In this document: positions 1 to 64,000 of the stretch, one piece after another | How the letters are laid out: each line of letters starts with the position of its first letter | Numbering within the stretch: position 1 is the first letter of the stretch | Assembly (NCBI GenBank): GCA_902800045.1 | Contig: CADCCZ010000006.1 | Coordinates: 66,174 to 130,173, forward strand | Direction of reading: 5' to 3' | Length of the DNA: 64,000 nucleotides | Source of the DNA: an uncultured Bacteroidia bacterium | GTDB lineage: Bacteria; Bacteroidota; Bacteroidia; Bacteroidales; ML635J-15 | Notes under the pieces: model-generated | The model's input: the letters and a program-made list of their open reading frames with translations, nothing else | Database searches by the model: none | What the model was told of the DNA's origin: nothing | Made by a program: the position numbers and the translations under genes

Positions 1-2
1 TC

Positions 3-389
3 GGCAACTGTCAGGAAGCCATTGCCGCAGGCAACGAAATAGCATCGGTATTCTACGCCACTGCCGACAAAGCCTTCAAAGAAAACGACGCCAAGGCGAA
101 ATCGGATCTGGAACACTTTGACGACCTGTTCATTTCGTTCGACCTGGCCGTCGAATCGATGTATTCCACCTGCCCCGAGGAATTCGACAAATGGGAAAAG
201 GACAACCGAAAGAAAATCGATGCCATAAAGCACAAACGCGACAAACTATACTCAGGTCACGAAACTGACACGACTTGGACAGAGGATGTCTCGTCGGAAA
301 TCGAAGCCGTAAACGTGCAGGTGGAGCAACTCATGATTGACATCCAGAAATTCGAAGAAGAGGATCTCGAAACCGACTCAATGCGATGA
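3..389 (+). CDS. C-terminal fragment of a protein whose 5' end lies outside the window; function unknown
   Basis: The frame of the 159..389 ORF stays open back to the window edge. Its stop overlaps the next ATG (ATGA at 386). Confidence 0.4.
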   Translation, partial: GNCQEAIAAGNEIASVFYATADKAFKENDAKAKSDLEHFDDLFISFDLAVESMYSTCPEEFDKWEKDNRKKIDAIKHKRDKLYSGHETDTTWTEDVSSEIEAVNVQVEQLMIDIQKFEEEDLETDSMR

Positions 390-1303
390 TAAGCATCTGC
401 ATTCCTACATATAACTATAATGTCGAAAAACTAGTCTCCGACCTGTCGCAGCAATGCTGCAAGGCAAATGTTGATTTTGAAATCATTGTCCTCGAAGACG
501 GTTCCGATGAGAAATTTGTCGCACAAAACATGTCCATAGATAATATAATTGGCGCAAAACATATCGTCGCGAAGGAAAATTTCGGTCGCAGCATCACACG
601 CAACACTTTGGCCGACATGGCAAAAGGCGACAAGCTCATCTTCATCGACTGCGATTCCGAAATTCCCGACAGCCAATACATTACACGCTATCTCGAACAC
701 TCCGACTACGATGTTGTCTGCGGTGGAACCACATACAAGGAAACCCAGTATTCGCCCGAAATCTCGCTTCGCTACACTTTCGGAACAAAAGTCGAGAAAA
801 CTCCAGCCGCAATTCGCAACCAAGCCCCCTACTCCGCCTTCACCACCAACAACATGATGGTATCGAAGCATATTTTCGAAAAAATCCGTTTCTGTGAATC
901 GCTCCGCAAATACGGACACGAGGACAGTCTTTTCGGTTTCGACCTACAGGAAAACCACATACAGATACTCCATATCGACAATCCCGTAATACACAAGGGA
1001 ATAGAATCGAACGAAATTTTCCTTGCCAAAACGAAAGCCGGAATCGAGAATCTTGTAACAATAAGCAAACTAGAAAATATCAGTCCAAAATTCCTCGAAA
1101 ACATACGGGTCTACAGGACATACAGCAAGCTGAAAAGACTGAAAATTGCATGGACTGCACGTATTAACTTCCGCATTTTCAAACGCGTACTCGAAAAACA
1201 TCTCATAAAATCTAAGCGACCCAAATTATTGCTGTTCAACATCTACAAACTGGGATACCTATGTAATATTGCGACTGCAATAGAAAATCCGGACAAAAAT
1301 TAG
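386..1303 (+). CDS. Glycosyltransferase family 2
   Basis: N-terminus ISICIPTYNYN ... FEIIVLEDGSDE is the classic GT2 (GT-A) signature; a DCD motif follows. Confidence 0.75.
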   Translation: MISICIPTYNYNVEKLVSDLSQQCCKANVDFEIIVLEDGSDEKFVAQNMSIDNIIGAKHIVAKENFGRSITRNTLADMAKGDKLIFIDCDSEIPDSQYITRYLEHSDYDVVCGGTTYKETQYSPEISLRYTFGTKVEKTPAAIRNQAPYSAFTTNNMMVSKHIFEKIRFCESLRKYGHEDSLFGFDLQENHIQILHIDNPVIHKGIESNEIFLAKTKAGIENLVTISKLENISPKFLENIRVYRTYSKLKRLKIAWTARINFRIFKRVLEKHLIKSKRPKLLLFNIYKLGYLCNIATAIENPDKN

Positions 1304-1332
1304 AGCGAAGCATTCCGTTACATTTTTTTTAC

Positions 1333-1340
1333 TATCTTTG
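1333..1340 (+). promoter_or_regulatory. Bacteroidetes -7 promoter box (TATCTTTG = TAnnTTTG)
   Basis: Exact match to TAnnTTTG about 40 nt upstream of the 1382 ATG. Confidence 0.4.
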
Positions 1341-1381
1341 CGAATTGCATTAGCGTGCATTGGGTAAATGCACATTAAATT

Positions 1382-4300
1382 ATGATTAGAAAATTGTCAA
1401 ATATGAAGAATTTTATTTCAACAGTAGCAATGATTCTTCTGCTTTGCACCGTAGCATTGGCAGAAAATCATCAGACTTCGTACAGCAAAGTTGCTAACGA
1501 ACATCAGATTACATTTACCTTGGGTGACTGGAATCTGGAAACATTAACATCAAACGGAACAACATTCCAGGTAATCGACGCAGGAATATCCGCAGTATCG
1601 AACAGAAAAGGCTGGGCAGAACTGCCAATGATGAGTGCAGCTATACAGCTTCCTGCCGACAAGAACGTAGGTCTCGAAGTAATTTCGTCGGACTACTACG
1701 AAATGAGGCTCGAATTCCCGGCATTGCCTTCGCGCGGAACTATCTACCGCAACCAGAATCCGTCAGAAATCCCATATTGGGTTGACCCGGCTTCGGCAGT
1801 AAACGAGTTCTATCCTAGCGAAAACGTAATCCTCGACGAACCGTTCATCTTCAGGAACGTAAGAGGTACTACCGTAAGGTTCTACCCGTTCCAGTACAAT
1901 GCTGCCACCCAGACATTAAGGGTTTACAACAGCATTACCATCGGACTTGCCGAAAACAACCAGCCGGCAATCAACCCGCTCACAAACAATACGGGCGTTG
2001 ACTCGCGCGAAGTTATTGGTATCTACAAGAGCCTGTTTCTCAACTACGAGCCGAGCAGAACCAGCGCAAACCTTACTGCAGGCGAATTCGGCGACATCCT
2101 GGTTCTCACACCGAGCACCTACGAATCGACAATGCAGCCTTACGTTCAGTGGAAACGCGAAATGGGCTACAATGTAACAGTTCAGACCGTAAGCAGCGGA
2201 GCAAACGTAGTATCTACAATATCGTCGGCATACTCGTCGAACCCCAACCTGCTTTATGTTCAGCTCGTTGGCGACTGGGCCGACATCAAATCGGCAACAC
2301 TCGGCAGCTCTACCTGCTCTTCGTGTCCTACCGACCCGAGAATGGGATGCGTTGCCGGTAACGACAACTACCCAGACCTTGCAATAGGACGTTTCTCTTG
2401 CTCCAACGCAAGCAACCTCGCAGTACAGATAAACAAGGCTATCGACTACGAAAAGAACCCCGACATGACTTCAGGCTGGCGCGAAACATTCATAGGCGTA
2501 GCTTCGGAAGAAGGTCCTGGCGACGACAGCGAATACGATTATACTCAAATCCAAAGGATTTACAACAACAAGTTGTCGCAGCTCGGAACCTACACTACGC
2601 ACAAGCAGCACTATGCTAACTCCGGTTCTGTTTCGGCATCGAGCGTTGCAACTAGCGTAAACGCAGGTGCATCTACAATCGCTTACTGCGGACACGGCGC
2701 AGAAACCTACTGGGTAACCAGCAACTATAGCACCACTAACATCAACAGCGCAACCAACGGCAGCAAGTTGCCGTTCATCGTATCGGTAGCCTGCGTAAAC
2801 GGTGCTTTCCACGAATCGGCAGACTGCTTCGCAGAAGGATGGCTTCGCAAGAGCGGCGGCGGTGCAGTTGTAACACTTATGTCAACCATCAACCAGCCAT
2901 GGCAGCCACCTATGAGAGGTCAGGATTACTTCTACGACATTCTTACTGGCGGTTTCAACTACGACAACGATGGCATTTCTGCAACTGCAGGTATCAATAC
3001 TACAGAACAGCGTACTCACTGGGGATCGATTGTTATCAACGCATTCACACTGATGCTTAAGGAATCGAGCACTACCGACGATATCGAAACCACAAAGACC
3101 TGGTCGACTTTCGGTGACGCTTCGTTGCAGCTCAGAACTAAGACTCCAGATGTTATCACCTCATCGAACAACGAAATGGTAATGGGCGTTCCATACACCA
3201 CTACAATAAAGATTGGTTCAACTCCCGTAGAAAACGCTCTTGTCTGCATATCGCAGAACGGAAGCTACTACAGAGGCTTTACAAATGCCAGCGGTCAGGT
3301 AACAATAACCAACAACTTCTCTGTTGGCGAAGCTTTGCTCGTTGTTACTGCATTCAACACAACAACCATCTACCAGACTATTCCGGTAAATTCGGCTAAC
3401 GAACCATACGTATCAATCCAGAGCTACTCGCCGCAGAACGTAAGCTTCGGAACAACCAGCGTTCTCTCGATGACTCTCGTCAACATGGGCGGTGTTGCAA
3501 CCAATGGTGCTACCAACGTTAGCCTCACAACTTCCGACCAGTACCTCACCCTCAACACTGCAAGTGCAACTTTCGGCACAATGGCAGCACAGGGCGGTAC
3601 AGCATCGAGCAGCGCATTCAACTTTACCGTTGCCGAAAATACTCCCGACGGACACGTTGCAACTATCAACGCAACAATAACCAACGGCTCGTACACATGG
3701 AACGGCACAATGAACATTACCATTGCCGGTCCTAACTGCGACGCACCAACAGGACTTAACGTTACTGCCAACGGCTCAAGCGCAACCATCACTTGGGATA
3801 CGCAGACTATCACACCAGTTACCATAAGCGACGATTTCGAAGGACATACCGCTTTCACAATCAACTCTCCGGGTACAGTCGGTTGGACTTACATCGATGG
3901 CGACGGAAGCACAACCGGCGCGATAAGCAACTACAACTCCTGGACTAACGCAAGGTCAGAAATGGCATATATAGTTTTCAATCCTTCGCAGGTAACTTCA
4001 CAGTATGGAAGCGGAAACCTATCGTCGTCGATAGCAGCACACTCGGGAAGCCAATTCCTTGCAAGCTTCTATGCTTCAACACCGCCAAACAACGACTGGA
4101 TTGTCAGCCCAGAACTTAACTTTGCAGAAAACTTCACTTTCTCATTCTACTATAGAGGCGGACACAAGACCACATACACCGAATCGTTTGAAGTTTACTA
4201 CTCTACTACAACAAACGAACAATCTGCATTCACAAATCAGCTCGGAACAGGAACAGCAACAGGCAGCACATCCGCAAGCGCATGGTCGCAAAAGACCTAC

Positions 4301-5536
4301 ACCGTACCTGCAGCTGCAAAATATGTTGCTATACGATGCACCTCAAACGACCAGTACTACTTCTGCATCGACGACATCACAATCAGCGGAACAGAAATTA
4401 GTGGCGCAGGTGCTGTAAATCTATACGACAACGGAGTTCTCGTTGCATCGAACATTACTACTGGCACTTATACGGCAAACAACCTTACTGCCGGACAGCA
4501 CTGCTTCAGCATCCGTGCCGTATGTGGCGACAACAGTGAATCGATGGCTGTACAGGAATGCGTAAACGTAACAAGTTCAGCTCCTAGCTACACCGTAACA
4601 GTTAATGCTGGCAACGGCGGTACAATAACTCCAAGCGGAACCCAGACCGTTTACCAAAACAACGACTTCACTTTTACCGTTACTCCAGACGACTGCTACG
4701 AAATAGCAAACGTTACCATAGACGGAAACAATGTAAACCTCAATGCTAACAACTCGTACACAATCAACAATATTACAGCAAACCATACTGTAAACGCTAC
4801 ATTCCACCTATTGTCGTACACAATAGCAGCAAGTGCAGGCGACAATGGTTCCATCAGCCCTGCTGGCAACACTAATGTCAATTGTGGCGACAATGCAACA
4901 TTTACCATTACTCCAGACGAAGGCTACGAAATTGCCGGCGTTACAGTCGACGGACAGAACATAGGTTCGCCAAGCACCTACACATTCTCGAATGTTGAGA
5001 CAAACCACACAATCAATGCAACATTCAGCATGATACCGGCCGAAACCTGCTACACAATTACAGGACTTGCAGTTGCTGTTGAGACTTACGGGAACGTCCT
5101 CAACTGGAATGCTGCCGAAAACGCAGTTTCGTACAACATCTACCGCAACAACGACAACACTGTTCTTGCAAACGTAAACTCGACCAGCTACATCGACATT
5201 AACGGAAACGTTGGCGACAGCTACCGCATAGTAACAGTATGCCAGCATGGTGAATCGGAATCGTCGGAAAGCGTTACTGCCACAACTTCCAGCATCGATG
5301 AAAACAGCATTTCGCTCAACATCTACCCGAACCCGACCGACGGCAAGTTCACAATCGAATGCAGCGAAATGATAACCATCGAAGTATTCGACATGGTTGG
5401 ACAACTAGTAGAAAAAATCGATGTCAATGCCAACTCTAGCAGCATCGATGCTTCGTCGTGGACAAATGGCGTTTATACCATCCGCATTGCAACATCCGAC
5501 ACCAACATCGTTGTAAAACAGCTTATCAAGCAATAA
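1382..5536 (+). CDS. Secreted multidomain peptidase C25 (gingipain-like) with T9SS C-terminal sorting domain
   Basis: A signal peptide is present (MKNFISTVAMILLLCTVALA). YCGHGAETYW and SVACVNGAF provide a His/Cys dyad about 33 aa apart, as in gingipains. Two ~70-aa repeats of the type YT(V/I)...G(G/S)I(T/S)P(S/A)G...ANHT(V/I)NATF occur. A DWIVSPELNF adhesin/MAM-like segment is present. The C-terminus LNIYPNPTDGKFTIE...VYTIRI is a T9SS CTD. Confidence 0.8.
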   Translation: MIRKLSNMKNFISTVAMILLLCTVALAENHQTSYSKVANEHQITFTLGDWNLETLTSNGTTFQVIDAGISAVSNRKGWAELPMMSAAIQLPADKNVGLEVISSDYYEMRLEFPALPSRGTIYRNQNPSEIPYWVDPASAVNEFYPSENVILDEPFIFRNVRGTTVRFYPFQYNAATQTLRVYNSITIGLAENNQPAINPLTNNTGVDSREVIGIYKSLFLNYEPSRTSANLTAGEFGDILVLTPSTYESTMQPYVQWKREMGYNVTVQTVSSGANVVSTISSAYSSNPNLLYVQLVGDWADIKSATLGSSTCSSCPTDPRMGCVAGNDNYPDLAIGRFSCSNASNLAVQINKAIDYEKNPDMTSGWRETFIGVASEEGPGDDSEYDYTQIQRIYNNKLSQLGTYTTHKQHYANSGSVSASSVATSVNAGASTIAYCGHGAETYWVTSNYSTTNINSATNGSKLPFIVSVACVNGAFHESADCFAEGWLRKSGGGAVVTLMSTINQPWQPPMRGQDYFYDILTGGFNYDNDGISATAGINTTEQRTHWGSIVINAFTLMLKESSTTDDIETTKTWSTFGDASLQLRTKTPDVITSSNNEMVMGVPYTTTIKIGSTPVENALVCISQNGSYYRGFTNASGQVTITNNFSVGEALLVVTAFNTTTIYQTIPVNSANEPYVSIQSYSPQNVSFGTTSVLSMTLVNMGGVATNGATNVSLTTSDQYLTLNTASATFGTMAAQGGTASSSAFNFTVAENTPDGHVATINATITNGSYTWNGTMNITIAGPNCDAPTGLNVTANGSSATITWDTQTITPVTISDDFEGHTAFTINSPGTVGWTYIDGDGSTTGAISNYNSWTNARSEMAYIVFNPSQVTSQYGSGNLSSSIAAHSGSQFLASFYASTPPNNDWIVSPELNFAENFTFSFYYRGGHKTTYTESFEVYYSTTTNEQSAFTNQLGTGTATGSTSASAWSQKTYTVPAAAKYVAIRCTSNDQYYFCIDDITISGTEISGAGAVNLYDNGVLVASNITTGTYTANNLTAGQHCFSIRAVCGDNSESMAVQECVNVTSSAPSYTVTVNAGNGGTITPSGTQTVYQNNDFTFTVTPDDCYEIANVTIDGNNVNLNANNSYTINNITANHTVNATFHLLSYTIAASAGDNGSISPAGNTNVNCGDNATFTITPDEGYEIAGVTVDGQNIGSPSTYTFSNVETNHTINATFSMIPAETCYTITGLAVAVETYGNVLNWNAAENAVSYNIYRNNDNTVLANVNSTSYIDINGNVGDSYRIVTVCQHGESESSESVTATTSSIDENSISLNIYPNPTDGKFTIECSEMITIEVFDMVGQLVEKIDVNANSSSIDASSWTNGVYTIRIATSDTNIVVKQLIKQ

Positions 5537-5558
5537 TAAAACTAATCCAAATCATAGA

Positions 5559-5588
5559 AGGCTCGCCAAATGGTGAGCCTTTTTTTTG
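5559..5588 (+). terminator. Rho-independent terminator of the C25 gene
   Basis: AGGCTCGCC-aaat-GGTGAGCCT (9-bp stem with one G.U pair) followed by T8. Confidence 0.7.
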
Positions 5589-5603
5589 TTTCGCACTTCA
5601 GAA

Positions 5604-5725
5604 TTTGCAACGATACTAGCATTACAAATGCTCATACTCATCTCAGGCAGATTACAAATCCGCCTGAACAATATGTCCTTCGGGATTTGTAATCCCGAAG
5701 GCTCGAATATTAGGATTTGAAATCC
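5604..5725. repeat. Intact copy of a composite palindromic repeat (left half 5604-5673, right half 5675-5725)
   Basis: Contains GATTACAAATC / GATTTGTAATC and CCTTCGGG / CCCGAAGG inverted pairs. The left half recurs at 7006-7075 (54/55 identity over the core). The right half recurs at 10927-10977 (48/51). Confidence 0.85.
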
Positions 5726-5835
5726 GTAATAAAGCACTAATAGCATAATAGCTTAATTATCAATAATTTAACATTTTGATATAATTTTACATCATATAAA
5801 TTTATATGATATAGTTTTATATGATATAATTTTAT

Positions 5836-5843
5836 TACATTTG
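5836..5843 (+). promoter_or_regulatory. -7 promoter box TACATTTG
   Basis: TAnnTTTG match 17 nt upstream of the ATG at 5860. Confidence 0.4.
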
Positions 5844-5859
5844 CAAAAATTTTAAGTGT

Positions 5860-6993
5860 ATGAACATACCATTTGCATACGGGAAGATTGTGGAAAATAA
5901 CGATTTCACAGATAGGACAGAAGAAACATCTCTCTTGAGAAATAATTTTATGTCGCTTACCAATACGGCAATTATTTCACCTCGCCGTTGGGGAAAATCA
6001 TCTTTGGTTGCAAAAGCCATAAAGTCTGTCAAGGAGGAACAGGATGACATTTTGTTCGTGAAGATGAATATTTTCAAGACCGAAAATCCGCAAGAGTTTT
6101 ATGCAACTTTTGCCAAGCGAATAATGGAAGGCATCTCATCGTCGGCAGAGTCGTTGCTAACTAACGCCAAGGATTTTATTGCTCGCTTGCTTCCCAAACT
6201 GTCAATTTCTGACCCTATTGGACAGTATGAAATTGCACTTGGGGTGGACACAAAAAACTCTCCTATTGAAGAAGACATTCTGGATTTGCCGCAGCAGATT
6301 GCCCAGCGTAAGAAGAAAAAGGTTGTTGTATGCATCGACGAATTCCAACAAATAGGTGAATATTCCGATGCATTGAAATTCCAGAAGACACTACGCAGCC
6401 ATTGGCAGACACATTCTGATGTTGCCTATATACTATATGGAAGCAAAAAGCACATGATGATGAACATTTTCGGTGAATACAACAGTCCTTTCTACCGATT
6501 TGGCGATATGATGTTTTTGCAGAAAATATCCAACGATGAATGGCAGAAATATCTTGTCGGCAGATTTAAAGACACGGGAAAATCAATTACACAAGCACTT
6601 GCCAAGTACCTTGCCGAGCAAGTAGAAAATCATCCATACTATGTGCAGCAACTTGCCCAATATGCTTGGTTGAGAACAACGCGCACTTGCTCTACTGCCA
6701 TTGTTGACAATGCCTTGCAAGCAATGCTCGATTCGCTTAACTTACAGTTTGTCAACATAATGGACTCATTGACCGAGAAGCAACGGAATTTTCTTTGTGC
6801 AGTGTCCAACGATGTTAAAAATTTCTCGGCCTCGGATACCTTGCAACGCTACAAACTTGGCACCAGCGGTAACATCCGCATCATAAAGGAAGCCTTGAAG
6901 AAACGCGACCTGATTGATGAAACGGGCAAGGACATACAAATCCAAGACCCGATTTTTAAATTGTGGATTATTAGGGAATACGCTAAAATGTAA
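5860..6993 (+). CDS. Orphan AAA+ ATPase (archaeal-type ATPase / DUF234-like family)
   Basis: Walker A SPRRWGKSSLV and Walker B VVCIDEFQQI. A paralog of the same architecture lies at 27855-28979. Confidence 0.7.
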   Translation: MNIPFAYGKIVENNDFTDRTEETSLLRNNFMSLTNTAIISPRRWGKSSLVAKAIKSVKEEQDDILFVKMNIFKTENPQEFYATFAKRIMEGISSSAESLLTNAKDFIARLLPKLSISDPIGQYEIALGVDTKNSPIEEDILDLPQQIAQRKKKKVVVCIDEFQQIGEYSDALKFQKTLRSHWQTHSDVAYILYGSKKHMMMNIFGEYNSPFYRFGDMMFLQKISNDEWQKYLVGRFKDTGKSITQALAKYLAEQVENHPYYVQQLAQYAWLRTTRTCSTAIVDNALQAMLDSLNLQFVNIMDSLTEKQRNFLCAVSNDVKNFSASDTLQRYKLGTSGNIRIIKEALKKRDLIDETGKDIQIQDPIFKLWIIREYAKM

Positions 6994-7005
6994 TTCATAT
7001 CGGCA

Positions 7006-7075
7006 TTTACAACGATAAGAGCATTACAAATGCTCATACTCAACTCAGGCAGATTACAAATCCGCCTGAACAATA
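7006..7075. repeat. Left half only of the palindromic repeat
   Basis: gcattacaaatgctcatactcaactcaggcagattacaaatccgcctgaacaata matches 5619-5673 with one mismatch. The similarity ends abruptly at 7075. Confidence 0.85.
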
Positions 7076-7107
7076 GTCAATAACAATATTTGGGTTTTGC
7101 ATACAAT

Positions 7108-8013
7108 TCACAAAATCTTTTTGCTGTATTTCTTTACCAGATCTTTCGCATCCTGTAAGAGCCGTTTACGCAACCAGTTCGGACTTATAACCTCAACTTC
7201 CTTTCCCATAGCTCGCACTGTATTGATGAAATCATCGGTTGGGACCAAATGCAATTCAAATAGGTTGTTGGCAATCTCTTTCTGGGAACGGTGCAGAGGC
7301 AGCGAACGCAAATACTTTGCGCGTGTGTCTGAGGTCTTTAATTGTATATGTTCCGCTTTGCCATCCGTCACTATCATACCAAAATAGCGAGAAAAATAAT
7401 CGTCTGCAGAAAAATCTGTGGGCAGTTTGAACAATTTGTCGCTAATTTTCACATCCTTCATGCGGTCGAGTGCGTAAAGACGCAGAGAATCGTGGAAGCC
7501 GGTGTGAGCCAACACATACCAACGCCGACCAAAGTAGCGCAATGCGTAAGGTTCAATCTCAAACTCGCGTGCGGTTCGCATTTCGTAACTTTGGTATGTG
7601 ATTGACAGCCGACTGTTTTCGCGCATTGCAGTGGTGATTTCTGGAAGAAAAATGTTGCTGCCAGCCGGCGTATCTTCAAGAAGTATGCGGTCTGCCAAGT
7701 CCAGATTTTCGCTAACCATCTGGTTTACAGCAAATGCAGAAAGCAAGAACTGAGTGTTTTTATTGCATCCCGAGATGTCGTTTTCGATATGGTATTTTTT
7801 CTCTTTTCGGTCATATACGATTTGAATGTCGAACAAACTTAATATGTTATCTTTCATTCGGATGAATGTACGACGAGGAATTGTCCCCTTTCCATCATCA
7901 TTGAAGACGGAGTTTGCCCAGCGGCTGTCGATTTCACTTTTGGACAGGCCTTTGCTGTACGACAATAGTTCTATTAGCCAGAGGTAACGAGCGAAAAGAG
8001 TGGTAGGGGTCAT
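7108..8013 (-). CDS. WYL-domain transcriptional regulator (wHTH-WYL-C-terminal extension)
   Basis: N-terminal wHTH-like segment (LWLIELLSYSKGLSKSEI). WYL core YALRYFGRRWYVLAHTG...LRLYALDRM. The ATG lies 2 nt after the stop of the upstream nuclease gene. Confidence 0.75.
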   Translation of the reverse strand: MTPTTLFARYLWLIELLSYSKGLSKSEIDSRWANSVFNDDGKGTIPRRTFIRMKDNILSLFDIQIVYDRKEKKYHIENDISGCNKNTQFLLSAFAVNQMVSENLDLADRILLEDTPAGSNIFLPEITTAMRENSRLSITYQSYEMRTAREFEIEPYALRYFGRRWYVLAHTGFHDSLRLYALDRMKDVKISDKLFKLPTDFSADDYFSRYFGMIVTDGKAEHIQLKTSDTRAKYLRSLPLHRSQKEIANNLFELHLVPTDDFINTVRAMGKEVEVISPNWLRKRLLQDAKDLVKKYSKKIL

Positions 8014-8015
8014 TG

Positions 8016-9824
8016 TTATTTCCAGTAGCGAGTTTCGAGATAATTAAGCAGTTCTTTGTAGTCATCGTTTCCTTTCAAGGGGGAAAGAAGTTCTTGGGGA
8101 TCGATGATACGGAATTTGGATTTATCTTTCAAATTTGGAATAAAACAATTTTCCACTGCTTCACGCAATTCTGTATTCCCATTTGGAATCACATTGAGAT
8201 GGAAGAAATTTTTTGCATATCCTTTTTGTACCAATTGTTCCGCTAACAAAGTCTGGCGCATAAGTTCATAACTTGGTTCTTGGAAATAAATGGAATGAGC
8301 TACTCCGTCTTTAGGCGTTTTAAGCCTTGCTGAACTTATTATTTTTGCTCCATAACGATAAAGGCGCGTATCATTTGTTTTGTCTTCATTTTCGTAATTT
8401 TCCGTGTATTTCCATTCAATCGGAATCAGCCATTTTTCTTCACCTTTTCGTGCCACAATCATAGCATCAATTGATGTGCAAAGAACGCCTCTTCTTGCGC
8501 CCTTATCATTTTCACCCAACATTTCATCATTTTTATAAGCAAACTCAAAAGCAATGTAGCCACCATCGTTGTCAAGAGTCGATGGAAGCACTTCATCAAA
8601 ATCCATATTAGTTGCTTTGTTTATAACTGCCAATACTGCATCTTTATCTTCTCGCAAAGCAAAAAGATGATTTAGACAATGAATTTGTGAGGAAAGTAGA
8701 TGACCAGTAGGTTCAATTCCATTTTGCCCCCACCATGCGATTTTAAAATTTTTAAAATATTTTTTCGCTAAACTTCTGATTCCGGATTCCAAATTGAAAT
8801 CATTATAATTAGTATCTAAAATATAGTCTAATTTATAGACTTTAGATTTTTCATTGTTTCCTATTTTTAGAATTCCACCAAACTTTGCCGATTCAAATAT
8901 TGGATTTGATGTCAATTTGAATTGTTTTTCTGTTTCCAAACATTTAAATTCGTGAATTGGTTTATGAAAATATCTAACATATTTGTTACTTAAATAAATA
9001 TTCAGAATATCAGACTTCCGACCTTCTATTAGAGGATGCAAAGCGTCAGCTAGCATATACCCGTTTATGTATTTACATTTCTTCGTTTTATAAAAATCAT
9101 ATAATTTCCCAAAAGAACGATAAGAAGAAGATTCGGGAATTTTAATTTCCCCTTTCATCACATCGACCATTACATTAACATAGAACATCAATTCTGATAT
9201 TATTCCTACTTTTTTGTTTGTCTTTTGTTTCAATTCATAAATATTCAATGTGTTATATTTTATACTCCATATATCTAAAAAACTACTTGGTGTTACAGAT
9301 TTTCCTTTTGATATTTCTTCATTGAACAAATGAACGGGTAATTGTTGGTTTATCACATCACAAAAAGCCTTATTTTCAGCAAGAAAAGCCCTCTCAAGTT
9401 GAGCTTCTTTATGCGAAGCTTTTTTTTCTGCATCATCATTTGGCACATTAATTACCAAATGTAATTTGTCGAATTTTATTATGTCATCTTTGAAACCATC
9501 AGAACATGCCCAAATATACATTTCTTCAAATTTTTTTAGACGGTATAAAAATCTGTTATAGTGTTCTTTTTCGTTTTTAGATGGAGAGAAACTTTTCCCC
9601 GATACTATGACTTTTTCGATATACTCAGGCAACCATGCTTTCAAACAAATGGCCCAACCTTCAAAAGCTGCTGCGTCTGTTTGCATATTTGAGCAAATGC
9701 CATTCTCTGTCATCGTAATAACAAGTTCTTTTCTTTCTGGGTTTATATTAAAATCAATATCTTTAGGAAAATTTACGCGTCTGATTTTTGAACGTAATAG
9801 GTTTAAAATTTCTTGTTTGTTCAT
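8016..9824 (-). CDS. 602-aa protein with two PD-(D/E)xK nuclease-like modules (N-terminal NucS/DUF91-like; C-terminal restriction-endonuclease-like)
   Basis: Module 1: EAQLERAF ... FLDIWSI-x9-NIYELKQK (E, D, ExK). Module 2: HLLSSQIHCLNHLF ... TSIDAMIV-x12-LIPIEWKYTE (D, ExK). The gene is strongly AT-rich. No match to a named enzyme could be made by eye. Confidence 0.5.
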   Translation of the reverse strand: MNKQEILNLLRSKIRRVNFPKDIDFNINPERKELVITMTENGICSNMQTDAAAFEGWAICLKAWLPEYIEKVIVSGKSFSPSKNEKEHYNRFLYRLKKFEEMYIWACSDGFKDDIIKFDKLHLVINVPNDDAEKKASHKEAQLERAFLAENKAFCDVINQQLPVHLFNEEISKGKSVTPSSFLDIWSIKYNTLNIYELKQKTNKKVGIISELMFYVNVMVDVMKGEIKIPESSSYRSFGKLYDFYKTKKCKYINGYMLADALHPLIEGRKSDILNIYLSNKYVRYFHKPIHEFKCLETEKQFKLTSNPIFESAKFGGILKIGNNEKSKVYKLDYILDTNYNDFNLESGIRSLAKKYFKNFKIAWWGQNGIEPTGHLLSSQIHCLNHLFALREDKDAVLAVINKATNMDFDEVLPSTLDNDGGYIAFEFAYKNDEMLGENDKGARRGVLCTSIDAMIVARKGEEKWLIPIEWKYTENYENEDKTNDTRLYRYGAKIISSARLKTPKDGVAHSIYFQEPSYELMRQTLLAEQLVQKGYAKNFFHLNVIPNGNTELREAVENCFIPNLKDKSKFRIIDPQELLSPLKGNDDYKELLNYLETRYWK

Positions 9825-9854
9825 CTCTTTATATCTTTACGAATTAATACACTA

Positions 9855-9862
9855 CAAATATA
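9855..9862 (-). promoter_or_regulatory. -7 promoter box (TATATTTG on minus strand)
   Basis: Plus-strand caaatata lies 31 nt upstream of the 9824 ATG, suggesting the nuclease-WYL pair can be transcribed on its own. Confidence 0.35.
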
Positions 9863-9892
9863 CACACAATGTTGATATATACAATATAATTT

Positions 9893-10843
9893 TTACCTAT
9901 TTATAACCTCAATTGCCCTTTCTACATCCTTTTCCGTAATTCCTATAATTGGATCGATGCGGATGAAATGGTCTTGCAGTTCGGGTAACACTTCTTTCAA
10001 GTCATCGAAGATGACGAATCGGCGCGAATCGCTGTTGGCATCAAGCACTTCGTCGAAATACCACTTTATTTCGTTGCCTCGGCACAAACTTAGCATATCC
10101 ACTTGGGTCAAGTCGGTGTCGCGCAGTTTGTCGTCCAGCAGGTGCAAAGGCGTAATATCTACAATTCTACCAGGTAAATCGCGGTCGTACCACATCCTCT
10201 GCAAGACATTCAGCCCCATATAGCGCCACGACGAACTGACAACAATACGCGCACCAGTAACATCGATTATTTTCCGCAAATTCGACACAGCCTCGGGGTC
10301 GAACAACTGACCATATTTGTCATCGCTGGGCAGACCCTTGCTTTTCAATTCGCAATAATATTTCTCGGTGTTCAGAACGCCATCGAAATCGAGAAAAATA
10401 ATCGGACAATCCTTCTCATTATCTTGTGCTGCAATCTCTTGCTCTTTTTCAAAGCAGACATCAGCTGTCGTTCTGAATACTTTCTGTTCGTTGTGCTTGC
10501 CTGTTGTCTGCCAATCCAGTAGCAACGGGCGTTCCTTTTCGACAAGGTAATCCGAACACTCCAGCAAGGTGTCCTTGTCGGTGTCGAAAAAGATGTCTTC
10601 CGTAGCCTTTGGCAACCGTCTGAAAAGTTCGCGACTTCCAATGAAGAGTTCCTTGTTCTCCAGAAAATTATTCAAAGTTCCCATAATGGTGAACTTGTTT
10701 TCCTCAATGTGGTGTAATACGGCTTCCTTTATAAATTCATCAAGCACATCTTTAAGTCTGCTTTCGTCATAATTTGCGCCGCTAGCCTTCAAATATGCCT
10801 CCAGATGTGGCATTTCATAGTAAAGTTCAATCGTTCCTTTCAT
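9893..10843 (-). CDS. Two-domain protein: unknown N-terminal domain + HAD-superfamily phosphatase domain of the HAD_SAK type
   Basis: C-terminal half: IIFLDFDGVLNTEKYY (DxDGVL motif I), IVVSSSWR (motif II-like), RGNEIKWY, FVIFDDL (motif IV). Confidence 0.55.
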   Translation of the reverse strand: MKGTIELYYEMPHLEAYLKASGANYDESRLKDVLDEFIKEAVLHHIEENKFTIMGTLNNFLENKELFIGSRELFRRLPKATEDIFFDTDKDTLLECSDYLVEKERPLLLDWQTTGKHNEQKVFRTTADVCFEKEQEIAAQDNEKDCPIIFLDFDGVLNTEKYYCELKSKGLPSDDKYGQLFDPEAVSNLRKIIDVTGARIVVSSSWRYMGLNVLQRMWYDRDLPGRIVDITPLHLLDDKLRDTDLTQVDMLSLCRGNEIKWYFDEVLDANSDSRRFVIFDDLKEVLPELQDHFIRIDPIIGITEKDVERAIEVINR

Positions 10844-10866
10844 TTTTATAATCTTTTATTTTGCTG

Positions 10867-10874
10867 CAAAATTA
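10867..10874 (-). promoter_or_regulatory. -7 promoter box (TAATTTTG on minus strand)
   Basis: Plus-strand caaaatta lies 24 nt upstream of the 10843 ATG. Confidence 0.4.
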
Positions 10875-10926
10875 TGTGCCGAATGTGCCACTATGCGGCG
10901 CAGTGCAAAAAAAATTACATTTTCTC

Positions 10927-10977
10927 GTCCTTCGGGATTTGTACTCCCGAAGGCTCGAATATAAGGATTTGTAATCC
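10927..10977. repeat. Right half only of the palindromic repeat
   Basis: gtccttcgggatttgtactcccgaaggctcgaatataaggatttgtaatcc matches 5675-5725 at 48/51. Confidence 0.8.
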
Positions 10978-11084
10978 CCAAAAAACATCGTTGAAAAAAA
11001 ACACAAACAAATCTGAATTGCGTACCCAAAATATTTATAATTTTACGCAAAATTTTTTAACGCAAACACTAATATAGAAATACA

Positions 11085-13937
11085 ATGATTAGAGAAGATT
11101 TCTACACCCGCCACGTGGGTCCGAGGGAAAGCGAATACGCTGAAATGCTCAAGAAAATCGGAGCAAAATCACTCGACAAATTCATTGATCAGGTCATCCC
11201 GACCAAAATCAGACTGAAAGAAAACCTTAAGCTCGACGAACCGCTCACCGAAGACGAGTTCCTTGTAAAACTGAAGGCTATGGCCGCAAAAAACAAGATT
11301 TACCGCTCGCTTATCGGTATGGGTTACTACGGCACTGCTGTTCCATCGGTAATCCTGCGCAATGTCTTCGAAAATCCAAGCTGGTACACTTCATACACTC
11401 CGTATCAGGCTGAAATTTCGCAGGGCCGTCTCGAAGCTCTCCTTAACTTCCAGACCGTAATCACCGAACTCACAGGAATGGAACTTGCAAACTGCTCGCT
11501 CCTCGATGAAGGTACCGCAGCAGCCGAAGCAGCAAGAATGATGTTCGAATGCCGTTCGCGTCAGGCAGCAAAGGAAGGCCGCAACGTAGTTTTCGTTGAC
11601 AAGGACATCTTCCCGCAGACTCTCGACGTTATCCTTATGCGTACCGAACCACTAGGAATCGAGGTCGAAGTTGGCGACTACAAGAAGGTAAAACTCTCGA
11701 AGAAATATATAGGTGCAATCCTCCAGTACCCGAGCGCAAGCGGCGAAATCCGCGACTATGCAAAGTTCACCGAAACTGCACACGAAAACGAAATGCTCGT
11801 AACTGCAGTTGTTGACACTATGGCTCTCGTACTGCTCAAGTCGCCGGCATCGTGGGGTGCTGACATAGTAGTTGGTAACACACAGCGTTTCGGACTTCCG
11901 ATGGGATTCGGCGGACCGCACGCAGCTTTCATGGCTACTTCCGACAAGTATAAACGCAAAATGCCGGGACGTATAATCGGTGTCAGCGTTGATAAGTTCG
12001 GACGCAAGGCTCTCCGTCTCGCATTGCAGACCCGCGAACAGCACATCAAGCGCGAAGATGCTACATCGAACATCTGCACCGCTCAGGCTCTGCTCGCAAT
12101 GATGGCTGGTTTCTACGTTGTATATCACGGACCAGAAGGAATGAGAAGAATCGCTAACAACATCTACTCATCAGCAAAATTCCTCGCTGCCGAAATCAAG
12201 AAGCTCGGCTACAAGATTGAACATACAAACATATTCGATACAGTTATCGTTAACGGCGCAGACAAGAAGGCTATCGAAAAGCTCGCTTTGCAGCGCAAGA
12301 TTAACTTCCACTACATCGATGAAAAGACCGTTGGCTTCAGCACCGACGAACTTATTTCGGTTGCCGATGTAAACAACATCCTCGAAATCTTTGCTCTCGC
12401 TGCTGGCAAGAAGGCAAAGAAGGTCGTAGATGTTCCGATGGTAAATATGGATGCTAAGTTCGCAAGAACCGACAGCATTTTCAACCAGAAGGTATTCAAC
12501 AGCTACCACAGCGAAACCGAAATGATGCGTTACATCAAGAAACTCGAACGTCGTGACATTTCTCTCACCCAGTCGATGATTTCACTCGGTTCGTGCACAA
12601 TGAAGCTCAACCCTGCAACTTCGATGTTGCCGCTCAGCTGGCCGGAATTTGCAAACATTCACCCGTTTGTTCCGAAGAACCAGGCTCTCGGTTACTACGA
12701 ACTCATCGAAGACATTTCGAAGGACCTTTCGACAATTACAGGCTTTGCAGCAACAACCTTGCAGCCAAATTCTGGAGCAACTGGCGAACATACAGGCCTT
12801 ATGATTATCCGTGCATACCACCACTCAAGAAAGGAAGCTCACAGGAATGTCTGCATTATCCCGACATCGGCACACGGAACCAACCCTGCAAGTATGGCAA
12901 TGGCAGGTTTCAAACTTGTTCTTGTCAACTGCGACGAACACGGTAACATCGATGTTAAGGATTTGAAGGAAAAGGCAGTTGCCAACAAGGACAACCTTGC
13001 TGCAATGATGATTACCTATCCATCAACCCACGGCGTATTCGAGAACAAGATTCTCGACATCGTAAAGATTATCCACGACAACGGCGGTCTTGTATATATG
13101 GACGGCGCAAACATGAACGCACAGGTAGCACTCACCAACCCGGGAACTATCGGAGCAGATGTTTGCCACCTCAATCTCCACAAGACCTTTGCTAGCCCTC
13201 ACGGTGGTGGCGGTCCTGGCATCGGAACCGTTTCGGTATGCAAGAAGCTCGTTGACTTCCTCCCGACCCACAGCGTAATTAAGACCGGTGGCAAGAAGGG
13301 CATCCGCGCTATCACATCGGCTCCGTTCGGCAGTGCAATGATTCTCCCGATTACCTACGCATATATCAAGATGATGGGTGAACGCGGTTTGAAGGAAGCT
13401 ACAAAGATTGCTATCCTCAACGCAAACTACATTGCTAGCGAACTGAAGGATACTTTCAATGTTCTCTACACTGGCGAAACTGGCCGTTGCGCACACGAAA
13501 TGATTCTTGACGTTCAGAAGTTCCGCGCTGAATATGGCGTAGAAGCAGCCGACATCGCACACCGTCTGATGGACTTCGGTTTCCATGCTCCTACATTGTC
13601 GTTCCCAGTACACGAAACCCTTATGGTTGAACCTACCGAGAGCGAAAGCAAGCAGGAACTCGACCGCTTCATCGAGACAATGAAGGTTATCAAGGCTGAA
13701 TGCGAGGACATCAAGGCTGGTAAGTACACCCGCGAGGACAATCCTCTTGTAAATGCACCTCACACCCAGTTCGAATGTACTGCAAGCGAGTGGAACCACT
13801 GCTATCCGCGTGAAAAGGCTGCCTTCCCGCTGCCATGGATCAAGGAAAACAAGTTCTGGCCTTACGTTGCAAAGATTGACAACGCATACGGCGACCGCAA
13901 CCTAGACTGCAAGTGCAACCAGCTCGAAGAAGAATAA
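11085..13937 (+). CDS. gcvP: Glycine dehydrogenase (decarboxylating), single-chain P protein
   Basis: 950 aa. Start MIREDFYTRHVGP. Family motifs SWYTSYTPYQAEISQGRLE and LNLHKTFASPHGGGGPG (PLP-lysine region). Confidence 0.95.
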   Translation: MIREDFYTRHVGPRESEYAEMLKKIGAKSLDKFIDQVIPTKIRLKENLKLDEPLTEDEFLVKLKAMAAKNKIYRSLIGMGYYGTAVPSVILRNVFENPSWYTSYTPYQAEISQGRLEALLNFQTVITELTGMELANCSLLDEGTAAAEAARMMFECRSRQAAKEGRNVVFVDKDIFPQTLDVILMRTEPLGIEVEVGDYKKVKLSKKYIGAILQYPSASGEIRDYAKFTETAHENEMLVTAVVDTMALVLLKSPASWGADIVVGNTQRFGLPMGFGGPHAAFMATSDKYKRKMPGRIIGVSVDKFGRKALRLALQTREQHIKREDATSNICTAQALLAMMAGFYVVYHGPEGMRRIANNIYSSAKFLAAEIKKLGYKIEHTNIFDTVIVNGADKKAIEKLALQRKINFHYIDEKTVGFSTDELISVADVNNILEIFALAAGKKAKKVVDVPMVNMDAKFARTDSIFNQKVFNSYHSETEMMRYIKKLERRDISLTQSMISLGSCTMKLNPATSMLPLSWPEFANIHPFVPKNQALGYYELIEDISKDLSTITGFAATTLQPNSGATGEHTGLMIIRAYHHSRKEAHRNVCIIPTSAHGTNPASMAMAGFKLVLVNCDEHGNIDVKDLKEKAVANKDNLAAMMITYPSTHGVFENKILDIVKIIHDNGGLVYMDGANMNAQVALTNPGTIGADVCHLNLHKTFASPHGGGGPGIGTVSVCKKLVDFLPTHSVIKTGGKKGIRAITSAPFGSAMILPITYAYIKMMGERGLKEATKIAILNANYIASELKDTFNVLYTGETGRCAHEMILDVQKFRAEYGVEAADIAHRLMDFGFHAPTLSFPVHETLMVEPTESESKQELDRFIETMKVIKAECEDIKAGKYTREDNPLVNAPHTQFECTASEWNHCYPREKAAFPLPWIKENKFWPYVAKIDNAYGDRNLDCKCNQLEEE

Positions 13938-13955
13938 ACGATTGATTTATAAACG

Positions 13956-13988
13956 AAAAAGTCCGGCAGATTGTCGGACTTTTTTATT
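13956..13988 (+). terminator. Rho-independent terminator of gcvP
   Basis: AAAAAGTCCG-gcagattgt-CGGACTTTTT followed by a T run. Confidence 0.7.
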
Positions 13989-13992
13989 GTAC

Positions 13993-14059
13993 AGACGCAA
14001 AATTTTGCGTCTCAATCAATGCAAATCATTGCAATCGGCGCAAATCATTGCGCCGCTAC
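13993..14059. repeat. Cluster of REP-like hairpins at the convergent gcvP/mutS2 junction
   Basis: Hairpins AGACGCAAaattTTGCGTCT, CAATGcaaatCATTG and GGCGCAAatcaTTGCGCC+GCTAC. The 39-mer at 14021-14059 is identical to 25315-25353. Confidence 0.7.
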
Positions 14060-16524
14060 AGTTTTACAACTGTTATTCCGTCTCCGCCAAACCTTATATC
14101 CTCGTCGTTAATTGACTTCACCTGCGAAATGGTCTTTAGGTACTGGCGAATATTCTGGCGAAGGATGCCGTTGCCACGTCCGTGCAGAATTTTCAGTTCG
14201 TGATGACTGAGCATAACGGCCGCATCCACAAGCTCCTCAATCTTGCGTAAAGCCTCATCGGTACGGTCGCCACGAACATCAATGTACGGCTTGAAATTCA
14301 ACGCCTTTTCGCTATACAATGCCGAAGCCGACGACTGCTTACGCTGGTTTGCATATTCCTCCTGTGGAACCTTCTGCAACTTGTCCAAAGCAACCGACAT
14401 ATATAGGCTGCCGAAGCAAACAACAGCCGTCTTTTCGCCAAGCCCAGTGACCTCCCCTATCGCTTCCTGCCCCACCAGACGGACCTTGCTGCCAATATTT
14501 ATCTTGTCCTCGTCGACAGGAATAATCTCCAGTTTCTTGGCTTCCTCGCGGGCTTTCTTACGTGCCTCACGTTCCTCGACCTTACGCTTCACATATTCGT
14601 ACTTGCGTGCAAATTCGGTTTCGTCAACCTCCTTCGACTTCTCAAAGTCCTCCTTGAACTGCCTTACCTCCTCTCGTACTTCCTTCACCTTTTCCTTGTC
14701 GGCATTGCTGCGTTTGATTTCCGAAATGGTGTTCTCAATCTGCTTGTTCACACCGCTCAAAAGTTGTTCGGCCTCGCTTCGTGCGCTCTCGATTATCTGC
14801 TTGCGCTTAGTCTTTATAAGCTCAAGCTCCTCGAGATTTTTCTTCAGAGTCTCGTCAACACGCTTGCTCTGCTCGGTCACCTGCTTGCGCTTGCGCTCCC
14901 AATAACGCTTGTCGCGCATAAGTTCGCGCAAAAAACGGTCGATGTTCATCTGCTGGGTGCCAGTCTTCTCGACCACCTTATTTATAATTGCCTCGGGCAG
15001 ACCAATCCTACGCGCAATTTCCACCGCATACGACGAGCCAGGAATTCCTACTTCGAGGATAAAGGTCGGCTGCATATTGGTATGGTCAATCAGCATGGCA
15101 CCATTAATGATGCCCTCAGCCTCTGCGGCAAAAACCTTCAGATTGGTATAATGCGTGGTTATCATGCCGAAAGTCTTGGTGGCATTCAGTTGCTCGAGTA
15201 TAGCCTCGGCGATTGTTCCACCTATTATCGGGTCGGTTCCTGCACCGAACTCATCTATGAAAATAAGAGAATCGGGACCGGCATTCCTTAGGAAATACTT
15301 CATGTTGACCAAGTGCGAACTATATGTACTAAGGTCATTTTCAATCGATTGCTGGTCACCAATATCGAGCATAATCTTCTTGAAAATTCCAAACGAAGAT
15401 GCACCGCCAACAGGCACCGGCAGTCCGCACTGCAACATATAGGCAAGTATTGCAGCAGTCTTGAGGCAGACGCTCTTTCCCCCAGCATTTGGACCCGAAA
15501 TCAGCAGGATACGGTTTACGGAATCAAGACGGAAAGACGTAGGGACAATTTCTCGGTTTTCCCTTTTAAGTGTCAGATACAGAAGTGGATGCTTGCCACG
15601 AACAATGTCAAGGCAAGGCTCTTCATGTACAGAGGGAATTATTGCTTCGATGGAAATTGCAAACTTTGCCTTTGCACGGATGAAGTCGAGTTCGGCAAGC
15701 ACCTGCGAGATGTTCTTCAGGTCGTCGGCGTAAGGTCGGAACTCGCAGGTAAGGTCGTAGAGTATCTTTTGTATTTCGCGGGCTTCGGAAAGTTCCAGTT
15801 CGCGGATGCGGTTGTTCATCTCCAGCACCTCCTGCGGTTCTATGTAGGAAGTCTTTCCACTTGCAGATTCATCGTGAACAAAACCCTGAACCTTACGCTT
15901 GTAAGTAGTTTCGATAGGCAGCACCAGACGACCGTTTACCATAGTTGCCGACAAGTCCTTGCTAACCCAGCCCTGCTCGCGGAACGAAGTGAGTATGGTG
16001 TTCAGTTTCCGCGACACCGACTCCTGCGTAGAAATGAGCGACGAGCGTATTTCGCGCAGTTCGGGCGAAGCGGTATCCTTAATTTCGCCATTTTTCGTAA
16101 GCACCGACTGAATGCGGTCGTAGAGATAGGTTGGGAAATTTATCGAATCGACAATCTTCTTGAGGTTTGGGAATTCGTTTTTGTCGTCGGTGCGGAAAAA
16201 TGCACGCAGAGCACGGCTGTTTTCGAGAACGGTGCGGATGTCGACCAGTTCGAAAAGTTGCAGGCTTGTACCCTCCACGTGCATACGCGAAGCCGCCTGC
16301 GACACATCGGGGTAATTGTTGGCTGGATAATTGTCCTTGAGCATGCAGATGCTCATCATTTCGCCAGTTAGCGCAAGCGACTTGCGGATGCAGCCGATGT
16401 CGGTCGAAAAAGCAATCTCATCGACTATGCCCTTTGCAGGTGCAGCAATGCATTCCGACTTTATCAGGTTGCGGATTTTATCGAAACCTATCTTTGACTC
16501 AAAATTATCGGGATAAAAAAACAT
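14056..16524 (-). CDS. mutS2: Endonuclease MutS2 (MutS domain V ATPase + C-terminal Smr)
   Basis: 822 aa. Walker A ISGPNAGGKS, STYSSH, DEFGAGTDP. C-terminal Smr LKILHGRGNGILRQ. Confidence 0.9.
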   Translation of the reverse strand: MFFYPDNFESKIGFDKIRNLIKSECIAAPAKGIVDEIAFSTDIGCIRKSLALTGEMMSICMLKDNYPANNYPDVSQAASRMHVEGTSLQLFELVDIRTVLENSRALRAFFRTDDKNEFPNLKKIVDSINFPTYLYDRIQSVLTKNGEIKDTASPELREIRSSLISTQESVSRKLNTILTSFREQGWVSKDLSATMVNGRLVLPIETTYKRKVQGFVHDESASGKTSYIEPQEVLEMNNRIRELELSEAREIQKILYDLTCEFRPYADDLKNISQVLAELDFIRAKAKFAISIEAIIPSVHEEPCLDIVRGKHPLLYLTLKRENREIVPTSFRLDSVNRILLISGPNAGGKSVCLKTAAILAYMLQCGLPVPVGGASSFGIFKKIMLDIGDQQSIENDLSTYSSHLVNMKYFLRNAGPDSLIFIDEFGAGTDPIIGGTIAEAILEQLNATKTFGMITTHYTNLKVFAAEAEGIINGAMLIDHTNMQPTFILEVGIPGSSYAVEIARRIGLPEAIINKVVEKTGTQQMNIDRFLRELMRDKRYWERKRKQVTEQSKRVDETLKKNLEELELIKTKRKQIIESARSEAEQLLSGVNKQIENTISEIKRSNADKEKVKEVREEVRQFKEDFEKSKEVDETEFARKYEYVKRKVEEREARKKAREEAKKLEIIPVDEDKINIGSKVRLVGQEAIGEVTGLGEKTAVVCFGSLYMSVALDKLQKVPQEEYANQRKQSSASALYSEKALNFKPYIDVRGDRTDEALRKIEELVDAAVMLSHHELKILHGRGNGILRQNIRQYLKTISQVKSINDEDIRFGGDGITVVKL

Positions 16525-16527
16525 AAT

Positions 16528-16597
16528 TTACAATGGACAATTGATAATGGATAATTGACAATTTTCGAATTTTCAAATCTTCAAATCTTCGAATCTT
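16528..16597. repeat. Heptamer array (KGAYAAT type, 16528-16562) abutting an octamer array (YTTCRAAT, 16563-16597)
   Basis: ttacaat ggacaat tgataat ggataat tgacaat, then tttcgaat tttcaaat cttcaaat cttcgaat. The array fills the whole mutS2-start to ftsB-like-stop gap. Confidence 0.85.
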
Positions 16598-16915
16598 CTA
16601 CTCCTCCAATATCACAAGAAATATATCCTCGTCCTCCTCCTTCATGTAGTACTGTTCACGGGCAAACTTCTCGAGTTCTTCCTTTCCCGACATAAGTTCG
16701 TCTAGACGGGTGCTGTTCTCCAAATTTTCCTTCTCGTAGTACTTTTCGTTTTCACGCAGTTCGTGCAACTTGCTCATCTTCTCGAACCTGTCGATCAGAT
16801 TGAAATCGTCGAAAAACGTTATCCAAACAAGGAACAGAATAGCAACCACCCATCCCATGTATTTAGAGGAAAAATCCTTTACCTTACCGAATATTTTCTT
16901 GAACTTTTCTTTCAT
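16598..16915 (-). CDS. Septum formation initiator family protein (FtsB/DivIC-like)
   Basis: 105 aa with one N-terminal TM helix (WVVAILFLVWITFF) followed by a charged coiled-coil segment. Confidence 0.6.
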   Translation of the reverse strand: MKEKFKKIFGKVKDFSSKYMGWVVAILFLVWITFFDDFNLIDRFEKMSKLHELRENEKYYEKENLENSTRLDELMSGKEELEKFAREQYYMKEEDEDIFLVILEE

Positions 16916-16991
16916 CAGCGCAAATTTAAGACATATCTCACAACCTAAAACGAAAAAAACAATTTAGTTTTCAACATGTTTATAAAGAGGG

Positions 16992-17153
16992 GGCTAACAG
17001 GCTAGAAGGCTAACAGGCTAGAAGGCTAACAGGCGAGAAGGCTAACAGGCTAAAAGGCTAACAGGCTAAAAGGCTAACAGGCGAGCTGTCTAGCAGAGGA
17101 TCTGTCTGACAGACAGCCAGACCGTTAGACTGCAAGACTGTTAGCCTGTTAGA
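16992..17153. repeat. Array of GGCTAACA/GGCTAGAA-type octamers (16-bp super-unit, about 6.5 copies) plus an inverted partial copy and a CTGTCTGaCAGACAG palindrome
   Basis: ggctaacaggctagaa x2, ggctaacaggcgagaa, ggctaacaggctaaaa x2 ... The segment gttagcctgttag (17140-17153) is the reverse complement of the array word. Confidence 0.85.
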
Positions 17154-17194
17154 CATAAATCAAAAATCGTAAATCGTAAGTCGTAAATATATTG

Positions 17195-17202
17195 TACCTT
17201 TG
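17195..17202 (+). promoter_or_regulatory. -7 promoter box TACCTTTG
   Basis: TAnnTTTG match 18 nt upstream of the ATG at 17221. Confidence 0.45.
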
Positions 17203-17220
17203 CACATAAATTTTTTCGGT

Positions 17221-18225
17221 ATGACATACGACCAGATTCTAAACGATTTGAAGAACAAAATTTACAAGCCTATATACCTTCTATATGGCGAAGAATCGTA
17301 CTTTATCGATAAAATCACCGACTATATTGCCGAAAATGTGCTCACCGATGCAGAGAAATCTTTCAACCAAATTGTAATGTACGGCAAGGACACCGATGTA
17401 AAAAGCGTCATACAGGCTGCACGACGCTTCCCGATGATGTCGAACTACCAGGTCGTAATCGTCAAGGAAGCTCAGAACCTGAAGCCGCTTGCCGACTTCG
17501 AAGTGTATCTCGAAGCTCCACTCCAGTCAACAATTCTAGTCCTTGCAGTAAAGGACGCTGGCAAAATCGACAAGCGTACTAAATTTATGAAACTTGCCGA
17601 CAAGATCGGTGCTGTACTCGAGTCGAAGAAGCTCTACGAGAACGAAATGATAAAATGGGTGTCGAGCCTTGCCAAGTCGTACGAACTCACACTCACACCC
17701 GAAGCGCAACGCATGATGTACGAGCACATTGGTGCCGACCTCTCCCGCTTGGATGGCGAGATGAAAAAACTAAGGACAGCCGTAAGCGACATTTCGGTGC
17801 CAATCGACGGAAAAACCGTCGCCCAGAACATCGGCATCAACCGCGAATTCAACATTTTCGAGCTGCAGAAGGCTATAGGTACAAAGAACGCACTGAAGGC
17901 ATACCAGATTACAGACTATTTCGCAAAGAACCCCAAAAGCACTTACATAGGCTTGGCAATAAAGCAGATATTCGACTACTTTGTCCGCATAATGAAAGTG
18001 CACTACGCCAAGGACAAGAGCAAGAACGGTCTTGCCAGCGAACTTGGCGTCAACCCATACTTTGTGGATGAATACACCACAGCCGCCAGGTATTATCCTG
18101 CAGCAAAAATCTTCAGCATAGTATCATTCCTGCGCGATGCCGACATGAAGAGCAAAGGTATGGGCGGCACATACGAGGATGGCGACATCTATAAGGAATT
18201 AATTTTCAAAATCATGCACGTATGA
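17221..18225 (+). CDS. holA: DNA polymerase III delta subunit
   Basis: IYLLYGEESYFIDKI ... VIVKEAQNL are typical of HolA. The start was moved to the ATG at 17221 because the track start at 17200 is a TTG inside the promoter box. Confidence 0.8.
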   Translation: MTYDQILNDLKNKIYKPIYLLYGEESYFIDKITDYIAENVLTDAEKSFNQIVMYGKDTDVKSVIQAARRFPMMSNYQVVIVKEAQNLKPLADFEVYLEAPLQSTILVLAVKDAGKIDKRTKFMKLADKIGAVLESKKLYENEMIKWVSSLAKSYELTLTPEAQRMMYEHIGADLSRLDGEMKKLRTAVSDISVPIDGKTVAQNIGINREFNIFELQKAIGTKNALKAYQITDYFAKNPKSTYIGLAIKQIFDYFVRIMKVHYAKDKSKNGLASELGVNPYFVDEYTTAARYYPAAKIFSIVSFLRDADMKSKGMGGTYEDGDIYKELIFKIMHV

Positions 18226-18710
18226 ACAAGGCGGTTTTTCTCGATAGGGACGGTGTGATAAACAAGGAACTCGGTCGCTACTGCGAAAACGTGGACGAAT
18301 TCGAGATTCTCGAGGATGTCGGCCTTGCCATAAAAGTGCTGAAAGAAGCAGGTTTCCTTGTCATAATCATTTCGAACCAAGGCGGAATAGCCAAGGGACT
18401 TTACACCGAAGCCGACGTAAACCGAATGCACGACAAGCTCTGCCAGCACACATCCAAATTCGGTGCCAGCATCGACGACTTCTACTTCTGCCCCCACCAC
18501 GACTCCATAAGCCGCTGCCTCTGCCGCAAGCCCAACAGCCTGATGATTGAAAAGGCTATGGCAACCTACAACATCGACCCAAGCCAGTCGTACATGATTG
18601 GCGACGGCAAACGCGACATCGAAGCTGCCGAACGCGCCGGGGTAAAGGGCATACTCATCGAATCGAATTCTGGAATTCTTGAAATCTGCAAACAAATAGC
18701 ATCGGAATAA
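18222..18710 (+). CDS. gmhB: D-glycero-D-manno-heptose-1,7-bisphosphate phosphatase (HAD-IIIA)
   Basis: FLDRDGVIN, ISNQGGIAKG, a C-x-H-x(n)-C-x-C zinc motif (FCPHH...CLCRKP) and GDGKRDIEAA. ATGA overlap with holA. Confidence 0.8.
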   Translation: MNKAVFLDRDGVINKELGRYCENVDEFEILEDVGLAIKVLKEAGFLVIIISNQGGIAKGLYTEADVNRMHDKLCQHTSKFGASIDDFYFCPHHDSISRCLCRKPNSLMIEKAMATYNIDPSQSYMIGDGKRDIEAAERAGVKGILIESNSGILEICKQIASE

Positions 18711-19579
18711 TGGCACGACACATAATGCTAAACGGAACCATAATGCCTTCGGACACTCCTTGTCTGAGCTACAACAACCGTGGAGTCCTGTGGGGCGATT
18801 CGTTCAGCGTGCAACTGAGAGGAAATTCGTGCTTTGTTTACGATTTCAGCAGCTACTTCGCATGCATAACACGCATTGCCGAATCGATTGGAATGCAAGC
18901 CAGCGAGTCGTTCAAGCAAAAAGGTTTTGCCAACGACATTATGCTCCTGCTTAGGAAAAACCGCATCTACAAGGAATTCGTCGCCACAATCACCATCTTC
19001 CGCAACAGCAACAGTACCAACAAGATAGCAAACACAAACACATTCTCCACGCTCGTCTCGGTAGAAAGCCTGCCGCACGAATACTACAGCATCAACAAGG
19101 ACGGCATCTTTACCGACATATTCGATGCATCGCTGCTACCATGTCCTACAACAAGCCAAACTTTTCAGTACGAACTTATTAGCGGAAACATTTTGGCTGA
19201 GAAAAAAGTCGACGACTTGATTATCACCGACACGGACGGCAACTACCGACGCAGCCTACATTCCGACATTTTCTTTATGAAAGACAAGTCGCTGATTTAC
19301 GCTTCCAATTACGAAAAAACATCCATTAATTCCGTATTCTCGTCAAGGATAATGCAACTAACCAAACAAAAGTTGGGCATGGAAATATACAAGTCGCCGA
19401 TAAACAGCAGCAAGATAAGAAGCATCGACGCCATGTTCCTTGCCGATCCTGTAAACGGAATCAGATGGGTTGTCGGAATGGGCAGGGAACGATTCTACAA
19501 AGGCGACATCGATAACCTAGCCTACGAAATATACCTGTACTACAAAACCGAAATCGAACAACTAAAAACAACATATTAG
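18710..19579 (+). CDS. Aminotransferase class IV-fold protein (BCAT/ADC-lyase-like), function uncertain
   Basis: The N-terminal pattern LNGTIMP...NRGVLWGDSFSVQLR...F...ACITRIAESIGM resembles the class IV fold. The catalytic Lys was not verified. Confidence 0.4.
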   Translation: MARHIMLNGTIMPSDTPCLSYNNRGVLWGDSFSVQLRGNSCFVYDFSSYFACITRIAESIGMQASESFKQKGFANDIMLLLRKNRIYKEFVATITIFRNSNSTNKIANTNTFSTLVSVESLPHEYYSINKDGIFTDIFDASLLPCPTTSQTFQYELISGNILAEKKVDDLIITDTDGNYRRSLHSDIFFMKDKSLIYASNYEKTSINSVFSSRIMQLTKQKLGMEIYKSPINSSKIRSIDAMFLADPVNGIRWVVGMGRERFYKGDIDNLAYEIYLYYKTEIEQLKTTY

Positions 19580-19582
19580 TAA

Positions 19583-19602
19583 AGACGCAAGACCTTGCGT
19601 CT
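19583..19602 (+). terminator. Hairpin AGACGCAAgaccTTGCGTCT immediately after the stop codon (REP/terminator-like)
   Basis: 8-bp GC-rich stem. Same family as 13993-14012 and 21444-21463. There is no strong T tract. Confidence 0.45.
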
Positions 19603-19608
19603 CAACAA

Positions 19609-19802
19609 CCAGAAACTCAGAAACCAGAAATTCAGAAACCAGAAACTCAGAAACCAAAAACTAGAAACAAGAAACTTGAAACTATTGAACTTTGAACCTT
19701 AAACTTTGAACCATTGAACCTTGTACAGTCGCGGCGCGCCACGACGCAACAAGAAACTTAGAAACAACTAGAAACTTAGAAACGGGCATAGCCCATAGAA
19801 AC
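19609..19802. repeat. Three consecutive octamer word arrays (CAGAAACY, TTGAACYW, AGAAACTT) with an embedded GTCGCGGCGCGCCACGAC hairpin (19728-19745)
   Basis: Read directly from the sequence: ccagaaactcagaaaccagaaattcagaaacc ... ttgaactttgaaccttaaactttgaaccattgaacc ... agaaacttagaaacaactagaaacttagaaac. Confidence 0.85.
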
Positions 19803-19810
19803 ACTTTTCA

Positions 19811-21196
19811 ATGCAAACACTAAAACAACATATCAACGAAAACCGCGGACTTCGCTTCATCTACGAGAAAATGGAGATCTGCTCGGCGACAGGACGCAAA
19901 CGACTGCTATCGCAGCATTTTATTACCAGTGATTTCGAGCTGAAAATGGAACTCGATACCCTTGAAATTTTCGCGAACTTCGTCAGCGACCGCGAAAACG
20001 CCAAGAACATTGTCGCAATACAGCACCGTCTGTACTGTCAGAACGACATCCACCAGACAATACACAACCTACGTTCGGCACAGACACTCGACGACATTGA
20101 ACTTTTCGAGGTAAAAAATTTCTGCATGGTTTCGCGAGACATCTGCAAATTAATAAAGGATACACAGATTGACATACTGCCGTTCCACGACCTCAACCCG
20201 GTTGTCGAAATCCTCGACCCCGAGCACAACGGAATTAACAGCTTCTACATCTACTCGGCATACGACGAGAAACTTGCCACACTGCGCAAGGAATACGACA
20301 TCGCCAAGAATGCCAACGAGAACGAAAAAGCCGAACGTATACGCCTCGAATGCATCGAAATCGAAGACCGCATACGCGAACACCTATCCGAAAAGTTGCG
20401 CAACTACAGCGAGGCAATTCAAGCCAACTACGACCAGCTTGCATACTTAGACTTGCTTCTGGCAAAAGCACTGCTCGCCCGCGACTTCAAACTTTGCAAA
20501 CCGTCGATTTCGGCAAACGACACAAACATAAAAGGTGCTTTCAATCCCGTTGTCGCTGAATCGCTGAAGGAACGCGGCAGCGAATTCCAGCCCATCGACC
20601 TGCACTTCGACGACACGCCAAACCTTATAACCGGAGCTAACATGTCGGGTAAAACGGTAGTACTCAAAACTATGTCGCTCATACAGATGATGTTCCAGTT
20701 TGGCTTCTTCGTACCAGCAGAGAGTGCCGAAATAGCTATGGTCGAAGAAATTATGACCAGCATTGGCGACGCGCAGTCGGAAGTAAACGGATTGTCGTCG
20801 TTTGCAATCGAAATGCTCAACATCGACAAGATTCTCAAGGCAGTGAAGTCGGGACAAAAGATACTTGCCCTCGTCGACGAGCTTGCACGCACCACCAACC
20901 CCAGCGAAGGCCGAGCTTTGGTCAATGCATTCATAAAGATTCTGTCGCGCCATGCAACCCGTAGCCTCATCACCACTCACTACAACGGCATAACCGCGCA
21001 ATGCAACCGCTTGAGGGTAAAGGGTCTGCAAGTTCCAGAAGGCACAAGGGTAACGCCAGAAAACATCAACCGCTACATGGATTATTCGCTCGTACGCACC
21101 ACCGAAGAGGAAGTTCCTACCGAAGGCCTCACCATTGCCGAAATCTTTGGCATCGACGAGGAATTCATCAGCGAAGCGAGAAAGATGATTAATTAG
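19811..21196 (+). CDS. MutS-family ATPase (domain V only; no mismatch-binding domain)
   Basis: GANMSGKTVVLKT (Walker A), SSFAIEM, LVDELARTTNPSEG (Walker B region), TTHY. Confidence 0.7.
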   Translation: MQTLKQHINENRGLRFIYEKMEICSATGRKRLLSQHFITSDFELKMELDTLEIFANFVSDRENAKNIVAIQHRLYCQNDIHQTIHNLRSAQTLDDIELFEVKNFCMVSRDICKLIKDTQIDILPFHDLNPVVEILDPEHNGINSFYIYSAYDEKLATLRKEYDIAKNANENEKAERIRLECIEIEDRIREHLSEKLRNYSEAIQANYDQLAYLDLLLAKALLARDFKLCKPSISANDTNIKGAFNPVVAESLKERGSEFQPIDLHFDDTPNLITGANMSGKTVVLKTMSLIQMMFQFGFFVPAESAEIAMVEEIMTSIGDAQSEVNGLSSFAIEMLNIDKILKAVKSGQKILALVDELARTTNPSEGRALVNAFIKILSRHATRSLITTHYNGITAQCNRLRVKGLQVPEGTRVTPENINRYMDYSLVRTTEEEVPTEGLTIAEIFGIDEEFISEARKMIN

Positions 21197-21197
21197 G

Positions 21198-21381
21198 GCG
21201 AAAAGGCGGACAGGCTAACAGGCTGACAGGCGAACAGGCTAACAGGCTGACAGGCGAACAGGCTAACAGGCGAAAAGGCTAGCAGGCTAACAGGCTAACA
21301 GGCTAACAGGCTAACAGGCTGACAGACGAGAAGGCTAAAAGACTGCAAGACTGCAAGACTGCAAGACTGTAAGACTGTAAG
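21198..21381. repeat. Octamer arrays CAGGCTRA/CAGGCGAA (about 18 units) followed by AAGACTGY x5
   Basis: gacaggctaacaggctgacaggcgaacaggctaacagg ... aagactgcaagactgcaagactgcaagactgtaagactgtaag. The same two words occur at 16992-17153. Confidence 0.85.
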
Positions 21382-21443
21382 TCAACCCCAGTAACGACGA
21401 AAAGGCTGAAAGCGCAACACATAAAATACCCTATAATTTGTAC

Positions 21444-21463
21444 AGCCGCAAAATTTTGCGGCT
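21444..21463 (+). terminator. Hairpin AGCCGCAAaattTTGCGGCT preceded by TTGTACAG (REP/terminator-like)
   Basis: 8-bp stem followed by CTCTTTC. Confidence 0.45.
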
Positions 21464-21535
21464 CTTTCAAATTTCTCTTTGACATACGAAAAAAAAATCC
21501 TAAACTTGCACATTAAAATTTAAACATCGAACAAA

Positions 21536-22516
21536 ATGGCAAACATAAAGAAAGTAGCTGTCCTCACATCGGGTGGCGACGCTCCAGGAATGAATGCGGC
21601 AATTAGAGCCGTTGTACGCAAGGCATTGCACGAAGGTCTTGAAGTTATGGGTGTAATGAGAGGTTACGAAGGTCTCATCGCCGACGACTTTATACCAATG
21701 GAATCGAAAAGTGTAGGTAACATCATCCAGCGCGGTGGTACTATCCTCAAGACCGCACGTAGCGATAGGTTCAGAACCATCGAAGGTCAGCAGATTGCAT
21801 ACGATAACCTCAGAAAGCACGAAGTTGATGCTCTTGTAGTTATCGGCGGTGATGGTACATTCAGGGGCGCAAGGGAATTCACCGAAAACTTCCCGTTCCC
21901 AGTAGTTGGTCTGCCAGGCACAATCGACAACGACCTGTACGGCACCGACATGACAATCGGATACGACACAGCATTGAATACCGTTGTTGAAGCAGTCGAC
22001 AAGATTCGCGACACAGCTGCCAGCCACGAACGTATGTTCTTCGTAGAGGTTATGGGCCGTGATGCTGGTTTCATCGCATTGCGTAGCGGTATCGCTTGTG
22101 GTGCAGAGGACGTACTTATCCCAGAAACAGTAACTTACCTCGACGAAGTTCACGACAAGCTCGTTAAGTACATGACCGAAAAGAAAACCTCGAGCATCAT
22201 ACTCGTTGCCGAAGGCGACGATGCAGGTGGCGCATACGACATCCGCAACGCTATGGCAAAGTACGGCGAAGAATTCGACATGAGAGTTATCGTTCTCGGT
22301 CACATCCAGCGTGGTGGTTCTCCGTCGGCATACGACAGATACCTCGCAAGCCGTCTAGGTGTAGCTGCTATCGACGCACTTCTCGACGACCAGCGCAGCG
22401 TAATGTGCGGTATGGTTCACAACGAAATCGTTCTTGTTCCGTTCAACAAGACCATCAAGCACCACAAGACCATCGACCAGAAGATGCTCGACATCGTTGA
22501 CGTACTCAACAGCTAA
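21536..22516 (+). CDS. pfkA: ATP-dependent 6-phosphofructokinase
   Basis: VAVLTSGGDAPGMNAAIRAVV, IGGDGTF, PGTIDNDL, MGRDAG, GHIQRGG. Confidence 0.92.
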   Translation: MANIKKVAVLTSGGDAPGMNAAIRAVVRKALHEGLEVMGVMRGYEGLIADDFIPMESKSVGNIIQRGGTILKTARSDRFRTIEGQQIAYDNLRKHEVDALVVIGGDGTFRGAREFTENFPFPVVGLPGTIDNDLYGTDMTIGYDTALNTVVEAVDKIRDTAASHERMFFVEVMGRDAGFIALRSGIACGAEDVLIPETVTYLDEVHDKLVKYMTEKKTSSIILVAEGDDAGGAYDIRNAMAKYGEEFDMRVIVLGHIQRGGSPSAYDRYLASRLGVAAIDALLDDQRSVMCGMVHNEIVLVPFNKTIKHHKTIDQKMLDIVDVLNS

Positions 22517-22536
22517 TTTTATTAATAACTAACATA

Positions 22537-22572
22537 ATCGGGTAGCAGCATTCACAGCAATGCCTACCCGAT
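22537..22572 (+). terminator. Putative pfkA terminator hairpin
   Basis: ATCGGGTAG-18 nt-CTACCCGAT followed by an AT-rich T-containing run. Confidence 0.45.
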
Positions 22573-22662
22573 TAATTTAATTTAATATAGCCGTTGCTCG
22601 CTAGTTTTAGTCGTTGCTCGCAACGACTCTACAAACTGTTAACTTTTAACTATTAACTGATT

Positions 22663-25113
22663 TTGCTTTCCGCTTCCGTCATACTTCCACTTGCATTGCC
22701 AGGAACTTTTACCTACGAAGTTCCCGACGAACTTCGCCATTCCATAAAAAATGGACAGCGCGTACTCGTCAACTTTGGCAAGAAAAAGATTTACACGGGA
22801 ATTGTGGTAAATGTCGAGGAAACCGACGCAAGCAATACCGACTTCAACATCAAACCCATATATGCACTTCTCGACGATACACCTTTCATAACCGAAGCGC
22901 AGCTGAAACTCTGGAACTGGATGTCGTCTTACTATTGCTGTACAATCGGCGAAGTGCTTGCCGCCGCAATACCATCGATACTCCTGCCCACCAGCGAAAG
23001 CAAATATTCGGTTTCGGCAACACCGACAAGCGACGAAGTCCTTGTAAAAAGCGACCTCGCCGTTTTCAACGCTTTAACACTTAGCCATGTATCGTCGCTC
23101 AACGAAATTATTGACGTCTCCGGCCTAAAAAATCCATTGCCAGCATTGCAAAGGCTTGTCGCCCGCGGACTTGTTTCCGACGAACAAATAATTGCCAAGC
23201 AATACAAGCCGACAGAACGCAACTACGTGCTGTTTTCGACCATTGAAGCCGAAAAAAATCAGAGTGCACTCGACAAGATTATGGCTAAAAACGGCAAGCA
23301 GAAGCAAATTATCGAACAGCTTGTCGGCCTTTGCCAGACGCGCCATACCGACTGCATCGAAATAGAGGAGCGTGAAATTCTTGAACGTTGCGAAGCAGCG
23401 AAATCGAGCCTGCAAAGCCTGCAGAAATATGGTCTGCTACAACTCTACCGCAAAGTTCGTGAAACCAATTTCGACACCGAAACCGATTCTCAGCAAGTGG
23501 AGCTATCTAAGCAACAGCAGATTGCGTTTGCAGAAATAAATTCGGCCTTTGCCGAGAACATTCCTGTCCTGCTTCACGGAGTAACCTCGAGCGGCAAGAC
23601 AGAAATTTACATACGCCTAATTCAGAACACATTGGCACAAGGCAGAAAAGTCCTTTACCTTCTGCCCGAAATTGCCATTACAGCACAGATAATTGCGCGG
23701 CTTGAAAAATATTTTGGCACCTCGGTAAAGGTTTATCATAGCAAACACACAGCATCGGCACGCGCAGGAATTTACAATGCAGTCCTTGGCAACAAATACG
23801 AAATAATCTTGGGCGTCCGCTCGGCAATTTTCCTGCCATACGAAAACCTCGGACTTATAATCGTTGACGAGGAACACGAAAACTCGTACAAACAGTTCGA
23901 CCCCGACCCGCGCTACAATGCACGCGACATGGCACTTGTGCTTGGTAAGATTCATAATGCCAATGTGATACTCGGTTCGGCAACGCCATCGGTCGAATCG
24001 TACTTCAATACTACGCAAGGGCGTTACCGGCTCGTAGAACTTACCGAACGCTACGGAAATGTGCAGTTACCTACAATCGAGGTCGCCGACATGAAGGACG
24101 CGTATTTCCGCAAGATTAACAAAGGACACTTCCACCCTACCCTCATCGCGGCAATCAACTCTGCAATCGCAGCAGGCGAACAGGTAATATTGTTCCAGAA
24201 CCGTCGCGGCTACTCATCGATGATGGAATGCAAGGACTGCGGATGGGTGCCGCATTGCAGCAACTGCAACGTAAGCCTTACGCTGCACAAGTTCGACAAC
24301 AAGCTCGTGTGCCACTACTGTGGAGAAAAATTCAACGTACCGACAAAGTGCGGCAACTGCGGAAGCGAGAACCTTACAAGCAAAGGACTTGGCACCGAAA
24401 AGATTGAAGAACAAGTGGCAACGTTGTTCCACACCGCACGCATCGCCCGTCTCGACTACGACACCGCGCAGTCGCGCAAGAACTACGAGCGCATAATCGA
24501 CGAGTTTTCGAATGGCGACATCGACATTCTTATCGGTACGCAGATGATTACCAAAGGCTTGGACTTCCCGAACGTCAGCCTAGTTGGAATCCTCAATGCC
24601 GACAACATGCTCAACTTCCCCGATTTCAGGGCATTTGAGCGTTCGTACCAGCTAATGGCGCAGGTTGCAGGACGTGCGGGGCGCAGGCAGAAGCGCGGAC
24701 GGGTAATCATACAGACTTTCAGTCCCGACCACGAGATAATACGGCAGGTTTTGGCAAACAACTACAAGGCAATGTTCGACAACCAGATGCGCGAGCGCGA
24801 ACTTTTCCACTACCCACCGCTTTGCAGTTTCGTAATAGTCCATCTGAAGCACAAGGACTACCGCAAGGCTTTCCAGGCAGCAGCCATTCTTGCGAAAGAA
24901 CTGAAAGCCGTACTGCAACAGCGCGTGCGTGGACCAGAAGAGCCAGCCGTAAACCGCATCAGCAGCTATTACATCATGAATGTGCATGTACGCTTCGAAA
25001 AAAGCATCTCGGCCTCCAAGGTCAAAGCCTTCATTATGGAGAAAGTGCAGATGATAAAGTCAATCCCCGAGCTGACACAGGTAAATGCAGAGATAGATGT
25101 GGATCCGTACTAG
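22663..25113 (+). CDS. priA: Primosomal protein N' (replication restart helicase)
   Basis: 816 aa. LHGVTSSGKTEIY (Walker A), IIVDEEHE (DExH), the Cys cluster CKDCGWVPHCSNCNVSLTLH...CHYCG...CGNCGS, and QVAGRAGR. The annotated start is TTG, so the exact start is uncertain. Confidence 0.9.
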   Translation: MLSASVILPLALPGTFTYEVPDELRHSIKNGQRVLVNFGKKKIYTGIVVNVEETDASNTDFNIKPIYALLDDTPFITEAQLKLWNWMSSYYCCTIGEVLAAAIPSILLPTSESKYSVSATPTSDEVLVKSDLAVFNALTLSHVSSLNEIIDVSGLKNPLPALQRLVARGLVSDEQIIAKQYKPTERNYVLFSTIEAEKNQSALDKIMAKNGKQKQIIEQLVGLCQTRHTDCIEIEEREILERCEAAKSSLQSLQKYGLLQLYRKVRETNFDTETDSQQVELSKQQQIAFAEINSAFAENIPVLLHGVTSSGKTEIYIRLIQNTLAQGRKVLYLLPEIAITAQIIARLEKYFGTSVKVYHSKHTASARAGIYNAVLGNKYEIILGVRSAIFLPYENLGLIIVDEEHENSYKQFDPDPRYNARDMALVLGKIHNANVILGSATPSVESYFNTTQGRYRLVELTERYGNVQLPTIEVADMKDAYFRKINKGHFHPTLIAAINSAIAAGEQVILFQNRRGYSSMMECKDCGWVPHCSNCNVSLTLHKFDNKLVCHYCGEKFNVPTKCGNCGSENLTSKGLGTEKIEEQVATLFHTARIARLDYDTAQSRKNYERIIDEFSNGDIDILIGTQMITKGLDFPNVSLVGILNADNMLNFPDFRAFERSYQLMAQVAGRAGRRQKRGRVIIQTFSPDHEIIRQVLANNYKAMFDNQMRERELFHYPPLCSFVIVHLKHKDYRKAFQAAAILAKELKAVLQQRVRGPEEPAVNRISSYYIMNVHVRFEKSISASKVKAFIMEKVQMIKSIPELTQVNAEIDVDPY

Positions 25114-25314
25114 AATTAGATTGCAGATTATCAGCCTACTGAAACTTTTTCAAGGGAGTTTTTGTCAATTTCAACAACTTTTTCAAACGACTTTTTCTTA
25201 AACCTGCAACTTTTTCAAGGGACTTTTATAAAACATGCAATCCCTATCCCAAGAAATAAGCCTTTTTTACAGAATGAGGATTTACGTTTTTTGCGGCGCA
25301 ACATTGCAATCGGT

Positions 25315-25401
25315 GCAAATCATTGCAATCGGCGCAAATCATTGCGCCGCTACTACAATCATTGAATTTTTGAACCTTGTACGGTCGCGGCGCGCCACGA
25401 C
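25315..25401. repeat. REP-like hairpins at the convergent priA/glycan-locus junction
   Basis: 25315-25353 is identical to 14021-14059. gaaccttgtacggtcgcggcgcgccacgac (25371-25401) matches 19714-19745 with one mismatch. Confidence 0.8.
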
Positions 25402-25485
25402 CACTACAACTTTGCACCTTGAACCTCCTTACCACCTCCGCCAACTGATGTGCACCTTCGCGACGGGAGTAATTGGAGGGATTGA

Positions 25486-26589
25486 TTACGAAAACAAACC
25501 TTCAAACTTATCTACTACATTTCCAATATGATAATCTTCAAGATTGGCAATCTTCAATGTTGACGAATAATCGCCCGACATAAACTCATCAATCTGATTT
25601 GTATTGGGATTTATTGGATTTACATCCAATATTGGACGTCCTGCAATACCATAATCTATAAGTTTACTAGGCAATTGATTAGGACTATTCACATTGCTTA
25701 TATTCACAAGGAAATCCATTCCACTCAATATATCTATCAATTCTTTACGTGGGACCGGATTCTTAATAATCATTTTACCTTTTAATCTTTCCTTGTAATC
25801 AACCAGCAGATTATCGAACCTTGTATATACATAAAAACGGAAATCTCTATTTATGCTACAAAGATAGTCAAGGAACAATTTGGGATTTCTAATGTCGGGA
25901 TAAAACATTCCGGCAAATGCAAATGTAGGAACATCATTATGGACCTGTTTCTGCCCGACTGCCGACAAATCGAAATCAAAGCCCTGCGGGATTACCCTTA
26001 TCTTGTCTCTATATTCTGGATAATATGCTTCTTTTGCATTCTCAATAGGCACCGTTATATAATCGCATTCCTCACAAAAAAGCCTCTCATATTTTGCGTA
26101 TCGCTGTAGATGTTCTTTTGTCCTTCCATTCTTCATATATGGGTCACCACAGTCGGCAATCCAATGTTTAGGAAATTTTTCTGGATATTTCATTCTTGCA
26201 TTGGCGCATCCCCAATGTATCTGATGTGGAACTGCAATGGAAATAAGCACATCATATTGTGATTCACTGGCAATAATCTCGGGAATTCTATAATAAAACT
26301 CAAACAACGGGAATTCAAACCTTCTAAAAATACGACCAAACACCTTGTCTATAAAATTCCTTTTTGAGGGGCCATCGCTACTTGTCGGCAATACTTCCCA
26401 ACGGATAGGAATACCTTTTACCTTAATGCCTGTTTCTTTCTCGAAACTACTATAATCATATTTCCCCAACACTGCATACACGGTGACATCGTGCCCACGA
26501 CGAGCCAATTCCTTTATAAGTTCGGTGCTACGAATAGAACGTGGTGTCTGGATTGGAAAAATATGCTGGGTTATTACCAGTATCTTCAT
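25486..26589 (-). CDS. GT-B fold glycosyltransferase (GT4-like)
   Basis: MKILVITQHIFP...ELARRGHDVTVYA is a typical GT-B N-terminus. This is the last gene of the minus-strand glycan locus. Confidence 0.6.
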   Translation of the reverse strand: MKILVITQHIFPIQTPRSIRSTELIKELARRGHDVTVYAVLGKYDYSSFEKETGIKVKGIPIRWEVLPTSSDGPSKRNFIDKVFGRIFRRFEFPLFEFYYRIPEIIASESQYDVLISIAVPHQIHWGCANARMKYPEKFPKHWIADCGDPYMKNGRTKEHLQRYAKYERLFCEECDYITVPIENAKEAYYPEYRDKIRVIPQGFDFDLSAVGQKQVHNDVPTFAFAGMFYPDIRNPKLFLDYLCSINRDFRFYVYTRFDNLLVDYKERLKGKMIIKNPVPRKELIDILSGMDFLVNISNVNSPNQLPSKLIDYGIAGRPILDVNPINPNTNQIDEFMSGDYSSTLKIANLEDYHIGNVVDKFEGLFS

Positions 26590-26592
26590 AGC

Positions 26593-27687
26593 TTATCGGC
26601 AGAATTCTTTCAATATTATATCCACTATCCTTTCTGCGGTTTTTCCGTCCCACATTCTAGGGATACCACCTTGCTTCCACTCTCCAGCAAACAACTTCTG
26701 CAATGCAGGGACAAGATTCTTAGGATTAGTTCCAATAAGTTCGTTTGTTCCGACAGTACAAGTCTCCATCCTTTCGGTATTGTCGCGCAAAGTCATGCAA
26801 GGTATGTGCATAATTGTAGTTTCCTCGGTAATACCTCCCGAATCGGTTATTACTGCCATAGAATGCTTTATGGTATATATAAATTCGAGATAACCTAAAG
26901 GTTTCACAAATCTTATATTTGCAAAATGATAGTCAACACCTTTCAAGCGTTGCTCAGTACGCGGGTGAATCGGGAAAACGACAGGCACACCATTTACATT
27001 TCCATCAATGGTTCCAAGCATAGCAAGCAGAGTATCAATGTCATCAACATTGTTGGGGCGATGCAGGGTAAGTACAATATATTTCCCATTCTCAAGTTCA
27101 AGGCTATCGAATATTTCTGGACGACGAAGCCTTTGCATATTTGCCATAAGACTGTCAATCATAACATTGCCGACGAAAAACACTTTTTCGTCAGGCACTC
27201 CGTTTTTCTTAAGATTATCCTTTGCGAAATCGGATGTTATGAAAAAATAATCGGCAAGACTATCGGTAACAATCCTGTTTATTTCCTCTGGCATCGACAT
27301 ATCAAACGAGCGAATTCCCGCCTCGACATGTGCCAATTTTATGCCCATTTTCTTTGCAACAATCGAACAAGCCATAGTCGATGTAACATCACCTACGACA
27401 AGCACCAAATCTGTTGGATGTTCCATCAGATACTTCTCAAAGGCGACCATAATGGAAGCAGTCTGTTCTGCCTGTGTCCCACTCCCTGCTGCAAGGTTTA
27501 CATCCGGTTCAGGAATATTCAGTTCCTCGAAAAACAGTCCGCTCATCAGCTTGTCGTAATGCTGGCCAGTATGCACAAGACTATACCGAATGTCAGCACC
27601 ATCCAACTGCTTCTTCTTTATTGCATTTATTATCGGGCTTATCTTTATGAAATTAGGCCGAGCCCCGGCTATAAGAGTAATATGCAT
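26593..27687 (-). CDS. wecB: UDP-N-acetylglucosamine 2-epimerase (non-hydrolysing)
   Basis: ITLIAGARPNFIKISPI, VHTGQHYD, VGDVTST, HVEAGIRS, TDSGGITEET. Confidence 0.9.
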   Translation of the reverse strand: MHITLIAGARPNFIKISPIINAIKKKQLDGADIRYSLVHTGQHYDKLMSGLFFEELNIPEPDVNLAAGSGTQAEQTASIMVAFEKYLMEHPTDLVLVVGDVTSTMACSIVAKKMGIKLAHVEAGIRSFDMSMPEEINRIVTDSLADYFFITSDFAKDNLKKNGVPDEKVFFVGNVMIDSLMANMQRLRRPEIFDSLELENGKYIVLTLHRPNNVDDIDTLLAMLGTIDGNVNGVPVVFPIHPRTEQRLKGVDYHFANIRFVKPLGYLEFIYTIKHSMAVITDSGGITEETTIMHIPCMTLRDNTERMETCTVGTNELIGTNPKNLVPALQKLFAGEWKQGGIPRMWDGKTAERIVDIILKEFCR

Positions 27688-27854
27688 ATTCTATTTCCTT
27701 TTTAATTCGCTGCAATTCAATCAATCTGAACACAAACGACTTCGCAAAATTACAAAAACCAAACAAAATGACAATCGTATGCCAATATAATGAGTTTCTT
27801 AATTGTTGAATAACAAATATCTGTGCAAATTTAATAAATTATCATAAATGTTTA

Positions 27855-28979
27855 TCAGTAAGTTTCTTCCAACCATCGCGACAAGAACACGTTATATACA
27901 GAATAGCTCCTTTCATTTAGACCTACAGTTTCAAGAAGCAATTCCTTCTCGGTAAGCGATTCCAGATTTCGTCGCGCATTAGTAGCACTACCCAACTGAT
28001 ATTTTGCAAGAAATTGTGCCGATGTTACACTTTGAACAGACTGCTCCTTGGCTATGGCAATAAGCAACCGCCACTGTTGCTCTGTTATCAAATTGCGTAT
28101 CTGCAAAAAGTTGGACACTTCCGTTTCTAAAATCTCACGGCTTGCTTTACGTGCAACAGCAACAGAAACCACTCTAGGCTTCATTTTGAATATTTCGTTA
28201 CACAACGACTGGGTGTAGAAAGTATGACGACGTGTCCATTCCAAAATATAGGCCATTGCCTCATCATCAACCGCCACAGGCAAAAACTTTTCCCGGATAA
28301 ATGCTGCATATTTATCGGCATCAATCTTATCAAGCGTCAGTTGCCGAGTACTCGAATAAAACGGGCGAGCAGCATCGGCAAATATTTGTGTCATTATAGA
28401 CTTCTTACTTCCACAATACACAAAACTTATATTGTGCATCTGCTGCGTATATGTCCTAAGCAGTGCTTCAACATTTTTCTCTGGATATGTAGTTATTTGC
28501 TGGAATTCATCGATAGCTACCACGACATGCTGCTTCTGTGAGTTTAGAAAAGCGAACAAACCCTTCAATGTATATTCTTTTTCCGATGGTGCCGAAAAAT
28601 TAAATTCTACCTGAGGCATTCCGCTCACAGGATCGTATGTAATTACTGGGCGATAGCCCTTTAGCAATGCCATAAACTTGTTACCGATACTAGTTTTTTC
28701 AGGAAACTCCACGAGTATCGCTTCTGCCAATGTCTTTATGAAATCTTTCAACGAAAGTGTCGCAAAAATATCCACATACAAGGTAGAGAAAGGCAATTTT
28801 TCTTCTGCTATCTTATAAAAAGTGTGAAGAATCAATCCAGTTTTTCCGAACTTACGTGGAGAAATCAACGTAGTATCGAGACCATTCTGTATATTCGACA
28901 ATAAAGCCTCTGTTTCTTTCTCTCTGTCACAGAAGAACATAGGCAACAAATACCCCTTAGCTAAAAATGGATTCTGCAT
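27855..28979 (-). CDS. Orphan AAA+ ATPase (same family as 5860-6993)
   Basis: FCDREKE, ISPRKFGKTGLI (Walker A), VVAIDEFQQI (Walker B). The start was set at the ATG at 28979 because the track start at 28997 is a TTG inside the promoter box. Confidence 0.7.
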   Translation of the reverse strand: MQNPFLAKGYLLPMFFCDREKETEALLSNIQNGLDTTLISPRKFGKTGLILHTFYKIAEEKLPFSTLYVDIFATLSLKDFIKTLAEAILVEFPEKTSIGNKFMALLKGYRPVITYDPVSGMPQVEFNFSAPSEKEYTLKGLFAFLNSQKQHVVVAIDEFQQITTYPEKNVEALLRTYTQQMHNISFVYCGSKKSIMTQIFADAARPFYSSTRQLTLDKIDADKYAAFIREKFLPVAVDDEAMAYILEWTRRHTFYTQSLCNEIFKMKPRVVSVAVARKASREILETEVSNFLQIRNLITEQQWRLLIAIAKEQSVQSVTSAQFLAKYQLGSATNARRNLESLTEKELLLETVGLNERSYSVYNVFLSRWLEETY

Positions 28980-28994
28980 AATTTTAATTTTTTG

Positions 28995-29002
28995 CAAATA
29001 TA
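28995..29002 (-). promoter_or_regulatory. -7 promoter box (TATATTTG on minus strand)
   Basis: Plus-strand caaatata lies 16 nt upstream of the ATG at 28979. Confidence 0.4.
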
Positions 29003-29021
29003 ATAATTTTCACAAAATCCA

Positions 29022-29063
29022 ACCTATTTTAGGTTACCTATTTTAGGTTACCTATTTTAGGCA
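29022..29063. promoter_or_regulatory. Three tandem 14-bp units, each containing the palindrome ACCTAtttTAGGT; candidate operator
   Basis: acctattttaggtt acctattttaggtt acctattttaggca, directly upstream of the ATPase promoter box. Confidence 0.5.
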
Positions 29064-29159
29064 TGATTTTTTTGAGAGAGAGCAAAACTTCCGCCAGAAT
29101 ACAAGATATTCGGAAACAGGAAGAGAGATTAATATCAAAAGCAATGCAATCCAATTCAT
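29052..29159 (-). pseudogene. 5' remnant of a third copy of the large polytopic (GT-C-like) membrane protein
   Basis: Translates to MNWIALLLILISLPVSEYLV..., homologous to MNLLALVAIIVSLVFLYVVG (31111) and MDWIALVAIIVSIVVLYFVG (33111). The upstream DNA aattcatagtcta..aat.acaaaatttcacc is shared with 31105-31136. The ORF stops after 35 codons inside the palindrome repeats. Confidence 0.6.
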
Positions 29160-29179
29160 AGTCTAGGAATTACAAAATT

Positions 29180-31111
29180 TCACCTCTTAAGGAACATAAA
29201 TCGCTCACCTGTTTTACCATCTGTAAAAATTGTATCAACAAGAGTCTCTATAATATCTGGCAATATAACATCTCGTTCTGCAATTATGTACTCAATTTTA
29301 TTTTCTTTTATAAACTTATATTGAATATCGCCAACAGACGCCACAGCATTTTCATTATTCCTATAATCTTCTGCATATTTATAAAATGTAGAATTATATA
29401 TTTCGGGCAACACTATAGGACTTGAATTTGCAAGAGGGATTGAATCCAACACACTTATGCATATTGTTTTAAAATTCAATTCTGGAATTTGTCCACAAAC
29501 CTGAAACGGATGTCCAAAATGAATTCCCGAGATTGGCGAATAACTATTGACATTAATTAAAGAAACCCCAATCTTATTTTTTATATCCATTTTACTTATG
29601 TCATCAATATATCTATCATCATATTTCAAATCATAACAATGAAAGATATTTATCTTTGTAATGTCAAATACAGCGAATGCAATGTAAAACACGACTAGCC
29701 CCACCTTAATGGCTCGTGTATCCAATGATTCTCCAATACATACGAAATTTAGCAGATAAAATGCTGGCAATACGAGGATTGGAATAGAAAAAAACTGAGA
29801 ATGATTTGGGATTCCCATAACCACTTGAGAAAAAACAAAAGCAATTATCAAAAACGAAGGAATTATAATATAAAGTTCCGCTATTTTTTTAAAACTTTCC
29901 AATGTTTTTTGCCTATTTGAGAAATAACATGCCAACCACAAAATTAACAAGGGCAAATGAAAAATAAAAAGGAAACAAATAAACTTAATTGTTGACTTAA
30001 CAATCATTAATTTTTTATTCATTATATTGTCCAATATAACATCACTATTAGAAAAAGCTCCTAACACTTCTGTATTGACCGACTGAAAAAAATAAAAAGC
30101 AATTATTCCACAGGCAAATATTATCGACACAATCAGATTAATAAAATCTATCTTTTTTTCTTTACCCCAAATAATCCTCAATAGCAACATAATTCCTATT
30201 CCTAGGAATATAGCTGGTGCAAAAACAATATTTACTATTGGCAAGCACAACAAAGACAAGACAAAAAATTGTTTGTTCTTAAAAAATATTAACAACGAAA
30301 ACAATAGAAAGACTGCAACAATCAATGTTTTTGTATTTGTAATCGGAGAATACACCGAAAAATCTATCATCTGCAAAGGAGTTGTTACTTCATAGTTAAA
30401 GAACGCTATGGGCACAAAAGCAAGTGCCAATACTGCCAAAAACTGCATTAATATTTTTGTACAAAAAGTTCTGACTATAGATATCAAACCTATTACATAT
30501 ATACAACAAAGTATTGCATATACCACAACATACAAAAGTTCAGATACATTTATTTTAAATACCAAACTTATAAGCATTGCAAGCCATATTTCAACATAAT
30601 GGTAAGGGGTTGGCACTAAATCCATCTTAACAACAAGGTCATTGAAAACTGTGGTTGTCTCAGTTCCTCTCTCAACCATTAATTCTCCCAATGCAGAATA
30701 GAAGTAATAATCAGAGTGTATATCGCGATTCCATGGAGAATCATAAAACCCCCATCCAACGAATAAGAAACATATAATTGCGGACAATAACACTACAGAA
30801 AAACATAATATGTGTGTTTTACTTAAATAGAAAATTTCACCTATTGGATACTTACAAATATAGCCCGCCTTACTCTTGTACACTATACAACATATAGCAA
30901 TAATAATAAATCCCAATTGGATTGTATTGAAACATGTTATGACTGACGCATAAATAGTCGTAGAAACAATCAATCCCAATATTAACCTAAAAAATGTATC
31001 ACAAAATGCATCAATCTGAGGTTTTGTTCTTGTAATCCACAAAGCAATGGAGCCAACAACATATAAAAAAACCAAAGAAACTATTATCGCAACTAAAGCC
31101 AACAAATTCAT
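29180..31111 (-). CDS. Large polytopic membrane protein, candidate GT-C-fold glycosyltransferase (paralog 1)
   Basis: 643 aa, mostly hydrophobic helices. An acidic/aromatic loop HSDYYFY follows the early TM helices. PYHYVEIW is conserved, and the C-terminal soluble tail ends in DGKTGERFMFLKR. Confidence 0.5.
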   Translation of the reverse strand: MNLLALVAIIVSLVFLYVVGSIALWITRTKPQIDAFCDTFFRLILGLIVSTTIYASVITCFNTIQLGFIIIAICCIVYKSKAGYICKYPIGEIFYLSKTHILCFSVVLLSAIICFLFVGWGFYDSPWNRDIHSDYYFYSALGELMVERGTETTTVFNDLVVKMDLVPTPYHYVEIWLAMLISLVFKINVSELLYVVVYAILCCIYVIGLISIVRTFCTKILMQFLAVLALAFVPIAFFNYEVTTPLQMIDFSVYSPITNTKTLIVAVFLLFSLLIFFKNKQFFVLSLLCLPIVNIVFAPAIFLGIGIMLLLRIIWGKEKKIDFINLIVSIIFACGIIAFYFFQSVNTEVLGAFSNSDVILDNIMNKKLMIVKSTIKFICFLFIFHLPLLILWLACYFSNRQKTLESFKKIAELYIIIPSFLIIAFVFSQVVMGIPNHSQFFSIPILVLPAFYLLNFVCIGESLDTRAIKVGLVVFYIAFAVFDITKINIFHCYDLKYDDRYIDDISKMDIKNKIGVSLINVNSYSPISGIHFGHPFQVCGQIPELNFKTICISVLDSIPLANSSPIVLPEIYNSTFYKYAEDYRNNENAVASVGDIQYKFIKENKIEYIIAERDVILPDIIETLVDTIFTDGKTGERFMFLKR

Positions 31112-31131
31112 AGTCTAAAAATCACAAAATT

Positions 31132-33111
31132 TCACCTCTTAAGGAACATAAACCTCTCTCCTGTTTTGCTGTCGATAAATGTTGTGTCAACAAGATCATA
31201 AATTACATTGGGAATGCATGTTTTTGAGTCACAGACAACAAATCCTAGATTATATTTTTTGATAAATTCAAGCTGTAAAGTATCAATTGTTGTTTCACCA
31301 CATGAGTCGACATAATGCTTTGCAAAAAACGCAAAAGGATCTTGCATTAATTGTAAAGGATAATTTCGTTTGAAAAACTTTGACAAATAACTATCTCCAT
31401 ATGCTTTCTCTATTTCCGCATACATTGCTGCATCATTGGGAAAGTAGGTATTTAGATTTGTGAAATACATGAAATTCGTTTTTAGGCAAAATGGCGTAAA
31501 TAAGTATCCATTAGGGACTTCCAAATTAAAGACAGGAACATCTGACGAAATTCGCCCCCCCCTAAATGTTTTACATTTTGCATTATAAAAATCTGTAACA
31601 TTCGAAATATATGAAGAATCATAATGGTCTTGTGGAACATAGGAAATTCTGACTCTACTCATGCAATATATTGTTGTAGAATATGTCAAGCAACACAAAA
31701 CAAAAAAAATTGCAACATATTTTATTTTCAAATTACGAATTTTTGTAATTGCAATTAAAAATGACAAGAAGGAAAGTATACATAAAAACGGAATATTCAC
31801 TAACGTATGCAACTGATCGGCGTCGTACCTATAAAGAGGATAACTAAAATATCCATATAACAATCCAAAACATGTGGAAATGCAAAAGAAAATAACAATA
31901 CCTTTATATTCATTCCAAAATTCAGAAACTTTCGTTTTATTTCTTATTAAACTATAAACTAAAAGCAGGACAAGCGGAACCATATATGGGAAAAACATCG
32001 CATAATTGACAAGATTTGAATAAAGGTGCTTACTAAATCCTGAGAATGAATAAAATTGCAAACAATAATCTATAAAATTAGAATTTTCTATATCTGTATT
32101 GGCATTTGATGAAGAATTCAAAAAATAATAAAAACATATAAATAATATCGCCATGCAGAATGTTGGCACTATTTGGTGCAAAAACAGCTTTAGATTTTTA
32201 TTCACAATCATTTGTATTAAGGCAAATATTACAATCGAACTATAAAGTACGGGCATGCTTCCCATATGAAATATTGGAGCTAGCAGCAAGGGATAAAACC
32301 ATAATGTATTTTTTCTTAGGCATAGAGCACAAGTCCAAATATACAAACAATACATAAACATACCTAACGGTCGATAGGCAAGACATTGTTTCTGTTCTAT
32401 TACGGAATTGTCAAGCAAAAAGGGGCAAATAGTAATAGAAAATATGCCAATAATAATCAACCATTTACTCTTTGAATAATGACGAGCAATCACAATCATA
32501 CCTACTGCCAGCAAAGTACATCCTATTGTCCGCTCTATTACAGCATAGGTAAACATCGGATTCGTTTTAAATACCGAGACCAATAGATTTAAAAACCACA
32601 ATTCCACATAATGATATGGAGTTGCAATATGCCAATTACCATCATAAACAGAATTACTTGTTTCTATTCCAAAACATCCAAGTTTTGTGCTTAAAAAAGT
32701 ATAATAAACATCATCAAAGTGTGGAATATAATTTATAGGTGTTTTGCTTGCAAAAAAAAGAAAATAGACAAAAAACAGCAATGAGAGCACAATAATAGCC
32801 AAAACATTACGCCATTCTTCATATCTTTTAAAAACATTTGAATAAGAATTCATTGAAAACAACGGAATTTTCATCCTTGCATGAATTAAATATGCCAAAC
32901 CTATAATAGCACTAATAATTAACACAGTATTTCCTCCTGTCTTCACAATAGCATACCCCATAGTAACAGCAAGGAAACCGACTAGAAGGCTAACAAACGT
33001 GTCGTATAACGAATCATTATCATTAGTCCTAAATGGATATGTAATTATTGTACCTACGAAATATAATACAACAATAGAAACTATTATCGCCACTAACGCT
33101 ATCCAATCCAT
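31132..33111 (-). CDS. Large polytopic membrane protein, candidate GT-C-fold glycosyltransferase (paralog 2)
   Basis: Loop HFDDVYY, conserved PYHYVELW, C-terminus DSKTGERFMFLKR. The start was set at the ATG at 33111 (MDWIALVAII) by analogy with the paralog. Confidence 0.5.
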   Translation of the reverse strand: MDWIALVAIIVSIVVLYFVGTIITYPFRTNDNDSLYDTFVSLLVGFLAVTMGYAIVKTGGNTVLIISAIIGLAYLIHARMKIPLFSMNSYSNVFKRYEEWRNVLAIIVLSLLFFVYFLFFASKTPINYIPHFDDVYYTFLSTKLGCFGIETSNSVYDGNWHIATPYHYVELWFLNLLVSVFKTNPMFTYAVIERTIGCTLLAVGMIVIARHYSKSKWLIIIGIFSITICPFLLDNSVIEQKQCLAYRPLGMFMYCLYIWTCALCLRKNTLWFYPLLLAPIFHMGSMPVLYSSIVIFALIQMIVNKNLKLFLHQIVPTFCMAILFICFYYFLNSSSNANTDIENSNFIDYCLQFYSFSGFSKHLYSNLVNYAMFFPYMVPLVLLLVYSLIRNKTKVSEFWNEYKGIVIFFCISTCFGLLYGYFSYPLYRYDADQLHTLVNIPFLCILSFLSFLIAITKIRNLKIKYVAIFFVLCCLTYSTTIYCMSRVRISYVPQDHYDSSYISNVTDFYNAKCKTFRGGRISSDVPVFNLEVPNGYLFTPFCLKTNFMYFTNLNTYFPNDAAMYAEIEKAYGDSYLSKFFKRNYPLQLMQDPFAFFAKHYVDSCGETTIDTLQLEFIKKYNLGFVVCDSKTCIPNVIYDLVDTTFIDSKTGERFMFLKR

Positions 33112-33117
33112 AATCAA

Positions 33118-34242
33118 TTAAAATTGTTCCTTTATCACTTCGCAAATTCTCTCTACATCGCCTTCAGTCAAGTCGTAGTACATCGGCAAACGAACCAAAC
33201 AATCGGCATACCTGTCGCAGTTTGGCAAATCGCGTCCATCGTGCTTATCCTGATAATACGGACTGCTATGCAGACTCAAGTAGTGGAACACCGCCAAAAT
33301 ATCATTTTCCTTTAGTTTATTAATCAGTGCTGTCCTTTCCTCCAAGCTATTGCATACAAGATAGAACATGTGCGCATTGTTGGTAGCATAGTCGGGAATG
33401 TCGGGCAAACGGAAACATCCCTTGTCGGCAATAGGTTTCAAAAGCTCGTAATATTTGTTCCACAACGATTTGCGTTTCGTCTGAATATCATCGAGGCTTT
33501 CAATCTGCGCCCACAGGAAGGCAGCAACCACCTCGCTAGGCAAGAACGAGCTGCCAGTATCAACCCAGCCGTACTTGTTGACCTCGCCACGGAAAAACTC
33601 TGCACGATTTGTACCTTTTTCCCAAATGATTTCTGCACGGCGGATAAAACGCTCATCGTTTATAGCCAACATACCACCCTCGCCAGAAATTATATTCTTG
33701 GTTTCGTGGAAAGAAAATGCAGCAAAATGCCCTATACTGCCAAGCGGTTTACCTTTATAGTAAGAATCAATTGCCTGCGCAGCATCTTCCACGACAAGCA
33801 AATTATGCCGATTTGCTATGTCCATAATCTTATCCATATCGCAGGCTATGCCAGCATAATGCACAGGAACAATGACTTTTGTGCGAGGTGTTATCAATGC
33901 TTCAATCTTATCGGCATCGATATTGGGATTGCGCTCCATACTATCGGCAAACACAATCTTTGCACCAGCCCTGACAAAAGCCAACGCCGACGACACAAAG
34001 GTATAACTCGGAACAATTACCTCATCGCCAGGCTTTATGTCACAAAGGATAGATGCCATTTCAAGCGCATCGGTACAACTAGTTGTAAGCAGACACTTCT
34101 TGAAGCCATAATGTCCTTCAAAAAACTGCTGACATTTTTTTGTATATTCGCCATTTCCAGACAGTTTGCCTTTGTATACTGCCTGATACATATAATGGGC
34201 CTCTTTGCCCGTAAGATGTGGAAGATTAAATGGTATAAACAT
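33118..34242 (-). CDS. wecE: dTDP-4-amino-4,6-dideoxy-D-galactose (or -glucose) transaminase, WecE family
   Basis: Near-colinear with E. coli WecE as I recall it: IPFNLPHLTGKE, PSYTFVSSA, VPVHYAG, VVEDAAQA, FSFHETKN, EKGTNR..FFRGEV.KY.W.D.GSS, NAHMFY. The start was moved to the ATG at 34242. Confidence 0.85.
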   Translation of the reverse strand: MFIPFNLPHLTGKEAHYMYQAVYKGKLSGNGEYTKKCQQFFEGHYGFKKCLLTTSCTDALEMASILCDIKPGDEVIVPSYTFVSSALAFVRAGAKIVFADSMERNPNIDADKIEALITPRTKVIVPVHYAGIACDMDKIMDIANRHNLLVVEDAAQAIDSYYKGKPLGSIGHFAAFSFHETKNIISGEGGMLAINDERFIRRAEIIWEKGTNRAEFFRGEVNKYGWVDTGSSFLPSEVVAAFLWAQIESLDDIQTKRKSLWNKYYELLKPIADKGCFRLPDIPDYATNNAHMFYLVCNSLEERTALINKLKENDILAVFHYLSLHSSPYYQDKHDGRDLPNCDRYADCLVRLPMYYDLTEGDVERICEVIKEQF

Positions 34243-34286
34243 AGTCAATTCAAAATTTAGCACAAAAATACAACAATCCCCAACAC

Positions 34287-34622
34287 TCACAAGAAAAATA
34301 TGAAAACGCCAACCATTATAATAGCGATTGCCACCGCCTTTCGCCAAGTCATTTTCTCCTTGAAGAAAAACCACGACATCAATGGCACAAACAAATAGCT
34401 GAGCGATTCAATTATGGAGACTTCCTTCACAAGCACACCGCGACTTAAACAAAAGACATTCAACACCAACGATGCCGCCATTATCGAGTATCCGCCAATA
34501 ACCCAACCGTTAAGATACTGACGAATCCACTTGTCGTAACTTATACTTGCCCCTTTCTTCAGTAGCATCTGCGCTCCAGCGGCCATAAAAACCGAAAATA
34601 TTACAATCAGTCTGTACATCAT
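34287..34622 (-). CDS. Small 4-TM EamA/SMR-like membrane protein (ArnE/ArnF- or GtrA-like flippase subunit candidate)
   Basis: 111 aa, hydrophobic, GAQMLLKKG motif. ATGA-type overlap with its 114-aa neighbour. Confidence 0.5.
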   Translation of the reverse strand: MMYRLIVIFSVFMAAGAQMLLKKGASISYDKWIRQYLNGWVIGGYSIMAASLVLNVFCLSRGVLVKEVSIIESLSYLFVPLMSWFFFKEKMTWRKAVAIAIIMVGVFIFFL

Positions 34623-34963
34623 GACCTTGCATAAATTACAATTCCAACAATAATGACGAATGCTCCGATAATGTTCGAGAGCGTAATCGCCTCACCGAAT
34701 ATCAAAGCAGATAGCAACAACACAAAAATCAGAGATGTTCCCTTGAACATATATGCTTCGGCAATTGGCATACGCTTAATCACCTGCTGCCACAGCAATG
34801 CGTAACCGACCATTACAGCTACTGCACCGACCAAACATAAAATGTAGTGTAATGACAAAAATTGATGTTGTGATGCTGATTTTGTGAAAATAGCAGTGCA
34901 GGCATAAATAAGATTTATACCGACAAGGGAAAGATATGTTAGAAAACATCTGAAATTTGACAT
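34619..34963 (-). CDS. Small 4-TM EamA/SMR-like membrane protein (second flippase subunit candidate)
   Basis: 114 aa, four hydrophobic segments, paired with 34287-34622 as ArnE/ArnF are paired. Confidence 0.5.
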   Translation of the reverse strand: MSNFRCFLTYLSLVGINLIYACTAIFTKSASQHQFLSLHYILCLVGAVAVMVGYALLWQQVIKRMPIAEAYMFKGTSLIFVLLLSALIFGEAITLSNIIGAFVIIVGIVIYARS

Positions 34964-34964
34964 A

Positions 34965-35651
34965 TCACTTTCGCCACCAATGATAAATATCTGTCATAGA
35001 ATCCACAACATAGCCATTCTTTTCATACCACGAACAAGCCTTTATATTGTCAAGTTGCGTTGCAACTTCAACAACACGAACTCCCTTTCCGAACAAATAC
35101 GAATCTACGGATTCCAACAATGCAGAACCAATTCCTAGCCCACGGCACGAAGAATCAACAGCGACAAGTCCAATGTTTCCGACATTATCCTTTACTGCCA
35201 ATGTAACCATTCCGACAATCTTACCATTGTAATAATAACATAAAACCTCATCGGCCATTGCCTTGCAAACAGACTGCTCTATCCATCGGCGATACAATTT
35301 CTCATAACTGCCAGCAGGCATTTTATCATCCAGCCTAAAACGGGAATACTCGCCGCTTTGCAATGCAAGTTCATACAAATCTGGCGATGGTTTATTCTCC
35401 GAAAAAGCAACTACATTTGAATTAGTTTCCACATTACGACTAATTGACTTTTTGTAGATGACCTTACAATCGACAAGATTTGCTCTGACAACTGGCATTT
35501 TATATCCGTGATTTGCAAAAATATAAACTAGGTCATAATCAACAAGCCTAACAATATCAAACTTCAAAAAGTCATCCTCGTCAGACAAAACAAGTTTTCC
35601 GATGTTCAGTCCGAAAAAATCGCTATCCCAATTTAACCGAGACAAATTCAT
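34965..35651 (-). CDS. wecD: dTDP-4-amino-4,6-dideoxyhexose N-acetyltransferase, WecD (RffC)-like GNAT
   Basis: N-terminal LNWDSDFFGLNIG (compare WecD LTWENAFFGV). GNAT core VDSSCRGLGIGSALL. C-terminal VEVATQLDNIKACSWYEKNGY (compare RVATQMGNTAALKRY). Confidence 0.7.
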   Translation of the reverse strand: MNLSRLNWDSDFFGLNIGKLVLSDEDDFLKFDIVRLVDYDLVYIFANHGYKMPVVRANLVDCKVIYKKSISRNVETNSNVVAFSENKPSPDLYELALQSGEYSRFRLDDKMPAGSYEKLYRRWIEQSVCKAMADEVLCYYYNGKIVGMVTLAVKDNVGNIGLVAVDSSCRGLGIGSALLESVDSYLFGKGVRVVEVATQLDNIKACSWYEKNGYVVDSMTDIYHWWRK

Positions 35652-35653
35652 CC

Positions 35654-36589
35654 CTATATATTTATCTTATCATCAACAATAAAAGTCGGACGACCTTTGG
35701 TCTGGTTAAAGGTTTTACCCAGATACAACCCCACGACACCAATAAGGAATACCAAAATTCCACAAATAAACCAAAGTGAAATTATAAGGCTTGCATATCC
35801 CATAACAGCAATATGGCCGCATAGATATTGTATAAGATAGATTAAACCTATCAGAAAAGATACCATTGTTATCAATGCTCCAATATTCATAGTGAGCCGA
35901 AGCGGTTTGTCAGAGAACGAGACAATAGTATCAAAAGCTAATCTGAATAATTTCTTCAAACTATAACTAGACTTTCCTTCCAAACGCGAATCGTGTTCCA
36001 CAGGCATATAATATTTACGGAATCCAACCCACTGAACCTGAGTAGGAAAATATCTCATCTTGTCGCCCATAGCAAGTATTGATTCGATAACTTTCCTATT
36101 GTATATCCCGAAGTTAGCCACCGATGCATCCTGTCTGGTTTCGGTCATATACGAAAAGAACTTGTAAAAAAGCTTCGACGACATCCTTTTCAGCAAAGAA
36201 TCGGAACGATTTACACGCTGTGCAAAAACTGAATCATAACCTTCGATGGCCTTATTATACAGATTTGGGATTTCTTCCGGTCTATCCTGCAAGTCGCAGT
36301 CCATCACCACAACCCATTCGCTTTTTGCATACGACAATCCTGCCGTTATAGCATAATGCTGCCCAAAGTTGCGAGAAAGATTTATACCCTTTACGCGCGA
36401 ATCCTTTTCACATTCCGCCCTTATAACATTCCACGAATTATCAGGAGAGGCATCGTTCACAAGAATTATTTCATAGTGTTCTGTTATCGGGCTAACACTT
36501 TCCGATATTCTGCGCACCAACTCTTCCGTCATCTTTTCTCCACGATATACTGGCGAAACTATTGATAATAATATTTCATTATTATTCAT
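35654..36589 (-). CDS. Polyprenyl-phosphate glycosyltransferase, GT2 (ArnC/GtrB/DPM1-like) with two C-terminal TM helices
   Basis: LSIVSPVYRGE...YEIILVNDASPDNS, MDCDLQD, and C-terminal TM pair ITMVSFLIGLIYLIQYL / LWFICGILVFLIGVVGLYLG. Confidence 0.7.
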   Translation of the reverse strand: MNNNEILLSIVSPVYRGEKMTEELVRRISESVSPITEHYEIILVNDASPDNSWNVIRAECEKDSRVKGINLSRNFGQHYAITAGLSYAKSEWVVVMDCDLQDRPEEIPNLYNKAIEGYDSVFAQRVNRSDSLLKRMSSKLFYKFFSYMTETRQDASVANFGIYNRKVIESILAMGDKMRYFPTQVQWVGFRKYYMPVEHDSRLEGKSSYSLKKLFRLAFDTIVSFSDKPLRLTMNIGALITMVSFLIGLIYLIQYLCGHIAVMGYASLIISLWFICGILVFLIGVVGLYLGKTFNQTKGRPTFIVDDKINI

Positions 36590-36610
36590 TGTCTATTACA
36601 ATATTTAGTG

Positions 36611-36618
36611 CAAATATA
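36611..36618 (-). promoter_or_regulatory. -7 promoter box (TATATTTG on minus strand)
   Basis: Plus-strand caaatata lies 22 nt upstream of the 36589 ATG. This is a possible internal promoter for the modification module. Confidence 0.35.
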
Positions 36619-36630
36619 TGACTTTTTATG

Positions 36631-37875
36631 TTAGCTATCAATAATAATTCTGCAAAAGACTTCATAATTCTTCTCCGCCTCGTAGTTTTCTCTCCAAAAC
36701 CTGTATGCCCTACGCCTATACGACAATTTTTCATCATCAGACAAGCCTAAATAAGCATTAATTTTCTTCACTACATCGGCATTGTCAAACTCGGCATGAA
36801 TTAGATAACCATTTCCTTCATTTACGGCTTCCGCAGTTCCTCCTACATCAGTTGCTACAACTGGAATACCAGCCGACAACGCCTCCATTATGCTTACAGG
36901 AATACCTTCTGACGAACTCAGGTTTATAAACAAATCCACATAATTTCTGGCATAGAAATCAAGAATCTTATTGTTCGGCACTATGCCCTTAAACTCATAT
37001 TGCACATTAGGTAACATTTTCTGAGCATATTGCAACAATTCTTCGCGCAAAGGTCCATCACCGAAATGTACCCAATGCATGTTTTCTACATTAAGTAAAG
37101 ATAGTACCTCAATAATCCTATCAACCAGCTTTACGGGCGTCAATGTACTGCAAGAACAAATCAAAATTTCATTGCTCCTTTTTTCAAGCAACGGTTTCCT
37201 ATCATTTATTTTGCCAAGATAAGAAACAGAAATCGCAGCACTTGGACTTGGCTTTACATATTCGTAAAAATATTCCTTTCCTGCCTTGGATATTGATATT
37301 GTATTCGACAAATTGTCAACGATAAACTTCTTGAACGGCAAATATGGTATCTTATTCTTATCGGCAAACACATCCCACCTATGCGCCCTTGCAACACATT
37401 TCAAGTTTTGGTTCTTACTTCTCATCATAGCCAATGCCAACGCCTTATAGTCGTGCCAATAGGAATAGAATACACAGTCTGCCAAATCAACATTTTTCTC
37501 TTTGCACAACACAACAAGTTCCTTTTTAAGATTAGTTGCCCTATGTATATCGACATACATTATCTTGAATGCACTCAACCAATATTTCAACGGCAGTTTT
37601 TTCAACGCAAAGAAAAATTCGGCAATGAACATCGGTGTAAAAATCCGAAAAATGGATTTCAATTTGCCTGCTTCAAATTTTTGCCGAGAGAACGAAACCA
37701 CTTCGGCATTATCTGGCACAAAACGGTTCAGATTCTCATCGGAACCCGATGATGCCGTATATATAAGCAACTTATCAAACTTTGGCGCGATTACACGCAT
37801 CTCGTCATCGATGAAGAATTCGCCTGCAGAAAGCGGATAACTATCGCAAAGAAGTATGAGAGTGTTATGTTTCAT
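36631..37875 (-). CDS. Glycosyltransferase family 4 (GT-B)
   Basis: The C-terminal half NLSSSEGIPVSIMEALSAGIPVVATDVGGTAE contains the GT4 E-x7-E region. Confidence 0.7.
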   Translation of the reverse strand: MKHNTLILLCDSYPLSAGEFFIDDEMRVIAPKFDKLLIYTASSGSDENLNRFVPDNAEVVSFSRQKFEAGKLKSIFRIFTPMFIAEFFFALKKLPLKYWLSAFKIMYVDIHRATNLKKELVVLCKEKNVDLADCVFYSYWHDYKALALAMMRSKNQNLKCVARAHRWDVFADKNKIPYLPFKKFIVDNLSNTISISKAGKEYFYEYVKPSPSAAISVSYLGKINDRKPLLEKRSNEILICSCSTLTPVKLVDRIIEVLSLLNVENMHWVHFGDGPLREELLQYAQKMLPNVQYEFKGIVPNNKILDFYARNYVDLFINLSSSEGIPVSIMEALSAGIPVVATDVGGTAEAVNEGNGYLIHAEFDNADVVKKINAYLGLSDDEKLSYRRRAYRFWRENYEAEKNYEVFCRIIIDS

Positions 37876-37876
37876 A

Positions 37877-39130
37877 TCAACCCAAGAAATATGCTGCGTT
37901 TACAGCTGTTATTGAATCTGAAAAATGGTGAGTTAGGTTATCGTTGGAGATAAGGAACGAATGCAGAAGAGGCTTGTCAAGAAATTCTTGCAAGTTGCGT
38001 AAATGACGTGCATCTGTTGCCGACACATGTTCCGCCATCTTTATTTCGAAGGCAAAATAACCCTCTGGTAGCTCTACCAGCAAATCGACCTCCCTGCCAT
38101 CGTGAGTGCGAAGATGATAAAACGATGCCTGTATTAGCAAATTCTTGGTCTGCTTGTAGATTTCAGATACTACAAGACTCTCAAACTCATTGCCTGTCAT
38201 ACCACCTCGCTTACCAAGAACAGCTTGCACCACTCCCCAATCAACATAATGGATTTTAGGAGCTTTTACCAACCGCTTATTCAAGTTCTGTGACCATGCC
38301 GGCAAGGTAATGGTCTGATAACTAACATTCAGATATTCAATATACCTCTGAACAGTATTCACAGAAACTGCAATACCACTTGCAATCGAAGCATAATTCA
38401 CCAATTGAGCCGTCTGAGCCGCCAATGCCTTTTGCAACTTTGTGAAAGGCTCTAAATCGCGTAGCATAGCCAGGTCTTGAATATCTCTCTCAAGATATGT
38501 TCGTATATAGTTATGAAGCCATAAATAGCGCTGCTCGTCGCTCATCGACTCGTCAACTAATGCAGGATACCCTCCGAATTGCATGTAGTAGTTCCACCAT
38601 TTGGAAATTTCTGCCATTTGCGGATGAAAGAGAAACGATGGCAAAATATCAAGACTTACTGTTGGGTTACGCAAAATGGTTTGCCATATAGAATCAGTAA
38701 CCTCATCGCCCATTGATGAAGTTTGCATTTCTCTCAATGTCAATGGATACATATCAATAATCACACATCGCCCCGCAAGGCTCTCGTTAACCTTTTTGAG
38801 CAAAAGGATCTGGCTTGAGCCTAATAGGATGTAACGCACATCTAGAAACTGGTCGTAGGTGGCCTTTATGCTCTCAATCAAAGATGGTTCTTTCTGAATT
38901 TCATCGAGCGCTGCTTTCGGATATAGCGAATGCCACTGCTCTGCAGTAATGTTCGAAAACTGCCCGACCTTTACGGGGTCTTCTATTGATAAATAGCGGT
39001 ATTCGGGTAAACATTGCTGCACTAACATAGTTTTCCCTACCTGCCTTGCTCCTGTCAGTACGAGTATTCTTCCTATTTTTTTATCCTTCAGCGAACCAAT
39101 AACTTGCAATATTTTTCGTGCCTTCTCCAT
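37877..39130 (-). CDS. Orphan ATPase-nuclease fusion (AAA_14 + DUF4143-type)
   Basis: Walker A TGARQVGKTML, Walker B-like YLSIEDP/LDEIQ, and C-terminal EVDLLVE...FAFEIK (D...ExK). Its stop lies 1 nt from the next gene's start. Confidence 0.75.
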   Translation of the reverse strand: MEKARKILQVIGSLKDKKIGRILVLTGARQVGKTMLVQQCLPEYRYLSIEDPVKVGQFSNITAEQWHSLYPKAALDEIQKEPSLIESIKATYDQFLDVRYILLGSSQILLLKKVNESLAGRCVIIDMYPLTLREMQTSSMGDEVTDSIWQTILRNPTVSLDILPSFLFHPQMAEISKWWNYYMQFGGYPALVDESMSDEQRYLWLHNYIRTYLERDIQDLAMLRDLEPFTKLQKALAAQTAQLVNYASIASGIAVSVNTVQRYIEYLNVSYQTITLPAWSQNLNKRLVKAPKIHYVDWGVVQAVLGKRGGMTGNEFESLVVSEIYKQTKNLLIQASFYHLRTHDGREVDLLVELPEGYFAFEIKMAEHVSATDARHLRNLQEFLDKPLLHSFLISNDNLTHHFSDSITAVNAAYFLG

Positions 39131-39147
39131 CGTTCCAAAATTTTCCG

Positions 39148-39155
39148 CAAATATA
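39148..39155 (-). promoter_or_regulatory. -7 promoter box (TATATTTG on minus strand)
   Basis: Plus-strand caaatata lies 18 nt upstream of the 39130 ATG. The upstream region carries ATTTTGGCGTAAT x2 (about 39179-39224) and its inverted copy ATTTTACGCCAAT (39244-39256). Confidence 0.4.
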
Positions 39156-39304
39156 ATCGTTTAAATAATTCTACAACATATTTTGGCGTAATATTTCACA
39201 TCACATATAAGATTTTGGCGTAATTTATCACATATCGTGTGAGATTTTACGCCAATTTCTACACACCACTTCCAACCTTTACGCAAAAAAACAGGAATAA
39301 AAGA

Positions 39305-40441
39305 CTACGAATTTGAACCTTGATAAAAATCTAACAGACTGTCAACGTACGGCTTAATATCAAATTGACGAGCGAACTCCTGTGCAAAAGCCGACATCTG
39401 ATTATATTTCTGTTTGTCGTTCCAAATTTCGAGAATCCTATCCGCAAACTGCTCGGCATCCTGTTCATACACCATATAACCATTTTTTCCTTGTACAATC
39501 AAGTCACGATTGCCACGTCCATCGAGAGTGACAACAGGGAGGCCAGACGCCATGGCTTCGATAATAGTTAATCCTAAAGCTTCTGAAAGCGAAGAATGAA
39601 CATAGATATTATTTATGGAATACATTCTCTCTACATCTTCAACTAGACCTGGCATCTTTAAATATGGTAATAAACCATATCTTTCCGCCACCGACATAAT
39701 CTTATTGCCATTATTTCTCCAATCTCCTACCAAAGTAAGAATTGCATCATTTCCACGGCTTCTAAGGTTTTTCAACACATCAATCAAAAATATTTGATTT
39801 TTATTGTCTGACATGTGAGCCACCATTATCAAATTTAACGGGCCTGAACAATCAAGATTTCTTTCACAATAAAATTTATGATAGTCTATCGCATTGGGTA
39901 AAGTATATATATTTTTAACCAAAGTCTTAGGCAAAGCTCTTTTGTAAAACCTTTCAGTATCACCTGATATCGCAATAAACTTATTGTTACATCTCTTATA
40001 TTTTGCAACAATCCTACATTTCTCCCAAAACTTAGTCAACTTAGCTTTATTAAAAAAAGTTCCGACTGTAAAATTCCTAAATTCTGGCATATTATTATGA
40101 GCATGAGTAAAATACCTTACATTAGGAAATAAATGTTCCCTGCTCACCAATTCAGACTTATATGTATGCGAATGGATGACGTCCGGACAATATTCTTTAA
40201 CTATATTATCAAACTCAGCAACATCAATATTTGAATGACCAAATATGGACAGATTTACCTTTGAATTACAATACACAATATCCAACCCCTGCGACAACTC
40301 TACATATTCATTTTTCCTTTCAAGCGCCACAATCTTATTTTGCACTTCAGGATGATATTTCCTCAAAGCCTGAGATATTTCCAAAACAAGCCTTTCCGCA
40401 CCACCCTTACCTAAACTCTGAACAACTTGTAGTATTTTCAT
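39305..40441 (-). CDS. Glycosyltransferase family 4 (GT-B)
   Basis: MKILQVVQSLGKGGAERLV N-terminus; HSSLSEALGLTIIEAMASGLPVVTLDGRGN (E-x7-E). Confidence 0.75.
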   Translation of the reverse strand: MKILQVVQSLGKGGAERLVLEISQALRKYHPEVQNKIVALERKNEYVELSQGLDIVYCNSKVNLSIFGHSNIDVAEFDNIVKEYCPDVIHSHTYKSELVSREHLFPNVRYFTHAHNNMPEFRNFTVGTFFNKAKLTKFWEKCRIVAKYKRCNNKFIAISGDTERFYKRALPKTLVKNIYTLPNAIDYHKFYCERNLDCSGPLNLIMVAHMSDNKNQIFLIDVLKNLRSRGNDAILTLVGDWRNNGNKIMSVAERYGLLPYLKMPGLVEDVERMYSINNIYVHSSLSEALGLTIIEAMASGLPVVTLDGRGNRDLIVQGKNGYMVYEQDAEQFADRILEIWNDKQKYNQMSAFAQEFARQFDIKPYVDSLLDFYQGSNS

Positions 40442-41361
40442 AAATCAAAAGCGTTTCTATCGATTCCATTAAAAACCATTTTTGAACAATCAAGATTGGA
40501 ATTAATCTGATATGCATACACAGGCAAAGTTGGTTTCGCCTCATAATCACTACTCAACAAAGAATATAACATTGAACCAGAATAGCAATAATAGGAGATT
40601 CTATGTATTCCCCTTTTTTGACAAAATGATTCCAAATGCTGTATCTCCTGTTCTAGTTCTTTTTTTGTTGTAACTTCGGAAAACAAAACAACAAGTCCGT
40701 CAGAAAATGTCCAAATTATAGCCTTGTCATTGTACAAATGACAAGAATATTTGCCATAAGTTTTATAATCTAAATAATCAGAATCCACGTATACCCCTAT
40801 TTTATCATTTTCTGTAATTTCTTTATTCTTAATTTTTGAAATAAACGCATTGCTAGAAACCCTTCTTAATATGTTAAAATACAAATCGTTCAAATGCATC
40901 TTATTTAACAACTTCAGCAATGGCATAGTCTTTACTTTGAACGAAAAACTATAAAAGGTACCTATATGCCGCCAATCATCCAACTTTTCATATATCTTAC
41001 TGGCCTTTTTATTAGGGAATACAACTATAGCATCAATATTATTTCCAATTGCTTCTTTTTCTATTCCCATAATCATTTCTGTCGCCAATCCCTTATTCCT
41101 GTAATTCTCATCAACAACCAAATCACCACACTGTGCTACTTTATAATTGCAAGAAACACTATTAAACTTATATATAGTAGTACATCTTAATGCTATAGGA
41201 ATATCTCCGTCCATTGCAATTATACCAAGCAATGGCATTCCAGACCACTCTGTACTATATTTTTTTTTGAAAAAATTTAGAGGCAGATTCCTTTTTCTAC
41301 ACCTATTAAAACAATCTCGGACAAGATTGATATTTGTTGTATTTAATAATTCAAATTCCAT
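40438..41361 (-). CDS. GNAT-family acyltransferase-like protein
   Basis: VVDENYRNKGLATEMI (acetyl-CoA binding Q/RxxGxG/A-like). ATGA overlap with the downstream GT4. Confidence 0.45.
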   Translation of the reverse strand: MEFELLNTTNINLVRDCFNRCRKRNLPLNFFKKKYSTEWSGMPLLGIIAMDGDIPIALRCTTIYKFNSVSCNYKVAQCGDLVVDENYRNKGLATEMIMGIEKEAIGNNIDAIVVFPNKKASKIYEKLDDWRHIGTFYSFSFKVKTMPLLKLLNKMHLNDLYFNILRRVSSNAFISKIKNKEITENDKIGVYVDSDYLDYKTYGKYSCHLYNDKAIIWTFSDGLVVLFSEVTTKKELEQEIQHLESFCQKRGIHRISYYCYSGSMLYSLLSSDYEAKPTLPVYAYQINSNLDCSKMVFNGIDRNAFDL

Positions 41362-41474
41362 TCTAAAATCTATTATATTCTGTTGCAGATATCGATGCTA
41401 AGCCTTTCGGCTCCGCCTTTGTTCAATCTGGGAATTATATGAAGAATACGCATTACTCTTATTTATAAACGCAA

Positions 41475-42647
41475 TTACTCAAAAATATCATATAATGACA
41501 GCAACAAATCACCTAGATTTACGACATCAACATTTTCATGTATTTCGTATTTTCTTTCTACAGGAGCGACTACAAATGTTCTATCAGGTCTTATTATATC
41601 GACTGCATTCCAAAAGCCCTGAGCAATTTGCGGAGCAGTTGATGCCTTGCATTCTATAGCTACGACTCTGCCATTTTTCTGCACGATCAAGTCCATTTCT
41701 TCACCAGTGGCACTTCTAAAAAAGGAAAATTCTGCATTCAGCACCGATGAGCAGACATTCTCTACGACAAGTCCTTCCCATGATGCTCCGAACACAGGAT
41801 GACCAAGCAAATCGTTGAAAGTTCTGATTTGCAACAACTGATGAAGCAAACCGGTATCCCGAACATATATCTTGGGTGATTTTACTATTCTTTTCTTTGT
41901 ATTCGCAAAAAAAGGAGGCAACGAACGAATCAAATAAGTTTGTTCCAAAACATCTACATAACGTTTGACTGTTGGATGTGTAATCCCAAGCGACTCTCCG
42001 AGTTTAGAGCTATTCAGAAGCTGACCATGATTGTGTGCAATCATCAGCATAAGACGAAGCATTTGCCTCGAAGTAATTTGAAATCCAAACTGTGGGATAT
42101 CGCGTTCTATGTATGTACGAATGAAACTTTCGCGCCACAACGAACTATACTCATCGTTTTCCGACAGATAACTATCGGGGTATCCTCCTCGCAACCAAAA
42201 TCTATTAATGTCAAAGTCGCTACTACCATATAATTCTTCATAGGTAAAAGGAGTCATATCAATCAAGCCTATCCTACCCGCTAAAGTTTCTGATGTATTT
42301 TGCAGCAATTCGCGAGAAGCCGACCCAAGCAATATAAATCTTCCATTTCGCCTGTCCCTATCGATTTCACTTCTCAGCACCGAGAACAATTCTGGCACTT
42401 GTTGTATTTCATCCAAACAGACAATCTTGTCGGCATTATTCCTGAAAAATAAAGTCGGTTCCGACAACATTGCATAGTCATCCCGATTCTGCAGATCAAG
42501 ATATAGCATCTCTGGCAACTCTTCAGACATCATCCTTATCAATGTGCTTTTTCCACATTGTCTTGATCCCAATATTACCACCGCTGGAAATACATTAAGG
42601 TATTCTTTTACAACATCTTGAACTCTTCTTGATATTAATTTTTGCAT
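41475..42647 (-). CDS. Orphan ATPase-nuclease fusion (AAA_14 + DUF4143-type), paralog of 37877-39130
   Basis: Walker A LGSRQCGKSTLI, CLDEIQ, and C-terminal EEMDLIVQKNGRVVAIECK (D...ExK). The start was set at the ATG at 42647. A -7 box TATTTTTG (plus-strand caaaaata, 42672-42679) lies 25 nt upstream. Confidence 0.75.
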   Translation of the reverse strand: MQKLISRRVQDVVKEYLNVFPAVVILGSRQCGKSTLIRMMSEELPEMLYLDLQNRDDYAMLSEPTLFFRNNADKIVCLDEIQQVPELFSVLRSEIDRDRRNGRFILLGSASRELLQNTSETLAGRIGLIDMTPFTYEELYGSSDFDINRFWLRGGYPDSYLSENDEYSSLWRESFIRTYIERDIPQFGFQITSRQMLRLMLMIAHNHGQLLNSSKLGESLGITHPTVKRYVDVLEQTYLIRSLPPFFANTKKRIVKSPKIYVRDTGLLHQLLQIRTFNDLLGHPVFGASWEGLVVENVCSSVLNAEFSFFRSATGEEMDLIVQKNGRVVAIECKASTAPQIAQGFWNAVDIIRPDRTFVVAPVERKYEIHENVDVVNLGDLLLSLYDIFE

Positions 42648-42867
42648 TTTGTAAATCTGATTTTCAATTTGCAAAAATACAACTTAAATCATTATAACAC
42701 ACATATATTAAAAATTATTTTTCTCGCTTGGTGTTAATTTTTAATTGGGGGAAAATGACATAGCAAGATTTTTTAACTAAATACTCGTATAACATTCCAA
42801 ATTTAATCACCGTTAAAATAACGGCGGCTATTTTTAGAGAAGACCCAATGTATTAATATAATATACT

Positions 42868-43425
42868 TTATTCAACAAATCCACATCCATATTTTTTTAC
42901 TACTTCTATTTGTTCTTGCTTCTTTTCTTCTGAAATATTTTTCTTAATGGTATATCGTTCATCAAAACAATTATCTTTATTCATTTTCTGTCTAACTTTT
43001 TCGTAATATTCTTCAGTAGAACAAATAAATCTTGCCGGATTGCCTGCCACTACAGTATTGGAAGGAATATCCTTAGTAACGACACTTCCTGCACCGACAA
43101 TAGAACCTGCACCGATTGTAACTCCTGGCAAAATAATGCTATTTGCCCCAACAAACACATCATCGCCAATGGTTGTCACACCCAATTTGGCATACCCCAA
43201 TTCTCTTTTTGTACTTGCATCATGCGCCAAGATATGGACTCGAGGTGCAATGGTTACATTTTTACCTATCTCTATAAGCCAATAGTGCGAATAGTCAATA
43301 ATAACATCACCTTGAATTTTAGTGCCTTCACCTATTTTCACTCCCATCCGACGAAATTTTGTTACCTCATCAATTGGGAAAAAGAAACGATATATTTTCG
43401 ACAATAACAATCTGAACCTATTCAT
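42868..43425 (-). CDS. Left-handed beta-helix (hexapeptide repeat) O-acetyltransferase
   Basis: Hexapeptide repeats IGDDVFVGANSIILPGVTIGAGSIVGAGSVVTKDIPSNTVVAGNPAR. Confidence 0.8.
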   Translation of the reverse strand: MNRFRLLLSKIYRFFFPIDEVTKFRRMGVKIGEGTKIQGDVIIDYSHYWLIEIGKNVTIAPRVHILAHDASTKRELGYAKLGVTTIGDDVFVGANSIILPGVTIGAGSIVGAGSVVTKDIPSNTVVAGNPARFICSTEEYYEKVRQKMNKDNCFDERYTIKKNISEEKKQEQIEVVKKYGCGFVE

Positions 43426-44326
43426 CTGAAAGTAATTCTTTTAATTTCTGCTTCCTGCAAAAATACGAAAATAAAATATTCAACTTGTATTTTGTATTTT
43501 CTTGTAACGAGTTAACGATCAAGGATTTTAACAAATACTTTATCCCGACTAGATTCCTATTAATCAAATGATCACGTGATGCATTAAACAATACGGCAGA
43601 ACGCAACCATTTTTTTTGCTTACCAGAGACCTTATTGGCAGGGTGTCCTTTCGAAAACATAACTTTCAATGTTTTCAACTGTTTTTCACTTGCCTTTGAA
43701 TGCATTGCCACCGACCTCCCTTCGTGTTCCACTTCAACCACCGTTGCCTGATTGGGTACATAAACCAAAGGGTACTCATCCGTTATCCTAAACAACAATT
43801 CCATATCCTCGCCAATAGACAATAGCGGATTGAACTGATGCTTGCGAAGAATTTCTGCCGAGCAACATATTTGCGGTGTGGCAATTATATCCTGTATCAA
43901 CAAGTTAACATCCATAGGGAACGGATACGAATGTCCTTCTTTTATATTAACGCATCCTGTCTGTTCGTTGAAGTACTCAATACCAGTAAAATAGCAAGCA
44001 ATATTACTTTCTTTCGCTATAAAAGCCGACAATTTTGCCAACCTGTCTGATTTCATATAATTGTCGCTATCCATAAAGCAGACATAATAACCATTTGCAC
44101 GAGCAATACCATTATTTCGGGCGGCACTGCGCTCGGCATTATCCTGATATATATATCGAATCCTTGAATCTGAATATTGAGCGACAACATCCTTGGTGTT
44201 GTCGGTACTGCCATCGTCAACAATTATGAGTTCCCAATCGGTATACGTCTGCGCCAATACCGATTCTATCGCTTTTGGTAGAAAGACGGCACGGTTGTAG
44301 GTTGGTATGATGATGGAAAATTTCAT
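43418..44326 (-). CDS. Glycosyltransferase family 2
   Basis: MKFSIIIPTYNRAVFL...WELIIVDDGSTDNT, FMDSDN. Confidence 0.8.
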   Translation of the reverse strand: MKFSIIIPTYNRAVFLPKAIESVLAQTYTDWELIIVDDGSTDNTKDVVAQYSDSRIRYIYQDNAERSAARNNGIARANGYYVCFMDSDNYMKSDRLAKLSAFIAKESNIACYFTGIEYFNEQTGCVNIKEGHSYPFPMDVNLLIQDIIATPQICCSAEILRKHQFNPLLSIGEDMELLFRITDEYPLVYVPNQATVVEVEHEGRSVAMHSKASEKQLKTLKVMFSKGHPANKVSGKQKKWLRSAVLFNASRDHLINRNLVGIKYLLKSLIVNSLQENTKYKLNILFSYFCRKQKLKELLSDE

Positions 44327-44329
44327 TTT

Positions 44330-45970
44330 CTATTCTTTTATTTGCCAGTGACCACCCTTTGCTGATCCAATATAAGAAATAATATCGCTCATACTCACAA
44401 TATCTCTTTCTATAGTCTTTATACTCACACCTAACTTGTCGGCCAATTGAGCTCTACTTATATATGGATTTCCCTTTATATAGCCTAAAATAGCTGCATG
44501 TCGATTGTTTTGAGCGACATTTTGAGAGACATTTTGGGCGACATTTTGAGAGACATCACCCGCCAAAATATTTCTACCTACACTCCAATGTCCGCCCTTT
44601 GCCGAGCCTTCATAACGAATTAAATCACCCATTTCTGCAATATCTCTTTCAACAGTCTTCAAACTAACACCCAACTTCTTAGCAATTTGTGACCGACTTA
44701 TTTGAGGATTCTCTTTTATACATTCGATAATTGCGACATGCCTGTCGTTTTGAACGACATTCTGAGAGACATTTTGAGCGACATCTTCTAAACTTTTTTC
44801 TCCTCGATAAAATGTAATAGCAAAATTATTGTTCTGAGCAGAGAATTCTGGTACTTTCGCACCATTTTCAGCACATACTTCAGTCATTCGCCGAACTCCA
44901 GAACCCCAGCTCTCAATAAATGTTGTTCGATACAAGACTTGTGCTATCAGCAAATTATGTGGCGATGATGCATGAGGTTTCTTCAATTTTTCAATGGACA
45001 AATCGGGAGGGAGAGTTCCTGGGTTTATTATCTCAACCCTATCATCGTATATTGCTAGACTTACAGCAGCATGTATGTTGTTGTAATCTCGATGGCACAA
45101 TGCGTTAATCAACGCCTCGCGCAATGCCTCCTGAGGTATCTCCAGTGTTTCGACACGCCGTACACCAACGATTTTGCCGTGAAGATTCAGGTGCTTGAAA
45201 CAAAAATCCATGCCAGCATCCAGCAAATCGAAAAAATTGCCTGTCGCCTGCCGATTATCAATAAATTCATTTTTATCCAATCCTCTGAAGCGAGCCATTC
45301 GCAACAGAAGTTGAGGATAATATCGGCTTTCCTTTGCAAAAAGCATAACAGCGGCTTGCGAAAGTTTACCATTGTTGAGCAGATTGAATTTATTAAGCAA
45401 TGATATTACAGAATCACCCTCTGCTGACGCATTCAACCTACCACCAGCTACTCCCAAACGGACGGCATTTCTAATGCGCACTTCTTCCAAATCAGAAAAA
45501 TCGACTCCGTATGCATCTTGCACGTCCCAACCGAACAATTGCGGACGATTTGCTCGAATTCTTTCGTCATACATGTCGCGTGGCATGACCATAGTAGTGC
45601 TCTCTACCTTGTAATACGGACAACCGCGAAAAACAAATGGATGCTGCCCATTAACGAATGCATCGCAATTCAAAACAATCAACTTTTTACCAGAATTATC
45701 AGGCAAATCAATGTATTCTATTCTTATGTCTGCAACAGGCTCTATACCTTTTATGGCTTGGGCAAGTTCACGTTGCGTAGCATCGGAAACATCTTGACCA
45801 ACAATCTTTAACGATGGGGCGACACCAAAAACCAATTGTCCACCATCCGTATTCAGAAAAGCACATACAGTATGCATAGCATCCTTGAGTTCTCCTGTTG
45901 TTTTCTTCAACTCTAGCGTGTGACTCTCACCATTTTCAATCAGTTTTTCTATATCTTCGTATGTGCGCAT
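44330..45970 (-). CDS. AlbA_2/Schlafen-like + HATPase_c_4-type putative transcriptional regulator (often annotated RecG-like) with a tandemly duplicated C-terminal wHTH
   Basis: N-terminal ESHTLELKK...AFLNTDGGQLVFGV (AlbA_2) and central LREALINALCHRDY. There are two consecutive ~75-aa copies of QNV(A/S)QN...I...NP.ISR.Q.A.KLGVS.KT.ERDI....D.I.Y.GSAKGGHW. Confidence 0.7.
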   Translation of the reverse strand: MRTYEDIEKLIENGESHTLELKKTTGELKDAMHTVCAFLNTDGGQLVFGVAPSLKIVGQDVSDATQRELAQAIKGIEPVADIRIEYIDLPDNSGKKLIVLNCDAFVNGQHPFVFRGCPYYKVESTTMVMPRDMYDERIRANRPQLFGWDVQDAYGVDFSDLEEVRIRNAVRLGVAGGRLNASAEGDSVISLLNKFNLLNNGKLSQAAVMLFAKESRYYPQLLLRMARFRGLDKNEFIDNRQATGNFFDLLDAGMDFCFKHLNLHGKIVGVRRVETLEIPQEALREALINALCHRDYNNIHAAVSLAIYDDRVEIINPGTLPPDLSIEKLKKPHASSPHNLLIAQVLYRTTFIESWGSGVRRMTEVCAENGAKVPEFSAQNNNFAITFYRGEKSLEDVAQNVSQNVVQNDRHVAIIECIKENPQISRSQIAKKLGVSLKTVERDIAEMGDLIRYEGSAKGGHWSVGRNILAGDVSQNVAQNVSQNVAQNNRHAAILGYIKGNPYISRAQLADKLGVSIKTIERDIVSMSDIISYIGSAKGGHWQIKE

Positions 45971-46063
45971 TTATCCAAATAATTGTCTGCAACAAAAATA
46001 CTAAAATATTTCATCATACAACATTCACAGCACAATTGCAAATCAGGATGATGATGGAAAATT

Positions 46064-47059
46064 TCATTTTCTGTTATATCGTTGAGTTCTTGTTTCTACA
46101 ATACGAAGATATGATCGCTTCATCTTGTCGTTAAGGAAAGAGTTGGCTATCAAAACTTTAGTCGCGTCAGGGACAGCAGAGAACACATCCATTATCTTTG
46201 CTATTCTAACAGGTCTCAATCCTATCAACTCGCCAAATCGCTCAAAGTCGGAACGGCAAGGATGACCTGTTTTTTCATATACATCGCTCCTCGGCATTGT
46301 AAGCGACAAGCCGCCATGCAATCCGAAATCATCGCCATCAATATGAATGCTTGTATTCAGTAAATCGTAAGCCGGAGCAAGAGCATAACCCACATCGGTT
46401 CTTATTATCGAAAAATTCTTCAGATGGGCATCTCCATTTCCGTATATATAGTTGAAAACAACCAACTTGAAAAACTGTTCCATAGAGACCATCCATGCCG
46501 GCATATAGCGCTTTATTGCATTGGCTATATCCTCGTAACTGCCGTCGTACTTATAATTTACTCCGCCATCAGCACGTGTTCTGCCTAACAACGATGCGAA
46601 ATCCTCCATTTCGCATTTTTCGCCGCCAAGAGTGATATCAAAACGCTTGGTAATGTAAATTGCCTCACCTTTTGGAAAGAAACACAATCCGTTTTCGGCT
46701 GTAGGTATCCCATAAACCTGGCGGGCAATCTGCATTGTAAGATGCTCGTTTGCCGGTATTTGTTTACGCGTCTCGATAGTCTCGTCCCAAGGTGCAGGTT
46801 TCAAAATGTATTTTGACCGGTCACCTTCAGCTGACAAACGGATCCTACCATTTTCTGCAACTGCGGGAAATTTCTCCTGTACTCCCGAAATTGAGATTCT
46901 ACGCATAGCGCTCTGCAAATCGGGCGAATTGCGGAACGAATCGATCCCGAAGGTGAGTTCGTGCGATATGCGCAAGCCATCAAAGAGGTGACGAATAGCA
47001 ACAGGGCTATAGGTAGCAAATCCTTGAGCAAGTGTCGATGGACAAACATTTACATTCAT
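46064..47059 (-). CDS. HipA-C-terminal-domain Ser/Thr kinase toxin (HipT-like, lacks HipA N-terminal subdomain)
   Basis: ISGVQEKF, YILKP, ITKRFD, MEDFASLLG, YGNGDAHLKNFSII (catalytic loop), APAYDLLNT. Confidence 0.8.
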   Translation of the reverse strand: MNVNVCPSTLAQGFATYSPVAIRHLFDGLRISHELTFGIDSFRNSPDLQSAMRRISISGVQEKFPAVAENGRIRLSAEGDRSKYILKPAPWDETIETRKQIPANEHLTMQIARQVYGIPTAENGLCFFPKGEAIYITKRFDITLGGEKCEMEDFASLLGRTRADGGVNYKYDGSYEDIANAIKRYMPAWMVSMEQFFKLVVFNYIYGNGDAHLKNFSIIRTDVGYALAPAYDLLNTSIHIDGDDFGLHGGLSLTMPRSDVYEKTGHPCRSDFERFGELIGLRPVRIAKIMDVFSAVPDATKVLIANSFLNDKMKRSYLRIVETRTQRYNRK

Positions 47060-47379
47060 ATCTTGCTAACTGTTAGGGAACCGATAAAATCCAAACCACT
47101 AAAAGCACACAACAAGCCAAAATCATCGTCCTCATCGATTTTGTTGGCCCGACAGACTACGCTACGATTCATACCTTCGGGCAATAGATTTGCGAAAAAA
47201 GGGAACAACGTATCGGAATAATACTCAGACTCCGACAACGGAAGAGTTTTGGAAATTGCACCGAACTTCCCATCTAGAACATATTCTCTATCGTACGAAA
47301 ACCGATAGCCTTTGCCGACGACATCCTCTGTCAGCATTCCCGATTTTACTCCATGATTATATATATACAAGGCTCTCAT
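47056..47379 (-). CDS. HipA N-terminal-subdomain protein (HipS-like)
   Basis: 107 aa: YIYNHGVKSGML...YRFSYDREY...LPLSE..Y....LFPFFANLLPEG...D..GLLCAFSGLDFIGSL. ATGA overlap with the kinase gene. Confidence 0.75.
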   Translation of the reverse strand: MRALYIYNHGVKSGMLTEDVVGKGYRFSYDREYVLDGKFGAISKTLPLSESEYYSDTLFPFFANLLPEGMNRSVVCRANKIDEDDDFGLLCAFSGLDFIGSLTVSKI

Positions 47380-47384
47380 TTCTG

Positions 47385-47585
47385 CTATTCGGTATCACGT
47401 TCGACATATTTTATTTCCAGACCTAGCACTTCCAGCAATCGAGTAATTGTAGCAAGCGACGGATTCGACTTTCCTCGTTCGATATCTTTCACTGTAGCAA
47501 GCCCTACCTCCGCCATTTGGGCAAGATCTTCCTGCGATATTTTCAACGCCTTCCGCCGAGTTCTAATTGTTGCTTGCAAATCCAT
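47385..47585 (-). CDS. hipB: XRE-family HTH protein (HipB-like)
   Basis: IRTRRKALKISQEDLAQMAEVGLATVKDIERGKSNPSLATITRLLEVLGLE. The start was set at the ATG at 47585 because the track start is a TTG inside the promoter box. Confidence 0.7.
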   Translation of the reverse strand: MDLQATIRTRRKALKISQEDLAQMAEVGLATVKDIERGKSNPSLATITRLLEVLGLEIKYVERDTE

Positions 47586-47620
47586 AAAGTATGCTTTATT
47601 ATACTTTAGGTGCAAAGATA
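47586..47620 (-). promoter_or_regulatory. -7 box (TATCTTTG, plus-strand caaagata 47613-47620) and inverted repeat AAAGTAT-8 nt-ATACTTT (47586-47607); candidate HipB operator
   Basis: Both elements were read directly. The inverted repeat lies between the box and the ATG. Confidence 0.4.
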
Positions 47621-47660
47621 TAATATTCTATTAATATGAAGTAATAAAAAGTTTATTTTT

Positions 47661-47720
47661 TTAGACTTTTACAAGATAAGCAGGACAAATATAGGTTGAT
47701 ATGATGACGGAAAAGGTCAT
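47661..47720 (-). pseudogene. 19-codon remnant of a GT2 gene start (MTFSVIISTY...)
   Basis: The ATG overlaps the stop of the upstream GT2 (ATGA). 23/27 nt are identical to the start region of the intact GT2 at 44300-44326. The ORF diverges and stops after 19 codons. Confidence 0.5.
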
Positions 47721-48733
47721 TGTTGATACTTTACATTCAAAAAATTCGTTTTTGTTTCCATAAAATGATCGTGACGTAATAATAAGACTACCTTGTCAAC
47801 AAACTTCTTAAATAGATTCTTTATTTTGGACAATTTACGATTGTGTAAGGACTTAATATACCATTTCCACATAGAGAGTTCCATATTATTTACAAGACGA
47901 TATTTCTCGATTACCTGTTCTCCAATATTAATTCCTGGTTGAGCCTGCTGTAATATCACTTCAGTCGAAAATAACAATTTTGCCAAATAGTACTTTCTTT
48001 GGCTTGTCATTTGTCCGTTTTGCTTTAGAATAGGAATAATTCTGTCAATCATACCTATTCTGTCTGACAGGAAATCTTTATTAGTATTTTTTGTGCTAAT
48101 ATCCGACAATTCACTTTTCCGATAAAATAAATCTATATCCCTATTTATTTTAACATAATTAGGCCTTAAAGCTAATGCTCGGACATGAATCTCCCAATCT
48201 TGCCAGTTTTTGCATCGAGAATCGAAACATCCAATCTTATTGAAAAAATCTTTTCTCCATAATACTCCAGAAGTCTGCCATGGAGTATCAACCTTCATAA
48301 ATCTGTCTAAATCATTTTCTTTTGTAAAATCGTTCCACAACAAATCTGAATCACCTGGTTTTTCGTGAAATATCAATGACCTATATACTATAAAATCTAC
48401 ATCAGAAATATTGTTAATATCTTTTAATCTATTGGCAACAAAACAATTATCCAACAAATCGTCCGCATCAAGGAATACAACCCAATCGCAAGAAGACATT
48501 TTGACGCCAAAATTTCTGCAATATGACGCACCTTGTCCGTTATTATCTCGCCTTATATATGTTATTCTTCTATCGGATTGACAGACTCCTGCGATCTCGC
48601 AAAAATCACCTTCTAGAGAGCCATCATCTACGATTATCCATTCCCAATTACCATTGTTTTGTGCCACAACAGAATCATAGGTTTGTTTAAACAACACTAC
48701 CCTTCCTTTTATTGGAGTAATTATTGATATCAT
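47717..48733 (-). CDS. Glycosyltransferase family 2
   Basis: MISIITPIKGR...WEWIIVDDGS, FLDADD. Confidence 0.75.
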   Translation of the reverse strand: MISIITPIKGRVVLFKQTYDSVVAQNNGNWEWIIVDDGSLEGDFCEIAGVCQSDRRITYIRRDNNGQGASYCRNFGVKMSSCDWVVFLDADDLLDNCFVANRLKDINNISDVDFIVYRSLIFHEKPGDSDLLWNDFTKENDLDRFMKVDTPWQTSGVLWRKDFFNKIGCFDSRCKNWQDWEIHVRALALRPNYVKINRDIDLFYRKSELSDISTKNTNKDFLSDRIGMIDRIIPILKQNGQMTSQRKYYLAKLLFSTEVILQQAQPGINIGEQVIEKYRLVNNMELSMWKWYIKSLHNRKLSKIKNLFKKFVDKVVLLLRHDHFMETKTNFLNVKYQQ

Positions 48734-48744
48734 AATATCTTTCT

Positions 48745-49575
48745 TTAAATATTACGTCCCACTAATTTACACAAAAGTTTTTTCACGCGATGTTTAAATA
48801 AAAAATATAATGTCTTATATCTATTCTTTATTATATATTTCAATGTTACACATGGCAACGTATCTAAACCGAAACATTTCAAACAAGGTTGGAAACAAAC
48901 AATACCATGTTGTGTATTTATCATATTTTCATTATGTATAACTTGAAACCACATTCTTGGTTCCTTTATTGTAATAAACATAGCCTTACCAATCCATTTG
49001 GGGTGTTCTTCCCTATATACACTATACATTGTTGCATGGGTGGATTCTATATAAGAAATAAATGGATTGCTTATCATAGTATATTTTGTATAAATATAAC
49101 TTTCTCTATCGTAACAATATCCATTTACACAATCTATAATAACATTAGATTGGGGGATAAACGCTTTTTGTATTTTTTCAATTGCAGTGTTTCTTAATGC
49201 ATCATCATTATCCAAACGTGTCGTTATAATGAAATCACACTTTTCTTCTGTATGGTGAGTTATATAGTCAGGAAGATCAATAGATTTAAAGGTTTCATAA
49301 TCTACAGAATATTGCGGAGAAAAGTTAGCGCATCTATTACACCAATCAGCAATTTTTTCTAATAAAAAATCTGGACTACTTTTGTCAAAATAAACAAGCC
49401 ATTCAAAATCCTTATTTGATTGAGCCTCAATAGATGGGAAACAATATGTTTCAAAAAGCAATATACGGCTTCGCAACCATGCATCATCTAATATAGACTG
49501 ATTATTTTTATCATAGTGCCATACTTTATTTTTTAAGTTGAACCGAGTTATAAGATAATGTTTAAAAACTTTCAT
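48745..49575 (-). CDS. Putative glycosyltransferase (rhamnosyltransferase-like PF11316-type by N-terminal pattern)
   Basis: YLITRFNLK...WL..R..LFE.YC.PS...Q....F.W.V.FD is the pattern I associate with that family. This rests on memory only. Confidence 0.4.
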   Translation of the reverse strand: MKVFKHYLITRFNLKNKVWHYDKNNQSILDDAWLRSRILLFETYCFPSIEAQSNKDFEWLVYFDKSSPDFLLEKIADWCNRCANFSPQYSVDYETFKSIDLPDYITHHTEEKCDFIITTRLDNDDALRNTAIEKIQKAFIPQSNVIIDCVNGYCYDRESYIYTKYTMISNPFISYIESTHATMYSVYREEHPKWIGKAMFITIKEPRMWFQVIHNENMINTQHGIVCFQPCLKCFGLDTLPCVTLKYIIKNRYKTLYFLFKHRVKKLLCKLVGRNI

Positions 49576-49580
49576 CTGTC

Positions 49581-51044
49581 CTATATCTTATTAATAAAAT
49601 AATATATTATTTTCTTCATCACACGTGAAAAAATATTTGATGCTTGGATTTTTCTATCTCCATCCGTCACAATACTTTTTATACCAAGCATGACACATCT
49701 ATCATCTATAGATGATGAGATGTTTCTTATCTTTTTAACACTATGTTTCTTACCTTTTAAGATTGAAATAATGTCTTCCTTTTTCGCATTCCACCCTCTT
49801 GTCCCATGATATTTCATCATTGTCTTATATTGCTGACATGCCAAAGCCTCCGATTTTTTTGAATCTAGCAACAGACTTACTGCAAGTTCAAGAAATTCTT
49901 TCTTTTTGGATATTTTTGTTACACCTTCTACCAAACTACCAAAATCTGGATTAAAAACAGAATACGACAGAACAGGAAGATGTGCTTGTATAGCATCCAT
50001 AATTGCCACCCCACCTCCTATAGGTAAAGAATCGACATATAAATCTGCCGCCGCAAGATATTTATAATATTCTTCTCCATATGCTATTTCTCCCAATGGA
50101 ACACATTTCGGTGTATTGCCCCAAAAACCAGTTTCTTCAGTTGGCCCAATACCATAACATATCGAACTAGGAACTTGTTGTAGTACACTATAAATAACAT
50201 TACAAAACTCTATATTTCCTATTGATTTATACTTAGCTGACCGTCCAATAGTTAATATAACTTTTACGTCTTGTGCAATACCTAAAGACAAACGAGATGA
50301 GCTTTTGGCATTTATATATTTATTTAAATTAAAGTTCGACTCAATCGGTATTCTCAACACATATACATCATCAATATTCCTATACTTTTGAGAAATTCCA
50401 TTATCTCTTATATCTGCAATAACATCAACAATACTTGCTCCACACCAATAATTATGGTCAGCATGATTAAACATAAGTATCGGCGTTTTAAACGTATTTA
50501 CTCCATAAGCAATTATCGATGTAGGGTCTTTGGGATGTATGTGTAATATTATACCTTTATATTGTAATGATAATTTACGTAAATACCTGGCATTTTCTAG
50601 CAAATCTTGATTACTTGACACATAGATATCTCCGCCATGAGAAGCGACAGCTGTTTGTATATCCTGAGGAATCTCATTATTTCCTTGATTTAATAAAACA
50701 AGAGAATGCTTTTGTTCTTCAGGCGAAGTTTCTATCCAACGCGCAACTACCCGACTATGCCCTCCTGTTGTATATGCCGTTGTCATAACATGCAAATATG
50801 AATTTGGATAGAAAATACCATCCTCTATCGTATCAATACTGTGAGCTAATTTAATATAAAAATCTTCTATTTCTGATATAGTATAATATCCAGCGCCACT
50901 TCTCTCCGCAAAATCCATTATATCAAAAGACAACGCAATCTTCTTTTTCTCATCAGTTTCTTTCGAAAAATTACTTATTTTTTTCTTAAGTATCCTCCGA
51001 TTCCTGTAACAAAAAATATAATACTTCTTTATGCTTAAATTCAT
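49581..51044 (-). CDS. Hypothetical protein, possibly a GT-B-like glycosyltransferase
   Basis: Long ORF inside the operon with a TTGGHSRVV motif; no secure family assignment. The start was set at the ATG at 51044. Confidence 0.3.
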   Translation of the reverse strand: MNLSIKKYYIFCYRNRRILKKKISNFSKETDEKKKIALSFDIMDFAERSGAGYYTISEIEDFYIKLAHSIDTIEDGIFYPNSYLHVMTTAYTTGGHSRVVARWIETSPEEQKHSLVLLNQGNNEIPQDIQTAVASHGGDIYVSSNQDLLENARYLRKLSLQYKGIILHIHPKDPTSIIAYGVNTFKTPILMFNHADHNYWCGASIVDVIADIRDNGISQKYRNIDDVYVLRIPIESNFNLNKYINAKSSSRLSLGIAQDVKVILTIGRSAKYKSIGNIEFCNVIYSVLQQVPSSICYGIGPTEETGFWGNTPKCVPLGEIAYGEEYYKYLAAADLYVDSLPIGGGVAIMDAIQAHLPVLSYSVFNPDFGSLVEGVTKISKKKEFLELAVSLLLDSKKSEALACQQYKTMMKYHGTRGWNAKKEDIISILKGKKHSVKKIRNISSSIDDRCVMLGIKSIVTDGDRKIQASNIFSRVMKKIIYYFINKI

Positions 51045-51071
51045 CTTGCACAAACCTCTATTTCTAAAATT

Positions 51072-52172
51072 TCAAATTACATCATTAAGAACCGAAACAA
51101 TTCTATATACGTCATCATCTGACATTACAGGACTTATAGGCAAACTCAATTCTTCTCTCGCTATTTTATCTGTAATTGGCAACGAAATTTCATTCCACTC
51201 TTTATAGCAATTTTGCTTATGGGGAGGAATAGGATAATGGATGATAGTCTGCACAGTTTGCTCTGTAAGATATTTCTGCAAATCATCTCTTCTTTTGCAA
51301 AATACAGGAAACAAATGATATACATTGCTTGTATCTGGCAAACGAAGAGGGAATTTTATGTTCGGATTTTTTATGTTATCGTAATAATATGCAGCGACCT
51401 TCTGCCTTAACTTATTATCTTCTTCCAAATACTTAAGTTTTACATTGAGCACAGCAGCTTGTATTTCATCCAACCTACTATTACGGCCGCAATACTCAAA
51501 CACATATTTCTTTGACGAACCATAATTAGCCAAACTGCGGATTGTTTGAACCAAGACCTCATCGTTTGTAGTCACAGCCCCTGCATCACCTAAAGCCCCG
51601 AGATTTTTCCCTGGATAAAAGCTATGTCCAGCGGCATCGCCAATCGAACCCGTTCTTTTTTCTGCGAACCTGCACCCGTGAGCTTGAGCATTGTCTTCCA
51701 CTAATTTAAGATTATATTTTTTACACAATTCTCCTATTTTCTCAGTATATGCACAGCGTCCATACAGATGTACAATCATTATAGCTTTTGTCCGTACTGT
51801 AATCTTTGATTCTATCAGTTCATCGTCAATTTCCAAAGTTTCAAATCGGGGTTCCACCAACACTGGCACCAAATTGTTTTCGGTTATAGCAAGTATTGAG
51901 GCAATGTAGGTATTGGCAGGGACAATCACCTCGTCGCCATCTTTCAAAACACCCAATTCCTTATATGCTCGGAATATCAACGTCAATGCATCCAAACCAT
52001 TGGCGACGCCAATACAATATTTTGTGCCGATATAATTGGCATAATTTGTTTCAAAAGAACCAATTTCCTTTCCTAACAAATACCAACCGGAATCAACCAC
52101 TCGCAATACTGCCTCATGAATTTCTGAAGCATATTTTGCCGTAATATCTTTTAAAGAAAGAAATGGTATCAT
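51072..52172 (-). CDS. DegT/DnrJ/EryC1/StrS aminotransferase, dTDP-3-amino-3,6-dideoxyhexose transaminase-like (FdtB/QdtB type)
   Basis: [52 protein letters not shown]. Genetically linked to FdtA-like and formyltransferase genes. Confidence 0.8.
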
Positions 52173-53032
52173 AATCTACCGTTTAAATATTGTCCTATTT
52201 TAAATTTATCACTAACATCAATCGTATTTCCTGACTCATCAAGAAATTCCTTTATAATCATATATCCATCAAGCACTTTCACCCACAATCCATCCGCGTC
52301 AATATTAAGGATTCTTCCAATATGAGTAACAACATTTGATGGATGAAAAGCTACCTTCGTAACAATATATTTAGTCTGTTTATAAACAATATACGGCAAC
52401 GGATACGGAGAAACCAAAGCACGGAAAAACGCCTTCTGATATGAGATTGGTTTTGAGAAATCAATCTGACAATCTTTCTCATTTCGCTTTCCGACCCACG
52501 ACGCCTTACTTTTATCCTGCTCAATGGGAATGATACTTCCATTTATATATCCCGACAAAACACCAGAAACAACTTCCGTCATTTTCTTATTAAACATATT
52601 CATATAATCACAAGAAGTTGAAACAAAGTCATTTTCCGTCTTATACTGATAGATGATAGGTCCGTCGTCAATATACGGAGACATTAAATGAATCGTCGCA
52701 CCCAAATATGGCTCATCATTCAGAATTGCCCATACTGTTGAATGAAAACCGCGATATGCTGGCAATAAGGAATAATGAATATTTATACATGTATTTTTCT
52801 TCAAAACTTCTTCTGGAACTATCGGTTTATATCCAGCGAACAAAAGTAATTCACCACTATATTGCGACAATGGATACGAAATCTCACGATTTGCCATTGA
52901 ACGAAGTTCTTCATCATTGGTTTGCACAAATACTGGCAAACAGAAATCTGTCAATCCCTTATATACAGCAATTGCTCCCCACCCATCGCCAAGCAAGATT
53001 ATTCTTTTATATTGCTTTAATCCTTGATTCAT
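52169..53032 (-). CDS. Sugar N-formyltransferase-like protein (Fmt N-terminal catalytic domain)
   Basis: [12 protein letters not shown] (HxSLLPxxRG) and IDDGPIIYQ (catalytic Asp region). ATGA overlaps on both sides. Confidence 0.7.
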
Positions 53033-53952
53033 AATTCAATTGTATGTTTAAGAGTTACTTCGCAACCGATATTTTCCTTAAACTCGCATAGTCCATAATT
53101 CGGAACACCATCTTCGGTTGAAGGACCAATATCCAAAATCTGAATATTTGTCTGAGAATAATATTCAAAAACCTTATAGGTGAAAAAATTCATTGTTCGC
53201 AAATGCGAATATTGTGGCAAATCGCCCCAGTATATTACTTGAGCGATATCTTTTGCGACATGGAATACTTGTGCAGCAGCAACATCAATTCCTTCATACG
53301 ACATCACAAAAAAATCAGCATTGATTATTTTTCGTGTTTCAAGAACATCCTGCAATGTCATACGTAAAGGGAAACCACGTTCATAACGGTTCTGCCTTAT
53401 CACACAATATGCCCTCTCAACATCACAATCCATACTCGTATCCAATTTGACAAATTGGAAATTATTTTTCTGTGAATTATAAAACTTATTACGGGTGCCT
53501 CGTTCTAAATAATCGCAGTAATGTGCAAACTTATAAAGTGGATAATGATAGTTCAAATCCGTATATGCGATATGCGCATCGGAACGCATAAAAGATGAAA
53601 ACATTTTTGAAACAGCAGATCCATATATAGAAGGAGGAAGAATAACACGTAACGGTTTGCTCTTTTCTGACATATATTTTTTTAGTGCGATCACGGCCTC
53701 CTCGTAATGTTCAATCCTTTCTATTTTATTACTCTCCAATATAGAGAACGGAGCAGAGAATGGGCAACAGAACACATCATCACGTTCGCCTACTATTAAT
53801 CCGAAACGCAATTTTGAATCTCTGAATGTCAAATAATGCACATCTATGCATTTATTTCTATTGAGTTCAGAAAATTCGACAGAATCAAATGCTATCGCTG
53901 TCTGCTGAAACAATTGTCTATATTCAGAGAATGTTACTTCGTGTAAATCCAT
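53029..53952 (-). CDS. Hypothetical protein (possibly FemAB/GNAT-fold acyltransferase)
   Basis: 307-aa ORF translationally coupled to the formyltransferase gene. No confident motif was found. Confidence 0.3.
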   Translation of the reverse strand: MDLHEVTFSEYRQLFQQTAIAFDSVEFSELNRNKCIDVHYLTFRDSKLRFGLIVGERDDVFCCPFSAPFSILESNKIERIEHYEEAVIALKKYMSEKSKPLRVILPPSIYGSAVSKMFSSFMRSDAHIAYTDLNYHYPLYKFAHYCDYLERGTRNKFYNSQKNNFQFVKLDTSMDCDVERAYCVIRQNRYERGFPLRMTLQDVLETRKIINADFFVMSYEGIDVAAAQVFHVAKDIAQVIYWGDLPQYSHLRTMNFFTYKVFEYYSQTNIQILDIGPSTEDGVPNYGLCEFKENIGCEVTLKHTIEL

Positions 53953-54072
53953 TACTTCTTATATTATATAAATTCATTATAATTTCTAATATTGTCATAA
54001 TTTACATATTTTCTTTTAGCACCTCTTCAATTTGGATCATTTTTCACTCCGAAAATTTATCATGAGCAGATT

Positions 54073-54345
54073 TTATACATCGTTGGTTTTTATCCACTCC
54101 CATGCATCTTTCGGCAACCATCCTTGATGAGGTTTATGAGATATATCTACTATAAATAAAGAATCGTTCTCATCCATGTTAGGGTGAATTCTGTCAAAGC
54201 ACTGCGCAGGAGTCATCTCTGTCCTAATCAACCAGACAGACTCTAAATAATGCCACCATACTGTACCACTTTGCTTGATAGCACTATACAACGCATCGTA
54301 GTTACGATCGGGTTGCTTTAAATCGTATGTAATCAAAACTATCAT
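54073..54345 (-). CDS. 90-aa protein with a Cas2/VapD-like beta-alpha-beta-beta-alpha-beta pattern
   Basis: MIVLITYDL (beta1), YDALYSAIKQSG (alpha1), WWHYLESVWLIRT (beta2), TPAQCFDRI (alpha2), DSLFIVDIS (beta3). Lies 5 nt downstream of its partner. Confidence 0.4.
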   Translation of the reverse strand: MIVLITYDLKQPDRNYDALYSAIKQSGTVWWHYLESVWLIRTEMTPAQCFDRIHPNMDENDSLFIVDISHKPHQGWLPKDAWEWIKTNDV

Positions 54346-54350
54346 ACCAC

Positions 54351-55019
54351 TTATACTTTAGAGATTTTTTTATACTCTTGTTCTGATATCATCCTAACTT
54401 CAAAACAATCTTTATTAATAACAAAATCATCATTATCCCATAATATCTTCATATATGCCACAGAAACACCTGAACGTGAAGAATAAAATTTTAACGGGAT
54501 AATAAAATCGCCCTTCCCCAATTGAAGGCTCTTTCCGTCTCCCAAAAGAAATAATTTATAAAATTGCTTACTCTCTCCCTTTTCATTAGCAGATGCCATT
54601 CCTTGAAACTTCTGCACAGAAGCAATATCTACGTAATATTTTAGATGAGGCGCAATCACACTTAATTTAGCATTATTACAATCCTTAAATTGTTTTGGTG
54701 TAAATACTTTTCGCACATATCCAGAATCTGCATCACGTTTCTTCAGATATTCATCTACATTTAATGCTGCGTAATCGGCAGTATATTTTCCTTTATTCGT
54801 AATACACACTCTAATAACCATGTTCTTATCCACCGAAGAACTATTAATAGAATCCATTGAAACAATTTCAACATAAGGCTCCTCATTTGCTATGGACATG
54901 TTTATTTGAGGTCTATTCCACCATTTTCGAATCGGACTCCAAAATAGAGCAACAAGTACAGCCCCCAAAGTACCTATTGCTGTTAACCAATCTGGTAGTA
55001 TCTTAAAAATTTCATCCAT
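54351..55019 (-). CDS. 222-aa single-pass membrane-anchored protein, unknown function
   Basis: N-terminal TM WLTAIGTLGAVLVALFW followed by a beta-rich soluble region. AT-rich. Confidence 0.4.
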   Translation of the reverse strand: MDEIFKILPDWLTAIGTLGAVLVALFWSPIRKWWNRPQINMSIANEEPYVEIVSMDSINSSSVDKNMVIRVCITNKGKYTADYAALNVDEYLKKRDADSGYVRKVFTPKQFKDCNNAKLSVIAPHLKYYVDIASVQKFQGMASANEKGESKQFYKLFLLGDGKSLQLGKGDFIIPLKFYSSRSGVSVAYMKILWDNDDFVINKDCFEVRMISEQEYKKISKV

Positions 55020-55157
55020 TATATTGTTATTAAAATTTAAATTATTATTCTACTATCATCCGATATTCATCCCGTCATCAAGTCACTTATTTATTTTCTG
55101 GTTTCTCTCGGTCATCTCCCGCTCATCGCTCGGTATAAGAATCCATAATTGTAATCG

Positions 55158-55640
55158 TTATACCATTATTGATTCAACAAAACGCAACTGTGCTAAGACC
55201 TTCTCTGTATGAAATGAGACTTGGTTAAAAAGGACGTGTGTCATTAATTGAACAACAGCAGCTTCGGCACTCAGTTCCCCGTTCTCATACAGACTTATCG
55301 TAGCATACAAACTATCATTAGCTACAGGACCTAATACAATGTCATATTCATGCAATGTAGCATAACGCCTATTGGCTACCACAAAATCAAGCCATTCCTT
55401 TGTTGCCCCATTATATTCCATGATACGGAAATCTTTCTTTTGCAAAAGGTCATCATCCACCTCATACACAGAAACAACTGCATTACCGCCACCTGCACGA
55501 TCTCGGCGAATACGAGCCCAACGTGCTGCCTGATCAAAATCTACAGTTGTATAAAACCCTTTACCATAATCCGTATTAGGGCGACCTTGACGGAGATTCG
55601 GGTTCTTAACCGATACTATAGAACCATGATAGAGTTTCAT
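55158..55640 (-). CDS. DUF3990-like protein
   Basis: MKLYHGS...DYGKGFYTT..FDQAARWA matches my memory of the DUF3990 N-terminus. ATGA overlap with the upstream partner. Confidence 0.5.
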   Translation of the reverse strand: MKLYHGSIVSVKNPNLRQGRPNTDYGKGFYTTVDFDQAARWARIRRDRAGGGNAVVSVYEVDDDLLQKKDFRIMEYNGATKEWLDFVVANRRYATLHEYDIVLGPVANDSLYATISLYENGELSAEAAVVQLMTHVLFNQVSFHTEKVLAQLRFVESIMV

Positions 55641-56062
55641 TTCTCTTGATTTTTACGGTTTTTAATAAAGATTTCTATATCCTGAAGGATGGCATCTTTC
55701 CCTTGAGTGTGAAGCATATCAAAGCCATTAACCAAATACACATCCACGTGATAGTGGCGGAAAAGAGCGTATGCTTCCAAGGATGTCATATTATACTTCT
55801 TGGCGTAATTCTCCATACAAAAGGTCAAAAAGACTACCACATTATTGGTGATGACACTACCACTAGACAACCAACTCTGCTCCAACAACTTATACAAAGA
55901 CTCCGTATCCAAATACCACCACTTAGCATCTTCATCATATAACTTAGCGTAAAATGGGGTATCATATATGTAGCCCAATGCCACATTCACAGGAATGTGC
56001 TTGCGATGCGAGACCAATAACGCTAACTGCGATATTTTCAATGGAATGATTGATGCACTCAT
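55637..56062 (-). CDS. DUF3791-like protein
   Basis: 141-aa helical protein immediately upstream of and overlapping the DUF3990-like gene, the usual pairing of these two families. Confidence 0.45.
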   Translation of the reverse strand: MSASIIPLKISQLALLVSHRKHIPVNVALGYIYDTPFYAKLYDEDAKWWYLDTESLYKLLEQSWLSSGSVITNNVVVFLTFCMENYAKKYNMTSLEAYALFRHYHVDVYLVNGFDMLHTQGKDAILQDIEIFIKNRKNQEK

Positions 56063-56068
56063 AGTTTG

Positions 56069-56509
56069 TTATTTTATTCCTTTATACTTCAAAAATTCAT
56101 CATAATCGCGAATATAGTCCTCTGCCTCATAATGCTCACTTGCCAAGCACAACAATACAGCTCCGCTCGAAAAATCATCCAAATCACGCCAAATACCTGG
56201 GACAACTAACAATCCATAGTACGAGCGATTCAAATTAAAAGCCTTCTTGTTCGATCCATCATCAAGAGTCACAGAAAAAGAACCACTTGCAGCAATAATT
56301 AACTGAAACAATTGCTTATGAGCATGAGCCCCCCGGCTTTCTCCTCCAGGAACATCATACAAATAATAAATTCGCTTTATATCAAACGGGACATCTATTC
56401 CACCTTCTATAGGAGTAAGATTTCCACGTGGGTCGCTTATCTTCCGCAAGTCAATAATACGACAATCTGATATTGTACTCTTTTTTACATCCATAACTTT
56501 AGCCTTCAT
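56069..56509 (-). CDS. fdtA: dTDP-4-keto-6-deoxyglucose 3,4-ketoisomerase (FdtA/QdtA, WxcM-like cupin)
   Basis: Colinear with FdtA as I recall it: D.RG.L..IE....PF.IKR.YY..D.....RG.HAHK.L.Q......GS......DG...........GL.V.P..W....DFSS..V....AS..Y.E.DYIR.YD.F.KY. Confidence 0.85.
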   Translation of the reverse strand: MKAKVMDVKKSTISDCRIIDLRKISDPRGNLTPIEGGIDVPFDIKRIYYLYDVPGGESRGAHAHKQLFQLIIAASGSFSVTLDDGSNKKAFNLNRSYYGLLVVPGIWRDLDDFSSGAVLLCLASEHYEAEDYIRDYDEFLKYKGIK

Positions 56510-57779
56510 ATTGGATTCTTACATCGTTATTGTTTAAACGCAACACACCAGGCATGGTTCCTTGATTATATCCCATATCAGACAATGTATTTTCTACGGA
56601 GAAACATTGTTCAAACCCCGAATACACCACATATCGCTGATTTTCACCAAAGAAAATCTCTGCTCTGTATTTTCCTGCATTTATTGTATATGGTTTTAAT
56701 TCAAAATCAACAGAATAGAAACCTATTTTCGAGTCTTTTTCACCTATTTCACCGATTGCTTGCCCCACTTGAAAAACAGTCACGTTATCCAATGTAACAA
56801 CTTTCATATTAACATCGAGCATCGCATTTTCTTTACAACACTTAAATGTCAATCTGAATTTTATTCCCGATTCAATATCTATCTGTGTCCGTCCATCTCC
56901 AGCAATAATTTCAAATGATTTTATACGGATAACATCGTTACCAGGAGCTTTAGCAAGGTCATCAAAATATTGATTTTCAGAGCTACCACTTTCTCCGATA
57001 TAATAATCAACCGTTTCTTTGACCCCTCCAACATACTTTAAAGAACCATTTTCTAACATAACACCAGTCTTACACAAAGACTTTATACTCGCCATATTAT
57101 GACTAACAAACAGCACTGTCCTTCCCTCTCCTTTGCTTACATCTTGCATCTTACCAATAGCCTTCTTCTGGAATTCGGCATCACCAACAGCAAGCACCTC
57201 ATCAACCACAAGGATTTCAGGGTCGAGATGGGCGGCAATGGCAAAGCCAAGACGAACGGTCATTCCGCTGGAGTAGCGTTTAACTGGGGTGTCAATGTAG
57301 CGTTCGCAACCAGAGAAATCTACAATTTCATCAAGCTTGCGGGTAATTTCCTGCTTGGTCATACCCATAATGGCACCATTCATATAGATGTTTTCGCGGC
57401 CAGTCATTTCGGGATGAAAACCTGTGCCGACCTCAAGGAGAGAGGCTATACGACCTTTGTACTTTATGCTACCTGTTGTAGGTTTGGTTACACGCGATAG
57501 CAATTTCAGCAAGGTGGATTTGCCTGCACCGTTCTTGCCGATAATACCTACGACATCGCCCTGCTCGATTTCCATGTTTATGTCTTTGAGCGCCCACACA
57601 TATTCACTGTCAGCCTTTTGGGAACGGTCGTTCACAGAACCGATTTTAAGGTATGGGTCTTCCTTGCGAAGAATTTTGGTTGTCCACCACCTGTTCAGGT
57701 CGTGGCTCAATGTTCCCGTCGAGATTACACCCAGACGATATTGCTTCGAAACGTTTTCTATTTTTATTGCTGTTGACAT
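56499..57779 (-). CDS. wzt: O-antigen/glycan ABC transporter ATP-binding protein Wzt with extra C-terminal domain
   Basis: GIIGKNGAGKSTLLK (Walker A), YSSGM (signature), ILVVDEVLAVGD (Walker B), and about 170 extra C-terminal residues. The start was set at the ATG at 57779 (MSTAIKIENV). Confidence 0.85.
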   Translation of the reverse strand: MSTAIKIENVSKQYRLGVISTGTLSHDLNRWWTTKILRKEDPYLKIGSVNDRSQKADSEYVWALKDINMEIEQGDVVGIIGKNGAGKSTLLKLLSRVTKPTTGSIKYKGRIASLLEVGTGFHPEMTGRENIYMNGAIMGMTKQEITRKLDEIVDFSGCERYIDTPVKRYSSGMTVRLGFAIAAHLDPEILVVDEVLAVGDAEFQKKAIGKMQDVSKGEGRTVLFVSHNMASIKSLCKTGVMLENGSLKYVGGVKETVDYYIGESGSSENQYFDDLAKAPGNDVIRIKSFEIIAGDGRTQIDIESGIKFRLTFKCCKENAMLDVNMKVVTLDNVTVFQVGQAIGEIGEKDSKIGFYSVDFELKPYTINAGKYRAEIFFGENQRYVVYSGFEQCFSVENTLSDMGYNQGTMPGVLRLNNNDVRIQYEG

Positions 57780-57785
57780 AGACGG

Positions 57786-57793
57786 CAAAATTA
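57786..57793 (-). promoter_or_regulatory. -7-like box (TAATTTTG on minus strand) only 6 nt upstream of the wzt ATG
   Basis: Plus-strand caaaatta. If functional, it would give a leaderless or near-leaderless wzt mRNA. Confidence 0.3.
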
Positions 57794-57802
57794 ATTAATA
57801 AT

Positions 57803-57935
57803 TGACAATGGGCAATGGATAATTGATAATTGATAATGGATAATTGATAATGGATAATTGACAATGGATAATGGATAATTGATAATGGATAATGGACAAT
57901 GGACAATTGATAATTGATAATGGACAATGGATAAT
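57803..57935. repeat. 19-unit heptamer array (KGAYAAT)
   Basis: tgacaat gggcaat ggataat tgataat ... ggacaat ggataat = 133 bp = 19 x 7. The last nucleotide overlaps the abiEii stop codon. Confidence 0.95.
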
Positions 57936-58921
57936 TATTTGTGGTGAGATGTTATTATACCTATAATCCTTATCATAGCTTGAAAAATATCATCTGCAGA
58001 AGGTATTTCCTTATATGACAATTCGGGCAGTTCTCGCAGATATGTTGACTGCAGTCGTTCCCAGACTCCTCGAAAATCTTTAAGTAAAGGTGATTCTGCA
58101 ATATCTCGTTTTTGCCATCCGACAGGTCTCTGAAATGTAACCATGTCATGGTTAAGCAAATTTTCGAAATCTTTATTAAAATCAATGCTTTGCATATATT
58201 TCATGCACTTCTCATCATTTGTCAGATAATATAAATCATAGAAATGACGTATATGAGCATTCAAATCAACAATATAATCGTCACCCATTGAACACCTAAC
58301 TAGCGAAACTAACTTCTCTGTCATAGTTCTTCGCCTATCAAGCACAGTCATGTTGAACGATTGCATTTCATAATCCGCAATTATATCCTGTCGATTTTTC
58401 GCATTCAGAAAATCTGTTACAAAACTATTTATTTGCCGCGTTTCACAAGGATAGGGATTTGCAAATGAATTTATTTCCAAAAGGATCTCTCCATGTTTGA
58501 ATGCATTTGAGGCATTAGGTATATCTGAAATTGTAGGATAAGCAAAAAAAGCTTTATAATAATGAGACCCTTTACTTGTTAAACCGACTTTGGGAATTTC
58601 CTCCAATTCCCAAGACATGATATGAGCAGTCTTTTTTATGATGTTCTTTAATTGATTGCCTGTCATTTGCTCCGAATTTGCAATTGCAATATCAATATCT
58701 TCCGAGAATCTGGAGCCTATGCCATAGGCTTTTGTCAAACTTGTTCCTCCTTTAAAAACAGCATGACAATCCTTATCAGCAGCAGCAAGCAGCTGAAGAC
58801 TTCTACATATCCAATAGTCCTTCTCAACAAATTCGCGCTTTATGCGAAAATGCTGAGAAGTCATTTCTACAGCCTGCGAGAAAAGCTCTTTATTTTTATG
58901 CAAATTCATACAATCCTCCAT
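57935..58921 (-). CDS. abiEii: Nucleotidyltransferase AbiEii/AbiGii-family toxin
   Basis: FKGGTSLTKAYGIGSRFSEDIDIAI (GG[ST]...RxSxDxD NTase motif). An alternative ATG at 58909 gives an ATGA overlap with abiEi. Confidence 0.8.
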   Translation of the reverse strand: MEDCMNLHKNKELFSQAVEMTSQHFRIKREFVEKDYWICRSLQLLAAADKDCHAVFKGGTSLTKAYGIGSRFSEDIDIAIANSEQMTGNQLKNIIKKTAHIMSWELEEIPKVGLTSKGSHYYKAFFAYPTISDIPNASNAFKHGEILLEINSFANPYPCETRQINSFVTDFLNAKNRQDIIADYEMQSFNMTVLDRRRTMTEKLVSLVRCSMGDDYIVDLNAHIRHFYDLYYLTNDEKCMKYMQSIDFNKDFENLLNHDMVTFQRPVGWQKRDIAESPLLKDFRGVWERLQSTYLRELPELSYKEIPSADDIFQAMIRIIGIITSHHK

Positions 58922-59625
58922 TCTTTAGCATTAGGCAAGGCATTTTCGGAAATACCCAATTTATACACAGTTGCTGCATTTAGCGACTTTTTCAATGACA
59001 CAGCATCGTCGCCAATGCACTCCAACAGCGCACCCAGCACGGCTCGCACCGAACTTGTATATGACAAAGCAAGACGAGCAATATCTTTTCGCTCTTTTAT
59101 ATTCAGCGCGGCCAATATATTCTTTATAACCGCAATTGCAGCATCAGGTGTCGTTGCCGGAATATGACGAATAAATCTTATCGCATCCAACAATTGTAAC
59201 AAATGCACGTTATTCCTTGTAATTACATTATGTTGTAACACAAAATTTATTTTGTTTTCGCCTCGCATTATAGCACGTCGATACGTATTAGTGCCAATAT
59301 GATATGCAGAAGATATTTGTGTAGTAAGCCCCATTTGTGCAAAAGCGCGAGTTCCTGTAATGTATCCGATTATTGATTTCCCCTTATACAAAAATTCGCG
59401 TAACAACCAATCACTTGATGGAGGCATAATTCCAAATACAGATTGCTTCGGCTTATCGTATTTACCCTTTGACAATTTCCTTATCTCACCATCGCGAACC
59501 ATTTTATTGAGTATCCTACTCACAACTGAAGGACTTTTCACAACATCATAGAAATCGGATGATGTGAAAACATATCCAGCCCTAAACCTATTTATCTTAT
59601 TTCTAACTAAATCAATATTTTGCAT
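58906..59625 (-). CDS. abiEi: AbiEi-family antitoxin/transcriptional regulator (N-terminal wHTH)
   Basis: FTSSDFYD....PSVVSRILNKMVRDGEIRKLSKGKY (wHTH). Positioned immediately upstream of and overlapping the AbiEii gene. Confidence 0.65.
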   Translation of the reverse strand: MQNIDLVRNKINRFRAGYVFTSSDFYDVVKSPSVVSRILNKMVRDGEIRKLSKGKYDKPKQSVFGIMPPSSDWLLREFLYKGKSIIGYITGTRAFAQMGLTTQISSAYHIGTNTYRRAIMRGENKINFVLQHNVITRNNVHLLQLLDAIRFIRHIPATTPDAAIAVIKNILAALNIKERKDIARLALSYTSSVRAVLGALLECIGDDAVSLKKSLNAATVYKLGISENALPNAKEWRIV

Positions 59626-59656
59626 ATCATAATTCAGAATACCAAAAAACTAAAAA

Positions 59657-59697
59657 AAGTCAAGTTTTTTACGTAAATAAATTGACTTGCAAAAATA
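59657..59697 (-). promoter_or_regulatory. -7 box (TATTTTTG; plus-strand caaaaata 59690-59697) followed by inverted repeat AAGTCAA-18 nt-TTGACTT (59657-59688); candidate AbiEi operator
   Basis: Read directly. The inverted repeat lies between the box and the abiEi ATG (59625). Confidence 0.35.
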
Positions 59698-59732
59698 AGA
59701 AATATTTTTTATTCCGGCAAATACGAACAAAT

Positions 59733-60232
59733 GGATAATTGATAATTGATAATGGATAATTGATAATTGATAATGGATAATTGATAATGGATAATGGATA
59801 ATGGATAATGGATAATGGATAATGGACAATGGATAATGGACAATGGATAATGGACAATGGACAATGGACAATGGACAATGGACAATGGATAATGGATAAT
59901 GGACAATGGATAATGGATAATTGACAATGGATAATGGATAATGGACAATGGACAATGGATAATGGATAATGGACAATGGATAATGGATAATGGACAATGG
60001 ATAATGGATAATTGATAATGGATAATTGATAATGGATAATGGATAATGGACAATGGATAATGGACAATGGATAATGGATAATGGACAATGGATAATGGAT
60101 AATTGACAATGGATAATGGATAATGGACAATGGACAATGGATAATGGATAATGGATAATGGATAATGGATAATTGATAATAATGGATAATTGATAATGGA
60201 TAATTGATAATGGATAATGGACAATGGATAAT
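59733..60232. repeat. 71-unit heptamer array (KGAYAAT) with one 3-nt AAT insertion
   Basis: Counted unit by unit: 41 GGATAAT, 18 GGACAAT, 10 TGATAAT, 2 TGACAAT, plus aat at 60181-60183, for 500 bp in total. Confidence 0.97.
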
Positions 60233-60240
60233 TATTTTGA

Positions 60241-60299
60241 ACATCGACGCAAAGCATTGCGTCGCTACTGGGGTGCCGATATTTATTGTATAAATCATT
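60241..60299. repeat. Left copy of a 59-bp direct repeat flanking the hipBA module
   Basis: acatcgacgcaaagcattgcgtcgctacTggggtgccgatatttattgtataaatcatt. 58/59 identical to 62281-62339. Contains the hairpin CGACGCAAagcaTTGCGTCG+CTAC. Confidence 0.9.
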
Positions 60300-60322
60300 A
60301 CGCTTGCGTTCGACGCGCCATT

Positions 60323-61834
60323 CTATTTAATCAAGAATTCATCGACATACCTTTGCGTCATTTCTGCAGACATGTGTTTCCATCCAGCATCCATAATCTT
60401 GCGCGCCAATGAACTATTTGCACCAAACACATACCGCTTGCATTCGCCATCCACTTTTGCACACAACTGAATATCATGCTTACGCGTCATCCTCCAGTGC
60501 ACATCACTAATCGCACGACCATCAGATGTCATATAATCGGGGACAGGCGTCGGCATATAATGCGTCATACCTCCAATATACCTCTCAGGCAACAAACCTG
60601 CCAGATACTCCTCTATCTTGTCCGCCCAGTAATCATCTACGCCTTGAGCTTTGAGATAAGACCAACATTCGGACAGTACACGACAAACCTTATCAATCTT
60701 ACCCTGAGCCCTTCCTATACTATTATCCGCTGCAAAACGGAGCAAGTCGCTTTCTGTTATATCCGACAATTTACCACCAACTGACAGGCAATGATTATTC
60801 TCATAACCAGATGTTTCCGGATTGGATGTAAAAGTCATGTCATAGGCTGGAGCTATATGCCACTCTCCATTCTCTACCATCTGGAATGAGAAGTTCTTCT
60901 GATGGTCGTCAACATTTCCGCCAAACACATTAAACACCATGCGCATAAACAACTCGTCTTGCTCGCCCTGCGGTATCTGAAGCATACGCGACACACGCAT
61001 CAAATCATCGTAACTATCCGCACTAGTACTCATCGCAGCCAAAGTCTGCGTATGGATTCTTTTCCCTCTCTGCCTGTCGAACCGCTCAGTCAAGAAATGC
61101 TTCTTTCCGTCAATCTCAACCAACCGAGACGGCATCATCCTTATACCTATAGCTTTTGCCATCTCGTAGTATGCCTGTTCGACCAATGTATATGGGAACC
61201 GATCAGTCTCAGCGAACTTTAATATATAATAAGTGTAATCTGCACCAAAATCAATCTGACCGGAACGTATTTCTTGCGTCTCGTTGTGAATCGCAATGAT
61301 GGCTTTCGGATGCTTTCCTCCAGCAGATGTTCCTATAGAATATAGACTTTGCAGTGTCAACGATTCTTCAGGCAAAACCATAACGTCCATCCGCTCTTCG
61401 AAAATACGTTGCGCCAACGAATACAAACTAGACAATGCCAACTCTCCTGGAATAGCAGACAACCCTACTGCCGGACGAAACTCCAAAGCCCCCATTCCCC
61501 TACTACCTATATAGGCCAATTTATCAACCGGTGTAATATCCTTTGAACGAATGTTATTCTCCTTTGCCCAGCATTCAAACACCAAACTTCCCCATTTATC
61601 CGGCAACGAATCGGCAATAAACGGCGGCAACCCCTGATAAACAGGTTCACTGCTTCCCAATATGGGACGAGCAGCAGCAACACTATGAATCGATGCGCAC
61701 AATGGCGCAATGTCAATTCCTGCACTTATGAATGCTGGATTGTACTCAAACACAGCCCTTGAAAGTTTCTTGTCCCAATATATGCGACCAACCTCCCGAT
61801 TCCACAACAATATAGACAGCACATTATTTTGCAT
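60323..61834 (-). CDS. hipA: HipA-family Ser/Thr kinase toxin (full length, with about 60-aa C-terminal extension)
   Basis: N-terminal subdomain (VGRIYWD...AVFEYNP, LPPFIADSLPDKWG), SAGGKHPKA, LTERFDR, and GGNVDDHQKNFSF (catalytic loop). The start was set at the ATG at 61834 because the track start is a GTG. Confidence 0.85.
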   Translation of the reverse strand: MQNNVLSILLWNREVGRIYWDKKLSRAVFEYNPAFISAGIDIAPLCASIHSVAAARPILGSSEPVYQGLPPFIADSLPDKWGSLVFECWAKENNIRSKDITPVDKLAYIGSRGMGALEFRPAVGLSAIPGELALSSLYSLAQRIFEERMDVMVLPEESLTLQSLYSIGTSAGGKHPKAIIAIHNETQEIRSGQIDFGADYTYYILKFAETDRFPYTLVEQAYYEMAKAIGIRMMPSRLVEIDGKKHFLTERFDRQRGKRIHTQTLAAMSTSADSYDDLMRVSRMLQIPQGEQDELFMRMVFNVFGGNVDDHQKNFSFQMVENGEWHIAPAYDMTFTSNPETSGYENNHCLSVGGKLSDITESDLLRFAADNSIGRAQGKIDKVCRVLSECWSYLKAQGVDDYWADKIEEYLAGLLPERYIGGMTHYMPTPVPDYMTSDGRAISDVHWRMTRKHDIQLCAKVDGECKRYVFGANSSLARKIMDAGWKHMSAEMTQRYVDEFLIK

Positions 61835-62144
61835 GGCGTACACGTTTCGGTTTCTTAGCGTTAAGCTTAGACATCATATAGGGCGAAAGCGGTATTGGAG
61901 GGAACAATTCATTTATCGACTCCAACCGCCCCACAATCCGCAACAGTGACAACAAATTGCCAAGCGTAATATTCTTTGCCTTGCCTGTCTCAAAGTTACG
62001 GATTGTTATCAGGCTGACGCCAACCTTTTCCGCCACTTCATGCTGTGTCAAATTTGCATTCAGACGATAGTCTCTAAATTGTTCACCTAACGACTGCACT
62101 ATCTCCGCATTCGACATTCCCAATATGTTATCTGCGTCTATCAT
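61824..62144 (-). CDS. hipB: XRE-family HTH protein (HipB-like antitoxin)
   Basis: LTQHEVAEKVGVSLITIRNFETGKAKNITLGNLLSLLRIVG. Overlaps hipA by 11 nt. Confidence 0.65.
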   Translation of the reverse strand: MIDADNILGMSNAEIVQSLGEQFRDYRLNANLTQHEVAEKVGVSLITIRNFETGKAKNITLGNLLSLLRIVGRLESINELFPPIPLSPYMMSKLNAKKPKRVRHAK

Positions 62145-62169
62145 TATTGTCTAAATAAAAAAAACGCCA

Positions 62170-62177
62170 CAAAGGTA
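62170..62177 (-). promoter_or_regulatory. -7 promoter box (TACCTTTG on minus strand)
   Basis: Plus-strand caaaggta lies 25 nt upstream of the 62144 ATG. Confidence 0.4.
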
Positions 62178-62280
62178 AAAAAAATTTCCAATAAATACAA
62201 ATATTACATCTAAAGGACAACAAATTTTCTGTTATATAAATTTTTAGATGTAATTTGGAGGCGTTTATATGCATGTGTAA

Positions 62281-62339
62281 ACATCGACGCAAAGCATTGC
62301 GTCGCTACAGGGGTGCCGATATTTATTGTATAAATCATT
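62281..62339. repeat. Right copy of the 59-bp direct repeat flanking the hipBA module
   Basis: Offset is exactly 2040 bp from the left copy, with one mismatch (A for T at repeat position 29). Confidence 0.9.
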
Positions 62340-62699
62340 TAATTATTACGTTCTATTTGTCCGAAACGCAACCATTTTTTTAGGGAACTATATACAAGTT
62401 GACTAAATTTTGTGCTATTAAACTGTCATTGCTTGTTTCACTGCGCGAGCTAAAGGTTCCGCAAGTTAGAACAATAACGCGATACGGAACGGGGAGCGTA
62501 ATATTGTTCAACTGTGCGGAATCTCCTATAGAAACGTTTTCAATTGGAGATTACTCACTCCGTTTCGTGAAGGAGTTCCGCATAAACGAACTCACAAGCA
62601 ACGTTCCTTATGCTGTTCGTTCTGTTTTACGGAATGACTCAGAGGGCATAGGACAAAAGCACATTGCGTCAACACGTATATAGCTACTTTTTTTTATTT

Positions 62700-62822
62700 G
62701 TCGTTGCTCGTTTATTAGTCGTTGCTCGCAACGGCTCTACGGGGTTTGGATATTGTCAGTCGTTGCTCGCAACGGCTCTACGGGGTTTGGATATTGTCAG
62801 TCGTTGCTCGCAACGACTCTAC
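62700..62822. repeat. Tandem 41-bp repeat (2 full units + partial units), each carrying the GTCGTTGCtcGCAACGrC hairpin + TCTAC
   Basis: gtcgttgctcgcaacggctctacggggtttggatattgtca at 62718-62758 and 62759-62799. The partial unit at 62800-62822 is identical to 22610-22632. Confidence 0.9.
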
Positions 62823-63750
62823 AACATTCCAATGACCGCCCTTGTCGGGGCCAACACGAACAATAAATCCTTTTTCTCGTAATGTATTTAAATGAACACG
62901 TATAGTATCCCTATGCTTCCCTGTCATATCAGACAACTTATCATAGGTAATCTTTGGATTATCCTTTAACAACGAAACTATCAAAACATCTAAATCATCC
63001 AATTTTTCAGGCGGATTTTCAGGCGGATTTTCAGGCGGATTTTCAGGCGGATTTTCAGGCGGATTTTCAGGCGGATTTTCTATGATTGTTCTCTTAACAT
63101 CCAGCCTCCTGAACACCACCAAAGCACAGTCCATCTTTTCATCACGGAAACTTACGAGCTTGGAATCTTCTTCATTCCATTGCTGCATCTTGTCAAATCC
63201 AAAACCAGCATTCTCGCACAACTTTGCGCAACGGAACAATTTGGCAATAACAGGATTGCGAGGAATTGAAACATCAGTACGCAGCAGTTCGTCAATTGGA
63301 CGAGGGAAACCGCCTGGATTTTCAAACTCAATCCGATCTGTAAACACCCTTATCCGCGACTTCATCGGACTGAAATAATCAGCATGCATAAGCATATTTA
63401 CCAAGGCCTCACGGAGAGCATCCAACTTAGGCGACTCTTCAATGCCAACACCCATCTGGTTTATTCCCACAAAAACATTATCCGCATACAATCTAAGTCT
63501 CTGTATTATAGCCAGATAATATTCCCAAATATTTTCCATTTCCGAAATTCGGAATGTATATCGGTTCGTAGCATTGGCATACGATGTTCCTGGAATCTCA
63601 AAATAATCAATTCTAAAATCTGCAAAATGGTGTCCTATTGACAATTCGTTACCAAACATCAGTAAGCCTCCGTATGTAAGATTGCCATTCTTGGCAATCT
63701 GCAATTTCTCGCAAAATTCAGTATCGTCCAGATTATTATGGACATTTAAC
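62778..63750 (-). pseudogene. 5'-truncated paralog of the AlbA_2/HATPase_c_4 regulator (AlbA_2 domain missing)
   Basis: There is no ATG; the frame is open from the stop at about 63750. NNLDDTEFCEKLQIAKNGNLTYGGLLMFG aligns with residues about 195-225 of the 546-aa paralog. LREALVNMLMHADY is retained. A (PPEN)x6 linker is encoded by a 12-bp tandem repeat (63008-63079). The 3' end runs into the 41-bp repeat. Confidence 0.6.
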
Positions 63751-63798
63751 TATTTTTTATTTATTGAGACGTTGCACGCAACGTCGCTACAAATTTTA

Positions 63799-63847
63799 AT
63801 TATTCATTGTCAATTATCAATTGTCCATTGTCAATTGTTAATTGTTA
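63799..63847. repeat. 7-unit heptamer array in inverted orientation (ATTRTCM)
   Basis: attattc attgtca attatca attgtcc attgtca attgtta attgtta. The last unit contains the wzm stop codon. Confidence 0.8.
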
Positions 63848-64000
63848 AACGGTGTCCATGAAATCTTTTTCCACCTTATTGAATATAATTATTCCCACGA
63901 ACAGCATCAGCAGCATAAACCCGAAACTGTATGCCAGCCACAGCCACGAGAATGTACCCTGCCCTATGGCGCCATACTTGAAGGTCTCGATTATGGATGT
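63845..64000 (-). CDS. wzm: C-terminal 51 codons of an ABC-2 type glycan-export permease (Wzm); 5' end outside the window
   Basis: My translation: ...TFKYGAIGQGTFSWLWLAYSFGFMLLMLFVGIIIFNKVEKDFMDTV*. It shows a terminal TM helix plus an F.KVEK.F.D.V tail typical of Wzm/TagG. The ORF is not in the track because it is under 60 aa within the window. Confidence 0.55.
   Translation of the reverse strand, partial: TSIIETFKYGAIGQGTFSWLWLAYSFGFMLLMLFVGIIIFNKVEKDFMDTV

Follow-up and report, generated by a model that had tools for sequence, protein, structure and literature searches.

Three repeated sequences in a surface-sugar operon of a rumen Bacteroidales bacterium are the 5′ ends of genes for family-2 glycosyltransferases (GT2). 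One of these gene starts is live and two are dead stubs, and the stubs mark joints where accessory DNA entered what was formerly a 4-nt ATGA overlap of two GT2 genes. The locus lies within the window, a 64,000-nt stretch of DNA from an uncultured Bacteroidia bacterium. Serial insertion at a single GT2-GT2 junction is supported, since related contigs supply all three stages, and it was probably host homologous recombination, acting through short gene-start homology arms, that copied the cassettes. We regard the locus as an unusually clean case of a fairly ordinary recombination scar, with every stage kept in relatives.

An exact 25-mer at two gene starts

The 25-mer ATGATGATGGAAAATTTCATTTTCT occurs perfectly at two sites 1741 bp apart (Table 1), as had been noted in an earlier reading made from the sequence alone (the sequence-only reading) and as a sequence check bore out. 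No match at all turned up in 100 dinucleotide shuffles, and the genome search that this reading had proposed (3.2 Mb, up to 3 mismatches) returned the same two copies only. On the minus strand, copy 1 is indeed the start of a GT2 gene, coding for a protein of 302 aa that begins MKFSIIIPTYN (GT2-302), and the TAG stop of the AlbA_2 gene lies 3 nt ahead of this live ATG. At copy 2, the hipT-like gene, coding for a HipA_C protein, ends in ...AGA AAA TGA and its stop overlaps the duplicated ATG of stub 2, again as described earlier. The repeat does bracket the AlbA_2 gene, but not exactly, as had been claimed, because it also encloses a 77-nt leader.

Two independent assemblies (L015 and L016) match the window at 100% identity, and a third (L017), at 97.9%, has both 25-mer copies exact. 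In the sister loci L032-L034, 3 positions distinguish one copy from the other (GGAAATGAAATTCTCCATCATCAT versus AGAAATGAAATTTTCCATTATCAT), and the exact 25-nt identity is specific to the window's lineage. The GT2 start, with up to 3 mismatches, is present in 2 of the 39 genomes of the genus; because it is not widely shared, the arms would be usable only within one GT2 lineage.

Composition of the dead gene starts

The sequence-only reading had also described a third, diverged copy. This is a GT2-start stub of 19 codons (stub 3), and, as stated, its ATG shares bases with the TGA that ends the upstream GT2 gene, but descent from the GT2-302 start is not demonstrable, because the two differ at 7 of 33 positions and another GT2 start in the genome, unrelated to them, is no farther away. 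Nucleotides 7020-7067 of L028 have two alignments in the window, one with the stub (47672-47719) and one with the live start (44279-44326). A 60-nt stub, equal in length to that of the window, is found in L029, L032 and L035. Across four upstream contexts stub 3 keeps a constant 3′ part behind a local 5′ part, with constant hipBST-cassette sequence beginning at about nt 34 in L032, nt 40 in L035 (whose homology to the window begins at 47681) and nt 49 in L029. The local part in L032 is a different GT2 start, MRFSIIVPTYN, located behind an unrelated GT2(320). By these alignments, the 3′ part of stub 3, from about nt 34-49 onward, belongs to the hipBST cassette.

Beyond the 25-mer, copy 2 keeps 21 nt of a degenerate GT2 start, which match GT2-302 nt 21-41 at 12 of 21 positions. 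Eight of the nine mismatches are transitions, and purine/pyrimidine class agrees at 20 of 21 positions (genome-wide P=2.3e-6). This degenerate part of stub 2 belongs to the AlbA_2 cassette. The fragment is old, yet AlbA_2 is missing from L027, a contig 95.7% identical to the window across hipBST and the upstream GT2, and from L035 (93.0% across hipBST); the cassette-side fragment therefore arrived with the cassette. In another species (G027, L004), too, the stop of AlbA_2 shares bases with the ATG of a GT2-like start in decay (20/33, P=6e-4). The leader, which contains stub 2 nt 21-41, agrees with that of L032-L034 at 98 of 99 aligned nt (99%), with no differences visible in the junction stretches inspected, and with that of L017 at 102 of 102. 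The AlbA_2 gene itself is 97.8-99% identical in these four loci.

Another stub, derived from a GT4 gene start, lies 5′ of a GNAT-like gene (307 aa). The stop of that gene and the live GT4 start overlap at 40438-40441. The stub is common to L028 (71 of 78 nt) and corresponds to the live start of GT4(383) in L029. This is a further scar of the same kind, and the stub pattern recurs here beside an ordinary glycan gene.

Table 1. Features of the locus, in window coordinates
Feature	Position	Strand	Remarks
Upstream GT2 gene, 338 aa	47717..48733	(-)	PF00535 E=5e-19
Stub 3, dead GT2 start MTFSVIISTYICPAYLVKV, then stop	47661..47720	(-)	aligns to L028 GT2 nt 1-48
Putative -7 promoter box TATCTTTG, 5′ of hipB	47613..47620	(-)	motif match only
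hipB-like HTH_3 antitoxin/repressor gene, 66 aa from ATG	47385..47585	(-)	PF01381 E=9e-15
hipS-like gene, 107 aa, HipA N-terminal subdomain	47056..47379	(-)	PF13657 Couple_hipA E=1e-19
hipT-like kinase toxin gene, 331 aa	46064..47059	(-)	PF07804 HipA_C E=4e-42
25-mer copy 2	46048-46072	(-)	final 3 hipT codons + GT2-start nt 1-20
Stub 2, dead GT2 start MKFSIIILICNCAVNVV, then stop	46014..46067	(-)	nt 21-41 (46027-46047) = degenerate GT2 start
AlbA_2-cassette leader, 77 nt	45971..46047	(-)	without counterpart in AlbA_2-free loci
Putative -7 box TATTTTTG in AlbA_2 leader	45993-46000	(-)	match to -7 motif
AlbA_2 / HATPase_c_4 / 2 x wHTH regulator-like gene, 546 aa, second cargo	44330..45970	(-)	PF04326 + PF13749
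25-mer copy 1	44307-44331	(-)	AG of AlbA_2 stop + AAA + live GT2 nt 1-20
Live GT2 gene, 302 aa, mosaic	43418..44326	(-)	PF00535 E=1e-36
GT4 gene-start stub MRILHIIPRLNKGGAERLSIDICNRI, then stop	41373..41453	(-)	5′ of 307-aa GNAT-like gene

Locus states in relatives

Comparison with loci lacking hipBST or the regulator, which the sequence-only reading had recommended, uncovered the uninterrupted junction. In the syntenic contigs L028 and L037, two GT2 genes are ATGA-coupled without cargo (state 0). The flanks of L028 are 84% (left) and 92.6% (right) identical to the window, and orthologues of the upstream GT2 (59-65% identity) reside directly 5′ of a GT2 gene in both contigs. State 1, GT2-stub-hipBST-GT2, is represented by L029, L035, L027 and G008, where hipT is ATGA-coupled to the GT2 start and the AlbA_2 gene is absent. 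State 2, GT2-stub-hipBST-stub-AlbA_2-GT2, is that of the window, L015-L017 and L032-L034. Flanks are otherwise collinear between loci with and without an inserted block, joints carry a partial copy of a flanking gene (stub 3, stub 2 and the GT4 stub), and identity changes abruptly at joints. These three states support the earlier proposal that the hipBST trio and then the regulator were inserted successively at a coupled GT-GT junction. In a first event, the hipB-hipS-hipT module would have entered the GT2-GT2 ATGA junction, and in a later one a one-gene AlbA_2/HATPase_c_4/wHTH cassette would have entered the new hipT-GT2 joint. We infer the direction of each event; insertion is formally indistinguishable from precise repeat-mediated loss in relatives.

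It is extremely unlikely that the stubs reflect independent decay of full-length GT2 genes that once stood between the present genes, or an assembly artefact. In L032 the local part of stub 3 does come from a different GT2 start, so that pure insertion does not account for every event at that locus and one or more of them involved replacement. However, GT2 body remnants are absent after every stub, and none of the relatives compared has a full-length GT2 at 47720; the sequence-only reading had named the presence of such a gene as fatal to its proposal, along with absence of the duplication from independent assemblies. Both copies are in fact present in three such assemblies (L015, L016 and L017), one of them 2% diverged, and a 25-mer, falling short of the 31-nt word used by the assembler, could not have produced a chimeric join in L027. 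The direct GT2-GT2 junctions and the independent assemblies largely refute this alternative.

Mosaic identities and the probable mechanism of transfer

The live GT2 is identical over nt 1-50 (50/50) to L035 GT2(299), the GT2 that follows hipT, whereas the remainder is only 70-86% identical. Against the L028 gene, it is 81% identical over nt 1-100 and then 92-95% (50-nt windows). The arms thus appear to travel with cargo. Compared with L027 and with L033, the window is 100% identical in the upstream GT2 and 87.5% in hipS, and in the 3′ half of hipT it is 97.5% (L027) and 94.9% (L033) identical; AlbA_2 is 95-100% identical by half to L033, L032 and L017, with 97.8-99% in the N-terminal part. Breakpoints differ in position, and all fall within the first ~57 nt of GT2.

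The homologous recombination that we consider probable would proceed as follows. Each cassette has a promoter-like -7 box, matching the Bacteroidetes motif TAnnTTTG, and is flanked by two homologous arms. The upstream arm is an old, decayed GT2 5′ fragment, and the downstream arm is the live GT2 5′ end, of ~50 nt or more, to which the last cargo gene is joined at its stop. Crossovers inside the arms, between related strains, would copy the cassette into a related GT2 start, and a crossover between the two arm copies would excise it precisely. With a dead arm spanning nt 1-57 and a longer live arm, a plain double crossover would mimic a target-site duplication. Insertion would be tolerated, with upstream stop, downstream start and translational coupling all retained. 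Locus states, arms, breakpoint variation and mosaicism are observed; we infer the recombination machinery and the origin of the first stub-cargo-start unit, the latter falling outside the homologous-recombination account.

Several observations count against this account. The window's copies equal the pre-insertion site (L027 and L035) over 25 nt, including 5 nt 5′ of the ATG, exactly as expected of a true target-site duplication or a Campbell single crossover. Moreover, with L032-L034, the known AlbA_2-positive loci, as donors, a simple linear double crossover needs crossovers within at most 11 nt, and 20-25 nt is about the shortest length that RecA-type exchange can use (minimum ~23-27 bp in E. 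coli). Both hipT-end haplotypes are found with and without AlbA_2, for which recurrent precise loss, recurrent same-nucleotide insertion, or conversion is needed. The narrow distribution of this GT2 start, with its consequence for the use of the arms, also weighs against the account.

Perhaps, then, the cargo loops out between its flanking gene-start copies as a small circle, with no dedicated enzyme, and one crossover within the identity block of 20-25 nt returns it to any related GT2 start, which would recreate the exact duplication and rebuild the start codon. We judge this Campbell-type hopping, which predicts the junction GAATAG-25mer-CCTGATTT, unlikely, although several observations suit it: the duplication in the window's lineage is exact and equal to the empty site in L027 and L035, precise empty sites exist, and the leader is 99% identical (98/99) in other backgrounds. 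The occurrence of both junction haplotypes with and without AlbA_2 suits it, too. However, extra mutations are required to explain the 3 nt and the one A in an A-run that separate the copies of the sister loci, and linear double crossovers fit equally well with the variable stub 3 breakpoints and with a 50-nt live arm that travels along.

The sequence-only reading held that each insertion left a copy of the gene start. This stands as a description, but the copies resemble cassette-borne homology arms and not duplications made de novo by an enzyme, and they are probably not transposase-type target duplications. No recombinase, integrase or transposase Pfam domain was detected among the 40 window proteins scanned, and no inverted repeats were found at the cassette ends. 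A transposon or insertion sequence finds no match in the transposase content of the window proteins, in terminal inverted repeats or in a fixed duplication length, nor does an integrase element or integron cassette, there being no integrase in the window and no fixed left breakpoint for hipBST. An integrase or transposase encoded elsewhere, targeting the GT2 start and making a target-site duplication, would account for two cargo units at one gene start, for an AlbA_2 boundary (after ...ATCATCAT) at the same nucleotide in two junction haplotypes and for the exactness of the window's 25-nt repeat. Even so, such an enzyme is quite improbable: repeat length varies by event (25 nt exact, or 46 with the degenerate part, versus ~48-57 nt), the copies in L032-L034 are non-identical, the cassette-side part of the stubs is old GT2 sequence instead of duplicated target, the hipBST left breakpoints differ among L029, L032 and L035, and AlbA_2 homologues in other species share the ORF only, not the element ends.

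One-sided (homology-facilitated illegitimate) recombination or template switching could have made the primary stub-cargo-start units, with one end in long homology (hipBST or the GT2 body) and the other at microhomology such as AGAAA(A)TGAAAT. The AlbA_2 3′ end CAGAAATGAAAT of G027 nearly equals the hipT-GT2 joint CAGAAAATGAAAT, and hipT is shorter than distant homologues (ending RFNRQSD, then stop), which fits a join within the last codons. The shared motif is better explained by an AlbA_2 gene long ATGA-coupled to a GT2 start, the L004 stub running on as GT2-like sequence (P=6e-4). This reading, which also provides no reason why all stubs are glycosyltransferase 5′ fragments of at most 81 nt, strikes us as very unlikely.

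Comparison with known systems

The first cargo is a putative HipBST toxin-antitoxin system. It has the gene order HTH-HipS-HipT (PF01381, PF13657, PF07804) of HipBST from E. coli O127 (7ab3) and Legionella (8ezr), here with proteins of 66, 107 and 331 aa, the first annotated at the same length in public assemblies. The best PDB matches of the hipT-like protein are HipT of Legionella (8ezr, E=3e-29) and E. coli O127, and its P-loop region reads ISISGVQEK, in which we take S-I-S to be a motif like that of HipT. Unlike known HipBST systems, the trio lies within a glycan operon and takes its stop from an ATGA overlap with a glycosyltransferase gene.

Elements such as tRNA-gene islands and e14 at icd of E. 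coli supply a copy of the target end that they interrupt. As in those cases, the target gene here is intact and a displaced partial copy stands on the other side as a direct repeat. However, those elements restore a 3′ end, encode their own integrase and use a fixed core, whereas here a 5′ end is restored, integrase is absent among the window proteins and breakpoints are variable.

In O-antigen and capsule clusters (Yersinia pseudotuberculosis, Salmonella side-branch modules), module junctions carry gene remnants, and 'mature' glycan modules have tight stop/start spacing for translational coupling (PMC5399914). The present locus resembles these mosaic clusters, in which recombination replaces or inserts modules and leaves remnants of displaced genes at joints. 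It differs in that the remnants are 46-81-nt glycosyltransferase 5′ stubs doubling as homology arms, that the cargo is a toxin-antitoxin module plus a regulator and not glycan genes, and that two events are stacked at one start codon with all intermediate states available.

Minimal mobile elements of Neisseria carry variable cargo without mobility genes, which related strains gain, lose or swap by homologous recombination in the conserved flanks (summarised in PMC3787668). Likewise, the cargo here consists of hipB, hipS, hipT and AlbA_2 only, without mobility genes or terminal repeats, and is gained, lost or swapped between conserved flanks. In Neisseria, entire conserved genes serve as the flanks and DNA is exchanged after natural transformation, whereas here each arm consists of some tens of bases from a single gene start that occurs twice, and each cassette therefore carries its own target homology.

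Gene-start copies in the window

Every gene in this region is encoded on the minus strand (see table), and a hexapeptide acetyltransferase gene follows GT2-302 in the gene order (genes are named by protein length in amino acids). The 25-mer at the start of this live GT2 gene recurs exactly at the start of stub 2, a dead GT2 gene start. No match was found in any of 100 shuffled sequences, and at up to three mismatches the 3.2-Mb genome holds no copies besides these two. Past the 25-mer, copy 2 reads CCTGATTTGCAATTGTGCTGT versus ACCAACCTACAACCGTGCCGT in the live gene, with 12 of 21 positions matching and eight of the nine mismatches being transitions; an equally good 21-nt match occurs at only 2.3e-6 of genome positions.

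Homology of the third copy (stub 3) to a GT2 start extends over approximately 48-57 nt. A genome-wide search with the 33-nt start, allowing up to nine mismatches, returned only four hits. Three of these are the live start and the two stubs, and the fourth is an unrelated GT2 start, the only other GT2 start of the genome within this limit. Because this unrelated start is as close as the stubs (seven mismatches each), copy 3 is a GT2-start stub, but not demonstrably one copied from the start of GT2-302 itself. The same structure is present in public assemblies, two of which (L015 and L016) match the window at 100% identity and a third of which (L017) matches it at 97.9% with both 25-mers exact, and an assembly artefact is therefore excluded. 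The sequence-only reading had described the two 25-mers and a diverged third stub, and this observation is confirmed. No Rfam RNA family was found within the window.

Features of the glycan locus in the window
Feature	Position	Strand	Remarks
GT2 gene, 338 aa	47717-48733	minus	
Stub 3 (copy 3), 19-codon ORF MTFSVIISTYICPAYLVKV-stop	47661-47720	minus	ATG overlaps TGA of GT2-338
Match to TAnnTTTG, TATCTTTG	47613-47620		hipBST cassette
hipB-like HTH gene	47385-47585	minus	
hipS-like gene	47056-47379	minus	Couple_hipA
hipT-like gene	46064-47059	minus	HipA_C
25-mer, copy 2	46048-46072	minus	start of stub 2
Stub 2, 17-codon ORF MKFSIIILICNCAVNVV-stop	46014-46067	minus	ATG overlaps hipT stop
Match to TAnnTTTG, TATTTTTG	45993-46000		AlbA_2 cassette
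AlbA_2/HATPase_c_4/double-wHTH gene, 546 aa	44330-45970	minus	
25-mer, copy 1	44307-44331	minus	start of GT2-302
GT2 gene, 302 aa	43418-44326	minus	MKFSIIIPTYN...
AAA_14/DUF4143 ATPase gene	41475-42674		PADLOC candidate PDC-S01 (E=2e-93)
GT4 gene-start stub, 26 codons, MRILHIIPRLNKGGAERLSIDICNRI-stop	41373-41453	minus	same architecture as GT2 stubs
GNAT-like gene, 307 aa	40438-41361	minus	downstream of GT4 stub; stop overlaps (ATGA) GT4-378 start
Live GT4-378 gene	39305-40441	minus	
AbiEii / DUF6088 pair	57935-59625		further cargo
Full-length HipA, 506 aa	60323-61843		further cargo
Truncated AlbA_2 paralogue	62778-63704		further cargo; HATPase_c_4 + wHTH only

Three states in related loci

It had been proposed that the hipBST toxin-antitoxin trio and the AlbA_2 regulator were inserted serially at one translationally coupled GT-GT junction, each leaving a copy of the gene start. 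This proposal is supported by relatives that represent the three predicted states. In state 0, the collinear locus L028 (FdtA ... DegT, 486-aa gene, rhamnosyltransferase, GT2-340, GT2-302, acetyltransferase) carries the uninterrupted GT2 pair overlapping by ATGA, as do L037 and L038, which belong to a second locus type (GT2-345, ATGA, GT2-293, methyltransferase). State 1, found in L029-L031, G008 (L008/L026), L035/L036 and L027, consists of a stub and hipBST, with the hipT stop ATGA-coupled to the live GT2 start and no AlbA_2. State 2, with hipBST, stub 2, AlbA_2 and the live GT2 gene, occurs in the window, L015-L017, L032 and L033/L034, in three different locus backgrounds. Among these relatives we found neither an ancestral full-length GT2 gene at 47720 nor an independent assembly from which the duplication was absent.

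In alignment with the window, L028 is 84% identical up to 47672 and 92.6% identical from 44326, and its positions 7020-7067 match stub 3 and the live start alike. The L027 contig was built from 31-mers, for which a 25-mer is too short to cause a false join, and its empty site lacking AlbA_2 is also seen with full context in L035. Exact look-ups of four window proteins returned only the arrangement of the window, and the other states were found via homologues of lower identity. Scanning metagenome contigs for the left boundary of the hipBST cassette recovered L035 and L036; an exact-pattern scan of metagenome contigs with the AlbA_2 leader gave no match. We also observed that L033 joins an upstream half like that of the window (GT2 100% identical) to an L029-type downstream half (GT2-293 and methyltransferase), with the hipBST-AlbA_2 block as the switch point. 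The cargo may itself provide extended homology through which locus halves are exchanged.

Gene-start copies as probable arms carried by the cassettes

Several results argue that the gene-start copies are homology arms that travel with the cassettes, rather than duplications made by an insertion enzyme. First, the 3' part of stub 3 (...TGTCCTGCTTATCTTGTAAAAGTCTAA AAAAATAAAC...) is constant and its 5' part depends on the locus. The 5' part in L032 is ATGCGTTTCTCCATCATCGTACCTACCTACAAT (MRFSIIVPTYN), following an unrelated GT2-320 that ends in TAA, and that in L035 is a strongly decayed GTGACC... downstream of yet another GT2 gene; the constant sequence begins at approximately nucleotide 34, 40 or 49, according to locus. 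Second, window GT2-302 matches GT2-299 of L035 at 50 of the first 50 nt and at 70-86% thereafter, whereas its identity to the L028 gene is 81% over nucleotides 1-100 and 92-95% beyond; the sequence common to GT2-293, GT2-299, GT2-300 and GT2-302 is limited to the first 150-250 nt. These comparisons argue that the live GT2 start travels with the cargo.

Third, L027 and L035 lack AlbA_2, yet they are 95.7% (upstream GT2 and hipBST) and 93.0% (hipBST) identical to the window, respectively. Eight transitions in 21 nt cannot have built up in place, which argues that the degenerate part of stub 2 came with the AlbA_2 cassette. Fourth, in a different species (G027, L004) the stop of AlbA_2 overlaps the ATG of MKYHVAISNYK, a decayed GT2-like start (20/33; P=6e-4), and in G011 (L005) an AlbA_2 homologue lies 11 nt upstream of a GT2 gene, which argues for a long-standing coupling of AlbA_2 to a GT2 start. 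The idea that AlbA_2 is an element with conserved ends was rejected, as only the open reading frame is common to homologues (83-88% identity) from four other species.

Fifth, segment identities are mosaic. Compared with L027 and L033, the upstream GT2 gene is 100% and hipS 87.5% identical, and the 3' half of hipT is 97.5% identical to L027 and 94.9% to L033; AlbA_2 is 95-100% identical by half to L033, L032 and L017 (97.8-99% in the N-terminal part). Sixth, the two gene-start copies differ at three positions in L032-L034. Within the module, hipS diverges from that of L027 and L033 while hipB is 97.5% identical, which points to either allele exchange or fast evolution of this antitoxin-like subunit. 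The AlbA_2 protein carries a tandem duplication of its C-terminal wHTH module (44345-44787; 203 nt, 72% identity), and it is 546, 550 or 554 aa long among near-identical strains, apparently through QNV(S/A) repeat linkers.

Proposed mechanism

Recombination through gene-start arms is probably the mechanism, and is the most likely of those considered. The unit would comprise dead GT2 nucleotides x-57, a promoter with cargo, and live GT2 nucleotides 1-50 or more. Each cassette contains a match to the Bacteroidetes -7 promoter motif, TAnnTTTG, and these matches are putative promoters. An ordinary double crossover would bring the unit into a related GT2 gene, with the left exchange falling within nucleotides 1-48 of the target and the right one deeper in the gene. 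The start of the target would supply the 5' part of the stub, and the cassette's live arm would take over as the new start, such that the product mimics an insertion with target-site duplication. The upstream gene would keep its ATGA stop, and the downstream gene would keep a start, now coupled to the final cargo gene. Exchange between the two copies would remove the cassette precisely, giving an excision product in which hipT is joined directly to ...ATCATCAT-ACCAACC and a circle or tandem junction reading GAATAG-AAAATGAAATTTTCCATCATCAT-CCTGATTT.

Some facts fit less well. Both 25-mers in the lineage of the window are identical to the site before insertion, also over the 5 nt upstream of the ATG, and the hipT-end haplotypes AACAGAAAATGAAATTTTCC and AACCGGAAATGAAATTCTCC are each seen with and without AlbA_2. 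As a result, one of four routes is needed: precise loss on repeated occasions, crossovers confined to 11 nt or less, a circular cassette integrating by single crossover, or a site-specific enzyme acting in trans. We rank these as less likely than general recombination. A dedicated enzyme is disfavored because none of the 40 window proteins scanned carries a recombinase, integrase or transposase domain and no inverted repeats were found at the cassette ends.

A far-reaching extension, which we consider unlikely, is that stub-cargo-start units are recombinase-free, self-homing gene cassettes of Bacteroidales glycan operons. Selfish or defence cargo (toxin-antitoxin modules, regulators, ATPases) would carry two overlapping GT gene-start copies, exit as a circle or transfer as a linear piece, and re-enter at any related gene start, rebuilding the start codon and ATGA coupling. 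If this were true, cargo would spread via the most often exchanged loci of the genome and leave these loci unharmed.

Generality and implications

The GT4 stub is common to the window and L028, and its counterpart in L029 is the live start of GT4-383. Since it precedes a GNAT-like gene, the pattern extends beyond selfish cargo and beyond GT2 genes. A universally conserved GT2 5' sequence as the recombination target was rejected, as only 2 of 39 genomes from the genus carry the start at up to three mismatches. Distant hipT homologues on genome contigs (63-67% identity) do not adjoin GT2 genes, and the hipT-GT2 coupling is confined to this cassette lineage. A genome-wide search for further GT2-start stubs with a strict peptide motif returned only those already known, and a relaxed motif was too noisy.

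The AAA_14/DUF4143 ATPase gene (flanks 42798-42835 and 41383-41450) is missing from L029 and L026, where its flanks are approximately 215 nt apart, and L028 has an ATPase_2/DUF234 gene in its place. A hairpin-like element of approximately 30 nt, AAAAATARCCGCCGTTATTTTARCGGTGRTTA, lies downstream of the acetyltransferase gene in all loci, with two occurrences in L028. Additional cargo resides at 57935-63704 of the same glycan locus. Outside it, a defence-like cluster at 5860-10843 encodes a KAP/ATPase_2-like NTPase, a WYL-WCX regulator, a REase-ARP/PD-(D/E)XK nuclease and a HAD_SAK_2 protein.

Together, the window and its relatives record base by base, with every intermediate, how non-glycan cargo enters a tightly coupled surface-sugar operon that remains unbroken. 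In this case the cargo consists of a HipBST toxin-antitoxin module plus a regulator, and the locus also holds candidate defence ATPases. A few tens of bases of gene start could serve as portable homology arms that mimic target-site duplication, which bears on the annotation of such duplications, on the reading of short ORFs in glycan loci, and on why defence and addiction genes accumulate in phage-receptor glycan loci.

Comparison with known systems

Integrative elements that restore the end of their target gene rely on an integrase and a fixed core. The window cassettes are analogous to them in outcome, but neither an integrase nor a fixed core was found in our tests on the window and its relatives. 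The solved proteins most closely related to the window hipT are Legionella HipT (E=3e-29) and E. coli O127 HipT.

The principle is not new, and what we describe is a clear and well-documented form of an established process. The closest known cases are the O-antigen and capsule clusters, where module replacement leaves gene remnants (PMC5399914), and the minimal mobile elements of Neisseria, in which homologous recombination in conserved flanks swaps cargo that has no mobility genes (PMC3787668). Unlike in either system, the arms in the window are tens of bases of gene start that are present twice, the cargo is a HipBST-type module together with a regulator, and two events are stacked on one start codon.

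Follow-up and report, generated by a model that had tools for sequence, protein, structure and literature searches.

The two genes of a Wzm/Wzt-type glycan exporter, wzm and wzt, lie 6,065 bp apart in the window (the whole 64,000-nucleotide stretch of DNA analysed here), and the space between them holds a truncated AlbA_2-type regulator, hipBA, abiEi/abiEii, three heptamer arrays, a 60-bp direct repeat, a 41-bp tandem repeat and a ~308-bp structured element. The cargo genes are all co-oriented with the operon, on the minus strand (Table 1). The earlier note on this DNA had described such a pair split by co-oriented toxin-antitoxin (TA) cargo, and all the elements it listed were recovered at or near their expected places. 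The structured spacer, put at 360 bp, is present but measures ~308 bp, and the repeats said to flank hipBA do flank it, with a length of 60 rather than 59 bp. We think it rather probable that this is a functional glycan-export operon whose wzm-wzt spacer acts as a permissive landing pad for TA and abortive-infection modules, which would have arrived stepwise through generic recombination. The locus combines kinds of element that are already known, i.e., a defence hotspot, REP elements and heptamer repeats. We judge that its repeats do not form a site dedicated to gene capture and that the layout is common in the group.

The identity of the export genes is clear. The tail at the window edge, previously read as a Wzm C-terminus, shares 98% identity with the C-terminal end of a 279-aa protein of the relative L015 (L015:3873-4712) that matches ABC2_membrane (1.8e-22), and L088 likewise confirms it as wzm. 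Its proposed partner does start at 57779, matches ABC_tran and TagH/Wzt-like models, and was also predicted, with 426 aa, from independent contigs; its similarity to L015 and L014 stops after ~750 nt. The best PDB matches are 6m96_B and 6oih_D for wzm, and 8dku and 7k2t for wzt; we take all four to be Aquifex aeolicus WzmWzt. The ABC-2 permease, the ABC ATPase with a C-terminal extension, and the embedding in a glycan-biosynthesis locus (here with FdtA, a formyltransferase, a DegT aminotransferase and a GT2) are common to systems of ABC-transporter-dependent export of O-antigen or other glycans. The source organism is an uncultured rumen Bacteroidales bacterium.

In known Wzm/Wzt systems the genes are adjacent or overlapping, in contrast with the distance observed here. 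This arrangement, which the earlier note held to be the normal one, is indeed found in more distant relatives, where the uninterrupted form exists, but 34 of the 44 related Bacteroidales/Fibrobacter loci have wzm-wzt gaps of 239–7,020 bp. Since separation is the majority state among these loci, the split is not an exceptional disruption. Many of the gaps hold 23S_rRNA_IVP, PDDEXK_3, AlbA_2 regulator, AAA_14/DUF4143 or DUF3990 genes, and almost all of this content is co-oriented. Expression of wzt would probably start from its own conserved candidate -7 box or occur by read-through, and strict wzm-wzt coupling would therefore be dispensable in this clade. Each module, and wzt as well, has a candidate -7 box at its 5' end; the TAnnTTTG motif by itself shows no enrichment in the window (74 occurrences vs. 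69 expected).

Table 1. Features of the wzm-wzt interval and further cargo of the same operon (window positions).
Feature	Position	Strand	Basis or remark
wzm 3' end (ABC-2 permease; last 51 codons and stop)	63845..64000	-	ABC2_membrane homologue in L015
Heptamer array 1, 5.7 units, inverted relative to arrays 2 and 3	63806..63845	.	TRF; abuts wzm stop codon
REP-like hairpin C (GTAG tag, 8-bp stem, short loop)	63768..63790	-	Sequence
5'-truncated AlbA_2-type regulator ORF (HATPase_c_4 and wHTH)	62778..63704	-	Pfam
Three head-to-tail REP-like hairpins D (the 41-bp tandem repeat, 62717-62822)	62693..62822	-	TRF
MITE-like structured element	62382..62689	.	Terminal inverted repeats 62388-62408 and 62663-62683
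60-bp repeat copy 1 (REP-like hairpin A and its 31-nt 5' context)	62280..62339	-	Single copy in L014
Candidate -7 box, Bacteroidetes-type, TACCTTTG	62170..62177	-	26 nt upstream of hipB
hipB (HTH antitoxin)	61824..62144	-	Pfam and NCBIfam; dN/dS 0.07-0.29
hipA (Couple_hipA and HipA_C kinase toxin, 503 aa)	60323..61834	-	Pfam; dN/dS 0.16 vs. L015, L087
60-bp repeat copy 2 (REP-like hairpin A)	60240..60299	-	Direct repeat of copy 1
Heptamer array 2, 71.4 units as assembled	59730..60232	.	TRF; ATTATCC/ATTGTCC/ATTATCA in gene orientation
abiE control region	59659..59697	-	Candidate -7 box TATTTTTG (59690-59697) and palindrome
abiE palindrome GTCAA..TTACGTAA..TTGAC	59659-59686	-	Within abiE control region
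abiEi (antitoxin/repressor; DUF6088)	58906..59625	-	PADLOC AbiEi 4.2e-45; Pfam
abiEii (nucleotidyltransferase toxin)	57935..58909	-	PADLOC AbiEii 4e-85; Pfam; dN/dS 0.15
Heptamer array 3, 19.7 units	57798..57935	.	TRF; from abiEii stop codon to wzt -7 box
Candidate -7 box TAATTTTG, putative wzt promoter	57786..57793	-	6 nt upstream of wzt ATG; motif conserved in L014, L015, L087
wzt (ABC ATPase and C-terminal extension)	56499..57779	-	ABC_tran, TagH/Wzt-like models
DUF3791/DUF3990 pair (PADLOC candidate system PDC-M13)	55158..56062	-	PADLOC
hipB/hipS/hipT-like tripartite module (hipBST)	46064..47700	-	Same operon

Relatives show the slot filled to different degrees, as had been anticipated. 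In L014 the order is wzm, IVP, full regulator, REP-D, a single REP-A, ~75 bp and wzt, with neither hipBA nor abiE. L087 and L088 have REP-A, hipBA, REP-A, 4 heptamer units and wzt, without abiE, and in the alignment L087 joins the left array edge of the window straight to its right array edge. In L015 both modules are present, with short arrays (7.4 units for the counterpart of array 2 and 6.7 for that of array 3), and the regulator is reduced to remnants. The empty site in its predicted form, with only a short heptamer array between wzm and wzt, was not found as such among the relatives. We infer the following succession from these comparisons. The AlbA_2-type regulator would have been present first and truncated later; hipBA would then have entered with duplication of a 60-bp unit bearing a GTAG-tagged REP-like hairpin; abiE would have followed within a short tract of heptamers just 5' of wzt, splitting it into two arrays that would both have expanded since; and the MITE-like element, absent from L015, L087 and L088, would have been the last to insert, in the window lineage. 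For all of these events the direction is itself conjectural: L092, whose abiE is 77% and whose Wzm tail is 72.5% identical to those of the window, also has the order wzm-abiE-wzt, so abiE could be ancestral and the state of L087/L088 a deletion.

The regulator ORF of the window is without the SLFN_AlbA_2 N-domain that its 536-aa full-length homologue in L014 carries, contains a perfect in-frame repeat (12 bp x 6.4, 63004-63080), and is overlapped at its 3' end by the hairpin D cluster. It is probably a pseudogene. The neighbouring MITE-like element has a predicted RNA fold (z = -5.45) and no match in Rfam.

The hipBA pair shares with HipBA type II TA systems an HTH antitoxin gene overlapping a Couple_hipA and HipA_C kinase gene; it differs from them by the C-terminal extension of the 503-aa HipA and by the duplicated REP-bearing unit that brackets it. 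The boundaries of the hipBA indel coincide with this unit, whose two copies are 98% identical and have outer flanks that match those of the single copy in L014. Homologues with 71-77% identity also lie within glycan operons (L089, L090). The TACCTTTG motif, a candidate promoter box, is kept upstream of hipB in L089.

The abiE pair, overlapping by 4 nt and with strong PADLOC and Pfam matches, resembles AbiE type IV TA/abortive-infection systems and may represent an anti-phage module. Autoregulation by AbiEi predicts a palindrome in the promoter region, and one is present here; the control-region sequence is also found upstream of abiEi in L092, L093 and L101. What distinguishes it from known AbiE systems is its position within an operon, between two transporter genes, with heptamer arrays on both sides. 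Both breakpoints of the abiE indel fall within the heptamer tract. Purifying selection acts on both hipBA and abiE (dN/dS 0.15-0.17), and on this basis we regard the modules as functional. They would also be self-contained, each with its own Bacteroidetes-type promoter candidate and, for abiE, an operator palindrome.

The heptamer arrays touch the stop codons of wzm and abiEii, as previously described, but do not mark every junction as had been claimed, since REP-like hairpins and the MITE-like element stand between the regulator and hipB. Array 1 forms inverted-repeat pairs with array 3 and is conserved in L015 and L087. Array length varies widely among near-identical relatives (~4, 7.4 and 71 units), but these copy numbers come from short-read assemblies, and the 71-copy count of array 2 is uncertain because independent contigs break inside the arrays. 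Such breaks, and the difficulty of sizing a 503-bp array with short reads, could suggest that the cargo was mis-joined to wzm and wzt at low-complexity repeats during assembly or binning. We find this hardly credible: L002 carries abiEii-array 3-wzt, L086 carries MITE-REP-A-hipBA-REP-A-array, and L001 has the arrangement in full, these contigs being independent and obtained from other samples with other assemblers, and the diverged L015, L087 and L088 have the same junctions at 87-97% identity.

The earlier proposal that the arrays are the recombination substrate through which cassettes accumulate agrees with the abiE breakpoints and with the variation in array length, but not with the hipBA indel, which is bounded by the REP-bearing unit. 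The arrays are a general intergenic feature and not cassette-specific. In the same window, arrays of 7-8 bp units fill the DNA next to housekeeping genes (mutS2, a DivIC-like gene, holA and PFK); such arrays are also present in phage contigs and, with other unit sequences, in about half of the related loci, whereas the junctions of PDC-M13 and hipBST, in the same operon, have none. Given these neighbours and these absences, the arrays may be bystanders rather than substrates. Illegitimate recombination would then insert or remove modules at any permissive intergenic position, the repeats would flank them only because they account for most of the intergenic DNA of this lineage, and arrays would expand by replication slippage once the spacer is unconstrained. 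The flanks of abiE are host-specific, as its homologues in other array-bearing genomes have the host's own heptamer on both sides (AACGTAA-type in L092, ACCTAYW in L101), and L093 carries abiE in an array-free context. Slippage is also the origin ascribed to heptanucleotide repeats in work cited in PMC4679880. Yet random illegitimate insertion is hard to credit for hipBA, because the flanks of its exact 60-bp duplication match the single-copy state of L014. In addition, three of the four ATTRTCM-type arrays of the 64 kb fall inside the 6-kb cargo region, and arrays are modestly enriched in wzm-wzt gap spacers (11/63 vs. 39/525, OR 2.6, p = 0.014, in a test that ignores phylogenetic non-independence). 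We hold the bystander explanation to be possible but rather unlikely.

A landing pad filled by generic recombination would most likely rely on homology or microhomology between repeated intergenic sequences, for example through circular intermediates that integrate and excise in Campbell fashion, or through unequal exchange and slippage; neither a circular intermediate nor heterogeneity within the population was observed. The hairpins and arrays would be intergenic elements spread across the genome that provide the homology incidentally, with no dedicated integrase involved. This reading also draws on the array-flanked abiE homologues of L092 and L101 and on the hipBA homologue of L089, which is bracketed by ATGTRTR-type units. 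The opposite possibility, which we consider improbable, is that the GTAG-tagged hairpins, and perhaps the heptamers, are sites for a recombinase encoded elsewhere and acting in trans (a RAYT/IS200-type Y1 transposase or an integron-like tyrosine recombinase), making the locus an integron-like cassette array. Chromosomal integrons are TA-rich, co-oriented arrays, and as in these sedentary integrons and in defence hotspots, co-oriented TA-rich modules alternate here with repeated elements and vary in presence among relatives. Moreover, hipBA lies between direct hairpin-bearing copies while the empty site has a single one, and the GTAG tag is linked with RAYTs (PMC3733652). However, the boundaries are heterogeneous (REP unit for hipBA, heptamer tract for abiE), each module has its own promoter candidate, and the hipBA homologues of L089-L091 lack the hairpin. 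On inspection, the hairpin is a simple perfect stem of 8-9 bp, without the R''/L''-L'/R' architecture of attC sites. An IS200/IS605-type element would leave a hairpin-free empty site, whereas L014 retains one hairpin. No integrase or transposase was seen in the available flanks, from ~4.5 kb upstream to 16 kb downstream.

Cyanobacterial STRR are a further example of intergenic heptanucleotide repeats. The TAACTGA repeats of MacGregor 2015 are intergenic heptanucleotide direct repeats, and such repeats reach up to 43 copies in some Bacteroidetes (PMC4679880); work cited there describes heptanucleotides as the commonest long simple-sequence repeats. The arrays of the window share with these the tandem intergenic 7-nt units, often directly 5' of start codons, and copy numbers that differ between strains; they differ in their unit family (ATTRTCM), in the longer array as assembled (71 units), and in coinciding with the breakpoints of a module indel. 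The hairpins likewise resemble GTAG-tagged REP elements in their tag, 8-9-bp stem and 2-4-nt loop, their extragenic location mostly just 3' of genes, their tandem clusters, and the several stem families per genome. In the survey of Di Nocera et al. 2013, repeats with the GTAG tag came from Proteobacteria, Cyanobacteria, Chloroflexi and PVC, while Bacteroidetes yielded the CGTC type alone (PMC3733652). The present ones occur in a Bacteroidales for which no RAYT gene is known, with all 9 copies head-to-tail in one orientation.

The two genes of the glycan exporter, wzm and wzt, lie 6,065 bp apart in the window, whereas in model Wzm/Wzt systems they are usually adjacent or overlapping. The minus strand carries every gene within 54-64 kb. 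On its own, the 51-codon tail of wzm at the window edge gave no family match in a profile search. It shares 98% identity with the C-terminal end of a 279-aa ORF from a related rumen MAG (L015:3873-4712), which matches ABC2_membrane (1.8e-22), and the related contig L088 agrees. Hence, the partial ORF is a Wzm, and the doubt raised in the earlier note, that it might not be a Wzm homolog, falls away; the Wzm of the window strain is read here as a 51-aa tail, with the full-length evidence coming from L015 and L088. The closest PDB matches of the L015-type Wzm are the permease chains 6m96_B and 6oih_D, and the top ones of Wzt are 8dku and 7k2t (1e-61). We take all four entries to be of the Aquifex aeolicus WzmWzt O-antigen exporter. 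Wzt matches ABC_tran (1.1e-21), and its top NCBIfam models are TagH/Wzt, below their equivalog cut-offs. An exact-protein look-up was empty for the form starting at TTG and matched the one starting at ATG.

As to a C-terminal carbohydrate-binding domain, the alignment of Wzt to 8dku reaches residue 372 of 426, but Pfam calls no domain beyond ABC_tran. This C-terminal part of wzt is the segment swapped between relatives. The nucleotide similarity to L015 and to the related contigs L014 and L087 (86-90%) ends after about 750 nt, near 57040-57090, where the ATPase domain ends; from there on, the sequences diverge in the C-terminal domain and in the glycan genes that follow, a pattern suggestive of serotype switching via recombination inside wzt. 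In the window, wzt is followed on its 3' side by genes for FdtA, a formyltransferase, a DegT aminotransferase, and glycosyltransferases. The surroundings of its start, including TAATTTTG, are kept in L014, L015, and L087.

The observation that the pair is split by a series of repeats and accessory genes, made in the earlier note, is confirmed as a whole. The listed elements are all present, with two sizes corrected: the repeat around hipBA measures 60 bp rather than 59, and the structured element about 308 bp rather than 360. The claim that the heptamer arrays (here of the ATTRTCM family) mark every junction does not hold, as the regulator/hipB junction lacks them.

Features of the wzm-wzt spacer and of similar elements elsewhere in the window (window positions)
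Feature	Position	Strand	Remark
wzm 3' end, last 51 codons	63845-64000	-	family assigned via the L015 homolog
Inverted heptamer array	63806-63845		tandem-repeat search
GTAG-tagged hairpin	63768-63790	-	sequence pattern
Regulator ORF, 308 codons	62778-63704	-	HATPase_c_4 and winged HTH; without AlbA_2 N-domain
41-bp tandem repeat	62717-62822
MITE-like structured element, ~308 bp	62382-62689
60-bp repeat, first copy	62280-62339		5' of hipB
hipB, hipA	between the two 60-bp copies	-
60-bp repeat, second copy	60240-60299
Heptamer array, 503 bp	59730-60232
abiEi, abiEii	between the 503-bp and 138-bp heptamer arrays	-
Heptamer array, 138 bp	57798-57935
TAATTTTG	6 nt 5' of the wzt ATG		-7 box candidate
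wzt, ATG start, 426 aa	56499-57779	-	called on three independent contigs
DUF3791/DUF3990 pair	55158-56062		PADLOC candidate system PDC-M13; directly 3' of fdtA
Second Hip system	46064-47700		66-aa HTH, 107-aa Couple_hipA (HipS-like), 331-aa HipA_C (HipT-like)
GTAG hairpins outside the cargo	14046-14059, 22619-22632, 25340-25353	-	other six within 60255-63790
Fourth ATTRTCM-type array	16523-16563
Repeat-built housekeeping spacers	16523-16598, 16992-17188, 19607-19783, 21204-21381, 25143-25345

Purifying selection acts on the TA modules (dN/dS 0.15-0.17), which are intact. The abiE genes, which overlap by 4 nt, match the PADLOC models AbiEi (4.2e-45) and AbiEii (4e-85) and the Pfam family AbiEii (5e-29). 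HipA matches Couple_hipA and HipA_C (Pfam, 3.5e-15 and 1.6e-41), and HipB scores 1e-10 against the couple_hipB model, below the cut-off. A -7 box candidate of the form TAnnTTTG stands at the 5' end of every module, and in abiE a conserved palindrome lies between this box and the start codon. The count of this motif across the window is not above chance, so the promoter assignments draw solely on position and conservation; wzt would be transcribed by read-through or have a promoter of its own. The GC content (hipBA 44-45%, abiE 36-38%) is uninformative on a foreign origin of the modules when set against the housekeeping genes (45%) and the glycan locus (36.5%). In the linker of the truncated regulator, a perfect 12-bp in-frame repeat (6.4 copies, 63004-63080) encodes (ENPP)n.

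Similar modules are found in other places. The second Hip system is part of the same glycan operon and has its own TATCTTTG box. HipA homologs with 71-77% identity are co-directional inside glycan operons of two related loci (L089, L090), and in L090 an abiE pair adjoins the hipA homolog. Both AbiE and PDC-M13 belong to the most abundant defence systems of rumen MAGs (PMC13356809). The two genes 3' of PDC-M13 (54073-55019; 222 and 90 aa) had no match in Pfam, NCBIfam, or PADLOC.

The comparison of relatives reveals a series of presence and absence states. L015 is 92-97% identical to the window across the region and has both hipBA and abiE, with arrays of 7.4 and 6.7 units, a regulator reduced to remnants, and no MITE-like element. 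L087 and L088 have a 97% identical hipBA and no abiE, in the order wzm, inverted array, hairpins, 60-bp unit, hipBA, 60-bp unit, four heptamers, and wzt; in the spacer alignment, L087 corresponds to the left array edge of the window fused straight to its right array edge. L014, whose Wzm tail and N-terminal part of Wzt are each 92% identical to those of the window, has neither TA module. There, wzm is followed by a 23S_rRNA_IVP gene, a full-length 536-aa AlbA_2/HATPase_c_4/Fic-like_C regulator, the hairpin of the 41-bp repeat, a single 60-bp-type unit, about 75 bp, and wzt. From these layouts, the hipBA indel has a duplicated 60-bp hairpin unit at its edges, with outer flanks that match the single-copy state, and the abiE indel lies inside the heptamer tract. 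The wzm-[short heptamer array]-wzt form predicted earlier was not seen as such among the relatives. In L088, a stretch of about 2 kb that precedes the wzm operon (821-2799) has no ORF of at least 80 aa and no Rfam match at the gathering threshold.

In L092, the order is wzm-abiEi-abiEii-wzt, with 76-77% identity to the window for AbiE, 72.5% for the Wzm tail, and 65% for Wzt. This is compatible with two histories: abiE may be a long-standing resident of this slot that L087/L088 lost through array-to-array recombination, or its insertion there may have been independent. Either way, the breakpoints are marked by arrays.

The junctions of the cargo are found again on independent contigs as well as in diverged relatives, which excludes a mis-assembly. 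The array between hipBA and abiE has 71.4 units in the window, 7.4 in L015, and about 4 in L087, and the 71 copies are an uncertain count because short-read contigs of another sample end within the arrays.

The wzm-proximal spacer resembles the inverted wzt-proximal one (63798-63848 and 57795-57845), with arms of about 50 nt, 86% complementary, that enclose the whole cargo. A unique 20-mer amid the heptamers, agctacgctgagctgaaggt, is inverted in L087 (600-619) relative to L014 (5354-5373). These inverted heptamer repeats might evoke an invertible segment, for which we found no support since five out of five independent versions share one orientation.

The hairpins in the 60-bp repeat, in the 41-bp repeat, and next to wzm all consist of GTAG, a perfect 8-9-bp stem, and a 2-4-nt loop. 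The corresponding pattern, GTAGMGNCGYWRYG, has 9 matches in the 64-kb window, where 0.04 are expected, all on the minus strand and extragenic or at gene ends, and 5 in L087. The matches outside the cargo are found beside mutS2, between PFK and priA, and 3' of a glycosyltransferase gene; at 14056-14059 the TAG of the tag doubles as the stop codon of mutS2. The unpaired tag, the short stem-loop, and the multicopy, extragenic distribution are shared with GTAG-tagged REP elements (PMC3733652). In that survey, from 2013, the GTAG type was listed for Proteobacteria, Cyanobacteria, Chloroflexi, and PVC, and the CGTC type alone for Bacteroidetes; the window, from a member of Bacteroidales, has GTAG-tagged copies. 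A scan of viral contigs for the hairpin of the 60-bp repeat gave 0 matches.

The ~308-bp element has 21-nt terminal inverted repeats and a folding z-score of -5.45 against shuffled sequence. L015, L087, and L088 lack it at this site. The terminal repeats and this absence lead us to read it as a probable MITE-like insertion. It is not a known RNA family, given that an Rfam search of 57000-64000 with permissive E-values returned no match.

The arrays fit the description of intergenic heptanucleotide repeats (LSSR), with tandem 7-nt units, intergenic positions, and copy-number polymorphism. Such repeats have been described from a few Bacteroidetes, where up to 43 copies occur (PMC4679880). The arrays are not confined to the cassettes: next to mutS2, holA, PFK, a DivIC-like gene, and a second MutS-family gene, the intergenic DNA of the window is filled with 7-8-bp arrays of other units. 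Around half of 80 related loci bear arrays of this type with differing units, e.g., AGTTAAA at each junction of L014, AGTTAGG in L018, and GTTAAG in L083. The abiE homologs of L092 and L101 and the hipBA homolog of L089 have the host's own heptamer on both flanks; the DNA around abiE in L093 is array-free, as are the junctions of PDC-M13 and of the second Hip system. Arrays are modestly enriched in the spacers of wzm-wzt gaps (11/63 vs 39/525, OR 2.6, p = 0.014, in a test that ignores phylogenetic kinship). Among the housekeeping genes whose spacers are largely made of tandem 7-8-bp or 15-19-bp units is also priA; the units include AATTGAC, AATCTTCA, GGCTAACA/ACAGGCTA, AAGACTGC, TAAATCG, and AACCAGA, and the AATCTTCA family occurs in L074 and L125 as well.

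These results show that the region is a repeat-bounded hotspot of accessory genes within a glycan-export operon. The earlier interpretation, in which the arrays are the recombination substrate for accumulating cassettes, is partly supported: the split by co-oriented TA cargo and the less-filled states of relatives agree with it, whereas hipBA is edged by 60-bp units and arrays occur elsewhere. We infer that autonomous modules landed in the spacer, or left it, through recombination at repeated intergenic DNA, and that they would serve phage defence or the stabilization of the locus rather than glycan export. A dedicated system moving the modules, either integron-like or driven by a RAYT, is less likely for several reasons. 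The boundary elements differ between hipBA and abiE. Integrons have an IntI-type integrase with attI beside promoterless cassettes bounded by attC sites (imperfect palindromes, R''/L''-L'/R', GTTRRRY core), and no such sites bound the modules of the window; here, the edges are heptamers or GTAG with an 8-9-bp hairpin that lacks the attC architecture, and the modules have -7 box candidates. No recombinase, and in particular no IntI-type integrase, was found in the genes examined, which reach from about 4.5 kb upstream (in L015 and L088) to 16 kb downstream (in L001, which repeats the window junctions). Finally, an IS200/IS605-type element would leave no hairpin at the empty site. As a transposon carrying hipBA it was rejected, since the empty site retains one hairpin and hipBA homologs elsewhere have none.

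It is conceivable, and in our opinion rather unlikely, that among Bacteroidales of the rumen and hindgut, and perhaps in the phages of these bacteria, GTAG hairpin units and ATTRTCM/AATTnnn arrays act genome-wide as portable, integrase-free, integron-like capture sites (the window genome being covered over 64 kb). If so, autonomous defence and TA modules would be threaded co-directionally into operons, especially those of glycan export, which would explain why most wzm-wzt pairs of the clade are split by cargo.

Splitting of wzm and wzt is frequent in the clade. Gaps of 239-7,020 bp separate the genes in 34 of the 44 related loci with a Wzm-tail homolog upstream of wzt, and only about 10 have gaps below 120 bp. 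The tight coupling of wzm and wzt assumed from model systems is thus not conserved in the clade. The genes overlap or are adjacent in more distant loci (L079, L055, L081, L048, L020, L027), so that traces of an uninterrupted form, whose absence would have counted against the earlier proposal, do exist. Many gaps contain small accessory genes (23S_rRNA_IVP, PDDEXK_3, AlbA_2 regulators, AAA_14/DUF4143, DUF3990, a barnase-like gene) and some contain glycan genes (GDP-mannose dehydratase, epimerase, PEP mutase, LicD, methyltransferase), almost throughout co-oriented with the operon. Our literature searches returned no work on TA modules located between wzm and wzt, on STRR, on 23S rRNA IVP genes in Bacteroidetes, or on heptanucleotide repeats in Bacteroides. 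The parts are of known kinds (AbiE, HipBA, REP-like hairpins, heptamer repeats), yet their arrangement appears to be common and undescribed in Bacteroidales, and GTAG-tagged REP-like elements and long heptamer arrays are extended to a lineage with little description. Should the gain and loss of modules at repeat boundaries prove real, it would offer a concrete, testable route for embedding anti-phage and TA modules in surface-glycan operons of abundant rumen Bacteroidales, and would join glycan type and abortive infection, both phage-facing traits, in one exchangeable block. The repeats also break short-read assemblies at the exact boundaries of the cargo, and the context of defence systems is therefore systematically lost in rumen MAGs.

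When viral contigs were scanned for five ATTRTCM units, 33 stretches emerged, and several of the contigs are bona fide phages (terminase, portal, capsid), with up to 13 arrays per 10 kb. In these IMG/VR contigs (L103-L135, e.g., L110 1-10278 and L105 1-8302; 33-65% GC), several ATTRTCM/AATTnnn arrays per contig lie between structural genes in both orientations, and L110 has a TnpB (OrfB_IS605) gene between arrays (7722-8972). The unit TTATCCA/TTGTCCA equals the first 7 nt of a DnaA box.

Follow-up and report, generated by a model that had tools for sequence, protein, structure and literature searches.

Intergenic heptanucleotide direct repeats, also termed long simple sequence repeats (LSSRs), are known in Cyanobacteria, Bacteroidetes and Beggiatoaceae (PMC4679880). 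According to Mrazek (2007), as relayed in PMC4679880, heptanucleotide repeats are the commonest LSSR class and polymerase slippage has been proposed as their cause. One described member, the TAACTGA repeat (MacGregor 2015, PMC4679880), forms arrays of up to 43 copies in Bacteroidetes. Literature searches for the KGAYAAT word, or for heptamer arrays in Prevotella/Bacteroidetes, returned no specific description beyond PMC4679880.

The window analysed here is a stretch of 64,000 nucleotides from an uncultured rumen Bacteroidales, of which 91% is coding. Its main array (i.e. array 1) occupies positions 59733–60232 and consists of 71 KGAYAAT units and one AAT insertion, as established by unit-by-unit parsing and TRF (period 7, 71.4 copies, score 755). 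Parsing reproduced the unit census of an earlier note on this DNA (41 GGATAAT, 18 GGACAAT, 10 TGATAAT and 2 TGACAAT), the confinement of variation to positions 1 and 4, and the single 3-bp insertion at 60181–60183, which breaks the 7-bp register and is present in all three long assemblies. Double units (KGAYAATKGAYAAT) numbered 91 in the window as compared to 0.02 on average over 100 dinucleotide shuffles. The claimed identity of units 23–34 with units 49–60 was found to extend to 13 units, with units 22–34 (59880–59970) and 48–60 (60062–60152) forming two copies, 182 bp apart, of a 91-bp higher-order block. Unit-string repeats of this length arose in ~1% of simple shuffles and ~0.5% of pair-preserving shuffles. 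The exact unit number and internal order of array 1 are assembly-dependent.

Array 1 is a member of the heptanucleotide-repeat class, for which no function is known, and is close to the TAACTGA repeats; the view in the earlier note that it is not recognisable as a described repeat family was hence not supported (PMC4679880). It is composed of contiguous units within the 1–11-nt range of LSSRs, exceeds the length expected by chance, varies in copy number between strains and is non-coding. As in the LSSRs outlined in PMC4679880, the 7-nt units run head to tail and slippage is the proposed process; both are intergenic since 7 is not a multiple of three. On the account given there, 71 units fall at the long end of the reported range, and differences are that the host lineage also has many 8-nt arrays and that rumen Bacteroidales do not figure in the original survey as relayed. 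The array 1 unit is KGAYAAT and not TAACTGA, but rotation of the latter gives TGATAAC, one substitution away from TGATAAT. Both arrays are intergenic with forward stops in all frames and an open reverse strand (LSVISYQ versus HYPLSII), and in both, single genomes prefer particular words; the phylum range is also the same (PMC4679880). Published TAACTGA arrays are in the forward orientation a few nucleotides from a start codon (PMC4679880), whereas array 1 is reversed and 107 nt separate it from the abiEi ATG; a shorter array of the window (i.e. array 3) lies 3 nt from the mutS2 ATG yet is also reverse-oriented. TGATAAC units were found only twice inside KGAYAAT arrays, and TAACTGA arrays co-occurred in five of the retrieved KGAYAAT loci. 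The cyanobacterial STRR heptamers, which Mazel et al. are said to have described in 1990 as CCCCAGT, TTGGTCA and CAACAGT, are likewise tandem, intergenic, strain-variable and of no known function, but their words and phylum differ and their units are richer in G+C; STRR heptamers serve in STRR fingerprinting, as found by literature search. BrickBuilt of Porphyromonas gingivalis shares with array 1 a Bacteroidales host, spacer-less intergenic tandem arrays and several loci per genome, but has a 23-nt unit, conserved leader/tail subunits and inverted-repeat ends (PMC4596501), whereas array 1 has neither such flanks nor terminal inverted repeats. Contingency-locus SSRs that drive phase variation, e.g. 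in Haemophilus, are similarly slippage-prone and located near surface-glycan and defence genes, but are placed within ORFs, in the gap between promoter hexamers or in 5' UTRs, where copy number switches expression (PMC12721329); array 1 is upstream of the entire abiE promoter and its copy number alters no promoter spacing.

The array is found on the non-coding side of minus-strand genes, 90 nt past the hipA stop codon and 107 nt ahead of the abiEi start codon, and its plus-strand KGAYAAT reads ATTRTCM on the gene-sense minus strand. A GC-rich hairpin downstream of hipA (CGACGCAA-N4-TTGCGTCG; 60245–60264, minus strand), which the array follows, forms in the MFE structure and is likely, on this predicted fold, to be the hipA terminator. 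The hairpin is contained in a 60-bp element (60240–60299) that is 98% identical to a second copy upstream of hipB (62280–62339); the two copies bracket hipBA, and the element also precedes the array in strains L002 and L207. The bracketed minus-strand genes encode a HipA-like toxin kinase (60323–61834; Couple_hipA, HipA_C) and a HipB-like HTH antitoxin (61824–62144; ORF list and Pfam annotation), and a 12-bp inverted repeat is present upstream of hipB (ATTACATCTAAA, 62203–62214; TTTAGATGTAAT, 62243–62254). On its other side, array 1 abuts the minus-strand abiE promoter/operator region (59626–59732), which is kept in relatives without an array and contains a Bacteroidetes-type -7 box (TAnnTTTG, 59690–59697) and a 16-nt palindrome (59657–59688). 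This region is followed, again on the minus strand, by an abiEi-like antitoxin gene (DUF6088; 58906–59625), the abiEii nucleotidyltransferase toxin gene (57935–58909) and a wzt-like ABC transporter ATPase gene (56499–57779; Wzt_C in a homologue), the first gene of the downstream glycan cluster. The 3' end of a wzm-like ABC2_membrane gene (minus strand; Pfam annotation of L194) is located at 63845–64000. Neither TAnnTTTG nor TTTG occurred inside the arrays, the -7 boxes being situated just downstream of them, and a window scan detected no Rfam match at gathering thresholds and no tRNA or tmRNA.

Three further KGAYAAT arrays are present in the window. These had been presented in the earlier note as arrays of the same word; the arrays were recovered but their units were not uniform. 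Array 2 (57803–57935), with 19 units oriented as in array 1, extends from the abiEii stop codon, which it overlaps, to a point immediately upstream of the wzt -7 box (57786–57793) and contains 18 family units and one GGGCAAT. Array 3 (16528–16562) has five units, i.e. four family units and TTACAAT, and 3 nt lie between its low-coordinate edge and the mutS2 start codon. Array 4 (63799–63847), which opens with the wzm TAA stop codon, has seven units (four family units, ATTATTC and two ATTGTTA) in the inverted orientation, KGAYAAT being on the gene-sense strand. Arrays 1–3 are alike in orientation and array 4 is reversed. The reported location at gene boundaries was confirmed by these positions and by that of array 1 between hipA and abiEi. 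Three of the arrays are contained in the gap between wzm and wzt (i.e. the O-antigen ABC-transporter genes), each at a cassette junction (wzm|regulator, hipBA|abiE and abiE|wzt).

Array 1 is a real, fast-changing tandem repeat. Alleles of about 16 (L002, with degenerate edge units), 17 (L207), 45 (L194) or 71 units were observed in near-identical strains, in which the flanks were 98–100% identical. L001 also has 71 units, with a middle 13-unit block that differs from the window; five mismatches separated these two sequences over 9.9 kb and 5/5 were inside array 1. An internal 26-unit (182-bp) duplication, as proposed in the earlier note, was supported by the absence of exactly 26 units from L194, which has one copy of the 13-unit block, and by the three tandem copies of this block in L001. 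Promoter-proximal unit orders differed in L004 and L007, and only one further allele was obtained from a metagenome scan for the abiE-side junction. The suggested slippage hotspot was borne out by these alleles and differing boundary unit orders beside flanks of 98.5–100% identity. Array 2 was identical in four assemblies, one of them being the strain with the ~16-unit array 1, and this constancy of a short array whilst array 1 varies fits length-dependent instability.

Evidence on the origin of the array came from L214, whose AbiEi is 70% identical and which has no arrays. In this distant relative, a 33-nt segment (31/33 identical) ending in CATTGNNAATTATTAATT is present upstream of both abiEi and wzt, and alignment places these duplicated segments at the array 1 and array 2 ends. 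The rare trio ATTATCC-ATTGCCC-ATTGTCA was common to array 2 and the L002 allele of array 1. Our preferred reading, with a probability of roughly 0.6, is that the block is an intergenic heptanucleotide minisatellite driven by slippage and unequal recombination and without a likely sequence-specific role at this locus. A short AT-rich proto-repeat (...CATTGNNAATTATTAATT...), part of the spacer/promoter region between wzm and wzt, would have been the seed from which the array grew in situ; with no cassettes inserted, this spacer would be expected to contain a single CATTGACAATTATTAATTAA motif in a close relative. Entry of the abiE cassette into this gap may have duplicated the motif on both cassette sides, after which the upstream copy would have grown to tens of units through replication slippage of 1–3-unit blocks and unequal recombination of 13-unit (91-bp) blocks, and these processes would continue to alter length and unit order between strains. 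Slippage and unequal recombination are inferred as the molecular process, and array 1 probably has no sequence-specific function at the hipA–abiE locus. It may represent dead space, devoid of host promoter motifs, between the putative hipA terminator hairpin and the abiE promoter, and its effects are probably limited to module separation and the breaking of short-read assemblies. The locus provides an unusually clear birth record of a bacterial minisatellite, with a duplicated AT-rich promoter-proximal motif around abiE in one lineage and arrays of 19 and 71 units in another.

Other spacers were examined using TRF and direct reading, as a strict period detector misses degenerate arrays. All 7–8-nt arrays with at least four copies in the 64-kb window were intergenic. 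Spacers neighbouring array 3 contain AATCTTCA, GGCTAACA/GGCTAGAA, AGACTGTT and TAAATCG arrays (16560–17188). Stacked AACCAGA, TTGAACN and AGAAACTT arrays are located at 19607–19783, where sister strains have spacers of 7–52 bp, and ACAGGCTA (~17 copies) and AAGACTGC (~5 copies) arrays at 21204–21381, where sister strains have only a two-unit proto-repeat. Comparison of housekeeping spacers between strains with identical PFK proteins demonstrated that 7–8-nt arrays are gained, lost or swapped for other words at orthologous positions. The Aminotran_4|MutS spacer had 231 bp of arrays in the window versus 7–52 bp in other strains, the MutS|PFK arrays of the window corresponded to the two-unit proto-repeat, and two strains had KGAYAAT in the mutS2|divIC spacer, where two more had unrelated heptamers. 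Within the host lineage, the 7–8-nt period is conserved at a spacer and the word is not. This conserved period with a changing word sharpens the old question of heptamer dominance and the reuse of a few words per genome.

The KGAYAAT word was present at four spacers within 64 kb, and the GGCTAACA+AGACTGY, TTGAACN and TAAATCG words also recurred at non-orthologous spacers, which purely random local seeding would not predict. Also weighing against the minisatellite reading, KGAYAAT arrays were detected at >120 loci in many phyla; matches to a KGAYAATx5 scan came from Cyanobacteria, Bacteroidetes, sulfur-oxidising Gammaproteobacteria and several more phyla. A further point against it is that, in other genomes, variant units beside pure runs were at positions 1 and 4 more often than uniform mutation would give (24/60 versus 2/21). 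TGATAATx4 in viral contigs (22 loci) exhibited no excess over scrambles (34 and 10 loci). The small vocabulary of words recurring at unrelated spacers and across phyla is one point that the minisatellite reading leaves unexplained. Tentatively, and with low probability, KGAYAAT and the other recurring 7–8-mers may be a genuine repeat system, in which either a conserved trans-acting factor could recognise a 7-bp periodic site or a templated process could actively copy arrays between spacers and to cassette junctions. Either mechanism, if it underlies the vocabulary, would be new biology; the present evidence requires neither. In the version with a trans-acting factor, the word would be TGAYAAT, the heptamer best suited to phased -35/-10 (Fur-like GATAAT) hexamers; this word recurs from Cyanobacteria to Bacteroidota.

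Recombination or mobility of the arrays would account for the small shared vocabulary. The arrays could be substrates for cassette insertion or exchange in the wzm|wzt gap, or could themselves be copied between spacers, and this too is considered unlikely. Consistent with such a role are the arrays at all three cassette junctions, the occurrence of abiE with or without an upstream hipBA and in other contexts (L005, L207, L208, L211 and L214), and the reuse of identical words by non-orthologous spacers. However, hipBA is bracketed by the 60-bp hairpin element and not by heptamers, the L005 junction falls inside the abiE promoter rather than in an array, and the four arrays share no leader or tail and have no terminal inverted repeats. 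In relatives, abiE is present in the same gap without arrays, indicating that insertion did not need them.

Transcriptional insulation and protein binding were among the roles that the earlier note considered for this block. Indirect tests do not favour a sequence-specific role: orthologous spacers do not conserve the word, arrays are missing from relatives, orientation is unconstrained and the geometry of a Fur box is absent. For insulation, should hipBA transcripts run past the hairpin, Rho would load onto the read-through RNA, i.e. (AUUAUCC/AUUGUCC)n, and halt transcription ahead of the abiE promoter, an explanation we regard as improbable. The minus strand of array 1 is 26% C and 4% G, and for a 150-nt stretch the MFE is 0 kcal/mol, with 200/200 shuffles being more structured (z = +2.29). 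In composition, array 1 corresponds to a rut site (at least ~80 nt of unstructured, C-rich, G-poor RNA); it is located between the terminator-like hairpin and a separate promoter, and arrays 1–3 are all in the compatible orientation. Array 4, however, is reversed and would produce G-rich RNA, the opposite orientation is commoner in other Bacteroidota (19 to 7), and the array is missing from relatives that share this abiE promoter. As Rho needs about 80 nt, insulation also leaves the 500-bp length unexplained. For this reading we further note that the read-through RNA would be a long, unstructured, C-rich and G-poor tract and that the abiE promoter would be autoregulated.

Binding of a protein is a still fainter prospect. 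Repeated GATAAT or TTGAYA words would titrate a DNA-binding protein or organise it, with a Fur-family regulator, RNA polymerase and a nucleoid protein recognising a site of 7-bp periodicity (21 bp = 2 turns) as similarly doubtful candidates. The E. coli Fur box has GATAAT as its hexamer (PMC11353095), and 51/71 units of array 1 contain it; array 1 resembles GATAAT hexamer arrays in its many copies. However, the units are all direct with a 7-bp rather than 6-bp pitch, they form no 7-1-7 inverted repeat, and no Fur-box-like 19-mer was detected at ≤3 mismatches in the window. Sigma-70-type hexamers (TTGACA-17-TATAAT-like) with 9–11/12 matches at 17-bp spacing were found throughout the arrays, and a consensus scan identified 83 sites as compared to 20.7 expected, nearly all in arrays. 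Only 4 of 2,344 heptamer necklaces, TGATAAT and TGACAAT among them, reach 10/12 sigma-70 matches as pure arrays, and the word family repeats across phyla. Against this, host promoters are of the Bacteroidetes type (TAnnTTTG) with none inside the arrays, and an orthologous spacer has unrelated heptamers in place of KGAYAAT. In Cyanobacteria, where promoters are of the sigma-70 type, array orientation was 10 forward versus 11 reverse and some arrays were between convergent genes; the viral contigs, with TGATAATx4 no commoner than scrambles, also argue against such a role.

Several specific candidates were rejected. For a Fur box (GATAATGATAATCATTATC, 19-bp palindrome or 7-1-7; PMC11353095), 0 matches were obtained at ≤3 mismatches in the window and the units are direct only. 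A train of sigma-70 promoters, striking as a consensus match, was rejected as a function since the host promoter type differs, arrays 1–3 would fire antisense and no orientation bias was observed in sigma-70 phyla once arrays were masked; ORFs running across the open strand had skewed an unmasked orientation count (46 to 18). Operators of E. coli HipB have the form TATCC-N8-GGATA. Array 1 contains GGATA only as direct half-sites, the inverted repeat upstream of hipB differs, and KGAYAAT arrays are also present at sites remote from hipBA genes. A phase-variation switch was set aside as array 1 stops on the upstream side of the conserved abiE promoter, and array-less relatives share the promoter sequence. 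A MITE was rejected since flank-to-flank alignment scored no better than shuffles, with no terminal inverted repeats and no flanks common to the four arrays, and a CRISPR array since the 7-nt units have no spacers and no Rfam family was matched. Neither strand of array 1 folded better than shuffles when examined for single-strand structure or slipped hairpins.

It is very improbable that the long array is an artefact, i.e. a short-read metagenome expansion or mis-join at a locus with only a short repeat. The long alleles carry a caveat, being short-read metagenome assemblies that differ from one another, and some of the observed polymorphism may stem from assembly. Three assemblies from near-identical strains disagree in internal order or length, all window–L001 mismatches fall in the array, and five short-read contigs end within it. 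Such contigs, however, are broken at both edges with array sequence to the contig end, as a genuinely long array would produce. Both edges and the AAT insertion recur in three assemblies, the short alleles, at 112–119 bp, can be contained in a single read and differ from one another, and other taxa have same-word arrays on complete MAG chromosomes assembled from long reads. Such arrays break short-read metagenome assemblies of rumen Bacteroidales, and array lengths in MAGs are not to be trusted.

Coding by the minus strand is scarcely credible: although this strand of array 1 is stop-free in all three frames, as stated in the earlier note (ORFs of 115, 182 and 209 aa), and a gene caller annotated the HYPLSII ORF in L001, the openness of the 209-aa repeat 'protein' follows from the KGAYAAT word itself, whose reverse strand cannot encode a stop, no Pfam match or upstream promoter motif was found, the ORF shows no conservation at the protein level, the exact protein was absent from a collection of 15 billion proteins, and the AAT insertion and inter-strain unit indels, in 7-bp steps that are not multiples of 3, alter the encoded sequence. 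These ORFs had rightly been called artefacts, and such arrays yield spurious 'hypothetical protein' ORFs. Plus-strand TAA had been attributed to every unit but was present in only 51/71, as GGACAAT and TGACAAT lack it; this strand still has 19–24 stops per frame.

A unit-by-unit parse of the main array (array 1, window positions 59733-60232) bore out the census of the earlier note, with 71 heptamers (i.e. 41 GGATAAT, 18 GGACAAT, 10 TGATAAT and 2 TGACAAT) varying only at positions 1 (G/T) and 4 (T/C), and a single AAT insertion at 60181-60183. TRF returned a period of 7 and 71.4 copies, and the double KGAYAAT unit occurred 91 times in the window as compared to 0.02 expected from shuffles. The internal duplication proposed from the sequence was found at its 182-bp spacing, with identity extending over 13 units (22-34 and 48-60) and not 12; both rare TGACAAT units fall inside this repeat, and a repeat of that length arose in ~1% of unit shuffles. 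TAA was present in only 51 of the 71 units and not, as had been claimed, in every plus-strand unit. The three smaller arrays said to share the word, namely array 2 (57803-57935; 19 units), array 3 (16528-16562; by mutS2) and array 4 (63799-63847; by wzm), are KGAYAAT arrays with a few off-family units, located at the edges.

Alleles of array 1 in homologous contigs (L numbers) were written in the sense orientation using A (ATTATCC), C (ATTGTCC), t (ATTATCA) and x (ATTGTCA). Both the window and L001 carried 71 units with one 13-unit block differing, and every one of their 5 mismatches over 9.9 kb lay within array 1. Other alleles had 45 units (L194; exactly 26 fewer), 17 units (L207; after the same 60-bp hairpin element in a different upstream context) or ~16 units with degenerate edges (L002), and L004 and L007 exhibited other unit orders beside an identical abiE promoter. 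Polymorphism of array 1, as expected of the slippage hotspot suggested previously, is established because the short alleles and boundary orders span less than one read; the exact length and order of long alleles are assembly-dependent. Array 2, in contrast, was an identical 19 units in four assemblies, including the strain with a ~16-unit array 1, a pattern predicted by length-dependent instability. Five contigs from several studies' short-read metagenomes (L003, L004, L006, L007 and L196) ended inside or at the edge of array 1, and gene calling in L001 annotated a 209-aa 'protein' across it. Array 1 therefore fragments MAGs and gives rise to spurious ORFs, the 209-aa call being an artefact of the kind already suspected.

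Exact matches of window proteins in NCBI nr were titled 'MAG: Bacteroidales bacterium', and near-identical contigs derived from rumen metagenomes. All genes around array 1 are on the minus strand, the sense order being wzm (ABC2_membrane), array 4, a hairpin, the HATPase_c_4/HTH_24 gene, a 60-bp hairpin element, hipB-hipA, a second copy of that element, array 1, the abiE promoter, abiEi-abiEii, array 2, wzt (ABC_tran), fdtA and the glycan cluster. Bacteroidetes-type promoter boxes (TAnnTTTG) were located upstream of hipB, abiEi and wzt. Three accessory modules (i.e. the HATPase_c_4/HTH regulator, hipBA and abiE) separate the O-antigen-type ABC transporter genes wzm (63845-64000) and wzt (from 56499). 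As the order in a relative (L208; AbiEi 76% identical) is just wzm-abiE-wzt, the wzm-wzt gap seems to be an insertion hotspot for toxin-antitoxin and defence cassettes; KGAYAAT arrays occupy three cassette junctions of this gap. G+C content was 0.44-0.47 in the housekeeping part (1-24000) as compared to 0.35-0.39 over the glycosyltransferase/O-antigen cluster (24001-56000), which fits a horizontally exchanged glycan locus.

A more distant contig, L214 (AbiEi 70% identical), shares the abiE promoter/operator and abiEii-wzt linkage with the window; its abiE-wzt locus adjoins a peptidase gene and lacks arrays. In this contig, abiEi and wzt are each preceded upstream by a 33-nt segment (31/33 identical) ending CATTG(GT/AC)AATTATTAATT, and the cassette thus has a direct repeat on both flanks. 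These two copies align with the promoter-proximal end of array 1 and that of array 2 in the window, and two ATTRTCM units, both imperfect, can already be read in the motif. Array 2 and the L002 allele of array 1 have in common the rare trio ATTATCC-ATTGCCC-ATTGTCA. We infer that arrays 1 and 2 both grew from the two copies of one seed. The best explanation for array 1, with a probability of about 0.6, is a hypervariable minisatellite, for which an AT-rich motif would have been duplicated at a cassette junction and then expanded. In L208, the abiE flanks (1018-1113 and 2817-2951) bear another short word of AAACGT type, with AACGTAAACGTAAAA upstream and TTAAACGTG three times downstream, echoing the one-word-both-sides pattern of the window.

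One genome per GTDB species was scanned for five consecutive KGAYAAT units, giving at least 120 loci. The matches listed came from Cyanobacteria, many Bacteroidota (including rumen Prevotella and Bacteroidales MAGs), Ignavibacteria/Chlorobi, Acidobacteria, Desulfobacterota, Chromatiales, several Firmicutes and others; among them TGATAAT was the commonest unit, the longest array had 29 units and TAACTGA arrays co-occurred at five loci. In viral contigs the word was no commoner than two scrambles. Heptanucleotide intergenic direct repeats are a described class of unknown function (PMC4679880), and Mrazek et al., as cited there, reported that heptamers outnumber every other class of long SSR and suggested polymerase slippage as their origin. 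The TAACTGA repeats of MacGregor form arrays of up to 43 copies (PMC4679880); their rotation TGATAAC is one substitution from the TGATAAT of array 1's family, and the two are alike in forward stops, open reverse strand and phylum range. Array 1 adds a new member of unusual length to this intergenic class and is not a new kind of element; of the earlier overall reading, the slippage hotspot and artefactual ORFs stand and the undescribed family is withdrawn.

All 7-8-nt window arrays of 4 or more copies were intergenic and comprised about a dozen distinct words. Housekeeping spacers were compared between strains with an identical PFK protein. In the window, the Aminotran_4-MutS spacer consists of 231 bp of arrays; elsewhere it spans 7-18 bp, or 52 bp with just two AGAAAC units, and the MutS-PFK arrays of the window are a two-unit proto-repeat (GGCGAATAGGCTGAAA) in other strains. 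The mutS2-divIC spacer contains KGAYAAT and AATCTTCR in the window and L203, with GATTTAC, TTGAACN and GAAACYT replacing both words in L198 and L199. Directly upstream of the priA start codon, TTAACTN heptamers, which are nearer to the published TAACTGA repeats than array 1 is, occur in forward orientation in 3-6 copies by strain (22620-22660 in the window; PFK-priA spacers of L198-L206). Because spacers in PFK-identical strains gain, lose and swap words, sequence comparison indicates that the arrays are dispensable, born from local seeds and subject to fast turnover, with the 7-8-nt period kept and the word not. Random local seeding does not, however, predict word recurrence or a bias to positions 1 and 4. 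KGAYAAT occupies four spacers in the window, one octamer pair, a GGCTAACA-type array and then an AGACTGY array, is present in two unrelated spacers (16992-17154 and 21204-21381; 85-88% over ~90 nt), and the spacer occupied by TTGAACN/GAAACTT, and likewise that occupied by TAAATCG, differs between strains (L198/L199 263-405); a limited vocabulary is reused across spacers. Variant units in other genomes changed at positions 1 and 4 above uniform-mutation expectation among the matches listed. Involvement of a trans-acting factor or copying process is a minority reading.

Neither strand of array 1 folded better than shuffles (sense RNA MFE 0, z = +2.29), neither TAnnTTTG nor TTTG occurred on either strand of the arrays, no TIRs or shared flanks were found around them, and Rfam and tRNA scans of the window gave no matches. 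The C-rich, G-poor sense RNA of array 1 (C 26%, G 4%) resembles a rut site and could act as a Rho-type tract ahead of the abiE promoter; this role is improbable, because the orientation is opposite in array 4 and in most other Bacteroidota arrays among the matches listed. The arrays lit up in a sigma-70 consensus scan (TGATAAT and TGACAAT were two of only four heptamers, of 2,344 enumerated, reaching 10/12 as pure arrays), but a promoter role was rejected as the host uses another promoter type and, with the arrays masked, orientation in Cyanobacteria among the matches listed was 10 forward to 11 reverse, some arrays lying between convergent genes. The units contain the Fur-box hexamer GATAAT (PMC11353095) but lack Fur-box geometry, and this candidate was also rejected.

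Additional local features were observed. A 60-bp element that contains a GC-rich hairpin (CGACGCAAAGCATTGCGTCG plus CTAC) flanks hipBA on both sides (60240-60299 and 62280-62339; 98% identical), lies ahead of the array in L002 and L207, and looks like a REP-like or insertion-site element. Related 'hairpin + (G/T)CTAC' elements occur at 62693-62822, 22540-22620 and 63768-63792; GTCGTTGCTCGCAACGRC-TCTAC is repeated in tandem (41 bp, 2.6 copies), overlapping the HATPase_c_4 gene at its 3' end, and recurs in the PFK-priA spacer, and another variant adjoins array 4. The 16-nt palindrome AAGTCAAGTTTTTTAC and GTAAATAAATTGACTT (59657-59688) in the abiEi 5' region, kept in AbiEi homologues to 70% identity, is probably the AbiEi autorepression operator, and a perfect 12-bp inverted repeat (ATTACATCTAAA ... 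TTTAGATGTAAT; 62203-62214 and 62243-62254) upstream of hipB is a candidate HipB operator. A perfect in-frame 12-bp repeat, TTTTCAGGCGGA (63004-63080; 6.4 copies, 100% identical), specifies (ENPP)n in the HATPase_c_4/HTH_24 protein, whose length of 308 aa in the window as compared to 277 aa called in L194 could stem either from the choice of start codon or from a difference in copy number.
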